Positions 1-64,000 of a stretch of 64,000 nucleotides of DNA are shown here, piece after piece. Source of the stretch: Campylobacterota bacterium (lineage in GTDB: Bacteria > Babelota > Babeliae > Babelales > RVW-14); NCBI GenBank assembly GCA_020633995.1, contig JACKCO010000003.1:73503-137502 (forward strand), read 5' to 3'. The notes beneath the pieces were generated by a model. The model saw only the letters and a program-made list of their open reading frames with translations. It had not been told where the DNA came from and did not search any database. The stretch's first letter is position 1. Each line of letters begins with the position of its first letter. A program made the position numbers and the translations under genes.

Positions 1-2261
1 GCTCATTTGGCTTGGCCGCAGGTGGCAACACAGTCGTCTGCATTGATGGCAATGGTATTTATCGACGTACAGGCATAACAGCACAAAATCCTGGGGGTAC
101 AGGGTGGAGCAAAACCGCAGCAAATACATTGCGATACATCTCTGTTGGATCAAATGGTGATATCTGGGCATCAAACGTTGGTGGCATGGTCTACTATATT
201 GCAGCTGACACCCTGGATAATCCAAAGTTTGAACAGATTTCTAACCTTAAAAAGGGCAAAGTGCAAAGAGGCGTTGGTGCTCAGGTAGCAATGTACAAAT
301 TATCTGTTAGCGGACCTCAACTTACACCAAAACCTGGGCAAAGACCTATCACAATGGCAGCAGCGCAATCAAGACAACAAACGCCCGCCACTGCAGTAAG
401 CTTACAGCTGCCACCGAATCAAACAGCGGCAATACAGCTTCAAGGCCAAGATCAAACACCTGCACAGCAGCCTGACCCTGCCTCGAAACCGGCACAAACT
501 CCAACTGATGCTGATCAAGAACCAGCTCAAAAGCAAAGCCAAGATCAAACACCTGCACAGCAGCCTGACCCTACCTCGCAACCAGCACAAACTCCAACTG
601 ATGCTGATCAAGAACCAGCTCAAAAGCAAAGCCAAGACCAAACGCTTGCACAGCAGCCTGACCCTACCTCGCAACCAGCACAAACTCCAACTGATGCTGA
701 TCAAGAACCAGCTCAAAAGCAAAGCCAAGACCAAACGCTTGCACAGCAGTCTGACCCTGCCTCGCAACCAGCACAAACTCCAACTGATGCTGATCAAGAA
801 CCAGCTCAAAAGCAAAGCCAAGATCAAACGCTTGCACAGCAGTCTGACCCTGCCTCGCAACCAGCACAAACTCCAACTGATGCTGATCAAGAACCAGCTC
901 AAAAGCAAAGCCAAGATCAAACACCTGCACAGCAACCTGATCTTGCCTTGCAACCAGCACAAACTCCGGCATTGCCAATAGCCATATCAGCTCTTGATAA
1001 GGAAATTGAAAACGTCAAACAAGAAAAAGCTGATGTTGAACAGGAACTTAAAAATTTAGCCACAAAACATACTACCCTTGAAAAAAAACTCGTAGGACTA
1101 AATGCGCTCATTGCTCAACGCCGTGGCGAACTTAAAAAACTCAAAGCCGACATCACAGCTGCCGAAAAAAGATTAACTGAATTGACCGCAAAATATGAAG
1201 GTGATATTGCAGCAAAAGAGGCCGCTATTACCGAGTTACAAAGTGATGCAACAGCAACACAAGCTAAACTTGATAGTATAGCTGCACAAGCTGCACAACT
1301 AAGCAGACAAGAAGATTTATTGGCACTTGAGAAAAACCGACAAATACTTACGCAAAGACTGAACGCTATCGACTTTGCTAATGCTCAAGAGCTGGAAGCG
1401 GCTCGAACCGAATTAATGGCAAAGCTAAAAGAATTACAAGATATGAAACAAACTCAAGAGAATGCAGACGAACAACAACTCATAGCCATTAATGGCCAAC
1501 TGCAGTCCTTTGGCACGATGCTTGCCAATGTTGAGCAAGCAATCCAAACACTAGAGCAAAAACAAGATGCCTTAAAAACAGAAATAACCCCTACACAAAC
1601 AGCACAAACTGAAGCTACTCCCCAAGCAACAGAGGAAGCAACCACGCTTGTAGAAACCACACAACCAACAACCCTAACTCCCGCTCAATCAACAGCGACA
1701 GAAACAATCCCGGCAATAACTCATGCTGAAGAAAGTACAAAACAAGCAGCTCCTAACACCATGCCACAAACACAACCACAAACTGTAACTACCCAGGCTG
1801 TCGCTGCTGTTCAAGAAACCGCTACACAAAATACGACAACGACACCTGAAGCGTTTTCATTTACTGATGGAACAGGTCTTGAACTCGGCCAGGAATATGA
1901 TCCAACCGCCATTCCAACCCTTGCGGTCATGCCTGAACAATCAGATTTTATTATTGTCGAAGAATATGAAACTGATCCTGTTACCGGTCAAACCGTCGTA
2001 CGTAAACGTCTTGCCCGCAGACCTGAACGAGGCAGACAAGCGACAACAACGCCGACAGAAGCAGAACAAGTAATACCTCAGACTACCACAGGACGAGCTC
2101 GTACATCGCGTAGGCAAGCCCAACCTACCCAGGCAACAAGGGCTACACGGGGAAGACAGACAACACAACAAGCAACACGTCGTGAACCAACCCGACAACC
2201 ATCACGACGACAAACGCAGCAACCAACCCAACGACAACAAAGAAGTAGAACTAGATCTTAA
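1..2261 (+). CDS. 5-prime-truncated exported tectonin-repeat / coiled-coil protein with Arg-rich C-terminal tail
   Basis: The frame is open from the window edge, so the TTG at 12 is only an ORF-caller start. The first ~60 aa carry tectonin-type blades (GIYRRTGITAQNPGGTGWSK, NGDIWASNVGGMVYY). These are followed by 5.6 copies of a 31-aa tandem repeat, an A/E/K/L/Q heptad-rich segment (~aa 325-530) and a T/Q/P-rich spacer. The last ~85 aa are R/T/Q/S-rich (..TRGRQTTQQATRREPTRQPSRRQTQQPTQRQQRSRTRS). Confidence 0.85.
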   Translation, partial: SFGLAAGGNTVVCIDGNGIYRRTGITAQNPGGTGWSKTAANTLRYISVGSNGDIWASNVGGMVYYIAADTLDNPKFEQISNLKKGKVQRGVGAQVAMYKLSVSGPQLTPKPGQRPITMAAAQSRQQTPATAVSLQLPPNQTAAIQLQGQDQTPAQQPDPASKPAQTPTDADQEPAQKQSQDQTPAQQPDPTSQPAQTPTDADQEPAQKQSQDQTLAQQPDPTSQPAQTPTDADQEPAQKQSQDQTLAQQSDPASQPAQTPTDADQEPAQKQSQDQTLAQQSDPASQPAQTPTDADQEPAQKQSQDQTPAQQPDLALQPAQTPALPIAISALDKEIENVKQEKADVEQELKNLATKHTTLEKKLVGLNALIAQRRGELKKLKADITAAEKRLTELTAKYEGDIAAKEAAITELQSDATATQAKLDSIAAQAAQLSRQEDLLALEKNRQILTQRLNAIDFANAQELEAARTELMAKLKELQDMKQTQENADEQQLIAINGQLQSFGTMLANVEQAIQTLEQKQDALKTEITPTQTAQTEATPQATEEATTLVETTQPTTLTPAQSTATETIPAITHAEESTKQAAPNTMPQTQPQTVTTQAVAAVQETATQNTTTTPEAFSFTDGTGLELGQEYDPTAIPTLAVMPEQSDFIIVEEYETDPVTGQTVVRKRLARRPERGRQATTTPTEAEQVIPQTTTGRARTSRRQAQPTQATRATRGRQTTQQATRREPTRQPSRRQTQQPTQRQQRSRTRS
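447..968 (+). repeat. In-frame 93-bp tandem repeat, 5 full copies plus a partial one (31-aa unit QDQTPAQQPDPxSxPAQTPTDADQEPAQKQS)
   Basis: Direct reading gives units starting at 447, 540, 633, 726, 819 and 912, nearly identical at nucleotide level with a few substitutions (P/L, P/S, T/A). Stop-free ORFs in several other frames (402-962 -, 508-981 +, 664-978 -) are a side effect of the repeat. Confidence 0.95.
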
Positions 2262-2299
2262 AAGCGTAAAAAATAAAAACAGATAAAAGGGAGAAAGCA

Positions 2300-5200
2300 A
2301 TGCAAGCATTATTTCGTACCAAAAAATTCCAGGCCGTGCTCCTTGGCGCACTAGGTCTGCTTCTTTTGGGCACTGCCTACGTCAAAGGCGAAGCGCAGGT
2401 ACAACTGACCGCTGCAAGTGGTTCTGCCATAGATTTTTTGTATGATCGTTATGGCGCACGACTTGTTGTTAACGGACCCGTCAAGTACGGTGATGTTGTT
2501 CGCCTGGTCTCAGAAAACAAGAAAAGTAATACGGATGATCCATCGGTACCATTCGGCTCCAAAAAAATACGATACAATGGTCGAGACATCGCGCTTCACC
2601 ACACCGGACTCAAGTACGGACCATTTCAACCAATACCGTTGGGTCAGGTTTCTGGTAACATTGCCCAGGATATGAAAGATTTTTGGATTGTTAAGCCGCC
2701 ACACGGCAAGACGCTTGATGATGTTTCTCCCGAATCAAATAAACCATACAAGCAAACTGACGTAACCTCAGGAAGCACTATTCGTCTGACACATCTAACG
2801 ACACAAACAAACTTGCACTCAAATGCAGGTGTACAAGCACCAGATAGAGAGAACCAACAAGTTGCGACTTCCGGAAAAGATGGCATTGGCGATACTGGAG
2901 ACAACTGGGTACTTGAAATTGATGGTGGTAGTGTATGGGATAGAGCAACAAGCACCGTAAAACTCAAACATAAGAGAAGTGGTAATTACCTTTTCTTCCC
3001 AGGAACCACGTGGAACGCTGGTTACTACTCAACCCAAGACACCGGCTATCATTACATTACAGCTGCAGCTCCAGAAAGTGACATTACAAACAATTCTCAC
3101 ATCCTAAAATTTAAGATCGAAGAAGAAGATCTTGCTGGCCTCCCTGCAGAATTTAACTTGGTTGATGACGCCTCAACACCAGCCATTATCTATGGCCAAC
3201 CAATTCAAATTGCAAACTCGTATAGAAAAGAAAATGGTAAAGATATTTACCTACATAGAACGGGCATGAAATTTTCAACGTTTGATCGACGAGGTTCTTC
3301 GCCAGATGATGAACAGGTTACCGCTTCGTTTAAAGACGATGATAAAGACTTTTGGGTAATTTTACCAGCAAATGGCATGAGCCTTGACAGTACACATCCA
3401 AAGTCTGGCAAACCATATTCTCAAAGCCCTATTTATAATGACGACGTCGTTCGCATTCAACACCAGGGCAGCGGCAAATATCTCACATCACTGATTGGCA
3501 TTGAAGCACCCTTTCCCGCTGATCTTTATCAGATTATTACCACGACTGATCAAGATGACGATAAAAATAACTTTGTCATTGGCCTAACAGGCAAAACAGC
3601 CGATGATGTTTGGCGCACAGGGTTTAATGGCGTAAGCTTTAGGCACGCTCAAACCAACAATACACTTTTCTTTCCTGGTGACAAATTCAATATTTTCTTC
3701 TGGCCATGGATCAAAAATACCATACCACGCCAAACAACACTTATGCCTCACGAAGAACACTTCATTGTTGCAGGAATACGCACACCTGACCTTTCAAGAA
3801 TGATGGGTAATCCAGACCTTAAATCGATTGCACTAACCCACCTTTTCCAAGCAAAAATAGGAGAAGGCGACTTGAAGCGACTTGCAGAACTTGAGCTCAA
3901 ACGCAAAGCAGCAGAAATTCCACCGCTACAAGAATCTGTTATTGGTGTAAACGGCCACACATGGGCACTTACTGTCGATGATGCACCAGACTCACCAGGG
4001 AACAAACGTGTGTATCATAAACCTACTGACGAATGGATTGAGGTCACTGGTAGAGCTCTCAAACAAATAGCTGTAGGACCGAACGGTCAACTTTGGGGTG
4101 TCAATACTGACGACGACATCTATGCGCGCGAAGGTATTACACCTACAAGAACAATCGGCCAAAGTTGGACTAAGGTACCTGGAGCGCTTATCAACGTTAC
4201 CATCAAGGATGATGGCTCTGTAGAAGGTCTTAACAGGGATGACCTTTTCTGGGTCTCTGATTCTGGAGATTCAAAAAATCCAGAATGGCGTAACGATCCA
4301 TTTGGCTATCAACCGGATAGCTTTGTTCAAACAGTAACCGGACCTAACGGCCATGAATGGGGGCTAACCGCCAGACGTGAGGGTCCTAACTACCACGTCT
4401 ATGTTAAAAAAGATGATCGATGGATGCGTGTTAAAGATGGAGCTCTAGAGCAACTCGCAGTTGACGCAAATGGTAACATCTGGGGTAGAAACAACGAAAA
4501 CACTATCTTCTACCACGCTTTTGACATTCCAGACAGCGGACAACCAAACTGGATCAACGTAGCCGGCGCACAACTAACTCGTGTGGATATTGATAGTACA
4601 ACAGGTCAAGTTTCTGGACCTGGCGTTGATGGCGAACAATATATTTCTCAAACGGGCGATCCTAGAGATCCACAATGGATCACCGAAACGGAATTGAAAC
4701 GTCGTAAAGAAGACGCCGAACTTAAGAAGACAGAAGAGGCTGAACCTAAGACAGAAACAGAAGAGACTAAACCCAAGAAAGTAGAAGCTATCGAGAAGAA
4801 GGTGGAAGAAGTCGCACGTAAAGCCAGAGAAGCAATACTCAGCGAGGCAAAAACAGAACTTGGTACTCTTACAGCCAGCCGAGATGCTCGACAAGCAAGC
4901 GTAACAACACTTGAAGGTGATGTTAAGGCAAAAAGCTCAGAACTGAAATCCCTCGAGGCCGAAATCAAACGTGAGCAAGCACGCCTTGATGGCTTACTCA
5001 AAACAATCGAAGCTGAAGAAGACAAACTTGGTGGCGAGCTGGACAAACTCAACGAAGCACTTGCAGCAGAAAGAAAACGTCTAGGTGAACTTGAGGGCGA
5101 ACTTAAAGGTGAACAAGCAAAACTCAGCCAAGCTCAAGAGCGTACACAAAAACGAATTTCAGTAGAAAATCGAGAGTTAATTATCAATCGCCTCACAGAA

Positions 5201-6160
5201 CAAAAACTCTTAACACAAGAACAGTTTGCAACTTCACAACAAGCAATTCAAAACAAAATTGCAGAGCTAGACAAGATACAGAGCGATCAGGCAACAAGAG
5301 ACCGAACAGCACTCACTAATATCTTAAATCAACTACAGGCACTTACTCCTGCAATGGAAGGCATCCAAGAAAAAACTGAAGCCATAACTGGCAAGCAAAC
5401 GACCATAACAGAACACATGCAAGAGCTTGACAAGAAAAAGGTTGCAGCCGAGGAAGAAGCGGTTACACAGCAAGCTGAACAACCTACACCTTCAACCACG
5501 GAGCCAGCAGCACAACCAACGCCTCAAGCACCAATACAAACAAATGTCATATCAGAGCCAACAGCAACAGAAGCAACAACCCCTGACACACCGGTTCAAG
5601 CAGCTGTAGAACAAGAAGCTACAACCGAGCCAACAACAGAAGAAATAGCAGCACCCGCTGCTACAGTTCCCGCAGTCGCTGCAGCACGCACAAGACGTGG
5701 TAGAGTAACTCGCACCCCGGCCACGACAGAGACTGGCGCTGATACCACAAGCGAGCAACCGGCACAACCGACAGCAACAACACGTAGAGGGCGAACCTCA
5801 CGCAGTCCTGTTGCAGGGGCAACCAGAACACGTGCTGCCACAGCGCGCCGAGGCAGGCAAGCAGTCTCAACAGATGACCCAGCGCAAGCAGCAGTCGCTC
5901 AAAGTGATTCAGCAACCCCGACCCGCGGTAGAGCAACCCGTAGCAGAGCCACCCAAACGACCGGTACTGCTACAACACGTAGAACCCGAGCAACGGGCAG
6001 ACAAGCGGTAGCTCAACCAGCTGGCGCAGCAACAACTCGTCAAGCAGCCCGTAGCCGAGGCGGCGCTCGTAGACAAACAGCTGACCAACAACCAACCAGA
6101 AGACAAGCACGCACTCGTCAAGCCACAGAACAAACAACACGAAGAAGCAGAACCAGATAA
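2300..6160 (+). CDS. Exported MIR-like / tectonin-repeat / coiled-coil protein with long Arg-rich tail (1286 aa)
   Basis: The ATG follows an AAAGGGAGA RBS. The signal peptide is KKFQAVLLGALGLLLLGTAYVKG. There are two beta-trefoil MIR-like triplets (YGDVVRLVS / STIRLTHLTTQTNLHSN / VKLKHKRSGNYLFFPG and YGQPIQIAN / VVRIQHQGSGKYLTS / VSFRHAQTNNTLFFPG). Tectonin blades span ~3940-4680 (GQLWGVNTDDDIYAREGITP..GQSWTKVPG). A heptad coiled coil spans ~4680-5460, followed by a T/P/A/E spacer and a ~155-aa R/T/A tail from ~5686 with recurrent TRRGR/TRGRATR. Confidence 0.9.
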   Translation: MQALFRTKKFQAVLLGALGLLLLGTAYVKGEAQVQLTAASGSAIDFLYDRYGARLVVNGPVKYGDVVRLVSENKKSNTDDPSVPFGSKKIRYNGRDIALHHTGLKYGPFQPIPLGQVSGNIAQDMKDFWIVKPPHGKTLDDVSPESNKPYKQTDVTSGSTIRLTHLTTQTNLHSNAGVQAPDRENQQVATSGKDGIGDTGDNWVLEIDGGSVWDRATSTVKLKHKRSGNYLFFPGTTWNAGYYSTQDTGYHYITAAAPESDITNNSHILKFKIEEEDLAGLPAEFNLVDDASTPAIIYGQPIQIANSYRKENGKDIYLHRTGMKFSTFDRRGSSPDDEQVTASFKDDDKDFWVILPANGMSLDSTHPKSGKPYSQSPIYNDDVVRIQHQGSGKYLTSLIGIEAPFPADLYQIITTTDQDDDKNNFVIGLTGKTADDVWRTGFNGVSFRHAQTNNTLFFPGDKFNIFFWPWIKNTIPRQTTLMPHEEHFIVAGIRTPDLSRMMGNPDLKSIALTHLFQAKIGEGDLKRLAELELKRKAAEIPPLQESVIGVNGHTWALTVDDAPDSPGNKRVYHKPTDEWIEVTGRALKQIAVGPNGQLWGVNTDDDIYAREGITPTRTIGQSWTKVPGALINVTIKDDGSVEGLNRDDLFWVSDSGDSKNPEWRNDPFGYQPDSFVQTVTGPNGHEWGLTARREGPNYHVYVKKDDRWMRVKDGALEQLAVDANGNIWGRNNENTIFYHAFDIPDSGQPNWINVAGAQLTRVDIDSTTGQVSGPGVDGEQYISQTGDPRDPQWITETELKRRKEDAELKKTEEAEPKTETEETKPKKVEAIEKKVEEVARKAREAILSEAKTELGTLTASRDARQASVTTLEGDVKAKSSELKSLEAEIKREQARLDGLLKTIEAEEDKLGGELDKLNEALAAERKRLGELEGELKGEQAKLSQAQERTQKRISVENRELIINRLTEQKLLTQEQFATSQQAIQNKIAELDKIQSDQATRDRTALTNILNQLQALTPAMEGIQEKTEAITGKQTTITEHMQELDKKKVAAEEEAVTQQAEQPTPSTTEPAAQPTPQAPIQTNVISEPTATEATTPDTPVQAAVEQEATTEPTTEEIAAPAATVPAVAAARTRRGRVTRTPATTETGADTTSEQPAQPTATTRRGRTSRSPVAGATRTRAATARRGRQAVSTDDPAQAAVAQSDSATPTRGRATRSRATQTTGTATTRRTRATGRQAVAQPAGAATTRQAARSRGGARRQTADQQPTRRQARTRQATEQTTRRSRTR

Positions 6161-6179
6161 CATAAAGAAGTAAAAAAAA

Positions 6180-6206
6180 GGTGGGTAGAATTTAATTCTA
6201 CCCACC
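6180..6206 (+). terminator. Strong intergenic hairpin (11-bp perfect stem ggtgggtagaa / ttctacccacc), possible terminator or attenuator
   Basis: Stem 6180-6190 pairs with 6196-6206 around a 5-nt loop, 20 nt after the stop at 6160. It is flanked by A-runs rather than a downstream T-tract, so it is not a textbook intrinsic terminator. Confidence 0.45.
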
Positions 6207-6225
6207 TAAATAAAAAAGGGGAACC

Positions 6226-6987
6226 ATGTTGCACTTTATAGCGCCCTCCAAACAAGCTCCACGCTCTCTAAAGATCGGGCCTCTTATTCTCGTAATCTTT
6301 TCTCTGCTTGTACTGCAAACTTCAAAAGCGGCCATCGCTGACGATATTAGTGCGCTACAAAAGCAACTTACGCAACTAAAACAAGACTACGAGAGTGCAA
6401 TGATGTCTCTACAAGGCCTAGTTGACAATCGGGTTGCACAACAAATTCCAAATTTCACTCAGCCATTTGAAGCACAACTTGTACAACTTAACGCAGAGCT
6501 TGACGCTCTCATTCCTACCTTAGCAGAGCAAGTAACACCCGCTATCAAACAAAAAGTACAAGATATTATTAGCGATGAAATTAACACCCATATCCAAAAC
6601 AGTGTCGATCAGTCGGTAAATAGTGCATTTTTAAACGAATTCCAAGGAACTATTGATACCGAAGTGCTAGGACAAGTTAGGCAAATTGTGCAAGAACGCA
6701 TAGAGCCAATATTGCAGGACGTCCAAGCTATACAGGCAACACTTACACCTGAGTCAGCATCCACAGTTGATATCACAACTCCTCAGCGTGCACAGCAGGC
6801 TCGTGGTCGCGGTCGTGCTCCTCGTGCAACGCGCACGTCTGGACGCGTAAGAACGGCTCCACAAGGTCGTGAGGACAGAACGACGTCCCGCGCTAGAGCA
6901 CAAGTCCAACCTACACGCTCGACAACTCGCAGCACTGAACGACAAACAACATCTACAGACCGTACTCGTCGCAGTCGGGGATCTTAA
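6226..6987 (+). CDS. Small exported coiled-coil protein with Arg-rich tail ('headless' stalk-tail protein, 253 aa)
   Basis: The RBS is AAGGGGA. There is an N-terminal hydrophobic signal/anchor (LKIGPLILVIFSLLVLQTSKA). The Q/L/E-rich helical region is homologous to the C-terminal stalk of the 3805-aa protein (QDIISDEINT vs EQIISDELNT). The last ~65 aa are R/T/S-rich (RGRGRAPRATRTSGRVRT...RTRRSRGS). Confidence 0.85.
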   Translation: MLHFIAPSKQAPRSLKIGPLILVIFSLLVLQTSKAAIADDISALQKQLTQLKQDYESAMMSLQGLVDNRVAQQIPNFTQPFEAQLVQLNAELDALIPTLAEQVTPAIKQKVQDIISDEINTHIQNSVDQSVNSAFLNEFQGTIDTEVLGQVRQIVQERIEPILQDVQAIQATLTPESASTVDITTPQRAQQARGRGRAPRATRTSGRVRTAPQGREDRTTSRARAQVQPTRSTTRSTERQTTSTDRTRRSRGS

Positions 6988-7127
6988 ATATAGTGGAGGT
7001 AGTACAATTAAATTATTTCTTATTTGAAAATATTGACTTATAGGGAACTGTCTGTGATAAAGTGATATTAGAGCCTTTATAATTGATACAATATACGTAA
7101 AAAAACCGTATACTTAGGGGGAACAGA

Positions 7128-8201
7128 ATGAACGCCTACAAACTCATTCAAGTAAAATTGGCAAAAAGTTTATTATTTTTTGCCCTGCTTATTGCAGGAT
7201 CATCACAACTTGCCTTCGCCGCAGAGGCAGAAGAAACAGTTGCAGTCACGCCTGAACAAGTAGTTACAGAACAGCTTGCAAAGCAGAATTTGGCAACAGG
7301 AGCAGACGTTGATGGACTTATGAATAATGTACTTGCCAATTTAAAAGAAGCTGGGCAAGCACCAGAGGTTCAGTCAGATCAATTGAAAGCTGTCTTTGAT
7401 CAACTTAACTCCTTCAATAGCGCAGTCGGAAACATCGCCCAAGCAATAAAACAAATAGATGAATCACAAAAAGCAATCGAACAACAGGTTAACACCATTC
7501 GGCAACAACAAGAAGAAAAAAAAGGTGGCCGTATGGAAAGGTTTGCACAGCGTATGACCGAGCAAGCAGAACCAGGTGTTACTGAGACGGCAACCGGGCA
7601 AACCCCGACCGAGCCAACAACCGCAACTCAAGTAGCGCAGGTAGCGCAAGCTCAACGAGGTCGCGCATCACGCCGTGCAGGCGGAGTCGCACGAGGCAGA
7701 CGAGGTGAACCTACACCTGCAATCGTCCAGGCAGATCAAGCAGCCGATCAAACGGCGGGTCAAGCAGCTGCAGCTCCAGTAGCGACAAGAGGCCGTGCTC
7801 GAGTTACACGCGGTGCCACAACAAGACAAGCAGCGGCCGGCACACCAACACGCCGCGGAGCTAGAGGCACTCCAGCCGCTAGTCCAGCACAACCTGCAAC
7901 AACCCAGGAAGCAGCAGCTCCAGCTACCCCGACACGAGGCAGAGCAACACGCGCAGCAGGCGCAGCTCCAACAGCCAGTCGTGCAACACGTGGGCGAGCT
8001 ACACGGGCCGCTGGTGCAGTCTCACCTACTCGAGGCCAAGCAGCAGGCAGACAAGCAGCAGCTGATGCAACACGAGCCACACGCGGACGTCAAGCTCAAG
8101 CAAGTGGCGTACCACGTACCCGTCAAGCCGGACAAACTCGTCGCCAGGCAGCAGCTGGCGGTGGTGGAGCTCGTCAAACAAGAGCAACAGCACGTGGATA
8201 A
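7128..8201 (+). CDS. Exported coiled-coil protein with ~180-aa Arg/Ala/Thr/Gly tail (357 aa)
   Basis: The RBS context is CTTAGGGGGA. The signal peptide is LLFFALLIAGSSQLAFA. A short helical Q/E-rich region is followed, from ~7654, by a low-complexity tail with repeated TRGRATRAAG / TRGRARVTRG / TRRGARG units running to the stop. Confidence 0.85.
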   Translation: MNAYKLIQVKLAKSLLFFALLIAGSSQLAFAAEAEETVAVTPEQVVTEQLAKQNLATGADVDGLMNNVLANLKEAGQAPEVQSDQLKAVFDQLNSFNSAVGNIAQAIKQIDESQKAIEQQVNTIRQQQEEKKGGRMERFAQRMTEQAEPGVTETATGQTPTEPTTATQVAQVAQAQRGRASRRAGGVARGRRGEPTPAIVQADQAADQTAGQAAAAPVATRGRARVTRGATTRQAAAGTPTRRGARGTPAASPAQPATTQEAAAPATPTRGRATRAAGAAPTASRATRGRATRAAGAVSPTRGQAAGRQAAADATRATRGRQAQASGVPRTRQAGQTRRQAAAGGGGARQTRATARG

Positions 8202-8285
8202 ATTTTTTTTAGATTAAAAAAGTTAAATAACTCATTTAAAAAAATAGATTTTAATTTAGTTACTACCTGAGGGGGGGAGTAAAAA

Positions 8286-11200
8286 ATGAAGCAGTCGATC
8301 GGAGGCACGATTGTAGTAAAAATACAATCGACAGTGTTCTGGTCGATTGCTTTTTTACTATTTACGCTGCATGGAACTACAAACGCAGCAAGTATAAAAT
8401 ATGGCGATCGAGTAAGAATACACTTCTCAAGTAAAACTAACACATCTGGCAGCGGAAAGGTATATCTCAGCGGTTCATCAGACTCAAAAGCATTTGCTAG
8501 CGAGGCAACATCTACTGCAAGCGACAACTGGATTATTGAAGGAGGAACTGTTGGCCAAGCCGTAACGACAGGAAACATTATACTTAAACATGAATCAACC
8601 GGAAAATATCTTGCAGAAAACCAAGCCAATCAACTCAACTTCGGTCTTCCTGGCTTCTTTTTTGAAGTAAGACTGCAAAGCTCAACATTCAACTGGTTTG
8701 TTTATAGCGACGGAGGCAGCAACGCTCTTGACAGCACAAAGCGTTTTTTACTTTCTCCTGGTGGAAACCAATCTGCCTATAGACTCGGAATATCAAACTC
8801 ACTTTATTCTTCAAGCGATCCCAAAAAATATATTATCACAAACTATCATCATGGCTACGGCGCTAATCCATTTGGAACATTTCCATGGCTTAGCACTGAA
8901 GCTGCTTTACCGCCGGCTGCACCTGCACCAGCGCCTGCTCCCCAGCCAGTGCCTGCTCCAACATCTGGCACCATTTATGGTAACGTATGGGGTATAGGAC
9001 CGACTAATAAAGTATATTTTCGTGAGGGTATTAGTAACGCTAATCCAACCGGCACGTCATGGTCTGAAGTCACTGGACTTTTAGCAAGCAATATCACAGT
9101 AGGACCTGATGGAAGAGTATGGGCACTAAATACGACTGCAGTTGAAGGAGGACATCAAGTTTATTACCGTGAAGGGATCACTGCATCTAACCCCAAAGGA
9201 ACTAGTTGGTCAAGAGTTGATGGTGGTTTAGCTCTGCTGGCAACAGGCCTTGGAGGACAATTATGGGGCGTTAACAACAGTGACAATTTATTTTTCCGTC
9301 AAGGCATAACATCAGGTAACCCTAAAGGAACATCATGGCAACATGTAAACCCATATTTTAAATATATTGATGCAGGCTCAGATACATACAACAGCGTTTG
9401 GGCAACCGGATCGTATCCCGGCGTTGTTTATCGACATTGGGGCAACACCACAACCCAGCCAGGCACAACTTGGTCTCCTGTAGAAAGTTATGAAATCAAG
9501 CAAATCGCAGTTGGCCCTAATGGTCAACCGTGGGGTATAAACGCGAGCAACGAAGTTGTCGCTAGAACAGGTATAACAGGCCAACAAAAAGATGTTAAAG
9601 GTACTGGCTGGCAAGCATGTGCTACTGGTGCAAAATTTGTTGGGGTAACTCGAAGCAACCAAGTATGGATGGTCAAAAATGATAACTCCATATGGGTATC
9701 TGAAACGGCCGATATGAATAATATGGCATGGCAACAAATAGACGGCTCACTGACAAAAGTTAGTGGTGGCGGCATGCCAGCGGGCTATGTACCCGGACCT
9801 TCATATCCTAGCGATGAAATACAATACGGTCAGGACATCCGTCTTGTTTGGTCAACATATCCCACAGCAGAAGTTGCTATCTCCGCATCTGCGGAAGGAA
9901 AACCATTTGGCAGCACTACAAAAACAAGCAACGATATCTGGACAATTCTTCCAACAAGCGGACAGACTGGAGTAGTAAAGCATGCTCATCAGTTTTATCT
10001 CAGACACAAAAATACTGGAAAATTCCTCTGTTACAATGGTAGCAACGCCACGCTTGATGATGGAAATCCTACTTTAAGTATTGTAATTGATAGCATGCAA
10101 AATGGACAACACATTGATACATCAGATCAACAAAACATACCATGGCTCAAAAATTATGACCGCATTGCTATCAGAACACCATCTCCCATTCGTGATTTTT
10201 TCTACTTTCCGGGAACAAAGTATACCAACCAACTCGGCCAGCAATACAACGCAGCTTGGACGTTTATAGAAAACGCACAAAAGGAACAATATTTTCCCTT
10301 TTTCAAAGCAACACCAACCACAGGACTTTCAACTCCACCTGAACCACAACCCGCACCACAGCCAGCACCTGAACCACAACCTGCACCTACCCCAGTAAAT
10401 CCTACCGACAATGTGTGGGCTGTATCTGAATCTGATGGTAAAGTCTGGTTTAGAGAAGGTGTAACTGCAACAAAACCTGAAGGTACAAGTTGGACTGAAA
10501 TCCCGGGCCTACAAGCCCGATGGATCAACGTCAGTCCCCGTGGAGAAGTATGGGCTACTACAAGAACTTCTAGCCCCGTCCCCTATTACCGTACTGGCAT
10601 TACACCTGAAAACCCAAAAGGTACCAGCTGGACTCTAGTTGACGGTGGCAATATCATGCAAATCGGTGCTGGCCTAGAAGGACAACTCTGGTGCAAAACC
10701 TACCTAGGAGAACTTTTTTACCGCACGGGAATTACCGAACAAAATCCTACGGGTAATGGATGGACAAAAATCACAGACGGCAATGTAAATGCCTATCGTT
10801 TTGCTGTAGGCGCGAATGGTGCCGTTTGGGCAACCGACTCTAACCAAGAGGCAGGTACAGGCTTTAGACCGGTATACAGAACAGGAGTCACCACAAGCAG
10901 CCCTGGTGGTACCGGTTGGCAAACTGTTACTGACGGCTTTAACGTCTCAGCCGATCTTGCCGTTGGCCCACAGGGACAACTCTGGACCATTAACACCGTA
11001 TTTCAAGCATCTGCACGCTTGGGCATTACTCCATCAAACCCTCTGGGCACATCATGGAGTAACTACTTTACCGGCATGAACTCATCACTTATGTCAGTAT
11101 CACCTAACAACAATCTCTGGCTGATTAATAGAAGTAATCAAATCTTTATTGCAAAAGACCCAACGCCTGGCTCTCCTTCATTTACTGGTGTGGGAGGTGC

Positions 11201-14200
11201 ACCATCACCACTTACCGTTATCAGTGCTGGCGGTTATCCAGGAACAATACAAACACAAACTTTGCCTCCGCCAGATCCTGACAAATACTTTCTCTATGAC
11301 CCTGCAAGCACGCCAAATAAATACGATAATAAAACATATCGCGATGCATGGAAATTGCCTGAAGCAAATCGTGGTATTATTCAATTCCGTGCTCGAGGAT
11401 TAAATGACTTGCACGTCAATCTTGGACCAGACAAAAACAACACCCATGGACAGATGTATGAAATTTTAGTTGGCGCAAACAACAATGCAGCCTCCTACCT
11501 TAAAAAGCAAAAAGTCGTCCCACCGTTTTTAAGTCCCGTAAATGCGTCACAATTTCCTCAAGCAGTTTTAGAAGGCGGTAAGCCAAGTGGACAAGGCGAC
11601 ATTTGGAATGACTTCTGGATTATCGTAGATCAGCAATTTATCCTCGTTGGGAAAGGAACCAGTCCAGGAATACCTGAAGAAATTATTTTGTGGCATCAAG
11701 ATCCATACCCACATACTGTCAACTATTTTGGTCTTGGTGGTTGGGATGCTCGTGTTGAATTTGATAACATTCGAGTCGCTCCGCTCACCAATCCCCCTAA
11801 AATCACTGACTTAACCAAATATACTCGTGCTCCAAATACTCAAACAATTTGGGAAAAAGCAGATCTTAAGTATCACCCTAACTGGAAACTACCAGTGCAA
11901 GGATCTGGCTCAATTACCTTCCGCGCAAAAGCTGCTAACAATATAATTGTCAGCATTGCACCAGGACTGTCTAGCTTTACTCAGGGTGATATCCCACCCG
12001 ACTATGATGGAGCAACCTACTTCTTCAACTTTGGAGCTAGTAATAATACACTAAGTGGTCTTTACAAAAATAACATCGACAGTGCACCAATTGAATTTAA
12101 CAACTCTGCAAACGCACGTATCAACAACGCAAATGCTTTTGAGGACTACTGGATTTCCGTAGAACCAGACGGTACATTACGCGCAGGTAAAGGATCTCCT
12201 GGCAATGCACCGCTCATCACACACAAAGATGCAAATTTTGCAAACAACATCCTGCAAGTTGGTTTTGGAGGTAAGGGCGCCACAACTGTGGAATTCACCA
12301 ATATAACCTTTGGCCAACCACTTGAAATTGTACCTGAAATTTCCCCGCAAGAACAAGCTCAATCAATTAAATATGGAGACAAGGTTGTACTTGGCATACA
12401 CAGTTCTGTGGCAAACCTGACAAAAGGTAAACCTAATTCACTTGTTGTTATTGCAACTGGTTCTGGCGAAGTAAACCCATGGTACAAAGATCAACAAGTT
12501 GCTTATGGCTGGGAAAGCGCAACAAATCTTTCAGAGTTTACGGTTCTTGCATCACACGAAGAAGGTGATAATGCACGCCTGGGTCAAGCAGTAAGAGCTG
12601 GTGATACTATCAGGCTAAAAAGTATTCCAACAAATTTATTCTTGCACTCGCACGCAGACAGAAACACCTGGAGTTCCGACACACCACCATCAATAAAACT
12701 ACAAGAGGTAACAGGCTATCCAAATAGAGATAGCAATGATAACTGGGAGCTAATTGTTAAAGACAACAGCTACTCATATTGGAACAAAGCAGCTGAAGTT
12801 ACACTGCGCCACAAAGCAACACAAAAATATCTACACGTTATTGACTACCGTTGGTGGTGGGGCCCAGGAGGAACCGACGCGTGGGCACTAGCATATAGCG
12901 TCGGGGCTAAAGATGCCCCAATACAACAATACTTTATTACCAATGAAGGCAGAGCTCTTTTTGAACAACAGCAAATTAGAGAAAAACTACAGCCAGAAGG
13001 CCAATGGATTATTGACCGCCACGGCAACACCTGGGGTACTACCGATACCGACCATCCGCAATCTGCTGGCAACAAAGAATTATACTTTAGGAAAGCCGGT
13101 CAAGAAAATTGGGAACCTATCGCAGGTGCGATTACCATGCTTGCAGCACATCCACAAAAAGACCAGGTTTGGGCTATAAATAAAGACGGTTCAATCTTTG
13201 CACGTCTTAATGTAACAAGCGGAAATCCACAAGGGAACTCATGGGCCGGTGTACCTGGTAATCTAACGCAAATTGCAATCAATCAAGACAATCACTTTGC
13301 TGGTACTGACTCTGCAAATAAAGTGTATTTTTCACCTACCGATGACCCTGGCAATCCTTCATGGATGTTACTATTACCACCACTGCAGCAATCTGATACA
13401 CGTCCATGGGAATTGAGCATTGATGATCATCCACTCTTTACCGGTAATAAACGAGTATTTTTCAATACACAAAACGGCTGGATAGAAATTGAAGGCGCTA
13501 TGAAGCAGCTAGCACGGAGAAGCAATGGCCATGTTTGGGCAATAAAAAATGACAACAGCATCTACTTTAGAGAGGGAGTAAACACTCAAAACCCGATGGG
13601 TTCAAGCTGGAAACCAGTTGCAGGCTCACTAACAAGTATTGGGGTTAATCAACAGGACACCATTATTGGAACAAACCAACTGGGCGATAATATATTCTCA
13701 TTAACTAACGATCCGAATAATCCACAATGGCGAAATGTTGTTCCACCACTTCAAGAACCATATGTTGTTGGTCCACAAGGACACACATGGGCTTTGAGTG
13801 TTAACGACCATACAGAGTTCCCTGGTAATAAACGAATTTTCCACAAACTACCTGATCAATGGATTGAAATTGATGGAGCATTAAAAAAACTGGCCGTCGG
13901 TACTAACGGACAAGTATGGGGTATCAATAGCACTAACACCCTTTTCTCTCGTGACGGCATAACTGCACAAAACACTGCAGGATCAGGCTGGATCGTTGTT
14001 CCCGGCAATCTCAAAGATATTTTATTTGATAGCCAAAATAATCAATTCATCGGTATTAACGAATTTGATGAGGATGTTATCTCTCAAACCAGTGATCCAA
14101 ATAATCCTGCGTGGATACCATTCCTACAAACACCCGATGGCCGCTGGACTCTGAGTGATGTTGATCATAAAAATTCTCTAAATAATAAATACACTTTCTT

Positions 14201-17200
14201 CAAAGAAAATAACGGCTTATGGAATCTGGTCGAGGGAGCTTTGTCCCAAATCAGCGTTAGCCCAAACAACGAGGTATGGGGCATACAGGCCAATGGCAAT
14301 GTCTTCACTCGTCAAGAAATTACTCCACAAAACCTTAAAGGGTCAAGTTGGTTACAAGTTCCTGGGCAGCTATCAGAAATCGCCGTTGGCAACGATGGCA
14401 TTGTATACGGCAAAACACTTGCAAATAAAGGCGTGTTTTTGGCAAACGAAGACCTCGCAAATCCACTGTGGCTTGAAGTACTACCAGCACTTCAACAATC
14501 AAATACCCGCCCATGGGAACTTAGCCAGGCTGATCACCCGCTTGTTCCTGGCGAAAAACGAATTTTTTATAACCTCGGCGATAAGTGGGTTGAAGTCGGC
14601 GGCACGCTCAAACAACTTGTGCTCAGACCTAATGGTGATGTTTGGGGAATTAATAGCGAACATGAAATCTATTTCCGCGACGGTATAACACAACAAAATC
14701 CATTAGGCACTGATTGGGTTGTTGTTCCAGGAAAACTCGCTGACATTCGTCTTGACGGTAACGGCACCATCAACGGGACAACCCCAGAAGGTCAAGATGT
14801 GTACTCAATCACCAACAACCCTATTGATCCAGCATGGAGAAATTTAACACCACCGCTGCAAAGTCCTGTTACTGGCCCTGACGGCCACACATGGGCTCTA
14901 AGCATTGCTGACCATCCACAATCACCGGGCGACAAACGAATTTTCTTCCAAGAACAAGATACTTCGTGGAGCGAGGTTGATGGAGCTCTCAAACAAATTT
15001 CTGTTGGACCTGGAGGCCAAGTCTGGGGAACAAATATAAACAACCAAATTTTCTATCGCAATGGTGTAACTGAACAAAATCCTAAAGGAACGGACTGGAT
15101 TCAAACACCTGGTATTTGCACCGTATGTACCATTAATCCGGACGGCTTTGTAACAGGAATAACGCCTGACGGTGACACAATCATCTTTAATGGTAATTTT
15201 ACAAATCCTAACTGGGTACCAGCCGATAGCTTGCATAATTATGATCCTGATAAACAAACTCCTGGCTCATTAACATTCAAACCCGAATGGGGCCTACCGC
15301 AGCCAAGCCGTGGTAACGTACTCTTCAAAGCAAAGGCACAAGCCAGCATTGCCATCGGCTTAAGTCCAATTGACCGAACACTTCCTGGCAACATGTACCA
15401 ACTAAGCATTGGTGGTGACAATAACACAAGCACCTTTATCACTGACGGTACCAGCAACAGACTTCAGAGTACTAACAACCAAGAAGCATTAATCGATAAT
15501 CAAAACGTCTTTATCCCATACTGGGTCACCGTCTATGATGATACAATTGTTGTAGGCCGAGGTGTCATTCCTGGCGAAAATGAATTCTTCAGATATCAAG
15601 ACCAGTCACCGGTACAAAATCTTACCAATGTTGGTCTTGGTGGTTTGCAAAATCCTGTTGAATTCAAAGACATCTCTATAATAGCTGCAACAAAACCAAC
15701 GCTCCTGCTCCCTCCATTGCAAACACCTATTACAGATCCTACAACTGGCTCTACATGGGTACTGAGTGAAGATGATGATCCTAGCAATCCTGGCAATAAA
15801 CAAATATTCTTTAAGCATCAAGACAGCGATGAATGGAATAAAATTGAAGGAAGCTTAACAGCTCTTGCAATTCACCCAACAAGCGGACAAATTTGGGGTA
15901 TTAATGCAAACAATGATATTCTCGCCCGTAATGGTATAACAGCACAAAACCCAGCAGGAACAAGCTGGTCCACAATCCAGGGCAAACTTAAAACTATTGA
16001 AATAATTACATTTGGTACCATGCCACATTTTGGGGGAACTAACCTTAACGACCAAAGCATATTCTCACAAACCGATGCTCCTAATAATCCAGCATGGATT
16101 GAACTCAAACAAGCACAACAACAAGCAGCACAAGAAGCTGAACAAAAACGCATCAATGATCTGTTGCCACCTGCCACCGAATGGATTCCCGACACACGTG
16201 GCAACAATTGGGCGCTCAGCACACAACAAGATTCAACTGGAAACAGAGAGGTATTCTTTCAACACGCCGGACAACTATGGCAAGCATTGCCTGACACTCC
16301 TCTCAAGAATCTGATTGTCGACAATAATGGAAACCTTTGGGCCATTACCGGTAATAGCACGGTCTACACCCGTGATGGTATAACCGACCAAACACCTCAA
16401 GGAACAACATGGACTCAAATACCTGGCGCACTTGAGCAAATTAATTTTGAGCAAGACAAAAACCTAGTCGCAGGTATAACGCCTGATCAACAAGGTGTTT
16501 ACTCTCAAACCGGCACACCACAAAATCCAGCCTGGATACCATACCTTAATCCAGTTAACAATCGTTGGGCACTGAGCCGAGATGACCACCCTGCTCAGCC
16601 AGGTAACAAACGTATCTTCTTTAAAGAAAACAATAATCTATGGACAGAAATAGATGGAACACTTTCTCAAATGAGCGTTGGCAACAATAATCAAGTTTGG
16701 GGCGTTGATAACAATAGCAACGTATTTACCCGAGAAGGTATAACGCCAGAAAACCTTAAAGGTACTAACTGGAAACAAGTTCCTGGCAAACTAACCACGA
16801 TCGATATTGATAACGATGGCATTATTTTTGGTACCACTCCAGAAGGTAAAGAGATCTACCTTGCAAACGATGATCTACAAAATCCGGTATGGCTTGAAAT
16901 ATTACCGCCACTACAACAATCAGATACTCGTCCGTGGGAGCTCAGTCAAGCAGACTACCCAGGCTACCCCGGTGACAAACGAGTATTTTATGAGCTACCA
17001 GATGGTTGGACTGAAGTAGGTAAAACACCGCTCAAAAAACTTGTAGTAACACCAAATGCTCAAGTGTGGGGTATTAATAATAACGGTGACACTTTCTACC
17101 GCGAAGGCATAACAACACAAAATCCAACAGGTACCGGATGGGGAACAATCCCTAGAAAATTTGTTGATATAGAACTAGATAAAAATAATAACATTGTTGG

Positions 17201-19703
17201 TACTACACCTGAGGGTAATAAAATTTACACGCCAACAAACAATCCACAAAATCCTGAGTGGCGTCCCGTCGTTCCACCTCTGCAACCTCCACAAACAGAT
17301 CCAAACGGCAACAAGTGGGCACTCAGCCAAGGTGACTCTCCTGACTCTCCAGGCAACAAAGAAATTTTCTTTCAATCGCAAGACAGTGATCAGTGGAATA
17401 AACTTAGTGGAAACTTAATTGATATTGCCATTCATCCAACAGGTGGACAAGTCTGGGGCGTTAACGCAAACAACGATATTTTTGCTCGAGAAGGCATAAG
17501 TTCTGCAGACCGCTCTGGTACAGGTTGGACAACAGTGTTTGGCAAACTTAAAGATATTTCAATCATCACATTCCAAAATGAACCACATTTTGGTGGTACT
17601 GATATCAACGATCGAATAATCTTCTCACAAACCGATAATGCACAAAATCCTGAATGGACACAACTTTCCCAAGCAGAACAAGAGGCACTCAACAATGCAG
17701 AACTAGAGAGAATCAGTAGCCTACTGCCACCGCCTGCTGAGTGGGTCATTGACGGACGCAATAATGCATGGGCACTCAGTATGCAAGCTGACGACAATGA
17801 TAACCGAGAAATCTTCTTCAAAGGCACTAATAACATGTGGACAGCCCTTGACGGACAAAAACTTGCAGCACTTGTTGCAGATACTACCAATGTTTGGGGG
17901 ATCGACAGCACAGCAAATATTTATACACGACAAGGTATAACTGATCAACTCCCACAAGGAACCAATTGGCTCGTTGTTCCTGGCCAACTAACCGAAATTC
18001 ATTTTGATCCAACCAACAACGAAATTTGGGGGATAACTCCTGATGGTGAAGAAGTTATTTCACAAACCAATAATCCACAAAATCCTGATTGGCGACCAAG
18101 TATCCCGCCGCTACAAAACGAGCAAACTGATCCAAACGGCAATACATGGGCTCTCAGCAAAAATGATGATCCTGACAATCCTGGCAACAAGGAAATCTTC
18201 TTTAAACCTCAAGGTGGCAACAAATGGATAAAGGTTAATGGAGGCTTAATAGGATTGGCAGTTCATCCAACAGATGGACAAGTATGGGGCGTTGACGCAA
18301 ACAATACTATTTTTGCACGTGCTGATATAGGACCTGCTCAAACGCAAGGAACCGAGTGGCTACCGGTTTCCGGTAAACTCAAGGACATTTCGATTATTAC
18401 ATTCCAAAACAACCCACACTTTGGCGGAAACAATCTCAATAATCAAATTATTTTCTCACAAACTGATGACGCAGACACCCCACAATGGACACTGCTTTCT
18501 CAAGCTGAGCAAAAGGCACACACACAAGCAGAACAAGAACGAATCAATAGCCTGCTACCATCACCAGCAGAATGGATCATTGACGGACGCAACAACACAT
18601 GGGCATTGAGTACGCAAGCTGACGACAATGGAAATCGTGAAGTATTTTTCAAAGGGCTGGACAATGTATGGCTCTCGATTCCAGAACAAAAACTTGCAGC
18701 ACTTATTGCAAATCCTGACAATGTCTGGGGTGTGGACGGTGCAGCAAATATTTATACACGACAAGGTATAACTGATCAGCTCCCTCAAGGCACCAACTGG
18801 CGTATCATTTCAGGACAGTTGACTGAAATTCACTTTGATCCAACCAATAATGAAATTTGGGGAATAACTCCTGAAGGAAGAAGAGTCGCCTCACAAACAA
18901 ATAATCCACAAGATCCTCAATGGAAAGTAGTGCCAACACCTGAAGAAGCCAGCGCACAAGAACTTAGTCAACTCACCAAAGAGCTCAACGAACTAAGAAA
19001 CAGAATTAACAATTTGGGCACAACGGTTAACACTGCCACAGACGGTGCTATAACCAATAAACTCCCAGCAGAACAAAATCAATTGCAAGATCAATTTAAT
19101 GCGCTCTACGACAAGCTAGACAGCCTCGCGCCAGCAGTTGAATCAAGCATCAAACCTATGCTGGAACAAATAATTAGTGATGAGCTTAATACTCAACTCT
19201 TGGACCCCGCACTACCACAAATAATAAACCAAACAACTATTGATACAATCAGAAAGAAAGCAATTGACAGTATCAGCCAACCACTCTCTGAGCAAATCAA
19301 TCAAGCAATAGACAGCGGAATAGATCAAGCACAGCAAGCCATCGCTCCATTTATCCCAGATGAATCAGTCATAGAAGAACCTGCAAGCACTCCCGAACCA
19401 GAATTAGAAACAGTAGAACGAGCGCGAGGTCGTCGTCCACGTCCTACACGTACTCGTAGACGCGCCGCTGCTGAACCAGAAACAGAGCGCGCCATTCGTC
19501 AAGTTGGAAGTGAAATGCTTCGAGAACGAGATAGACAACTACCTGAGATTGTAACGAGAGAACAAAAAGCGCTACAGCAAACAAGTTTCAGACAAGCACT
19601 CCCAGAAGCTGGGCCACGCCAAGATCAACAGGACACAAGCATCTTGCAACAAAAACAAGCAAAACCCACAACTCCAGTGCGCCGTACTCGTGGCCAACGA
19701 TAA
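8286..19703 (+). CDS. Giant exported multi-lectin-like protein (3805 aa): beta-trefoil/MIR-like, dozens of tectonin blades, FAMeT-N-like beta-sandwiches, C-terminal coiled coil, Arg-rich tail
   Basis: The RBS is GAGGGGGGGAG. The signal peptide is VFWSIAFLLFTLHGTTNA. Trefoil-like segments start at IKYGDRVRIHF, IQYGQDIRLVW and IKYGDKVVLGI (with IRLKSIPTNLFLHSHADRN). PAPAPAP / PEPQPAP linkers are present. Tectonin blades recur throughout, matching GxxWG(V/I)Nxxxx(I/V)(F/Y)xRxGITxxNPxG(T/S)xW. FAMeT-N-like modules lie at ~11340-12330 and ~15250-15690 (LHVNLGPDKNNTHGQMYEILVGANNN; IAIGLSPIDRTLPGNMYQLSIGGDNNTSTFI). The coiled coil spans ~18940-19400, and the basic tail starts at ~19420 (RARGRRPRPTRTRRR ... 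PVRRTRGQR). Confidence 0.9.
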   Translation: MKQSIGGTIVVKIQSTVFWSIAFLLFTLHGTTNAASIKYGDRVRIHFSSKTNTSGSGKVYLSGSSDSKAFASEATSTASDNWIIEGGTVGQAVTTGNIILKHESTGKYLAENQANQLNFGLPGFFFEVRLQSSTFNWFVYSDGGSNALDSTKRFLLSPGGNQSAYRLGISNSLYSSSDPKKYIITNYHHGYGANPFGTFPWLSTEAALPPAAPAPAPAPQPVPAPTSGTIYGNVWGIGPTNKVYFREGISNANPTGTSWSEVTGLLASNITVGPDGRVWALNTTAVEGGHQVYYREGITASNPKGTSWSRVDGGLALLATGLGGQLWGVNNSDNLFFRQGITSGNPKGTSWQHVNPYFKYIDAGSDTYNSVWATGSYPGVVYRHWGNTTTQPGTTWSPVESYEIKQIAVGPNGQPWGINASNEVVARTGITGQQKDVKGTGWQACATGAKFVGVTRSNQVWMVKNDNSIWVSETADMNNMAWQQIDGSLTKVSGGGMPAGYVPGPSYPSDEIQYGQDIRLVWSTYPTAEVAISASAEGKPFGSTTKTSNDIWTILPTSGQTGVVKHAHQFYLRHKNTGKFLCYNGSNATLDDGNPTLSIVIDSMQNGQHIDTSDQQNIPWLKNYDRIAIRTPSPIRDFFYFPGTKYTNQLGQQYNAAWTFIENAQKEQYFPFFKATPTTGLSTPPEPQPAPQPAPEPQPAPTPVNPTDNVWAVSESDGKVWFREGVTATKPEGTSWTEIPGLQARWINVSPRGEVWATTRTSSPVPYYRTGITPENPKGTSWTLVDGGNIMQIGAGLEGQLWCKTYLGELFYRTGITEQNPTGNGWTKITDGNVNAYRFAVGANGAVWATDSNQEAGTGFRPVYRTGVTTSSPGGTGWQTVTDGFNVSADLAVGPQGQLWTINTVFQASARLGITPSNPLGTSWSNYFTGMNSSLMSVSPNNNLWLINRSNQIFIAKDPTPGSPSFTGVGGAPSPLTVISAGGYPGTIQTQTLPPPDPDKYFLYDPASTPNKYDNKTYRDAWKLPEANRGIIQFRARGLNDLHVNLGPDKNNTHGQMYEILVGANNNAASYLKKQKVVPPFLSPVNASQFPQAVLEGGKPSGQGDIWNDFWIIVDQQFILVGKGTSPGIPEEIILWHQDPYPHTVNYFGLGGWDARVEFDNIRVAPLTNPPKITDLTKYTRAPNTQTIWEKADLKYHPNWKLPVQGSGSITFRAKAANNIIVSIAPGLSSFTQGDIPPDYDGATYFFNFGASNNTLSGLYKNNIDSAPIEFNNSANARINNANAFEDYWISVEPDGTLRAGKGSPGNAPLITHKDANFANNILQVGFGGKGATTVEFTNITFGQPLEIVPEISPQEQAQSIKYGDKVVLGIHSSVANLTKGKPNSLVVIATGSGEVNPWYKDQQVAYGWESATNLSEFTVLASHEEGDNARLGQAVRAGDTIRLKSIPTNLFLHSHADRNTWSSDTPPSIKLQEVTGYPNRDSNDNWELIVKDNSYSYWNKAAEVTLRHKATQKYLHVIDYRWWWGPGGTDAWALAYSVGAKDAPIQQYFITNEGRALFEQQQIREKLQPEGQWIIDRHGNTWGTTDTDHPQSAGNKELYFRKAGQENWEPIAGAITMLAAHPQKDQVWAINKDGSIFARLNVTSGNPQGNSWAGVPGNLTQIAINQDNHFAGTDSANKVYFSPTDDPGNPSWMLLLPPLQQSDTRPWELSIDDHPLFTGNKRVFFNTQNGWIEIEGAMKQLARRSNGHVWAIKNDNSIYFREGVNTQNPMGSSWKPVAGSLTSIGVNQQDTIIGTNQLGDNIFSLTNDPNNPQWRNVVPPLQEPYVVGPQGHTWALSVNDHTEFPGNKRIFHKLPDQWIEIDGALKKLAVGTNGQVWGINSTNTLFSRDGITAQNTAGSGWIVVPGNLKDILFDSQNNQFIGINEFDEDVISQTSDPNNPAWIPFLQTPDGRWTLSDVDHKNSLNNKYTFFKENNGLWNLVEGALSQISVSPNNEVWGIQANGNVFTRQEITPQNLKGSSWLQVPGQLSEIAVGNDGIVYGKTLANKGVFLANEDLANPLWLEVLPALQQSNTRPWELSQADHPLVPGEKRIFYNLGDKWVEVGGTLKQLVLRPNGDVWGINSEHEIYFRDGITQQNPLGTDWVVVPGKLADIRLDGNGTINGTTPEGQDVYSITNNPIDPAWRNLTPPLQSPVTGPDGHTWALSIADHPQSPGDKRIFFQEQDTSWSEVDGALKQISVGPGGQVWGTNINNQIFYRNGVTEQNPKGTDWIQTPGICTVCTINPDGFVTGITPDGDTIIFNGNFTNPNWVPADSLHNYDPDKQTPGSLTFKPEWGLPQPSRGNVLFKAKAQASIAIGLSPIDRTLPGNMYQLSIGGDNNTSTFITDGTSNRLQSTNNQEALIDNQNVFIPYWVTVYDDTIVVGRGVIPGENEFFRYQDQSPVQNLTNVGLGGLQNPVEFKDISIIAATKPTLLLPPLQTPITDPTTGSTWVLSEDDDPSNPGNKQIFFKHQDSDEWNKIEGSLTALAIHPTSGQIWGINANNDILARNGITAQNPAGTSWSTIQGKLKTIEIITFGTMPHFGGTNLNDQSIFSQTDAPNNPAWIELKQAQQQAAQEAEQKRINDLLPPATEWIPDTRGNNWALSTQQDSTGNREVFFQHAGQLWQALPDTPLKNLIVDNNGNLWAITGNSTVYTRDGITDQTPQGTTWTQIPGALEQINFEQDKNLVAGITPDQQGVYSQTGTPQNPAWIPYLNPVNNRWALSRDDHPAQPGNKRIFFKENNNLWTEIDGTLSQMSVGNNNQVWGVDNNSNVFTREGITPENLKGTNWKQVPGKLTTIDIDNDGIIFGTTPEGKEIYLANDDLQNPVWLEILPPLQQSDTRPWELSQADYPGYPGDKRVFYELPDGWTEVGKTPLKKLVVTPNAQVWGINNNGDTFYREGITTQNPTGTGWGTIPRKFVDIELDKNNNIVGTTPEGNKIYTPTNNPQNPEWRPVVPPLQPPQTDPNGNKWALSQGDSPDSPGNKEIFFQSQDSDQWNKLSGNLIDIAIHPTGGQVWGVNANNDIFAREGISSADRSGTGWTTVFGKLKDISIITFQNEPHFGGTDINDRIIFSQTDNAQNPEWTQLSQAEQEALNNAELERISSLLPPPAEWVIDGRNNAWALSMQADDNDNREIFFKGTNNMWTALDGQKLAALVADTTNVWGIDSTANIYTRQGITDQLPQGTNWLVVPGQLTEIHFDPTNNEIWGITPDGEEVISQTNNPQNPDWRPSIPPLQNEQTDPNGNTWALSKNDDPDNPGNKEIFFKPQGGNKWIKVNGGLIGLAVHPTDGQVWGVDANNTIFARADIGPAQTQGTEWLPVSGKLKDISIITFQNNPHFGGNNLNNQIIFSQTDDADTPQWTLLSQAEQKAHTQAEQERINSLLPSPAEWIIDGRNNTWALSTQADDNGNREVFFKGLDNVWLSIPEQKLAALIANPDNVWGVDGAANIYTRQGITDQLPQGTNWRIISGQLTEIHFDPTNNEIWGITPEGRRVASQTNNPQDPQWKVVPTPEEASAQELSQLTKELNELRNRINNLGTTVNTATDGAITNKLPAEQNQLQDQFNALYDKLDSLAPAVESSIKPMLEQIISDELNTQLLDPALPQIINQTTIDTIRKKAIDSISQPLSEQINQAIDSGIDQAQQAIAPFIPDESVIEEPASTPEPELETVERARGRRPRPTRTRRRAAAEPETERAIRQVGSEMLRERDRQLPEIVTREQKALQQTSFRQALPEAGPRQDQQDTSILQQKQAKPTTPVRRTRGQR
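17268..18930 (+). repeat. Two tandem ~831-bp (277-aa) intragenic modules; a third, more diverged copy lies at ~15700-16540
   Basis: Copy 1 (17268-18098) and copy 2 (18099-18930) both read PPLQxxQTDPNGNxWALSxxDxPDxPGNKEIFF ... HPTxGQVWGVxANNxIFAR ... ISIITFQNxPHFGG ... LSQAEQ ... LLPxPAEWxIDGRNNxWALS ... IYTRQGITDQLPQGTNW ... EIHFDPTNNEIWGITP. Long identical nucleotide runs are visible, for example acacgacaaggtataactgatca. Confidence 0.85.
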
Positions 19704-19796
19704 AAAAATTGTACTTTACAAGAACTGTTGATTTTTCTGTCTCCTTTATGTCTAAACTGCGACAAATGAAGCTTTGTTAAAAAAAGGAGACACAAG

Positions 19797-20948
19797 ATGA
19801 AACAATATCGACCAAGTATTATATTGCTTACAATATTACTATTTTGCCTAAGCAGTGCGAATGCAATGGTACCGGCTCCAGTGACAGCAACGCCACCAGT
19901 ACCACAACCAGTGATGCAACCTCCTATGCAAGCACCATCACCAATGAGCGCCCCCGCTAACACCCCTGCCCCTGCACCGGTTTTGCCAAAACCAGTAGCA
20001 CCATCACCGGTAATGGGGGTACCCGCCGCTAGCCCCATGGCACCCCAAGGCGCCGTACCTGCGGCTGTTTCCCAACCAGCTCCAATCAGGCCGGCCATGC
20101 CTGCCCCACTCGTTCAACCAGCCCCTTCAATAGCAGCACCGGTAGGTGCCACAGCTGGATCATTTACTTTTGACAAAAAGATTTTATATAGACCTGAATG
20201 GAAATTTGATTACGCACAAAACAAACGTTCGGTGACCTTTGAAGTCGATGCTTCAAAAGGTGGTGTACACGTCGCGCTCTCACCGCAAATGCAAAGCACA
20301 CAAGGTCAAATGTACCATCTCATCTTTGGTCTTCGCACTAAAAAAGGTCCGATATCTGTACTGGGCAAAGGACTTGGTAAAATTCCTGGGACTGAAGATC
20401 GCTACCCTATCCTTGCCAAGGCTCCCGGCATGGGCTCTGGCACCTATACCGTTACTTTTGATAACGGAAAAATCACTTTGGTACGAAATGGACAAACAAT
20501 CCCTTGGACGATAAAGCAAGGTGGACAAAATACACAGGTAACCGAATGGCGTGACCCAAGCCCCGTTCCAAACATTCAATACGTAGGATTTGGTAACTTT
20601 AGTAAATTTCCAGTTACCTACAAATCGGTCGAAATCGTGACAACACAGGCAGCTGCTCCGAGCGCTCTGGCAACACCCGCCGTAACACAACCACAACCAA
20701 TTACGCCAACCGTAACTCCGGTGGCCCCTGCTCCTGTTCGACCTGCAATACCAGCAGCACCATCTCCTATGGCACCTCGACCAGCAATACCAGCGCAACC
20801 TAGCCCAGTACCACTAACACCTTCTCGATCAGCGCTACCAACATTACCAGGGCGTCAGACTCGTCAGCGTATGCTCCCTCAACCACGCCCAACAACAACA
20901 CGCCCGGGAACAAGTGCCCGTCCAATGCTACCAAGGCTAACACGATAA
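19797..20948 (+). CDS. Exported proline-rich protein with one FAMeT-N-like beta-sandwich and short basic tail (383 aa)
   Basis: The RBS is AAAGGAGA. The signal peptide is IILLTILLFCLSSANA. Long PxPxP tracts flank a central module (YRPEWKFDYAQNKRSVTFEVDASKGGVHVALSPQMQSTQGQMYHLIFG ... IQYVGFGNF). The C-terminus is RQTRQRMLPQPRPTTTRPGTSARPMLPRLTR. Confidence 0.85.
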   Translation: MKQYRPSIILLTILLFCLSSANAMVPAPVTATPPVPQPVMQPPMQAPSPMSAPANTPAPAPVLPKPVAPSPVMGVPAASPMAPQGAVPAAVSQPAPIRPAMPAPLVQPAPSIAAPVGATAGSFTFDKKILYRPEWKFDYAQNKRSVTFEVDASKGGVHVALSPQMQSTQGQMYHLIFGLRTKKGPISVLGKGLGKIPGTEDRYPILAKAPGMGSGTYTVTFDNGKITLVRNGQTIPWTIKQGGQNTQVTEWRDPSPVPNIQYVGFGNFSKFPVTYKSVEIVTTQAAAPSALATPAVTQPQPITPTVTPVAPAPVRPAIPAAPSPMAPRPAIPAQPSPVPLTPSRSALPTLPGRQTRQRMLPQPRPTTTRPGTSARPMLPRLTR

Positions 20949-20953
20949 AATAT

Positions 20954-20986
20954 AAAAAAGCCCCTGGTTTTGCCAGGGGCTTTTTT
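20954..20986. terminator. Bidirectional rho-independent terminator between convergent genes
   Basis: The sequence is aaaaaa-gcccctgg-ttttg-ccaggggc-tttttt. An 8-bp GC-rich stem is flanked by an A-run upstream and a T-run downstream. It lies between the stop at 20948 (+) and the stop at 20985 (-). Confidence 0.8.
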
Positions 20987-21578
20987 ATCGCAATGCTTCT
21001 CGCATCTGCTTAAACTTTTTCTTTACAAACTTTCTAGCCGTTCGCCTCAGTAAACCAAATGGTTTTATCCTGTCTACAATTTGCTCGTGAAGCCTGTTCT
21101 CTTGCTCAGTAGACAAACGCAAATCGTCACGAGAATAAACACCACCTAAAAAAACAACTGACTGTTGCTTGCTCACTTCGCGTGGCTGAAAAAATGTTAC
21201 TTTAAGTCCAAAAGGATCTTTGATTGTAAAAGAAGACATTTCATCATCGTGCTCAAGCTCACGAATAACCTTGATGTCACGCTTACAGCAACGATCAAAA
21301 TATTTCCCAAGCCCAGTACGTATTTCAATGGTTATCGAAATACAACGCCCAGCACATCGTTTGATAAAACTAAACTCGGCAAGTTCTTCTACACTCGGGC
21401 TTTTGAATGTAACAAAGCACTTCCCTTTTTTTAGACGCGCTGACACAACATGTGCTTTTTCGTATTCCGATTGCTTAATGTCAATATCAACTACATCAAA
21501 TGCAAGTTTGTCTGTATAAAAACGTAGTGCCTGTTCAACACATTCAACAACGACAACCAGCTCGCCTGCTTTTTTCAT
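20985..21578 (-). CDS. Hypothetical protein, N-terminal glyoxalase/VOC-like fold (weak call)
   Basis: This 197-aa ORF starts with VVVVECVEQALRFYTDKLAFDVVD, which resembles the first beta-alpha-beta element of vicinal-oxygen-chelate family proteins. There are no other recognisable motifs. Confidence 0.4.
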   Translation of the reverse strand: MKKAGELVVVVECVEQALRFYTDKLAFDVVDIDIKQSEYEKAHVVSARLKKGKCFVTFKSPSVEELAEFSFIKRCAGRCISITIEIRTGLGKYFDRCCKRDIKVIRELEHDDEMSSFTIKDPFGLKVTFFQPREVSKQQSVVFLGGVYSRDDLRLSTEQENRLHEQIVDRIKPFGLLRRTARKFVKKKFKQMREALR

Positions 21579-21660
21579 GCAGAGCCCCTTTTATGTTTGT
21601 TCGCCCAATCACAAGATGCGCCCACACACATCTTACCCAAATTTCACGTATTAAAAAAAA

Positions 21661-21939
21661 TTATGCGCTCGCTTGACCTTCTAAGCGTGCAACCTTTTTT
21701 GCAAGTCTGCTAATTTTACGGCTTGCAGTATTGCCCTTCAAAAGACCCTTACCTTTTGCGCGCGCAATTTTTGACTCAGTTACTTTAAACAATTCACGCG
21801 CAAGTTCGGCATTGTTGTCCTCAACCGCTGCCAAAACTTTTTTGGTAAATGTTTTAAGATCAGATTTACGTGCAACATTAACTAAACGTTTCTTCTCAGT
21901 TTGACGCGCACGTTTTCTTGCTGACTTAATATTAGCCAT
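21661..21939 (-). CDS. rpsT: 30S ribosomal protein S20
   Basis: MANIKSARKRARQTEKKRLVNVARKSDLKT... has the characteristic S20 N-terminus, size (92 aa) and basic helical composition. Confidence 0.95.
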   Translation of the reverse strand: MANIKSARKRARQTEKKRLVNVARKSDLKTFTKKVLAAVEDNNAELARELFKVTESKIARAKGKGLLKGNTASRKISRLAKKVARLEGQASA

Positions 21940-21970
21940 GTATCAAATACCTCAGTAAACAAATCTATTG

Positions 21971-22168
21971 TTAAACAACTTTTTCGACTTTACCACCTTT
22001 TACACACTTGGTGCAAACGCCTCCACGTTGGACGCTTGATTGCCCTTTAAGCTTGAAACGCATTGTGTGAACATTTGGATATACCCAACGTTTCACTTTA
22101 TTATTTGCGTTACTGACCAAATTGGCAACGCGTGGTCTTTTGTCGCAAATTTTGCAAATATTTGCCAT
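21971..22168 (-). CDS. rpmB: 50S ribosomal protein L28
   Basis: MANICKICDKRPRVANLVSNANNKVKRWVYPNVHTMRF matches the L28 pattern (C-x-x-x-G/D-K-R-P ... N-x-x-K-R-x-x-x-P-N). The ORF caller extends 3 codons upstream to 22177, but the ATG at 22168 gives the canonical N-terminus. Confidence 0.9.
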   Translation of the reverse strand: MANICKICDKRPRVANLVSNANNKVKRWVYPNVHTMRFKLKGQSSVQRGGVCTKCVKGGKVEKVV

Positions 22169-22267
22169 TTGTAACATCCTTTAGCCATTAAGAGAATAAT
22201 TTTCAGCGTTTATCAAATTAGTCTAGCAGGAATTTATGTTTTTTAAAGATGCAATGCGTAAAAAGCT

Positions 22268-24208
22268 TTATACCGCACCACTTCCTTGACCTTGCACTTC
22301 ATCATCTGATGGCACATCAACATCATTACCCTGCTCCTCAGACGGCGACTGATCGTCATCATGAAACGAATGTGACTGACGCGGCTCAATGCCAAGCAGT
22401 TCATACACTTCAGCTGCATGTAGCGTTTCTTTTTCAAGCAACGCCTTAGCTAACGTCTCAAGCTTGTCTCGATTTTCTGTCAGTAATTTTTTACCACGCT
22501 CGTAACACATGGTAATAATCTTTTCTACTTCCTTATCGATACGTTGCATAGTGCTTTCAGAAAATTCACGCCCCGATTGGATGTCCCGACCAAGATATGG
22601 ATGCTCACTTGAAATATTATATTCAATTGGACCCAATGCAGACATACCATAACGAGATACCATGGTGCGTGCAATCTTTGTCGCCTTTTCAAGATCGTTT
22701 GAAACACCACTGGTTTGATCATTAAAAATCATTTGCTCGGCAAGCAACCCGCCAAGGCAAACAACAATGCGTGCCTCCATTTCACTCTGCGTTTGTGAAT
22801 ATTTATCACGCTCAGGCAATGACCATGAAACACCAAGCGCTCGTCCACGAGGAACAATCGTCACCTTATGCAGCGGATCAGTTTTTTGCTGCAACAGGGT
22901 CAACATTGTATGCCCTGCTTCATGGTATGCAGTCATCTCTTTGTCTTCTTGAGTAAACTTGATTGTTCTACGCTCTGCACCAAGCATGATTTTGTCACGC
23001 GCAACTTCAAAATGTCTCATCTGAACGGTCGTTTCATGTTCTTTTGATGCAAGCAATGCCGCTTCATTAATTAAGTTTTCAAGGTCAGCACCAGAAAACC
23101 CTGCAGTACCTCGTGCAATTTTTTCAAGATCAACCTGATCATGCAGCTTCACCTTACGTGCATGCACATTTAAAATTTGCGTACGACAAATCAAATCTGG
23201 AAATGGCACTTCAATGGTTCGGTCAAAACGTCCCGGACGAAGCAATGCTTTGTCCAACACATCTGGACGGTTGGTTGCTGCAAGGACAATGACTGAACCA
23301 GCCTCTGTGGTAAAGCCATCCATTTCTGCAAGCAGCTGGTTAAGTGTTTGCTCGCGCTCGTCGTTGCCGCCACCCATGCCAATACCACGCTGACGACCGA
23401 CAGCATCAATTTCGTCAATAAAAACAATGCAGGGTGAATTTTGTCGTGCTTGTTTAAACAAGTCGCGCACGCGTGATGCACCAACACCAACAAACACTTC
23501 CACAAAATCCGAGCCACTGATACTAAAAAACGGACAGTGTGCTTCACCCGCAACCGCTTTTGCTAGCAATGTTTTACCATTACCAGGCGCACCAGTTAGC
23601 AAAATACCACGCGGTATTTTTGCCCCAATTCGCGTAAATCGCTCTGGACTTTTAAGAAAGTCGATAATATCGAGCAAGTCTTCTTTAACCTCCTCAACAC
23701 CTGCAACATCTTTAAACGTTACATTAATTGAGTTGGGTGAAAAGAAGCGCGCTTTGCTGCGGCCAACATTAAAGATTTTGCCGCCGCCACCAGCGCCACC
23801 TTGTGAATGCCTGAAGTATAAGAAAAAGAGCAATACAAACAGCATAAAAATGGAAAACAAGAAATAGTGCCCGTATGACTGTTTTTCCAGTGGCACGACC
23901 TCAATATTAACACCACGGTCCTCAAGCAAGTTCCAAAACTTTTGTGTTGGGGCAACATAGGCCTCAAACATCTTGTCGTCTTTGAACTTACCCTGTACGT
24001 GCTGGTCTTGAATGACCACCATCTTAACATCGCCATCTTTAACGTGCTGCATTAGCGTTGTATAATTGATATGGCTAACTTCACGATTTATGCTGTTGTA
24101 CCAAAAAAGATACGCCAACCCCAAACATACCATCGCCAAAAGCAACCAGACTGCATTCGGCCCGCGGCCACCAAAGCCACCGCCTCTGCGCATATTGCGA
24201 TTCATCAT
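22268..24208 (-). CDS. ftsH: ATP-dependent zinc metalloprotease FtsH
   Basis: There are two N-terminal TM segments. The AAA module has Walker [19 protein letters not shown], Walker [10 protein letters not shown] and the SRH region [19 protein letters not shown]. The zinc motif HEAGH is present. Confidence 0.97.
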
Positions 24209-24491
24209 AATCTGTACCTATCTCATAATTTTTTAATAAACAATCTTGCTTAGCAAATAAACGATCCTATTATTCTAATAAAAATCAGCCTCTCTGACTA
24301 GTTTGGGCCCTGTATTTATTAAAACTCTAACCTTTTATGAGGTGACTTTTCAAAGGAATAGAAAAAGAGGCGCTTTTGCTTACAAATGTTAATATTTCCT
24401 GAGCTAGCAAGAACCTGCCCTCATAGACCACTAAAACGAACCTACAGGAAGATACTGGTATCTACTCTCGAATACTTAATAAATTGACCAT

Positions 24492-24520
24492 TTGACAATA
24501 CCTACTACGCGTGTTACCAT
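24492..24520 (+). promoter_or_regulatory. Sigma70-like promoter (TTGACA-17-TACCAT) upstream of the F-box/ankyrin gene
   Basis: TTGACA lies at 24492-24497, followed by a 17-nt spacer and TACCAT at 24515-24520. The same architecture and flanking sequence are conserved upstream of the 26415 gene. Confidence 0.45.
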
Positions 24521-24613
24521 ACCTAAAGTAATATAAAAAACGCGCCCTACAGACGCCAAAACACCTAAGAACTCCCGCTCAGGGCACGAGTCACAATAAC
24601 TATGGAGGTTATT

Positions 24614-33289: not shown

Positions 33290-36200
33290 ATGAATGCCTG
33301 GAAACAATATAAATTTGTCGTCCTGCTGACACTTTTGGCAGGTAGTATTCTTGGTGTTGAAAAGGCACATGCTCGTCGCTATGCTTCTTCACCAATGGTG
33401 TCTGTTACACAGGCTGGTGATTTTACCTACAACCCTTCACAGGGACATCACAAAGTAGAGTTTCGCGCAAACTGGAAGCTCCCAGCACTTGACCGAGGTG
33501 CAATTAAGTTTCGCGCTAAAGTAGCATCACATGACATTCATGTCATTTTTTCTCCTGAACTGCGCATTGTCCCTGGACAAGGCTACCAGTTTATCATTGG
33601 TGGCTGGGACAATACTAATACCGTTATTCGTCGATCATATGAAGATGATAACACAAGACTGTTAACCGTTACCCGAGATGAAAACCCAGAAGCAATGACA
33701 CAACGCGGCAAGTGGGAAACATACTGGATCAGCATTGATGAAGGAATCTTACTACTGGGCCGAGGAGACAACGTTGGAGACAACATTGTTGTCGCTTGTG
33801 CTGACCCCAACCCACACAAAGGGCTTATGTACTTTGGCCTAAGCGGCTGGGACAATCCGGTAGAATATGCCGACATACAAATTATGCCGTTGGGCGAAGA
33901 GTACGTTCAGGCATCACCTGTTTCTGGTAGTACCTCATTTACCTACCGCCCGGCAGAAGCGAGCAGATGGAATGAGGCAACCTTCCGTCCAGAATGGACC
34001 ATGCAAGAAACTGACAAAGGCTCAATTGTCTTTCGTGCAAAAACAAGTAATGACGTCATCGTTCAGATGTCCACACAACTTTCAGCTAATGAAAACAATG
34101 CATATACCGTTGTAATCGGTGGAGGTGGGAACACTAAAGCATTCTTACGACGCGGTACTAATGGGGGAACAAGGCGTACAATTACCAAAGAGGAAAATCC
34201 AGATGCTATGGTTGTTGCAAACACCTGGCAAGACTACTGGGTAAGCTATGAAGACGGCCTACTCGCTTTTGGTCGCGGTAGACTCGTTGGCGAAAACACA
34301 CAAGGGCTATGGCACGATCCAAAGCCTTTGACCGGCATAAAATATTTCGGTCTTTCAGGTTGGGACAAAGCTGTTGAGTATGAAAATATCGCAATCGCAG
34401 GCCCAATGCCATCGGGTGAACCTCAAATGACAAAACCAGTAACATCGGGCGACAGCGTTAATTATGGTGACACCGTCAGAATCACAACACACCAACAATT
34501 TGATGGCAACAACCTACAACTGCATACCTGGGGCGTTCCATTCACTCACGCTGGCACATCCGGCCAATTTCAAGTAAGTGCATGGCAACATGAAAATGAT
34601 AGCGACCTTTTCAAAATTATGGGCCCAGATGGCAGCAGTGATGATTATAAACTTGGCCAACCAGTAAAAGCTGACGACATTATCCGCCTCAATCAAATCG
34701 ATGCCGGCCACAACCTACACTCACATAACACGCATCAAAGCCCCGGCAATCATGGTTTTGAAGTTACCCTTTATCAACACGGTAAAGATTCAAATGACAA
34801 CTGGCAGCTCATGCTTGATGGTCAAGGAGCTGGCAGCGTTTGGAATAAAGACGCACGGTTCATGCTTAAGCACGTTAACTCACAAGCAACGCTCTACGTT
34901 CCAGGCCCAAAGTATGATGTGCGTAAGGGAACAGGATTTCCAGGTACAGACTACCAACACATTGTAGCTACAAAAATTGGAGCTCCAACACAACTATCTA
35001 AGTTTTTTGTTAAAGAAATTACCAAAAAAGCACCTGTTGCTCAGCAAACAGAAGACGTTGCAAAACCAGTCACCATCGTTAAAGGCCCTGATGGGCATGA
35101 ATGGGGACTTGGTGCCAAAAAAGTTCCTGGTGGTTCAATCACCATGTGCAAAAAAGATGACAAATGGATGGAAGTTGATGGCGGCCTGGTACAACTCTCA
35201 GTTGGGCCAAAGGGCATTCTATGGGGCGTCAATGAAAATGATGATATTTTCTACCGCGATGGCATTAACTCAGACAACCCAGAAGGTACTGGCTGGAGCC
35301 AGGTTCAAGGCAAGCTCAAAGAAGTGTATATCACACCATTTGGCTCAACAGTCTACGGTAAAAATAAAGCTAATGAATTTTTTGTCTCCGCAAGTGGTAA
35401 TCCAAAAAACCCTGCATGGGAAAAACAAGACCAAGACGATACTCAAGTTACCTATGCTCCAAACATTCAAGGCATGAACACAAAAGTGTACGACACCGAC
35501 TGGGCGTTACCTGAAAAAAATAAAGGCAGCATAACCTTTGCAGCTCAAACAGTAAAAGACGTTCATATCAACCTTGCACGCAGTGCGGTTGACGAACCAG
35601 GCAAAATGTATGAAATCATTATCGGCGGTTGGAACAATACCCAGTCAGTCATTAAAGATGGTCCAAACAATTACCTGTTTAAAACCAAAGCTATTGACGC
35701 CATGGTTGACAGCGGCATGGGTAAACGCGACAAACCAGAATGGCACGGCTACTGGATAACCATCGATGGTGGCAAGATTGCCGTTGGTAAAGGCGATAAA
35801 CTTGGTGAAAATGTCATTATGGAGACCGACGACAACAGCCCACACAAAAATATTCGCTACGTTGGATTTGGCGGCTGGGACGAAGTTGTCAAATTCCGCG
35901 AGATCAAAATCGTTGGTCCGCAAAAACCTGAAGAAAAAGAAGTTGTAGAAGTAAAAGCAGAAAAGAAAGATCTTGATAAAGAGTTCTTTGCTCTCACCCG
36001 CGACAACTTCTATAAACAACTCATCAAAAACACACAAGAAAAACATACCATTAACTACGGCGACATCATCGAACTCAACCATGTGTACGGTAACATACAA
36101 ATACATGCTAACAACGCATTTAAATACAACAACACGGGTGGGTCAGGTCAAGTTCAAGTACAAGGCTGGCCAGTTCCTGGTGACGAAAGCAACTACTTCA

Positions 36201-36937
36201 TTGTTAAAGGCCCAGACGGCCAAGATGATAAAACAGGTCCCGTCAAGAGTGGTGACACCATTCGCCTTGAACACAAAGTATCTAAGATGAATCTTCACTC
36301 ACATGCATCACATCAAAGCCCAAACAAACTTGGTTATGAAATTACGTTGTTTGGCGAAAACGGCAAAGGTGACAGCAATGACAATTGGGTTGTCATGCTT
36401 ATGGATGATGACCAGTTTGGTAACCCAGCACGAATCGGCTCAGAGTGGACAACTCGTGATAGCGTCAACTTATTTCACGCAAACAGCAGTGACAACAACC
36501 AGGCAAACACACCAACAGGCAAACGATTTCTTGCTTGGGGCGGACCAAACCAAATGTTTGACGTTTGGACAACCAACGACAAAAACAGCACAAAACGACA
36601 CGAGCAATATGAACTTGCTGGCATGCCACAAGAAAGTCACTGGTTTGTTAGTGGATTCCATAAAGACAGCCCTGAAAAGAAAGAAATGAGTACCGCCGAG
36701 CCTACAAAAGTAACACCTGATGAGAAAAAAGAAGCTGAAAAAGAAAAAGAAGGCGACAAGAAAAAAGAAGAAGAAAAAGTTGTTGAGAAACCACGCGAAC
36801 AAAGACGACGCAGAACAAGACGCCGCACGGAAGATAAACTGAGCCGTCGTAGCCGGCGTGATCGTGGTCAAAGGCGTGAACGCGGCAGCCGCAGTAGCCG
36901 TAGCGCTCGCACTCGAAGCAGTAGAAGAGCACGATAG
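33290..36937 (+). CDS. Exported FAMeT-N-like x3 / MIR x2 / tectonin protein with RS-like basic tail (1215 aa)
   Basis: The ATG at 33290 follows GGGAG (the caller's TTG at 33254 is unlikely). The signal peptide is FVVLLTLLAGSILGVEKAHA. Beta-sandwich modules carry IKFRAKVASHDIHVIFSP..GYQFIIGGWDNTNTVIRR, IVFRAKTSNDVIVQMS..AYTVVIGGGGNTKAFLRR and ITFAAQTVKDVHINLA..MYEIIIGGWNNTQSVIKD. MIR segments include IRLNQIDAGHNLHSHNTHQSPGNHGFEVT. Tectonin blades include GILWGVNENDDIFYRDGINSDNPEGTGWSQV. The C-terminal SDF2-like MIR module is followed by the tail RRRRTRRRTEDKLSRRSRRDRGQRRERGSRSSRSARTRSSRRAR. Confidence 0.9.
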   Translation: MNAWKQYKFVVLLTLLAGSILGVEKAHARRYASSPMVSVTQAGDFTYNPSQGHHKVEFRANWKLPALDRGAIKFRAKVASHDIHVIFSPELRIVPGQGYQFIIGGWDNTNTVIRRSYEDDNTRLLTVTRDENPEAMTQRGKWETYWISIDEGILLLGRGDNVGDNIVVACADPNPHKGLMYFGLSGWDNPVEYADIQIMPLGEEYVQASPVSGSTSFTYRPAEASRWNEATFRPEWTMQETDKGSIVFRAKTSNDVIVQMSTQLSANENNAYTVVIGGGGNTKAFLRRGTNGGTRRTITKEENPDAMVVANTWQDYWVSYEDGLLAFGRGRLVGENTQGLWHDPKPLTGIKYFGLSGWDKAVEYENIAIAGPMPSGEPQMTKPVTSGDSVNYGDTVRITTHQQFDGNNLQLHTWGVPFTHAGTSGQFQVSAWQHENDSDLFKIMGPDGSSDDYKLGQPVKADDIIRLNQIDAGHNLHSHNTHQSPGNHGFEVTLYQHGKDSNDNWQLMLDGQGAGSVWNKDARFMLKHVNSQATLYVPGPKYDVRKGTGFPGTDYQHIVATKIGAPTQLSKFFVKEITKKAPVAQQTEDVAKPVTIVKGPDGHEWGLGAKKVPGGSITMCKKDDKWMEVDGGLVQLSVGPKGILWGVNENDDIFYRDGINSDNPEGTGWSQVQGKLKEVYITPFGSTVYGKNKANEFFVSASGNPKNPAWEKQDQDDTQVTYAPNIQGMNTKVYDTDWALPEKNKGSITFAAQTVKDVHINLARSAVDEPGKMYEIIIGGWNNTQSVIKDGPNNYLFKTKAIDAMVDSGMGKRDKPEWHGYWITIDGGKIAVGKGDKLGENVIMETDDNSPHKNIRYVGFGGWDEVVKFREIKIVGPQKPEEKEVVEVKAEKKDLDKEFFALTRDNFYKQLIKNTQEKHTINYGDIIELNHVYGNIQIHANNAFKYNNTGGSGQVQVQGWPVPGDESNYFIVKGPDGQDDKTGPVKSGDTIRLEHKVSKMNLHSHASHQSPNKLGYEITLFGENGKGDSNDNWVVMLMDDDQFGNPARIGSEWTTRDSVNLFHANSSDNNQANTPTGKRFLAWGGPNQMFDVWTTNDKNSTKRHEQYELAGMPQESHWFVSGFHKDSPEKKEMSTAEPTKVTPDEKKEAEKEKEGDKKKEEEKVVEKPREQRRRRTRRRTEDKLSRRSRRDRGQRRERGSRSSRSARTRSSRRAR

Positions 36938-36993
36938 AAAGAAACAGTTAAAGGAAATAATTTAAATAACAATCCTTAGGGGGAGCAAAAGAC

Positions 36994-39900
36994 ATGAAAT
37001 ATTCACTCTATCATTCAATCAAACACTGGCTTGTGAACATACTTGCCTTAGGCCTTGTATGCTCGTCAGCACACGCAGGACATGGTTTTAAAGATGTTGC
37101 TGGCGCGTGGTACGGGCTTGATAAAGGTAACAAAATCAATGTTACCTCCAAAGCAAGCAACCAAGTAAAAAAAGAGGATTACCTGAAAGCCCCCGCAAAT
37201 ATGAACGAGTACTTTGGGCAAGACCCGATTCCAGGCACAGTTAAAACAGCAGCGTTCCATTTGATTTTTGACGATGGCTATGATCTGCATCTGCGCTGCC
37301 CTGAACATCATTACACAAACTTTTATGCTATTTATGCTCAACCATCACAAGACCCTAAACACCACGGCGGCAAACTGACCCCCGACAACAATCCTGATAT
37401 CAGACGTATCCCCCCAAATTTTCCAGCATTGCCAGCACCAGCTGAAATGGAACTTGGCAGAGTTTACACCAGTAGCGACAAGCAACACATCAACGACATT
37501 CACAATAATCATGTCATCCCAAAGCTCAAACAAATTCTTAAAGAATACGGCTTCATCTACATTCCTGATTGGAAAGCTTTCTTAGGTGAACAAAACTACC
37601 AAACATTTCAAGCCGAAGGTGAACACGCCGTCTACATCCATATCTTTATGAGAAACATCGAAAACAAATACGAAATTCTAGATTTCAAATTTGTTATGAG
37701 CATTGGAACCGACCAAGTTATTATCTACCCTACCACACCCGAAAACGCTGCAAAACACTTAGATGGCACAGAAAAGCAGCCAACCGAACCGGTTATGCCG
37801 GCAGTAGCAGCAACGCCGGTATCAGACTCGACCATTGCCTATGGTGACGTACTACGTATCAACTTTAGAGCTCTGGATCTTCGCCTACATGCGTGGAATC
37901 AACCATACAGACATCCAGGCACGTCAGGCCAGTTCCAAGTAAGCGCATGGGCTTATCAAGATGACAATGATCTGTTTAAAGTACTAGGCCCAGATGGTAC
38001 AGACGAAGACTACATGCTTGGCCAGCCAGTGAAAGCTGAGAGTACTATACGTCTTAAGCATATGGCAACCGGACACAACCTACACTCACACACACAACAC
38101 ATGAGCCCAGGCAACCATGGCTATGAAGTTACACTCTTTCAACACGGTAAAGATTCAAATGATAACTGGAATGTCTTAATCGATGGTAAAAGTGCAGGAC
38201 AAAACTGGGACAAAGCTGACAATTTCAGACTCTTTCACGTCAATACCAGCAGCTACCTCTACCTCCCAGGTCCTAAATTTGACGTACGCGAAGGTACTGG
38301 TCTTGGTGGCTCAGACTTGCAATACATCATTGCTGCAAAAGCTACAGCAGGAACACCCTCTATTGAAGTTGCACGAATTATCTCACAGTCTCCAATGTTT
38401 GTAAAAGATATTACTCAACGTGCATCAGCTCCGGAAAAACCTGAAACTACTGATACTAAGCAAGACACACCAACTACGGTGGTTAAGGGCCCAGAGGGAC
38501 ATGAGTGGGCACTTGGCTCTAAAAAAGTACCTGGTGGTTCAAATATCTTGTGTAAAAAAGATGACAAATGGATGGGGATTGATGGCGGACTAGTAAAACT
38601 AGCGGTCGGTAAAAAAGGCATCTTGTGGGGTGTTAATGAAAATGACGACATTTTCTACCGCGATGGCATCAGCGCAAGCAAACCAGAAGGCACCGCATGG
38701 ATACACGTACAAGGTAAATTAAAATCAATCTTTATCACACCATTTGGCACGGTCTACGGAAAAAATGCAGCAAATGAGTTTTTTGTTTCCTTCAGCGGTG
38801 ATCCTAAAAATCCAGCATGGGAAAAACAAGAGCAAGACGCAACCAAATTTACCTATGCCCCTGACATACAAGGTCTTGACGTCAAAACATATCATTCAAC
38901 ATGGAAGTTACCAGAAAAAGGTAAGGGCTCTGTAATATTCAAAGCACTTTGCTACAAAGACGTTCACGTCAACCTAGCACCAAACCAGGTTGATGAAAAA
39001 GGCAAAATGTATGAGCTTGTTATCGGTGGCTGGGAAAATACACAAACAGTTGTCTATGAACCAGAGGCTCGAGCACAAAACAAACAAGAGTTTATGTTTC
39101 AGAGCAAAGCCGTTGATGCACTCATTGAAAGCGGCCTAGGCAAAAGTGACAAGCCTGTCATGCATGAGTACTGGGTCAGCTATGACAATGGCAAGATTAC
39201 CGCAGGACGAGGCAGCACAATTGGCGAAAACACCTTCATAGATGTTAAAGATGACACACCGTTTGAAGACATTCAGTACATCGGACTGGGTGGCTGGAAC
39301 AACGTTGTTAAATTTCAAGACATCAAAATAGTTGGTGCTGCCCAAGAAAAAGAAGAAGCCAAAGAAGAAGTAAAAGAAGCTGTTAAAGCAGATCCTCTTG
39401 ATCAAACCTTCTTTAATTACACACGTAGCAACTTCTTTAAACAGCTGATTAAAAATACTCAGCAAAAACATACCATTAACTATGGCGACATCATCGAACT
39501 TAACCACGTGTATGGTAACGTTCAAATTCACGCTAACAACGCCTTCAAATACAACAATGAAGGTGGCTCAGGACAAGTTCAAGTTCAAGGCTGGTCGGTT
39601 CCTGGCGACGAAAGCAACTTCTTCATCGTCAAAGGCCCAGACGGCCAAGATGATAAAGAAGGTCCCGTCAAGAGCGGCGACACAATTCGCCTTGAACACA
39701 AAGTATCTAAGATGAACCTTCACTCACATGCTTCTCACCAAAGCCCTAACGATTTTGGAGCCGAAGTTACCTTGTTTGGCAGTGACAGTAAGGGTGATAG
39801 CAATGACAACTGGGTTGTTATGGTCATGGATGATGATCAATTTGGTAACCCATCAAAAATTGGCACAGAGTGGACGACGCGTGATAGCGTTAACTTCTTC

Positions 39901-40446
39901 CACCACAACACCAGCACAGACAAAAACGCAAGCAATGTCTCGAATAAGAGCTTCTTGACCTGGGGTGGACAAAAACAAATGTTTGACGTCTGGAAAACTA
40001 ACGATAAGGACAGCACAAAGTCACACTTACAGTACGAACTTGCTGGCACTGATCGTGAAAGTCATTGGTTTGTAAGCGCATTCCACAAAGACAGCCCAGA
40101 AAAGAAAACAATGACCACTGCAGCAGTTCCACCGAAAAAAGTAACCCAAGATGAAAAGAAAGAAGCTGACAAAGAGCGTAAGGGAGACGAAAAAGTCGAC
40201 CCACGTCGCGTTGTGCGTCGCAGCAGAACACGACGTCGTAGAGGCGAGGTGGCTGAGGTTGACGACCAAGCTCGTTCAGCTCGTAGCAGACAAGTACGTG
40301 ACCGCGGTACAAGATCTCGTGGTAGACGTCGTGAACGTGGTGCTCGCGGAACAAGCAGACGTGAAAGCCGCTCAGTTCGTGGTAGACGTGGACAACGCAG
40401 CAGAGAAACGTCAGCACGTGATCGTCGCGGCAGATTAAGAGATTAA
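36994..40446 (+). CDS. Exported DUF3395-like x2 / MIR / tectonin / FAMeT-N-like / SDF2-like MIR protein with basic tail (1150 aa)
   Basis: The RBS context is CTTAGGGGGAG. The signal peptide is LVNILALGLVCSSAHA. The N-terminal module is AGAWYGLDKGNKINVTSK...YFGQDPIPGTVKTAAFHL, followed by a second, degenerate copy. The remainder is colinear with the 33290 protein (MIR, 3 tectonin blades, one beta-sandwich, SDF2-like MIR). The tail is RRSRTRRRRGE...RSRGRRRERGARGTSRRESRSVRGRRGQRSRETSARDRRGRLRD. Confidence 0.9.
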   Translation: MKYSLYHSIKHWLVNILALGLVCSSAHAGHGFKDVAGAWYGLDKGNKINVTSKASNQVKKEDYLKAPANMNEYFGQDPIPGTVKTAAFHLIFDDGYDLHLRCPEHHYTNFYAIYAQPSQDPKHHGGKLTPDNNPDIRRIPPNFPALPAPAEMELGRVYTSSDKQHINDIHNNHVIPKLKQILKEYGFIYIPDWKAFLGEQNYQTFQAEGEHAVYIHIFMRNIENKYEILDFKFVMSIGTDQVIIYPTTPENAAKHLDGTEKQPTEPVMPAVAATPVSDSTIAYGDVLRINFRALDLRLHAWNQPYRHPGTSGQFQVSAWAYQDDNDLFKVLGPDGTDEDYMLGQPVKAESTIRLKHMATGHNLHSHTQHMSPGNHGYEVTLFQHGKDSNDNWNVLIDGKSAGQNWDKADNFRLFHVNTSSYLYLPGPKFDVREGTGLGGSDLQYIIAAKATAGTPSIEVARIISQSPMFVKDITQRASAPEKPETTDTKQDTPTTVVKGPEGHEWALGSKKVPGGSNILCKKDDKWMGIDGGLVKLAVGKKGILWGVNENDDIFYRDGISASKPEGTAWIHVQGKLKSIFITPFGTVYGKNAANEFFVSFSGDPKNPAWEKQEQDATKFTYAPDIQGLDVKTYHSTWKLPEKGKGSVIFKALCYKDVHVNLAPNQVDEKGKMYELVIGGWENTQTVVYEPEARAQNKQEFMFQSKAVDALIESGLGKSDKPVMHEYWVSYDNGKITAGRGSTIGENTFIDVKDDTPFEDIQYIGLGGWNNVVKFQDIKIVGAAQEKEEAKEEVKEAVKADPLDQTFFNYTRSNFFKQLIKNTQQKHTINYGDIIELNHVYGNVQIHANNAFKYNNEGGSGQVQVQGWSVPGDESNFFIVKGPDGQDDKEGPVKSGDTIRLEHKVSKMNLHSHASHQSPNDFGAEVTLFGSDSKGDSNDNWVVMVMDDDQFGNPSKIGTEWTTRDSVNFFHHNTSTDKNASNVSNKSFLTWGGQKQMFDVWKTNDKDSTKSHLQYELAGTDRESHWFVSAFHKDSPEKKTMTTAAVPPKKVTQDEKKEADKERKGDEKVDPRRVVRRSRTRRRRGEVAEVDDQARSARSRQVRDRGTRSRGRRRERGARGTSRRESRSVRGRRGQRSRETSARDRRGRLRD

Positions 40447-40491
40447 GTAAAAGGTTATTAAAAAAACAAAAGTAAACAGGAGAGAGCAATC

Positions 40492-42294
40492 ATGAAAAAT
40501 GCATTAACATTTTCGCATAGATCTGTACGGCTGCTGCTTGCATTACTTGCAATTATTGGTTTTGCACAAGCTAACGCGGCAACGGTCAAGTTTGGCGATA
40601 CCATTCGCCTGACAGCTGATGTGAATGGCCAGGATTTTCAGCTCCATTCATGGGGAAAAAATTTTTCTCATGAAAAGACTTCCGGGCAACAACAGGTGAG
40701 CGCATGGAAAGCGCAAGATGATAACGACTGGTTTATCGTGATGCCAGAACACGGCCGCTCAGACGATTATAAAAAAGGTGAAGCAGTCAAAGCTGGTGAT
40801 ACACTCAGACTCAGACACAAGGAAACAGGCAAAGAACTTCACTCTCATGACATAAACGTCTATGGGCACCCTGCTCCAAACAACGAAGGACAAGAAGTAA
40901 CCTGCTACGACCCAGACGATGCAAATGATAATTGGGTTCTTGTCATTCGTGGCAAATCTGACGGAGAATGGGAAACCGATGACAGTGTCAACTTCAAACA
41001 CAAGGCAACTAAAAAAAGCGTCTTTTTAAACATTCCAGGCTCAACATTTGACGTCCGCAAAGGAACCGATGCACCAGGACAAGATTTTCAAAATGTTGTC
41101 AGTGCAAAAGAAGAAGACACCCCTTCTCAATGGTTTTACGTCAAAGACATTCAAGAAGTAGCCTCAGCTGAGCAAAAAGAGAACAAGAAAGAAGAAGCAA
41201 AAGAAGAGTCCAAAAAAGAAGATAAAGAGGACGATGACCAACTCGACATGGAGTTTTTTGCTCTGACCAAAAATGTAATGGCAAAGCAACGTCTTAAAAA
41301 TACGCAACAAAAACACACCATCAACTATGGTGACATCATCGAACTTAACCACGTCTATGGTAACGTTCAAATCCACGCCAACAACGCATTTAAGTACAAC
41401 AACGAAGGCGGTTCTGGCCAGGTACAAGTCCAGGGCTGGACAGCTCCAGGCCAAGAAGAAAACTTCTTCATCGTCAAAGGCGCAGATGGTCAAGATGATA
41501 AAGAAGGTCCCGTCAAGAGCGGTGACATTATCCGCCTTGAACACAAAGTTTCTAAAATGAATCTCCACTCACATGCTTCACACCAAAGCCCTAATGGCTT
41601 CGGTTATGAAATTACGCTGTTTGGCAGCAACGGAAAAGGTGACAGTAATGACAACTGGGTTCTGATGGTAATGGACGATGACCAGTTTGGTAATCCTGCC
41701 AAATCAGACACCGAATGGACAACACGTGACAGTGTCAACCTTTATCACCACAACTCGAGTGACAATAAATCTGTGGGTAATGTTTCAGGCAAGCGATTCT
41801 TGACCTGGGGTGGACCAAAACAAATGTTTGATGTTTGGACTACCAACGACAAAAATAGCCCAAAACGCCATGACCAATTTGAGCTTGCTGGTACAGAGCA
41901 TGAAAGTCATTGGTTTGTAAGCGCATTCCACAAAGACACCCCCAAAGAAAAAGAAATGGCTATCGCAACCGAGCCACCTAAAACAGTAACTGCAGACAAA
42001 GAAGATGTGAAAAAACAAGAAGAAGGTGACAAAGACAAAGATAAAGAAGACGAAGAAGAGGAAGTAGTCGCTGACGCACGAAGCGTAAGAACTCGCAGAA
42101 CACGAACGGCTCGTACACGCGGTACAAGAGGTACAACTCGTCGGTCAAGAACATCACGTCCAGAACGCGGAGCACGAGGAACTCGAACCACAAGAACAAG
42201 AGCTACACGCAGCACACGAACAAGCCGTGGCCGTGAACGTGCAGGACGTAGAACAACTCGTACTTCACGCCGCAGTGCGCGTTACGAAGGATAA
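40492..42294 (+). CDS. Exported double-MIR (SDF2-like) protein with basic tail (600 aa)
   Basis: The RBS is AGGAGAGAG. The signal peptide is LLLALLAIIGFAQANA. MIR 1 contains VKFGDTIRLTADVNGQDFQLHSW, DTLRLRHKETGKELHSHD and VNFKHKATKKSVF. A K/E/D linker follows. MIR 2 contains INYGDIIELNHVYGNVQIHAN, IIRLEHKVSKMNLHSHASHQSPN and GKGDSNDNWVLMV. The tail is RTRRTRTARTRGTRGTTRRSRTSRPERGARGTRTTRTRATRSTRTSRGRERAGRRTTRTSRRSARYEG. Confidence 0.9.
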   Translation: MKNALTFSHRSVRLLLALLAIIGFAQANAATVKFGDTIRLTADVNGQDFQLHSWGKNFSHEKTSGQQQVSAWKAQDDNDWFIVMPEHGRSDDYKKGEAVKAGDTLRLRHKETGKELHSHDINVYGHPAPNNEGQEVTCYDPDDANDNWVLVIRGKSDGEWETDDSVNFKHKATKKSVFLNIPGSTFDVRKGTDAPGQDFQNVVSAKEEDTPSQWFYVKDIQEVASAEQKENKKEEAKEESKKEDKEDDDQLDMEFFALTKNVMAKQRLKNTQQKHTINYGDIIELNHVYGNVQIHANNAFKYNNEGGSGQVQVQGWTAPGQEENFFIVKGADGQDDKEGPVKSGDIIRLEHKVSKMNLHSHASHQSPNGFGYEITLFGSNGKGDSNDNWVLMVMDDDQFGNPAKSDTEWTTRDSVNLYHHNSSDNKSVGNVSGKRFLTWGGPKQMFDVWTTNDKNSPKRHDQFELAGTEHESHWFVSAFHKDTPKEKEMAIATEPPKTVTADKEDVKKQEEGDKDKDKEDEEEEVVADARSVRTRRTRTARTRGTRGTTRRSRTSRPERGARGTRTTRTRATRSTRTSRGRERAGRRTTRTSRRSARYEG

Positions 42295-42300
42295 ATAAAG

Positions 42301-42319
42301 AGGGGAGCAATGCTCCCCT
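42301..42319 (+). terminator. Short perfect hairpin (aggggagc-aat-gctcccct) between array genes; weak terminator/attenuator candidate
   Basis: An 8-bp stem lies 7 nt after the stop at 42294, with no T-tract. The next gene starts at 42350. Confidence 0.35.
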
Positions 42320-42349
42320 TCTATAACAAAAAACCAGGGGGATTTGATA

Positions 42350-44158
42350 ATGAACGGTTCACTTTTTAAACGCTATTTAGCGAGCACGCTTATCCTGATG
42401 GGACTTGCATGTTCATCAGTAAACGCAGCTAACTTTAAAGTAGTTCACGCGTGGTATGGCTTTGATGGCAATGAAACCATCGACGTCACAACAAAACTTG
42501 CTGAGCAGCTCAACAAAGATGGCTACTTAAGCTTTCCTGCGGATATGAACAAATATTATGGCAAGGACCCGATTCCAAACAAAGTAAAAGTAACCGCCTA
42601 TCATCTCCAGACTGAAGCTGGTCACAATTTTCACTTCAGAACCCCTGAATGGGCAGATTCTCACCTTGCAAACATTGTTTCAAATGTTTCTGGCAAATCG
42701 CTCAATCGAGAAAAAGATCCTAAAGATAGAAAACTTCCTTCAGGCTTTCCAGACATTATGCCTCCTGCAGAAATGGAAGCTGTACATGCATGGTACGGGA
42801 ATGAAACCAATGTCGTTATCGACAAAATAAAAGAAAATATAAAAGAATTTGGCTTCATTTACATGCCTGACATTAAAAAGGCATTCAATGACACCGACTC
42901 AAGTAGTAAAAAACTTGCCATCCACTTACGACTAAGAAATCACGACGATGTTGGGCAAATACTCGACGTACATCTACGAGCAGACAGTGATAAACCATTC
43001 ATTTTCTATCCGATCAATCCTGCTGAAACAACTATGGCCAAAGAAGAGAAAAAAGACGAACCTAAAAAAGACGTCGAAGAAAAAGTTGTAGAAAAAGCAA
43101 CAGAAGATACACAAGCGCTTGACATGGACTATTTCGCGCTAACACACAGCGTTGCATCAAAACAATTGCTAAAAAATACGCAACAAAAACACACCATCAA
43201 CTATGGTGACATCATCGAACTTAACCACGTCTATGGTAACGTTCAAATCCACGCCAACAATGCATTTAAGTACAACAACGAAGGCGGTTCTGGCCAGGTA
43301 CAGGTCCAGGGCTGGACAGCTCCAGGCCAAGAAGAAAACTTCTTCATCGTCAAGGGCGCAGATGGCCAAGATGATAAAGAAGGTCCCGTCAAGAGCGGTG
43401 ACATTATTCGCCTTGAACACAAAATTTCTAAAATGAATCTCCACTCACATGCCTCGCACCAAAGCCCTAACGACATTGGTTATGAAATAACTTTGTTTGG
43501 CAGCGATGGCAAAGGTGACAGCAATGACAACTGGGTTCTGATGGTAATGGATGATGACCAAATCGGTAATCCTGCAAAGTCAGATACCGAGTGGACAACT
43601 CGCGACAGTATCAATTTTTACCACCACAACACCAGTGACAACAAAGCGGTCAGCACTGTTTCTGGCAAACGCTTTTTAACCTGGGGCGGACCAAATCAAA
43701 TGTTTGATGTTTGGACCACCAACGAAAAAACTAGTCCAAAACGCCACGATCAATTTGAACTTGCGCTCACCGGACATGAAAGTCATTGGTTTGTAAGCGC
43801 ATTCCACAAAGACACCCCTAAAGAAAAGAAGATGGCAATTGCAACAACACCACCGAAAAAGGTCACCGCTGACAAAGAAGATGTTAAAAAACAGGAAGAA
43901 GGCGACAAAGATAAAGATAAAGAAGACGAAGAAGAAGACACAACCGATGTACAAAGCGTAAGAACTCGCAGAACACGAACGGCTCGTACACGACGTACAA
44001 GAGGCACAACACGCCAAGCAAGAGCACCACGCACAGAACGCAGCACAAGAGGCGCAAGAACAAGAACCACACGCAGCACACGAGCAAGCCGTGGTCGTGA
44101 ACGTGCGGGACGTAGAACAACTCGTACTTCACGCCGCAGCGCACGTTATGAAAAATAA
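42350..44158 (+). CDS. Exported DUF3395-like x2 / SDF2-like MIR protein with basic tail (602 aa)
   Basis: The ATG at 42350 follows GGGGGA (the caller's TTG is at 42344). The signal peptide is LASTLILMGLACSSVNA. The N-terminal modules are FKVVHAWYGFDGNETIDVTTKL..YYGKDPIPNKVKVTAYHL and AVHAWYGNETNVVIDKIKE. The C-terminal half is nearly identical at nucleotide level to that of the 40492 gene. Confidence 0.9.
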   Translation: MNGSLFKRYLASTLILMGLACSSVNAANFKVVHAWYGFDGNETIDVTTKLAEQLNKDGYLSFPADMNKYYGKDPIPNKVKVTAYHLQTEAGHNFHFRTPEWADSHLANIVSNVSGKSLNREKDPKDRKLPSGFPDIMPPAEMEAVHAWYGNETNVVIDKIKENIKEFGFIYMPDIKKAFNDTDSSSKKLAIHLRLRNHDDVGQILDVHLRADSDKPFIFYPINPAETTMAKEEKKDEPKKDVEEKVVEKATEDTQALDMDYFALTHSVASKQLLKNTQQKHTINYGDIIELNHVYGNVQIHANNAFKYNNEGGSGQVQVQGWTAPGQEENFFIVKGADGQDDKEGPVKSGDIIRLEHKISKMNLHSHASHQSPNDIGYEITLFGSDGKGDSNDNWVLMVMDDDQIGNPAKSDTEWTTRDSINFYHHNTSDNKAVSTVSGKRFLTWGGPNQMFDVWTTNEKTSPKRHDQFELALTGHESHWFVSAFHKDTPKEKKMAIATTPPKKVTADKEDVKKQEEGDKDKDKEDEEEDTTDVQSVRTRRTRTARTRRTRGTTRQARAPRTERSTRGARTRTTRSTRASRGRERAGRRTTRTSRRSARYEK

Positions 44159-44179
44159 TAAATAAAAAAGGGGAACGTT

Positions 44180-45250
44180 ATGAACTACTCTCGCTTAACA
44201 AAAAGCATTGTCCATCTGCTCAGCATGCTGCTGTGCCTGTCAACAGCTGCGCACGCTGCCCTGACGCAGCCGGCAATGCCAGTTATCGCAAGCTATAACA
44301 AGCAAACTCATCCACAGCAAACCATCAAATATGGCGATGTAATCAATATCCGTCATGCCTACTGCAAGGTGCAACTTGATGGAAGTAGCAAAAAAACATT
44401 TGATTCTGGCAACCGTGAAGTGTTTGGACTGGACGGCAGCGACAACATGCACTCATTTGTTGTGCATGGCCCACACGGCAGTGCCGCTGACTATCAAAAA
44501 GGTGAGCCAGTCAAGCATGGCCACATTATTCGCCTTGAGCCGTACGATTCTAACGCGTTCTTAACCGCCAATCTTAATGTAAGCAGCCCAGACGAGTTTG
44601 GTCCAGAAGTTTCATGCGCAGCAGGTAGCAGCAAGGCGTGTGACTGGATGGTGTTGATGAGCAAAGACGGTATGGCACACACACCAGCAGCTGCAGGCAG
44701 CGCACTGACAACACACGATAATTTTTCACTCTACCACGTAGCAAGCAGCAAAAATGAAGACTCTAAAACCACCTCTGGAAAAATGTTTTTGACTTGGGTT
44801 CCAAACACCGTCTACCAAACAGGTGATGGAAGCATGGGGCACGTCATCTCAATGGGTGATCAAGAAAGCCATTGGTTTGTAAAATCACTCTACGGCCAAG
44901 ATGAAACACCAGACGTTGATGAGCCAGAGGGCCAACAAGTAAGCGTTGCAAAACCAGTTATTTCAGGCGAAGGGCCAGCGATCAGAATAATTGCTGAAGA
45001 AAAAGATCGCGATGCTACACAACCACTTGTTCGTCGTGAACGTCGCCGTCCTGGCAGAACACGAACCATCGAACGTAAATATGGCCGCAAAGGAACTGGC
45101 AGAACACGAGGAGCGCGCTCTGGCGCAGGCATGAGCAGCCGCCGTGACCGTCGAGCAGAACGTGCTACACGTACAAGCACAGCACGCAAAGACAGACGAA
45201 CCGAGCAGCGAGCAAAATATCAAGATTATCTTGAAAGCAAAGGTCGTTAA
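44180..45250 (+). CDS. Exported single MIR-like protein with basic tail (356 aa)
   Basis: The RBS is AAGGGGA. The signal peptide is IVHLLSMLLCLSTAAHA. The diverged MIR module contains IKYGDVINIRHAYCKVQLDG, GHIIRLEPYDSNAFLTANLNVSSP, FSLYHVASSKNEDSKTTSGKMFLTW and ESHWFVKSLY. The tail is RRERRRPGRTRTIERKYGRKGTGRTRGARS...RRDRRAERATRTSTARKDRRTEQR. Confidence 0.88.
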   Translation: MNYSRLTKSIVHLLSMLLCLSTAAHAALTQPAMPVIASYNKQTHPQQTIKYGDVINIRHAYCKVQLDGSSKKTFDSGNREVFGLDGSDNMHSFVVHGPHGSAADYQKGEPVKHGHIIRLEPYDSNAFLTANLNVSSPDEFGPEVSCAAGSSKACDWMVLMSKDGMAHTPAAAGSALTTHDNFSLYHVASSKNEDSKTTSGKMFLTWVPNTVYQTGDGSMGHVISMGDQESHWFVKSLYGQDETPDVDEPEGQQVSVAKPVISGEGPAIRIIAEEKDRDATQPLVRRERRRPGRTRTIERKYGRKGTGRTRGARSGAGMSSRRDRRAERATRTSTARKDRRTEQRAKYQDYLESKGR

Positions 45251-45271
45251 AGACCGATGCTTTTAGGTTAT

Positions 45272-45303
45272 AAGGCGGGGACCGAAATCCCCGCCTTTTT
45301 TAT
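45272..45303 (+). terminator. Rho-independent terminator closing the six-gene MIR array
   Basis: The sequence is aaggcgggga-ccgaaa-tccccgcctt followed by tttttt. The 10-bp GC-rich stem plus T-tract lies 22 nt after the stop at 45250. Confidence 0.85.
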
Positions 45304-45344
45304 TTGCAGAAAAGCCCTCAATACTTGCACCTTTAGGCGTACTT

Positions 45345-45377
45345 GTGCTAATTTAATATTAAGTATTAAATTAGCAC
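45345..45377. promoter_or_regulatory. Perfect 14-bp inverted repeat (gtgctaatttaata-ttaag-tattaaattagcac) abutting the RBS of the ATPase gene; operator-like
   Basis: Direct reading shows the right arm ending 3 nt before AAAGG and 15 nt before the ATG at 45392. Confidence 0.4.
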
Positions 45378-45391
45378 AGAAAGGTGTAATC

Positions 45392-46597
45392 ATGTTTAAA
45401 CGAGACTTAGAAAAAATTCTGTTAGAGTATACAAAATTTCCAGTCGTCGCCATTTTGGGGCCGCGACAATCTGGCAAGACAACACTTGCTCAAGCAACAT
45501 TTAACAACTACACCTATGTTTCGCTTGAAGACCTCAAAACACGGGAACTCGCGCTTGAAGACCCACAAAATTTTTTGGCCATGCACGAAAACGAGCATGG
45601 CATCATTATTGATGAGTTTCAAAATGTACCAGACATTCTGTCCCAAATTCAGATTATTGTTGATCAAAAAAAACGCCCTGGCTACTTTGTTTTAACTGGG
45701 TCTCAAAATTTTTTAATGAATCAAGCAATCAGCCAATCTCTTGCTGGACGTGTTGGCATTTTAACATTGCTCCCCCTCTCGCTGCATGAGTTGAATTCAA
45801 ATAACCTACTCACACCCGACGTCAATCAAACAATCATTAACGGCTTCTATCCACGAATTTACGACGAATCATTTTCACCTTCACAACTCTACCCTTCATA
45901 CATTCAAACATATGTACAGCGCGATGTTCGCCAGCTTTCACATGTTGGTGATCTCAATGCTTTTATAAAATTTATAAAACTTTGTGCTGGTCGCATTGGT
46001 CAAATTCTCAATATGTCAGAAATAGCAGGCGTATGTGGCATCAGTACACCAACAGCACAACGTTGGCTCTCAATTTTGCAGGCAAGCTACATCATTTTTC
46101 TCTTACAACCCTACTTCAATAATTTTAACAAGCGCCAAACAAGCGCTCCTAAATTATACTTTTTTGATACAGGCATTGCATGCAGCCTCTTGGATATAAC
46201 ATCGGCAGATCGCCTTGGCGTTGACCGCCTCTATGGCAATATGTTTGAAAATTTTATTATCGCAGACCTATACAAGCAGTACTACACAGTTGGCAAACAA
46301 CCACCTGTATATTTTTGGCGAGACAAAAACGGCAGGCTTGAGGTTGACTGCATCATCGAAGAAGAAAGAACAATCTTTCCCGTAGAAATAAAATCAGGCA
46401 AAACAATAGCAAGTGACTTTTTTACAAACCTCAAAGAATGGAGCCAACTTGCACAAAAAAATAATCTTGACCTTGGCACAAATTTTATTGTCTATGGAGG
46501 CCAGCAGTCACGCACCTGGGACAACTGGGCAACCATTGGCTACCAAGATGCAGGGGTATTACTTGAAAAATATCTTAAACCAACGTCAAATGAATGA
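45392..46597 (+). CDS. AAA-family ATPase with C-terminal DUF4143-like region
   Basis: The ATG at 45392 has an AAAGG RBS; the caller's upstream extension to 45257 runs through the terminator. Walker A is ILGPRQSGKTTLA and Walker B-like is HGIIIDEFQ. The overall pattern (..YPRIYDES.. YIQTYVQRDVRQL ... EVDCII) matches the widespread AAA_14/DUF4143 ATPases as I remember them. Confidence 0.75.
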   Translation: MFKRDLEKILLEYTKFPVVAILGPRQSGKTTLAQATFNNYTYVSLEDLKTRELALEDPQNFLAMHENEHGIIIDEFQNVPDILSQIQIIVDQKKRPGYFVLTGSQNFLMNQAISQSLAGRVGILTLLPLSLHELNSNNLLTPDVNQTIINGFYPRIYDESFSPSQLYPSYIQTYVQRDVRQLSHVGDLNAFIKFIKLCAGRIGQILNMSEIAGVCGISTPTAQRWLSILQASYIIFLLQPYFNNFNKRQTSAPKLYFFDTGIACSLLDITSADRLGVDRLYGNMFENFIIADLYKQYYTVGKQPPVYFWRDKNGRLEVDCIIEEERTIFPVEIKSGKTIASDFFTNLKEWSQLAQKNNLDLGTNFIVYGGQQSRTWDNWATIGYQDAGVLLEKYLKPTSNE

Positions 46598-46620
46598 AAA
46601 CTGTGTTTTCTTCTCGGGCA

Positions 46621-46680
46621 AGAAATTTAGATCCTCTGGTCAATCCCCTTGTCAAGCAAGAGGGCAGGCTTGGTACCGGT
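46621..46680. repeat. Solo copy of hairpin-repeat module H3 (tagatcctctggtcaatccccttgtcaagcaagagggcaggcttgg)
   Basis: The same module occurs at 48674-48716, 49518-49560 and 49934-49980, with variants at 48578-48606 and 53762-53792. Confidence 0.8.
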
Positions 46681-46755
46681 ATGATGTGTTACATAGCGTA
46701 TTTCAAAAAAAATTAGCCAATCATAGCCCTGGTACAAAGTTTATTCGTTTACTCT

Positions 46756-48411
46756 TTAGGATTTGATTTTAGGTAAAGGAGTTGAAAAATTATAACCAAC
46801 CGTTTGTGCCAGCTCTTTATACTCAAGACTTAAGCTAGCGTAATCATTTATCGTAATATACCAGGCACCAAACTCACCGCGTAAAAAGTCTTTTGTTTGC
46901 TGGTCTGCATTTTTTGCAATCGCTGCAAGGTATTTTTCCATATGCCTATTAAGCATGTATCGCGCACATGTTACTGTTTGCTGGCCACTTTTCTCACATA
47001 ACATCTCTTGTGTAACAAGATTATGACGCACAAGCATCTCAATGCCATCTTTGTGTTTGTCATAATTCGCACATAAAAAATAGAGTAAGCTCTTATCAGC
47101 ATCCTGACTGCCATCACGCAAGGTCAAACAGCACATTCTGAAATGATCTTTTTGACCTTGCACACCAAGAAGATATGGAATGTGCTGCCAGCCCATTTCC
47201 GAGGTTTCATATTTGAGCAATGCGGCACCGGTAGCAACATCGTCATTTTTTTTGGCAATACCCAATAGCTGCGCAACACGGTCTTTGTAGTTTTCTCGCT
47301 TCTCAGCAGGAATTGTTTTATACGCAAGATCAACAATTTTTTCAACAACTGACGCTTGTCTATTATCCACCGCAATATGACATGCATGAGCTAAATGATT
47401 TTCCCCATACCGAGTCTCATCATTTTGCACATCCCATAGATTTATGAGGTAGTCAACCAATGGAGCATTACCGTTCTTTGCAGCATACAAAAGTATGTTT
47501 TTTTCCCTCTTAAATTCAGTAAAAAGTAAATCATCATTCACATCAATACATTTTTTAACAACCGCATCTTGGCCAAGGTCAAAAGCATGCTCGAGCAATT
47601 TTTTGCTCTGCCCTTTTGCTGATAGATCTTTATCTAGGCTGATTTTAAAACGCTCAGCCTGTGCAAGCAAATAATCTAGTTTTTTAGCATCAACGTTTTG
47701 TTGATCGAGCATTTTGTTTAACTCATCCACAACACTATAATCATAATCGCCCGTCACGGTTTGATACCAAGATGCAACGTTTGCCACCAGCAACACGCCA
47801 ACACCCAGCAAGTAACGCATGTCAGTGCGATAATCACTCGCCTCACGCAATGCACGTGCGAGCACGTATGCATTTTGCAGCGCAGCACGTGTTTGTGCGT
47901 CAGTTTCTGGGTGAATTGCAAGTGCCTCACACATTGCCACAGCACCTGCCACGCATGAAAGCACGTAGTCTTGCAACTGTGAAGGGCTGGCACATTGTTG
48001 ATCTACTAGCTTTTTTTCAAACGTGTGATCCTCTGTTGAGAGTGCATGCAGCCCGTTGGTAAACAGTTGCATCGCATCATAGCCAAACAACAGTCCTTCT
48101 TGAATTTTGTTTGCGTCACGGTCTTGCTCGTACCAGCTGTTGTATGCTTTAACAGCATGGCCTGTCACACGTGCAGCATCACGCACTGCGCAACGTGCGT
48201 ACTGTGCTTTGGTTGAACCACTCCCTTTTTGCGCAGTTACAAACAAATCTGCAAATGTTTCCACTCCTGCAAACACACACTGTGCTTTTTCTGCCTTGGT
48301 TGACACTTTCCAGTTGTCACTAACACTTGGCAAGCTCACTTTAGCGTTACTTTGTGTACTCAGCCCAACACTCAGCACAAGAAGTAACGATTTAAAAAAC
48401 ATTTTACTCAT
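46756..48411 (-). CDS. Exported helical-domain / ankyrin-like repeat protein (551 aa), paralog of 50069-53482
   Basis: The ATG at 48411 (MSKMFFKSLLLVLSVGLSTQSNA, a signal peptide) follows AAAGG. The first ~235 aa are almost identical to the paralog. The C-terminal part has ankyrin-like units (ILLYAAKNGNAPLVDYLI..). Confidence 0.85.
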   Translation of the reverse strand: MSKMFFKSLLLVLSVGLSTQSNAKVSLPSVSDNWKVSTKAEKAQCVFAGVETFADLFVTAQKGSGSTKAQYARCAVRDAARVTGHAVKAYNSWYEQDRDANKIQEGLLFGYDAMQLFTNGLHALSTEDHTFEKKLVDQQCASPSQLQDYVLSCVAGAVAMCEALAIHPETDAQTRAALQNAYVLARALREASDYRTDMRYLLGVGVLLVANVASWYQTVTGDYDYSVVDELNKMLDQQNVDAKKLDYLLAQAERFKISLDKDLSAKGQSKKLLEHAFDLGQDAVVKKCIDVNDDLLFTEFKREKNILLYAAKNGNAPLVDYLINLWDVQNDETRYGENHLAHACHIAVDNRQASVVEKIVDLAYKTIPAEKRENYKDRVAQLLGIAKKNDDVATGAALLKYETSEMGWQHIPYLLGVQGQKDHFRMCCLTLRDGSQDADKSLLYFLCANYDKHKDGIEMLVRHNLVTQEMLCEKSGQQTVTCARYMLNRHMEKYLAAIAKNADQQTKDFLRGEFGAWYITINDYASLSLEYKELAQTVGYNFSTPLPKIKS

Positions 48412-48527
48412 CAAAAACCTTTCGCTTATAAAAATGGAAAAAATGCCTGCTAACAATATCAAAAAAAAATGTTCTTATAAAATAAATGATTTTCGCTTAG
48501 ATTTTTTTGAAAAAATGAAGAACAAGT

Positions 48528-48716
48528 TCTGGATCCCGGCTCGGAGGCCGGGATGACGAGTTGGCGGGGCCGGGATGACCCCCTGGTCAAGCAAGGGGGC
48601 AGGCTCGAAGGTTGCTACGATTAGCAAGTTTGCTTACAAAAAAAAATTTGTCATTCCCGACTCTGATCGGGAATCTAGATCCTCTGGTCAATCCCCTTGT
48701 CAAGCCAGAGGACAAC
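48528..48716. repeat. Mosaic of hairpin repeat modules H1 (ggatcccggctcggaggccgggatgac), H2 (gtcattcccgactctgatcgggaatc) and H3
   Basis: Direct reading shows that each module is an imperfect palindrome and recurs in regions 49516-49990 and 53599-53795. Confidence 0.85.
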
Positions 48717-48752
48717 CAGTAGAACAGGTCGCACAGAAAGGTGTAACCATGT

Positions 48753-49139
48753 TTAGATAGAATTTTTCATCTTCATCTGAATAAAATCAAAGACTCTTTT
48801 TGCTGTTTCGATTGCATCCTCTGCTTCTCCTCTGTCGATATCAAAATAATCATCTGGGTAACGAGAATGTATCGCAAATGGATTAAGCTTTTTTACATCA
48901 TCTTTTAGTGCCAGAAAGTCAGCATCTGATTCACAACAAATCTTTAGTAGATATTCTAAATCATGAGTACGCTCTAGTGGGTTTCCTTTAAAAATTAAAA
49001 ATCCCTTCAGAACTTTTTCTGCGCATTGATGAGTGTGATAGGCAACGCAATCAAGTGTATCATCATCGTCTCTTAGGCCCTTGTGTGCCATTTTTAAGTC
49101 ACTTTGTGCCTTAGCAAACCAATCTTTATGCCCTGGCAT
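48753..49139 (-). CDS. HEPN-domain protein (toxin component of a HEPN/MNT pair)
   Basis: The 128-aa sequence WFAKAQSDLKMAHKGL ... YHTHQCAEKVLKGFL ... THDLEYLL ... HSRYPD is typical HEPN helices with an R-x4-H-like region near the C-terminus. It overlaps the upstream nucleotidyltransferase gene by 14 nt. Confidence 0.8.
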   Translation of the reverse strand: MPGHKDWFAKAQSDLKMAHKGLRDDDDTLDCVAYHTHQCAEKVLKGFLIFKGNPLERTHDLEYLLKICCESDADFLALKDDVKKLNPFAIHSRYPDDYFDIDRGEAEDAIETAKRVFDFIQMKMKNSI

Positions 49140-49446
49140 AGAGAACCTTTCCCTCTTTTTTTATCTTGTAACACAACGTTGAAGAATCTGCAGTTGTTTT
49201 TGCAAACTCATCTTTGGTATAAATTAAAAGATCTTTTGGGACTTTTAATTCCCATAAGGCTTCTGCACCCGCATCACCTCTTCTGTGTATTTTTTGGTCT
49301 GACTGATCAATCACAATAAGTAAGTCTAGGTCACTTCCTGCGTCGGGCTGACCCCACGCGTGTGAGCCAAAAAGGTATATCGTGATGGGATTATATGCCG
49401 AAACAAGTTTTTTTGTTACTGCTTCAATCATTTCATTCGATACCAT
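49126..49446 (-). CDS. Minimal nucleotidyltransferase (MNT antitoxin-type)
   Basis: The ATG at 49446 follows AAGGAG. The motif is IYLFGSHAWGQPDAGSDLDLLIV (the GS...D-x-D polymerase-beta-fold NTase motif). Confidence 0.85.
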   Translation of the reverse strand: MVSNEMIEAVTKKLVSAYNPITIYLFGSHAWGQPDAGSDLDLLIVIDQSDQKIHRRGDAGAEALWELKVPKDLLIYTKDEFAKTTADSSTLCYKIKKEGKVLYARA

Positions 49447-49515
49447 GAATAACGCTCCTTTGCCTAAAAGCAGAATCAATTTCGCAATATGCACAAGAAT
49501 TATTTTATTTTAAAG

Positions 49516-49990
49516 GAATTTAGATCCTCTGGTCAATCCCCTTGTCAAGCAAGAGGACAGGTCAGAGGATGCCCCCCTGTAGGCTCGTCGCTCCGGGCTT
49601 GATCCGGAGTCCATTCCTAAAGATAAAACCTATGTTTTTTACTCAAGTATTACCATGGATCCCGGCTCGGAGGCCGGGATGACAAGTTGGAAAGGCCTGG
49701 ATGCCCCCCTGTAGGCTCGTCACTCCGGGCTTGATCCGGAGTCCATTCCTAAAAAATAAAACTTATGTTTTTTACCCAAGTATTACCATGGATCCCGGCT
49801 CGGAGGCCGGGATGACGAGTTGGCAAGGCCGGGATAAGAGTTGGCAGGTTCAGTACTATCAAAAGTGTTTTTGAGGTGCTCGTTGTTAACTCAAATCCAA
49901 CAAAAAATTTGTCATTCCCGACTCTGATCGGGAATCTAGATCCTCTGGTCAATCCCCTTGTCAAGCCAGAGGACAGGTCAGAGCATGACA
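49516..49990. repeat. Largest hairpin-repeat mosaic, including a 132-bp tandem duplication (49567-49698 / 49699-49830)
   Basis: The module order is H3, then [gatgcccccctgtaggctcgtcRctccgggcttgatccggagtccattcctaaa...tattaccat-H1] x2, then a spacer shared with 53649-53730, then H2, then H3. The 80-aa ORF called here (49749-49991 -) is composed entirely of these repeats. Confidence 0.9.
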
Positions 49991-50007
49991 AGTTTGACTA
50001 AAAAGCA

Positions 50008-50043
50008 AAAAGAGAGGCGGCAACATTTCGTCACCGCCTCTCT
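50008..50043 (-). terminator. Rho-independent terminator of the 1137-aa ankyrin gene
   Basis: On the minus strand the sequence reads agagaggcgg-tgacgaaatgttg-ccgcctctct followed by ttttgctttt. The 10-bp stem starts 26 nt after the stop at 50069. Confidence 0.65.
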
Positions 50044-50068
50044 TTCTTTTATTTGCTCCTGATGTGGA

Positions 50069-53000
50069 CTAGTCAAATAAACCAAGGCCCATATCGCCTT
50101 CTTCTTCTTTTTCTTCTGCTACAGGAACCTTCGCATCAACACAGGCCTTTTCAAAAGAGCCTTCTGCTTGATTGATAGGCTCTTTTGTAACATAAAATGC
50201 ATGTTCTCTTGGTTTTTGTGATGTAACCTTGATATACCACGGCTTATCATCACCTACTTCTTTTTGATCCAAGCACGCTTTACCCATGAGCGCAAGCTGA
50301 TTTTTCACATCAGGGTCAAGATCAGGCTTTGACCATTCTGCTCGTATAAATTCAAAGATATTTTTATCTTGCTTATTATCATCATTGTCTATCAATGTCT
50401 TGGCAAGGTACCCATTATTTATCATCCTATGGACAATTTTATGCGCAAAGCCATATTTTTTCTGAGCAAATGCAAGCTGGAGGATATTCAAGCCGTTATT
50501 GAAATTCCATCCTGTAAAATCGTTAGGCTGAGCATAGCGCAAAACGAGATCAATAAGCTGGCCATTATTTTCGTCTGCTTCTCGAATCACATCTCCAAGC
50601 GCATGACATATAACCAACGCATTACCTTGTTTTTGATTATTCAGCACGACCGGCACACCTTGAGTAAACAACGTGCTAAGCTCTGCAGCATTACCACTTG
50701 TCACCGCTTGCTGTACAAAACCTTTAAGCTTTTGGTGCAAAGCATTGGTGTGATCTTGTTGTAGCAGTTGCTGTACGCTCTTTCCAGATGCTCTCAAGGC
50801 CCCAGCAAACGCGTTAACCGTCGTTGCGCTAAGTACTGCTTGGTTTTTTACTTGCTCTTGAGCTTGCTTACGCGCCGCAACTACGTGACGCATTTCAGAA
50901 AACTTACCACCTTGTGCTTCTCCCGCTTCTTCGTCAGGAACTTGAATTATTTCCTCAGTCTCCTTCAGCTTCCAGCCATTCTCAACCTTTTCAAGCAGGC
51001 TGCGAGCCAGATCGTCGTAGGCTTGCTTTGCAGCCTCGGAGTTGTGACTATTTAAATTATATTGATCACACAACGCATCAAATAAATGCGTTTTCTGGTC
51101 ATCGCGACCAACCGTCGCGTACACACCACGCTCGACAAAAGCTTGATGCACAGCGCGTGCAGTAGCTTGGCCACCATCATCTTGACCTATTAATGTCAAA
51201 GCATGCTCAAAATACCGTCCGTTCTGCAGCTGCTCGTCAGGGATTATGTACTGATCGCCATTTTTAGCAGTCAACATTTTTTTTGCTTGGTCAAAGTGTT
51301 TTGCAGTAATGAATCTATGTACAGTATTTGCGTAATCACACTGAACTTCATTTTTAGCAAATGTCAGCACAACATCAATAAGGCCACTTTCTGCGGCAGC
51401 AGTAATCATATCTCCACAATCAATCGTCCTAACATCAAGTTGCTCTCCACCACCTTCATGTGCTGACAACGATTTTTTAAGCAACACGTCAAGTCTATCA
51501 GTTTGGTTGGAATTAACCGCAACCAAAAGTGCTTCTTCAATCTGACCCCGAGTTGGCACACCTTTAACTTTATCGCCATATTCATTTTGATTGTACTGTG
51601 TTGCATTTTCAACCTTGTCAATCATATCATTTGCTTTGTCGAGAACACTGTCAGCTCCCACTGCTTTTGCAAGCTCAAAATGATCAGCAGTCAAGCCTGC
51701 AACGTCACCATGATGAGCTTGACCAAACCACTGCTCAAACTCACTTTGCAAAAAGTATTTTGTTGCTTGATCTGCATTTTTTGCAATGACAGCAAGTTGT
51801 TTTTCTTGACCTCGTTCAGCCAACATTGCACATGCTTGCGTAAGCGTCGTATCTTTCTCGTCAGCTTTGTGCTGCAACATTTGTAAATCGACAAGACCAT
51901 GGCGTGCAAGCATGTCAACAGCATCAGGGCTGTCATACAATGTCTCTAGAAGGCCCTCATGTTCATCGGCTGCTCCTACGTCTTTGCCTCGCTTAAGCAG
52001 ACAGCACATCTTGAAGTAGTTGCGATCACGTTGTGCTTGGAGCAGAGGAGTCAAATCATTATACTGCCCCTTTGTTTCCAATTCATCTTTGGTCATGAAA
52101 CCAAGCAGTGCAGCACCGGTAGCAACATCATCATTTTGCTCAGCAAGCGCAAGCAGTGCATCTTCGCTTGCCTTAAGCGCTTGTAAGTGCTCGTTGTCTA
52201 CGGTCTCGATTTCTGAGTATTCATCTTCTGGTGTCGTTGTAACCTGACCACGACCAACGGCAAACTTGACAATCGCTTCAACCACTGCGGTTTTTTTATT
52301 TTTGATGGCATGCTGAAGTGTTGAATGGTATTCATCGTCATCTTCATCATCGTCGTCATCACCCTCATTGTAAATCACCCAATCAGCATCATGGATCAAC
52401 TTACCTTGCGCATCATTTTGCTCTAGCAAATACGCTACACAGTGGGAATACCCAGCTTGTGCTGCTCGATCGATCATGCACATTCCATCTTTGTCTTCTT
52501 TCTCCAACGTATCCTTACTCACGTCCATGCCAAGCTCGGTGATCATTTCATCACGCTTGCCTGCATCAAGTTTGCACACATCATTGAGTGTTGCTAGTTC
52601 ATCGGAAAGCGTCATGCCTGCAGCTCTGCATTTTTTAACGACAGCTGGTTGGCCAACTACAGCGGCTCGGTCAAGTAAATTTTTTCCTTGTTCATCTACT
52701 GCTTTCAGATCAATGTTAAATCGCTCGGCCTGGGCAACCAAACGATCAAGTTTTTTACCGTCAACATCTTGTTGGTTAAGCATCTTGTCTAACTCACCCA
52801 TCACGCTGTGGTCATGATCACCCGTCACTGCTTGATACCAAGATGCAACGTTTGCCACCAACAACACGCCAACACCCAGCAAGTAACGCATGTCCGTGCG
52901 ATAATCACTCGCCTCACGCAATGCACGCGCAAGCACGTATGCATTTTGCAGCGCAGCACGTGTTTGTGCGTCAGTTTCTGGATGAATTGCAAGTGCCTCA

Positions 53001-53482
53001 CACATTGCCACAGCACCTGCCACGCATGAAAGCACATAGTCATGCATCTGTGCACCGCTGGCAAATTGTGGATCCATTAATTTTTTTTCAAACGCATGAT
53101 CACTCGTTGAAAGCGCATGCAGCCCGTTGGTAAACAGTTGCATTGCATCATAGCCAAACAACAGTCCTTCTTGAATTTTGTTTGCGTTGCGATCTTGCGC
53201 GTACCAGCTGTTGTATGCTTTAACAGCATGGCCTGTCACACGTGCAGCATCACGCACTGCGCAACGTGCATACTGTGCCTTGGTTGAACCACTCCCTTTT
53301 TGCACAGTTACAAACAAATCTGCAAGTGTTTCTACTCCTGCAAACACACACTGTGCTTTTTCTGCCTTGGTTGACACTTTCCAGTTGTCACTAACACTTG
53401 GCATCGTAATCTTGGCGTCACCCTGCACAGTCAGCCCAACACTCAGCACAAGAAGTAACGATTTAAAAAACATTTTACTCAT
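50069..53482 (-). CDS. Exported helical-domain / ankyrin-like repeat protein ending in a eukaryotic ribosomal P-stalk-like tail (1137 aa)
   Basis: The ATG at 53482 has the same ttgATGagtaaa context as the paralog. The signal peptide is MSKMFFKSLLLVLSVGLTVQGDA. The N-terminal domain is conserved. Multiple ankyrin-like units and an acidic run (DDDDEDDDE) are present. The C-terminus is ...VAEEKEEEGDMGLGLFD-stop, read directly from 50069-50119. Confidence 0.88.
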   Translation of the reverse strand: MSKMFFKSLLLVLSVGLTVQGDAKITMPSVSDNWKVSTKAEKAQCVFAGVETLADLFVTVQKGSGSTKAQYARCAVRDAARVTGHAVKAYNSWYAQDRNANKIQEGLLFGYDAMQLFTNGLHALSTSDHAFEKKLMDPQFASGAQMHDYVLSCVAGAVAMCEALAIHPETDAQTRAALQNAYVLARALREASDYRTDMRYLLGVGVLLVANVASWYQAVTGDHDHSVMGELDKMLNQQDVDGKKLDRLVAQAERFNIDLKAVDEQGKNLLDRAAVVGQPAVVKKCRAAGMTLSDELATLNDVCKLDAGKRDEMITELGMDVSKDTLEKEDKDGMCMIDRAAQAGYSHCVAYLLEQNDAQGKLIHDADWVIYNEGDDDDDEDDDEYHSTLQHAIKNKKTAVVEAIVKFAVGRGQVTTTPEDEYSEIETVDNEHLQALKASEDALLALAEQNDDVATGAALLGFMTKDELETKGQYNDLTPLLQAQRDRNYFKMCCLLKRGKDVGAADEHEGLLETLYDSPDAVDMLARHGLVDLQMLQHKADEKDTTLTQACAMLAERGQEKQLAVIAKNADQATKYFLQSEFEQWFGQAHHGDVAGLTADHFELAKAVGADSVLDKANDMIDKVENATQYNQNEYGDKVKGVPTRGQIEEALLVAVNSNQTDRLDVLLKKSLSAHEGGGEQLDVRTIDCGDMITAAAESGLIDVVLTFAKNEVQCDYANTVHRFITAKHFDQAKKMLTAKNGDQYIIPDEQLQNGRYFEHALTLIGQDDGGQATARAVHQAFVERGVYATVGRDDQKTHLFDALCDQYNLNSHNSEAAKQAYDDLARSLLEKVENGWKLKETEEIIQVPDEEAGEAQGGKFSEMRHVVAARKQAQEQVKNQAVLSATTVNAFAGALRASGKSVQQLLQQDHTNALHQKLKGFVQQAVTSGNAAELSTLFTQGVPVVLNNQKQGNALVICHALGDVIREADENNGQLIDLVLRYAQPNDFTGWNFNNGLNILQLAFAQKKYGFAHKIVHRMINNGYLAKTLIDNDDNKQDKNIFEFIRAEWSKPDLDPDVKNQLALMGKACLDQKEVGDDKPWYIKVTSQKPREHAFYVTKEPINQAEGSFEKACVDAKVPVAEEKEEEGDMGLGLFD

Positions 53483-53598
53483 CAAAAACCTTTCGTTTAT
53501 AAAAATGGAAAAAAATGCTTGCTCAACAATATCAAAAAAAATGTTCTTTTAAAATAAATGCTTTTTTAGTTGGGTTTTTTGAAAAAATGAAGAACAAA

Positions 53599-53795
53599 TT
53601 CTGGATCCCGGCTCACAGGCCGGGATGACGCGTGTTGAGGCCGGGATAAGAGTTGGCGAATTCACTACTGTCCAAAGTGTTTTTTGAGGTGCTCGTTGTT
53701 AACTCAAATCCAACAACAAAATTGTCATCCCCGAGTCCCATCGGGGATCTCTGCTTTGAGAATGCCCCTTGCTTGACAAGAGGGCAGGCTTGGGG
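53599..53795. repeat. Hairpin-repeat mosaic (H1 variant, shared spacer, H2 variant, H3 variant with inverted loop)
   Basis: The modules read ttctggatcccggctcacaggccgggatgac, gtcatccccgagtcccatcggggatc and gccccttgcttgacaagagggcaggcttgg. The H2 stem shows compensatory changes relative to 48649-48676. Confidence 0.85.
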
Positions 53796-53823
53796 ATAAC
53801 AAGGGAGTTGTGGCTAGAAAAAA

Positions 53824-54219
53824 TTAATCAAAAAAGAGTGTCGATAAACGCTTAAAACATTGATAGTGCTGATCAAGTCTTTGCGCAAGAGACTGAGCAC
53901 AATCTTCGTCGTACAAATAAGTTGCAAGATTTCTGTCTTCATGAATACTGGAAAGCTCATCTAAATCTTTTTGCGAAATGACTTCTTGCTCCAAACTTTC
54001 TTTAAAAACACCCTTAGGGCTTGCAATAGTGATACCATGCTTGTCATAAAGCAAATCTTTCATACACTTCCAAAAAACATCATAGCACAGCTCGAAGCGT
54101 TTAATTGCACTATCGCGAACCATCTCATAATCAGCAGCACTCTCCATTTTTTCAAGCGATTCTTGCAAGCGAAGCAAAATCTTTTTTAGTCCTTGTTTGC
54201 GCTTTTCTATTTTTTCCAT
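53824..54219 (-). CDS. Nucleotidyltransferase substrate-binding protein, HI0074-like (HEPN superfamily)
   Basis: The 131-aa sequence LKKILLRLQESL...RDSAIKRFELCYDVFWKCMKDLL...SPKGVFKESL... matches the HI0074-type four-helix pattern. It overlaps the upstream NTase gene by 13 nt. Confidence 0.75.
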   Translation of the reverse strand: MEKIEKRKQGLKKILLRLQESLEKMESAADYEMVRDSAIKRFELCYDVFWKCMKDLLYDKHGITIASPKGVFKESLEQEVISQKDLDELSSIHEDRNLATYLYDEDCAQSLAQRLDQHYQCFKRLSTLFFD

Positions 54220-54515
54220 ACAACCTTCGTTTCACCTATTTCTTGTTTAAAATCCTGAGAAACTCCATTAAAATCAACCACACTAATTTTGTACGGAATA
54301 TTAGATTCTTGAAACATATCGCGTGCTTCCCCAACATCAACTCGTTCAAGTTTTTTGCCGGCGTCTAAAGCCAAATCTATATCAGACCATTCACGGTGGG
54401 TTCCCTTTGCCCGTGAACCATACAAATAAATTTTAGCATCAGGAAAAAGTGCTGATAAAACACGAATAATTTTATCTTTATATTTTTGTTGTACACCATC
54501 ATCGTGCATAGACAA
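54207..54515 (-). CDS. Minimal nucleotidyltransferase, HI0073-like
   Basis: The motif is IYLYGSRAKGTHREWSDIDLALD (GS...D-x-D). The protein is 102 aa and pairs with the downstream HI0074-like gene. Confidence 0.85.
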   Translation of the reverse strand: MSMHDDGVQQKYKDKIIRVLSALFPDAKIYLYGSRAKGTHREWSDIDLALDAGKKLERVDVGEARDMFQESNIPYKISVVDFNGVSQDFKQEIGETKVVWKK

Positions 54516-54854
54516 ACCCTCATCAGCAATAATTTGAATTCACCAATTTTTTGAAAGTATAACAAATACATACAAACAAAAAAAAGACGCTCCCATATTC
54601 AATCAAAGCAAGCCCTAGTAGATTACCATCATAAAATGTGCCCCTAACTTAATCAAGCCTTTGTACCAAGCTGTAACTTGGCAAGCCGGGTATTGTTTCA
54701 ACATCTATCCTGCCCAACTATTGACTCGACCACCTTGCTTTTCTTTATAGTAAGAAGTCAGAAATGTAACCTGCGCGTACACGCGCGCGCAAGCACATAC
54801 GCCGCACACGTAAAAAAAACGAGATAACCTGTACCTGGAAAAAAGGATCAGCAC

Positions 54855-57800
54855 ATGAAACGTGCACAACACTATCGCCTTTTCTATCTCCTGCTTATCA
54901 TGCTTTGCATGCCAACTAAAACGTGTGCTCAAACGGCACTATTTGCACAGCCAGCACCTACACCAACACTTACCACGCTTACATCACTGGCTACAACAAC
55001 CGAGGACCCTCTTGCACAACTTGCCTATGGACTGCGTTATGGTGATGTCATACAACTTTCACAATTTGAACAGTTTCTAGCATCACACGAATATTATTTT
55101 AACTATCAAAATGGTTCTGGGCTGCAACAAACTTTTTTATCTAAAAACAATAATGATAAAAACTGGTGGACCAATTTATGGGAAATTCATCCACCTGGCG
55201 GTGTTGGCCTTGACTCCCTACACCCTGTAACCCAAACTCCATATCGCGAAAATTTTGTAAAATCTGGACAAGCAGTTGCACTACGCCACTGGCGAACACA
55301 AAAAAATTTACAAAGCACACAACACGTACTCGTTCAAAATGACAAGACATTATTTTTTGAAACAAACTGTAGTTATCCACAAAACATTGTTGGCAACGCT
55401 GACCGCCTGCTTGTATTTGCCTACAAAAAAAGTGGCAACAATCTCATACCCACATTGCCTGACACAATTTTAACCAATCAGCACACACTCAATTTTCAAT
55501 TCTTTTCAGACCAAGATGAACTACAAACCCAGGCACAAGCGCAACAAAAAAAATATCTAGCCGCAACAAATACAACCATTGATGCTGCACGCCTTGACAA
55601 TCCACAAGCAACTGTAGGCCTGTCTGTGCAAGGTATTGGCGCCGGCACAACACCAAACTACTGGAGCACTGATTTGGTCAGGCTACCTGGTCTTTTTTCG
55701 TCTCTTGTTTTTTCTGAAAATTTTATACAGGAACCAGGCAGTGCGCATAAAGTTGCTGTCAGTCTTTTTAATGGCGTCGCTGAAGTATGGATGCTGGAAA
55801 AAGGAGATGGCATAACCAGCAAAAAACTCTACAAGCTTGATTTGAATGCACAAAACAAATTCCCTTGGGTTGAATTTGTTACAAAAAATAGTCTTGGCCA
55901 ACAGCTTACCTCACTCAAAGATGTAGCCGCCGCATCTGACGGAACGCTATGCATTGTTGATAACAATGGAAAGCTGTATCAATACGACTGGGACAAGCAA
56001 GTGTTTAGCGAACTACCACTTGCGGGTGGAGTGCAAGCACCACCCTTTGACGAAGTTGCCCTTGGCAGCGCACAAAGCATTTGGGCGCGCTCGGCACAAA
56101 CAAATACTGTGTACATGTACAGCAACAACACATGGACACCAAGTCAGAAAAATGCGCTCAATGTTGCTGCAAGCTTTGATGGTTCTGTTTTTGTCATTGA
56201 CACAAATCACAATGTACAACAACTTGCACAAGGTCAGTGGACGCCTATGCCAGGTATTAAACTTGATTTCATTGCAGCAGCAAGCCAAGAGTTTGTTTTT
56301 GGTACATATAAAAATCGAACAACCGGTGTTATTGACCTCTATCAACTCTATCAAGGTCATTGGGAAAGCGTACAAACTAGTTATGGCAGCCCCGCTTCAG
56401 GATTTGAAAAACTTGCCGTCAATACCGAGGGCAACATTTTTGCCACTGACATTTTTGGCAACATTTATAGCAACATTGGCGGTCATGCAGCACCACTACT
56501 GCCGGGAGCTGACATGGCAGGTCCTACTGCAACACTAGGCGGCGTCGACCAAGCAGGCATTGCACTGGCTGGCCAACCAGCGCTCACACAACCGGGAGTT
56601 GGACCCGCTGTCGGACAAATTCCTGGCGCCCCTATGGGCGATCCATTTATGGGTGACCCATTTGGTCCAGACCCATTTGCAGGACAAGTACCGGGAGCTA
56701 TTGCCCCAGCACCTTCAGCACCCGCTCCAGCAGGTGCGTTTAATGATTCATTTGGCCTTGACCCTGGCTTTGAGGGCGCTTCGCTTGATATCATGCCAGG
56801 CTTTGACGTCGCACCAGCTATAACACCTGCTGCCCCTGCTCAAACGTACCAGTCAGAGACATTTTATGATCCCGCACCATATCAACCGCCTGCACCAGCC
56901 TATCAACCCGAACCATTTTACCAGCCCGAGCCATTTTATGAGCCTGCACCATACCAACCACCTGCTCCCGCCTACGATCCGGCACCAATTTACGAGCCCA
57001 CACCAAGTTATGGACCTGACCCTTTTTACCAGCCACCTCAAACGTATGAACCTGCTCCATTTTTTGAAGAACCTTACTATCCACCAGAACCTGCACCATA
57101 CCAACCACCTCCGTACGACCCATTTGCATACGAAGAAGCACTACCGTACGAAGAACCTTTCTATGAACCTGAACCAACACCTGCACCACCACTGCAACCA
57201 ACTCCTGCGCCACTTGAACCAACTCCTGGTCCAATTTTTGGGCTTGATCCTGATGCTTTTCTCGCGCCGCTTGACCCTGTTCCTGGCGAAGGCCAGGGAG
57301 CATTGCCCTCAGAGCCTCCAGCACAAGGGCCAGCGCGTAATCCTAACATTCATTTTTTCAAGTTTAACAATGGCACACCATCAGTCTTTGATGACAAAGA
57401 AGTTGGGGTAGGAAGCCCAGGTGTTTCATTTTTCGATGATAGCTTGGTACTACCAGAAACAGGGAAAGGGACCATCATCTTTCAAGCACGTGCACAAGAA
57501 GGAATACAAATTACCCTTGCAGCAGGAAAACAAGAAAGTGCAAACACCGCATATCAAATTATTATCGGTGCGGAAGGAAACACCGCAAGTGTTATCAAAA
57601 AAGATCCTGCTGGTACACCTGTCTTTACGGTGTACAAACAAGCTCCAGCCAATAACCCTCAAGCACTCGCCAACATTGATGCCATCGTAACCGGAGGGCT
57701 TGGCAATGAAGATAGCCCTATTGGTCAATGGGACGATTATGAAATATCCATCAATAACGGACGGATTGTTTTTGCCAAGGGGTACGGCCAAACTCGCTTT

Positions 57801-60800
57801 GAAGTTTTTGAGTTCATAGATCCCAACCCTATACAAAACATAACGCATGTTGGACTGGGCGGATTAGGTAACACCGTCGAATACGAAAACCTGGAAATTA
57901 TCGCAACACAACTAACAGCACCAGATCTAACGCCACCAGAGGTTCCAATCGCTCCGCCAGCTCAACTACCACCACTACCTCCAGGTGAAGTAGTAACTCC
58001 AGAGCTTTCGTTCAGCCCAGGTGATGCATCATCACCTCATGGAGGCAACGCAGGCAAGGGCGTGTATAACCAAGAAGCGTGGAGCTTGAAAACTGCAAAC
58101 TATGGTACCATTTCATTTAAAGCTCGTGGTGACTTTGGTATACATATAGCCCTCTCGCCACAACCTCAAGATGTTGCTGGTAACATGTATCAGGTAATCA
58201 TTGGCTGGGGGCTGAACATGCGCTCCGTTATCAGCAAGTCTGTTGGCGGCAATATTGAACCATTTGTTTACCGAGTCAGCAAAGAAGAAAACCCGAATGC
58301 TCTTGTTACTGGCGGTAGTGGCACAGGCCAAACCGCGACATGGGATGATTACCGTGTAATCATTGAAGATGACACAATCATTGTTGAAAAGGGTGACGCA
58401 CAAGACCCTATTAGAATTATGGAGTTTACTGACCCCACGCCACTAAGCAACATTACATATGTTGGATTTAGTGCATGGGGTAACATTGAGTATGCCGACA
58501 TCCAAATCACATCACCTGAAGTTGCTCCAACGCCTGCACCTACACCGGTTGAACCTACCACTCCTGGTCCAGAAACTCCCGCTCCACCTCCTACTCCAGC
58601 ACCACCAGCAAGTCCTGTTGCGCAGCTGTTTGCAGCAATCAAAGTGAAAGATGAAAAAAGGGTTGCTGAGCTTATCGCTGAAAAAGTTGATGTTAATGCT
58701 GTCGATGCAACATCAGGCTCAACCGTATTAATGACAGCAGTTACCCAGGGACTTTCACAAACAACACTGGAGCTCATATTGAACGCCGGTGCAAATATCA
58801 ATGCCCAGAATACAAAAGATGGGCAAACGGCACTACACAAAATTATTCGCTTTGGATTTTTAAAATATCAGACAAGCAAGCCCGACATCGTCAAACTCCT
58901 GCTCAGTCAAAAGCCTAACCTTGATATTTTGGATAACAAACAGCAGAGTGCCTTACATATCGCTTTTACAAATGGACTTGTACAAGATGTTGAATTACTT
59001 CTCAACAACAAAGCCGATCTTGATGTCAAAGGAGAAACAGGCAGCTCTGTCCGTGAACTTTATCTCGCATTAAAAGCTCAAGACCCTGCAACACTTAAAT
59101 TAGCTGAACAGCAGCTCATCAAAAAGATTGATGATTATCTGGCAGCTATGGCAAAAGAACAAGCAGAAGCAGAAGCCAAGAAAAAGAAACAGGATGAAGA
59201 AGACGCTAAACGCAAAGAAGAAGAACGCATTAAAAAACTGAATGATTCTCTTTTGGCTGCAATACAAGCACAAGACCAAACAGCAGTTGAAGCCGCCTTG
59301 AAAGCAGGTGCTGATATCGACACTATTAAATTTAATGAAAGCAATGTCGCCGTTGGTACGCCAGTCATTTTAGCCAGCCAGCTAGGCAATGAGACACTGG
59401 TCAGATATTTACTTGCTCAAGGTGCAAATGTTAACGCAATAACAGGCTTACCGCTTCTGATACAAGCGATTTATGATGGACTCAGCCCACAAACCCTGGA
59501 GCTCATCATTAACAATGGAGGCGAAGTCAACAGAACTGGACCAAATAACATGACAGCATTGCACCAGTTTTTGACAGTATTGCCTGAAAAATATACAGCC
59601 GAGCGAAACCTTGTTTTGGGATTCCTGCTTAATTTAAATCCAGACTTGCAGGCATTTGACGCACTCGGACAAACCCCGCTCCACATAGCACTGAAACGAA
59701 GACTGGCTGATGAGTTTGTACAACTTCTAGGACATGGCGCAAACCTTGAGGCAAAAGCAACAACAACTGGCAGTCAATCGGTACGAGAACTATATGCGGC
59801 ACTGAAAACCCAAGATCCACCTCCAACAGACGAACCTACACTCAACTTCATTAAAGTGGTCGATGCATACTTTGCACAACAAACAGAAGAACCAAAGAAA
59901 ATAGACGGACAAACAACAGAGGAAACAACACGGGAAGAAAAACGAACAGGGCAAACAACAGAACCTGAAACAGAACCTGCCCCCCCTGTTGATAAGGCAG
60001 CTTTGAACAAGCAACTTTTTGACGCACTTAATATCATTAATGTAAACGATCCTCCAGAAATAGTTGCAAAACAACAAGCACAAGCGCTTGAACTCATTAA
60101 AAAAGCACTCGACGCAGGCGCCGATGTAGATGCAGCAGACCAATACGGCACCGTCGCAGTATCTGCCACACGAGCCGGTAGCCATGATATTTTGGTTGAG
60201 CTTGTCAGGCGTGGTGCTAATGTTAATGCGCAACACCCTTCAAGCAAAACCCCCATCCTTATCTATGCCCTGGTAAAGGGTTTTCCATTCGATACAATTA
60301 AACTCTTACTTGATAAAGGTGCTAACGTAAATGCTCAAACCGAAAAGATGGTGGACGGTCAGCCGGTCAAGGACGCGACACCTTTACACAGCTTAATAAA
60401 CAGTTTCGGTATAGAATTTTTCGGTTTTAAAGATGAAGCCACACACAACACACTGCTCAATCTCCTGCTTGCACCAGCATATAACGCAAACCCAAATATT
60501 TTTAACGCTAACAACAAAACCCCTCTACACATTGCGTTTGAAAAACGATACGCACAGGGCGTTATTAGCTTAATTAGTGCAGGAGCCAACATTGATGCAG
60601 GCAAACAAGAACAAAAACAAACTGTTCATGATTTGTACAATGACCTTATTGCAAAACAAACCAAGGATCCAACATCTATAGATCAGGCAACACAGGATTT
60701 TCTTGCTGCTATATCGCCACAATTCACCCAAGAACAAAAAAAAGAAGACGAGGAAAAAAAGCAGAAGGAAGCCGAAACATCACCACCAACAGAACCTGAA

Positions 60801-64000: not shown

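Follow-up and report, generated by a model that had tools for sequence, protein, structure and literature searches.

A P-stalk-like C-terminal tail on a Sec-signal protein of a Dependentiae-affiliated bacterium: candidate mimicry of a host ribosomal handle

The gene described here lies on the minus strand of the 64-kb window (the whole stretch of DNA that was analysed), within a 728-kb contig. Its 1137-aa product is 100% identical to MCB9492720.1 (P0001; locus tag H6679_00420). The open reading frame spans 50069..53485, and translation begins at an ATG at 53482. The gene, its parts and the closest paralog in the window are as follows.

46756..48411, minus strand: 551-aa paralog MCB9492717.1, which shares the signal peptide, the N-terminal domain and the ankyrin-like region
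50007..50047, minus strand: strong terminator-like hairpin, 19 pairs followed by a T-run
50069..53482, minus strand: tail-bearing gene, 1137 aa, defined by the open reading frame, ATG start and ribosome-binding site; annotated as hypothetical
50069..50071, minus strand: stop codon
50072..50092, minus strand: tail core MGLGLFD
50072..50134, minus strand: P-stalk-like tail, residues 1117-1137, AKVPVAEEKEEEGDMGLGLFD, from the translation, Pfam and alignment to P tails
50135..51652, minus strand: orphan C-terminal extension, residues ~611-1116, absent from both paralogs and mostly helical by prediction
51563..52723, minus strand: degenerate ankyrin-like helical-repeat region, residues ~254-640, from Ank_2, phmmer and the structure model
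52331..52360, minus strand: acidic loop DDDDDEDDDE, residues 375-384
52733..53413, minus strand: family-specific N-terminal helical domain, residues ~24-250, from paralog alignments
53414..53482, minus strand: Sec-type signal peptide, residues 1-23, MSKMFFKSLLLVLSVGLTVQGDA followed by K, by inspection
53489..53494, minus strand: GAAAGG as ribosome-binding site, 6 nt ahead of the ATG

On the minus strand, 50069..50116 is read as gaa gaa aaa gaa gaa gaa ggc gat atg ggc ctt ggt tta ttt gac tag, which translates to EEKEEEGDMGLGLFD and a stop codon; the tail codons are in frame and the protein ends in ...PVAEEKEEEGDMGLGLFD. The tail is the true C-terminus, because the terminator-like hairpin follows about 20 nt after the stop codon. 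The original prediction, made from the letters of this DNA, had placed a P-stalk-like peptide at the end of this reading frame, and the minus-strand codons, the length of 1137 aa and the identity to MCB9492720.1 bear it out. Its other statements on the architecture hold as well: the Sec-type signal peptide can be read by eye and is identical on the 551-aa paralog, the acidic run is present, and the paralog shares the N-terminal domain and lacks the tail, aligning with residues 1-610 without the extension.

The window is packed with signal-peptide proteins bearing Tectonin, MIR, Hyd_WA and ankyrin domains, and eukaryote-type domains are abundant. Many of the neighbouring exported proteins share an Arg/Thr-rich C-terminal module, and repeats and duplicated genes make the locus a mosaic; the tail gene, too, is followed by repeat elements that recur in other parts of the window. 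The FtsH encoded in the window is 66-74% identical to proteins of Babeliales, Dependentiae and TM6, and by this similarity the genome is Dependentiae/Babeliales and not the "Epsilonproteobacteria" of its label. From this phylogeny we infer an intracellular lifestyle. Described Dependentiae isolates are intracellular parasites of protists, the cultured ones obligately so, and these send out ankyrin proteins by way of Sec; Chromulinavorax destructans, a cultured member, encodes no complete metabolic pathway, and cultured Dependentiae rely on host resources (PMC6561590). In Chromulinavorax, signal peptides occur on 44% of the coding sequences and on 78% of the ankyrin proteins, and the signal-peptide ankyrin proteins have been proposed as host effectors (PMC6561590).

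By manual reading, the signal peptide of the 1137-aa protein combines a basic n-region with a hydrophobic core, and positions -3 and -1 are G/A. Such a Sec signal takes the protein to the periplasm only. A type I secretion signal at the C-terminus was considered and rejected, given the N-terminal Sec signal. The N-terminal domain, which holds two moderately hydrophobic helices (148-169 and 201-220, by hydropathy), gave no Pfam match and is known only from three paralogs of this one genome, with close similarity to paralog P0002 and 31% identity to P0003 of the same MAG. P0003 carries a lipobox-like signal, a hint that the family may be envelope-associated.

Residues 230-640 scored 23.8 bits with Ank_2 (PF12796; E=6.6e-5, cut-off 27.3) and 15.3 bits with Ank (PF00023; cut-off 21.1), both below threshold; the ankyrin score of the 551-aa paralog was 22.8 bits. 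With phmmer, residues 254-351 matched ankyrin proteins at E=1e-10 and 1.3e-7. The term ankyrin-like, taken over from the original prediction, thus agrees with the phmmer matches but is weakened by the sub-threshold Ank_2 score, and we use it with reserve. The structure model, built from a three-sequence alignment, is poor as a whole (mean pLDDT 48). The ankyrin-like region was modelled as all-alpha (pLDDT 50-80) and the last ~21 residues as coil (pLDDT 22-30); because of the low mean pLDDT the coil is weak evidence for a disordered tail. Searched with this low-confidence model, Foldseek ranked a DARPin, ankyrin and other helical-repeat proteins at the top of the PDB; none reached E<=0.001, and these generic, non-significant matches point to no fold-based function.

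The C-terminal extension had no Pfam match and no homolog among 1.84 billion representative proteins, and its matches to PDB sequences were at E 0.25 or worse. For the whole protein, a word-indexed search of 5.8 billion clustered proteins returned only the protein itself, and exhaustive phmmer against the 1.84 billion representatives returned itself, the two paralogs of the same MAG and two generic ankyrin proteins. Because neither collection held an ortholog and both paralogs are tail-less, purifying selection on the tail is not demonstrable; the tail may be very recent. A regular-expression scan for catalytic motifs (HExxH, P-loop, Fic, kinase, PLD, PTP, GxSxG) found none in the 1137-aa protein, and Pfam, motif scan, structure model and Foldseek together pointed to no enzymatic or partner-binding domain.

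Eukaryotic ribosomes recruit eEF1A, eEF2 and other GTPases through the stalk tail, a universal handle; the tail also serves as the switch of the kinase GCN2 and offers ricin and Shiga toxins their point of entry. The bacterial protein resembles the tails of eukaryotic P0 (uL10), P1 and P2 in its acidic Lys/Glu-rich stretch and in the terminal [DE]MG[FL]GLFD, both of which are found at the extreme C-terminus in EEKEEEGDMGLGLFD. We compared it with a sample of 121 eukaryotic P-protein tails. All 8 core positions of the eukaryotic consensus are matched, together with the acidic hinge; the similarity runs over ~21 residues, covers the Lys/Glu-rich hinge (PVAEEKEEE) and amounts to 13/21 ungapped identities with several real P0 or P1 tails. 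MGLGLFD occurs in 11 of the 121 tails and 'GD' before Met in five, and one P0 ends in GDMGLGLFD; the acidic count of 6 lies in the sampled range of 5-10. The tail differs in having one Asp before Met instead of three and in lacking the CK2-site serines, and every departure from the textbook DDDMGFGLFD was also found in genuine P proteins of the sample. The position of the Phe-to-Leu change corresponds to Leu103 of archaeal aP1, where G102, L103, L106 and F107 are needed for EF-2 binding (PMC5887453). In these sequence comparisons nothing sets the last ~21 residues apart from genuine P-protein tails.

The resemblance ends there. The last 99 residues scored 17.1 bits (E=0.008) with the Pfam family Ribosomal_60s (PF00428; gathering threshold 28.1 bits), the alignment being confined to positions 66-88 of the 88-position profile, and the full-length protein gave no match at E<=0.01. 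Where P1 and P2 have their N-terminal helical dimerisation domain, the bacterial protein has a signal peptide and the domain without Pfam match. The Ala/Gly/Pro-rich hinge is absent; the residues ahead of the tail, ...KEPINQAEGSFEKACVDAKVPVA, were modelled as coil with very low pLDDT. Pfam detected neither the rRNA-binding domain of uL10 nor its P1/P2-binding spine helices, and in a sequence search of the PDB a P0 chain was matched by the last ~40 residues only (E=0.41). A divergent P protein was ruled out by the sub-threshold Ribosomal_60s score and the lack of a dimerisation domain and uL10 body, and on this evidence the remainder of the protein is unrelated to P0, P1 and P2.

In a six-frame translation of the window MGxGLFD occurs once, in the 1137-aa protein. 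The degenerate DNA pattern for [DE]MG[FL]G[FL]FD plus stop likewise matched the window once, even with two mismatches allowed, and 0 of 100 dinucleotide shuffles. Under an i.i.d. composition model the 8-residue C-terminus has a probability of 2.4e-10 per protein, or 4.7e-13 when at least five acidic residues are required in the preceding nine; the tail is expected ~1e-11 times by chance in the window, and the motif with its acidic run ~3e-4 times in ~6e8 proteins. A chance origin of the tail is excluded. The mimicry proposed in the original prediction is well supported at the level of sequence: the tail lies within natural P variation on an unrelated body, and chance is excluded.

A search for the same tail in this and related genomes, advised in the original prediction, was carried out on 185,579 prokaryotic species genomes (this MAG not among them), and it yielded one other non-ribosomal carrier. 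Of eight matching stretches, six were eukaryotic P0/P1/P2 contaminants on short stand-alone contigs with recognisable P0/P1/P2 bodies, and one was a chance match with no acidic run. The eighth, from a Chlamydiia bin, is a 214-aa orphan protein ending in DSDEDDMGFGLFD, assembled identically in three samples; its binning as Chlamydiia is uncertain because the contig measures only 2.9 kb, and a database search for relatives returned only the protein itself. Among viral sequences a 98-aa orphan ending in SSSSDDMGFGLFD was found on contigs of 69 and 187 kb, putatively of giant viruses, and its only relatives are on the same two contigs. Relaxing the viral scan to allow no acidic residue before Met added only chance matches lacking an acidic run (L133, L134), and the plant-type variant DMGFSLFD had no match there. 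A DNA-pattern scan of metagenomes gave at least 120 loci, and all matches listed were genuine eukaryotic P0, P1 or P2. One metagenomic candidate for a non-ribosomal carrier (L067) was rejected as a true P1 adjoining ABCE1 on a compact, low-GC, eukaryote-like contig. With the tail also present in a Chlamydiia bin and on large viral contigs, on unrelated proteins in each case, parasites may repeatedly copy this handle to disturb host translation. Tentatively, such copying could be a recurrent, independently evolved strategy by which intracellular parasites (Dependentiae, the Chlamydiia bin, the viral contigs) would take hold of host translational GTPases or GCN2 at their docking groove, a suggestion to which we would not give even odds.

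Our best reading, with a probability of roughly 0.45, is that the protein is a Sec-exported helical scaffold with a short-linear-motif mimic of the P tail that docks host stalk ligands (eEF2, eEF1A, GCN2). The flexible C-terminus of an all-helical scaffold with degenerate ankyrin-like repeats would bear the copied P0/P1/P2 tail; in the host cytoplasm this tail would fold into a short amphipathic element like the real one, with its Leu/Leu/Phe side chains entering the hydrophobic groove of the ligand. The likeliest ligands would be the abundant translational GTPases eEF2 and eEF1A, with GCN2 possible. As the ligand would be tethered to a scaffold of ~1100 residues, the protein would serve as an adaptor and would compete with the ribosomal stalk locally, as a side effect, and host elongation or stress signalling might be diverted or dampened. 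Export past the periplasm, access to the host cytosol, binding, the choice of ligand and the consequence are what we infer. Least plausible among the variants is a decoy that works by stoichiometry alone, as the elongation factors are very abundant; one tail of low affinity is not enough to titrate eEF1A or eEF2 stoichiometrically. A literature search found no paper describing P-stalk-tail mimicry of this kind, in agreement with the original prediction, which knew of no bacterial effector using the motif.

A sub-case of motif mimicry, rather unlikely in our estimate, is that the tail antagonises GCN2 and the integrated stress response by competing with the ribosomal P1/P2 tails for a GCN2-like host kinase, which would blunt the amino-acid-starvation alarm raised by a nutrient-scavenging parasite. 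GCN2 is far scarcer than eEF1A or eEF2, and at such low abundance stoichiometric competition is feasible. The P-stalk tails are essential for GCN2 activation, which scales with their number, and human GCN2 is not activated by P1/P2 without uL10 (PMC6421407). An isolated tail is therefore more likely a competitor than an activator, and P1/P2 being inactive without uL10 domain II, a lone tail on a foreign scaffold should compete (PMC6421407); the need of cultured Dependentiae for host resources (PMC6561590) would fit. However, domain II of uL10, the principal GCN2 binding site (PMC6421407), is absent from the 1137-aa protein, and abundant elongation factors compete for the same tail. The tail could instead protect the host, soaking up ricin- or Shiga-type N-glycosidases made by the host or by competing microbes and sparing host ribosomes and with them the parasite's niche. 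Such ribosome-inactivating proteins bind the P tail at micromolar Kd via its last five residues, all of which are present save for the Phe-to-Leu change (PMC3280276), and P-tail peptides in free form reportedly inhibit ricin A chain by keeping it off the ribosome (PMC6162817). In an alanine scan with Shiga-like toxin, replacing any of these five residues reduced or abolished binding, and Phe-to-Ala at the substituted position, which is Leu here, abolished SLT-1 binding; a single Asp-to-Ala change was tolerated whereas a double one weakened binding, and the bacterial tail has one Asp before Met (PMC3280276). Since this account also presupposes that the protist host meets such toxins, and leaves the large scaffold unexplained, we consider it quite improbable.

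Other explanations assign the tail no role in the host. It may have been captured recently, for instance as the 3' fragment of a host P gene or cDNA fused to a fast-evolving paralog, or have arisen by convergence, and have no selected function. Its presence in one of three paralogs and in no ortholog, the ~21-residue similarity that extends into the hinge as expected of a captured fragment, and the mosaic nature of the locus all suit this account. Capture would explain the origin of the tail but not its uselessness, and neither the reading frame, nor the exact terminal placement, nor the terminator is disrupted; moreover, neutral accidents would not be expected to recur in a Chlamydiia bin and on viral contigs and in no other prokaryotic protein of the 185,579 genomes. 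On balance a functionless tail is unlikely. A role on the bacterial side, as an acidic-hydrophobic sorting, secretion or envelope signal of the Dependentiae lineage that merely resembles a P tail, is improbable: the Arg/Thr-rich module of the neighbours indicates that C-terminal signals are used in this genome, and P0003 has its lipobox-like signal, but a sorting signal should be shared, and the tail is on no other protein of the window and on neither paralog. The match at 8/8 core positions plus acidic hinge also far exceeds what a generic acidic-hydrophobic signal needs, and bacterial bL12 and bacterial GTPases do not use the motif (PMC5887453). Finally, P0/P1/P2 fragments do contaminate prokaryotic assemblies, as the six such matches among eight in the genome scan illustrate, and eukaryotic DNA could have been mis-joined to a bacterial gene. 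Those contaminants are short lone contigs with P-protein bodies, however, whereas here only ~21 P-like codons stand in frame within a contig of 728 kb, and a bacterial-type terminator and repeat elements of the window come after them, which makes an artefact hardly credible.

If the preferred reading of stalk-tail mimicry is correct, a natural parasite protein carrying the stalk handle would represent a new way to manipulate host translation or the integrated stress response, and could be used as it stands to probe the biology of stalk ligands. Because of its shortness and strictness, the motif lends itself to direct tests with peptides and to a rule for searching whole proteomes of Dependentiae, Chlamydiae, Legionellales and giant viruses for new effectors. 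If the strategy is recurrent, a handle of ~15 residues would define an unrecognised class of effectors aimed at translation or the stress response.

The inhibitory domain of engineered 'zymoxins' is reportedly a stalk peptide. Zymoxins and synthetic P-stalk peptides directed against ricin and Shiga toxin (PMC3280276; PMC6162817) are similar in that a detached tail competes for stalk-binding proteins, but they are laboratory constructs with the canonical DDDMGFGLFD and not natural genes. Phages that encode bL12 (PMC6375957) provide another parallel, a parasite encoding a piece of the host's factor-recruiting stalk; phages encode the whole protein, presumably for incorporation into the ribosome, whereas here there is only the eukaryotic factor-binding tail, on an unrelated scaffold unable to join the ribosome. 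The signal-peptide ankyrin proteins of C. destructans (PMC6561590) agree with it in phylum (by FtsH), Sec signal, a body of helical repeats and a role presumably directed at the host; in the 1137-aa protein, by contrast, the repeats are below Pfam thresholds, the N-terminal domain and the ~500-aa extension are orphans, and no P tail is reported in the Dependentiae literature. Unlike type III and type IV effectors, the 1137-aa protein would depend on Sec for its delivery.

Known examples of short-linear-motif mimicry are the FFAT motifs of Chlamydia IncV and the CaaX or F-box-like motifs in effectors of Legionella and Orientia; Legionella Lgt and SidI act on host translation factors, and Legionella effectors modify eEF1A enzymatically. 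Ankyrin proteins of Orientia are reported to bind eEF1A (PMC4148323). The 1137-aa protein would resemble the motif-bearing effectors and the Orientia proteins in combining a repeat scaffold with a eukaryotic motif in a terminal, probably disordered segment, and its target pathway would, as for Orientia and for Lgt and SidI, be host translation factors; neither the Orientia nor the Legionella proteins use the stalk handle. A regular-expression scan of the 1137-aa protein for FFAT, CaaX, KDEL and F-box motifs found none, one FFAT candidate being rejected for its incomplete core. A single LIR-like match, EDEYSEI, is present at residues 419-425, at about chance expectation.

The minus strand at 50069–50116 of the window reads gaa gaa aaa gaa gaa gaa ggc gat atg ggc ctt ggt tta ttt gac tag, translating to EEKEEEGDMGLGLFD*, and forms the terminus of a long ORF. 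The gene starts at an ATG (53482) with GAAAGG lying 6 nt upstream, and its 1137-aa product, whose end includes VPVAEEKEEEGDMGLGLFD, has the same sequence as MCB9492720.1 at NCBI ('hypothetical protein H6679_00420', 728-kb MAG contig). A 19-bp hairpin with a T-run (50007..50047) comes after the stop codon, so the P-stalk-like tail is the true C-terminus. Six-frame translation of the window yielded no second MGxGLFD. The degenerate DNA pattern [DE]MG[FL]G[FL]FD-stop matched once, still once with two mismatches permitted, and in 0 of 100 shuffles. From the window's own amino-acid composition, the probability of the 8-residue ending is 2.4e-10 per protein, and 4.7e-13 with the preceding acidic run. 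The C-terminus resembling eukaryotic P-stalk tails, as put forward in the original prediction, is thus real and not a chance occurrence.

The tail was compared with 121 eukaryotic P0, P1 and P2 tails among the matches listed from a metagenome scan (textbook form DDDMGFGLFD). Among these listed tails, 110 end in MGFGLFD and 11 in MGLGLFD, 'GD' precedes the Met in 5, one genuine P0 ends in ...DEDGDMGLGLFD, and the ten positions ahead of the Met contain 5 to 10 acidic residues (6 in the window tail). All departures of the window tail from the textbook form therefore also occur in real stalk proteins. The similarity spans about 21 residues: AKVPVAEEKEEEGDMGLGLFD is identical at 13/21 positions, ungapped, to several real tails. 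Residues 78–98 of the last 99 aa aligned to positions 66–88 of 88 in the Pfam Ribosomal_60s profile (E=0.008), with a score of 17.1 bits, below the cut-off of 28.1; a PDB sequence search gave a marginal match to a P0 tail. A divergent stalk protein was rejected, the remainder of the 1137-aa protein being unrelated to P0/P1/P2. At the sequence level the protein is the carrier of a grafted P-stalk tail, and the proposed mimicry is well supported.

The tail-bearing protein is composed of the following segments:

Residues 1–23: Sec-type signal peptide, MSKMFFKSLLLVLSVGLTVQGDA followed by K, judged by inspection
Residues ~24–250: helical domain including two helices of moderate hydrophobicity (hydropathy), very similar to the 551-aa paralog at 46756..48411 (-)
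Residues ~254–640: degenerate ankyrin-like repeats (Ank_2 23.8 bits, sub-threshold; phmmer ankyrin matches to 1e-10)
Residues ~611–1116: orphan extension, negative in homolog, domain and catalytic motif searches
After the orphan extension: P-stalk-like tail, the final segment

The ankyrin-like character claimed earlier is weakly supported, with phmmer matches to ankyrin proteins and an Ank_2 score under its threshold; the acidic run is present as a loop, DDDDDEDDDE, within this region. A loop without counterpart in the paralog (residues 410–433, about nt 52184..52255, minus strand) contains EDEYSEI, which fits the LC3/ATG8-interacting (LIR) pattern with acidic residues ahead; by chance alone, a protein of this size and composition would contain about one such match. 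For the orphan extension, phmmer against 1.84 billion representatives returned no homolog, and neither a Pfam domain nor a catalytic motif was found. AlphaFold2 with a 3-sequence alignment gave an all-alpha model of low confidence (mean pLDDT 48) with the last ~21 residues as coil (pLDDT 22–30), and Foldseek returned no significant match, the non-significant ones being helical-repeat proteins, e.g. DARPin, ankyrin, TPR and PPR.

The exhaustive phmmer search revealed only two real relatives, the adjacent 551-aa paralog (MCB9492717.1), which on alignment shares the N-terminal domain as predicted, and a 919-aa protein (MCB9493273.1). Both are from the same MAG and tail-less, so the family is specific to this genome and the tail to one member. 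The 919-aa protein (542-kb contig; L135, a stretch found by database searches, 800..3559) has a lipobox-like signal, ...LALAPLQAC followed by DG, which hints at a cell-envelope association of the family, and its gene lies upstream of a ClpB-like gene.

The same DNA pattern was searched in one genome per species for 185,579 bacterial and archaeal species and matched 8 stretches. Six (L002, L003, L004, L006, L007, L008; Gordonia, Paracoccus, Proteobacteria MAG, Microbacterium and Nocardioides assemblies) are short contigs on which eukaryotic P0, P1 or P2 can be recognised, complete or partial, and almost certainly represent eukaryotic contamination of bacterial assemblies. One, ending in EMGFGFFD without an acidic run, is a chance match. 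The eighth is an orphan in a Chlamydiia MAG, and the scan of IMG/VR added a viral one:

L001 809..1453 (+), GenBank JBIIKD010000180.1, same as L136 and L137: 214-aa Chlamydiia-bin orphan ending ...NTPDSDEDDMGFGLFD
L009 6508..6804 (+), also L010; IMGVR_UViG_3300022686_000090 (69.5 kb) and IMGVR_UViG_3300022673_000037 (187 kb): viral 98-aa orphan ending ...ETDDSSSSDDMGFGLFD

The 214-aa protein lacks a Sec signal, its gene adjoins bacterial genes for Fe-S assembly and a 2Fe-2S ferredoxin, and three independent samples gave identical assemblies of the stretch. It adds a second bacterial case of a non-ribosomal protein with the P-stalk tail. Genes near the 98-aa orphan encode, among others, a papain-like protease with a membrane anchor and a protein with a WH2 motif, and the viral contigs probably belong to a candidate giant virus of a eukaryote. 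Under an i.i.d. model, ~3e-4 proteins with tail plus acidic run are expected in ~6e8 prokaryotic proteins. The tail is found on three unrelated orphans, each in a sequence assigned to a parasite of eukaryotic cells; this is the strongest available argument for its selection, and the two independent cases strengthen the mimicry reading. Such recurrence is an imperfect substitute for ortholog conservation as a sign of selection. A low-GC (28%) metagenome contig (L067, 125..2300) carries intron-less ABCE1 and divergent P1 genes back to back, which suggests a very compact eukaryotic genome, e.g. microsporidian or nucleomorph.

In archaeal aP1, G102, L103, L106 and F107 are needed for EF-2 binding and lie along the same side of a short helix that sits in the hydrophobic groove of the factor (PMC5887453). 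L103 is the counterpart of the Phe in eukaryotic GFGLFD, so the Leu of the window tail has a functional precedent in nature. With Shiga-like toxin 1, Ala at any of the last five residues lowered or abolished binding, which tolerated one Asp-to-Ala change but was weakened by two (PMC3280276). P-stalk tails and uL10 domain II are essential for GCN2 activation (PMC6421407).

Our main reading, to which we assign a probability of about 0.45, is that the tail acts as a short-linear-motif mimic that would dock onto host proteins normally binding the stalk tail. The protein could serve as an adaptor or tether on the abundant GTPases eEF2 and eEF1A, its ~1100-residue scaffold bringing something else to the bound factor, or the factor elsewhere. 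This role is favoured over that of a stoichiometric decoy, because factors at micromolar concentrations are too abundant to be titrated by a single tail of low affinity and because the scaffold suggests bringing the bound factor and something else together.

That the tail is a recently captured fragment devoid of selected function is doubtful in view of its recurrence on unrelated proteins. An antagonist of GCN2 and the ISR would profit from the scarcity of GCN2, and human GCN2 is not activated by P1/P2 when uL10 is missing; we nevertheless consider this role unlikely. A decoy against ribosome-inactivating proteins (RIPs) is highly improbable; the tail has a single Asp, and its predicted RIP affinity may be reduced, since double Asp-to-Ala changes weakened toxin binding. 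A sorting signal acting on the bacterial side is very unlikely, and an assembly artefact is hardly credible.

Full-text literature searches on P-stalk mimics, GFGLFD and GLGLFD gave no bacterial or viral protein with a P-stalk tail, in agreement with the earlier statement that no described effector of this kind was known; all works returned deal with ribosomal P proteins, the docking of RIPs, autoantibodies against P proteins, or synthetic peptides used as inhibitors. In nature, the closest parallel is the bL12 encoded by phages, which, however, is an entire bacterial stalk protein (PMC6375957). Conceptually, the tail comes closest to the motif mimicry practised by effectors of intracellular bacteria; this kind of mimicry is known, but the P-stalk tail has not previously been reported as the mimicked motif.

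The source MAG is labelled 'Epsilonproteobacteria/Campylobacterota bacterium' at NCBI. The nearest named relatives of its FtsH (22268..24208, -) are from Candidatus Babeliales, Candidatus Dependentiae and candidate division TM6 (66–74% identity, full length), which disagrees with the label, and the MAG appears misclassified. Those Dependentiae that have been cultured live as obligate parasites inside protist cells (PMC6561590). In Chromulinavorax destructans, signal peptides occur on 44% of CDS and on 78% of 98 ankyrin proteins, and these proteins are thought to be host effectors exported through Sec, perhaps packaged in outer-membrane vesicles (PMC6561590). By these figures, a signal peptide plus repeat scaffold is the typical candidate-effector format of Dependentiae, and we infer that the tail-bearing protein would gain access to the host cytoplasm. 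Also encoded in the window are TolQ-, TolA- and TolB-like proteins, together with a series of giant proteins that have signal peptides and carry Tectonin, Hyd_WA, MIR, Methyltransf_FA and ankyrin domains.

A basic low-complexity tail of 40–80 aa, rich in Arg/Thr/Gln/Ser (e.g. ...TRSTRASRGRERAGRRTTRTSRRSARYEK), closes twelve ORFs:

12-2261, 2300-6160, 6226-6987, 7128-8201, 8286-19703, 19797-20948 (+): basic-tail ORFs 1–6
30925-33246, 33254-36937, 36994-40446, 40492-42294, 42344-44158, 44180-45250 (+): basic-tail ORFs 7–12

At least 10 of the 12 start with a signal peptide, and most have Tectonin, MIR, Hyd_WA or Methyltransf_FA domains. The basic tails resemble a common C-terminal module that may serve in sorting, anchoring, or nucleic-acid/envelope binding. 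Short repeated intergenic elements form a mosaic (46589-46673, 48580-48721, 49482-49982, 53638-53793) with units including the palindromic ...CATCCCGGCC..GAGCCGGGATCC... and CCCCTTGTCAAGC.AGAGG, in 2–6 copies around both paralogs, and resemble REP or MITE elements; an 80-aa ORF at 49749..49991 is made up of these repeats and was dismissed as spurious. The tail-bearing gene is flanked by two gene pairs (48753..49494 and 53824..54515, both minus strand), one of HEPN and Polbeta-type nucleotidyltransferase and the other of NTase_sub_bind and Polbeta-type nucleotidyltransferase, which look like putative toxin-antitoxin modules.
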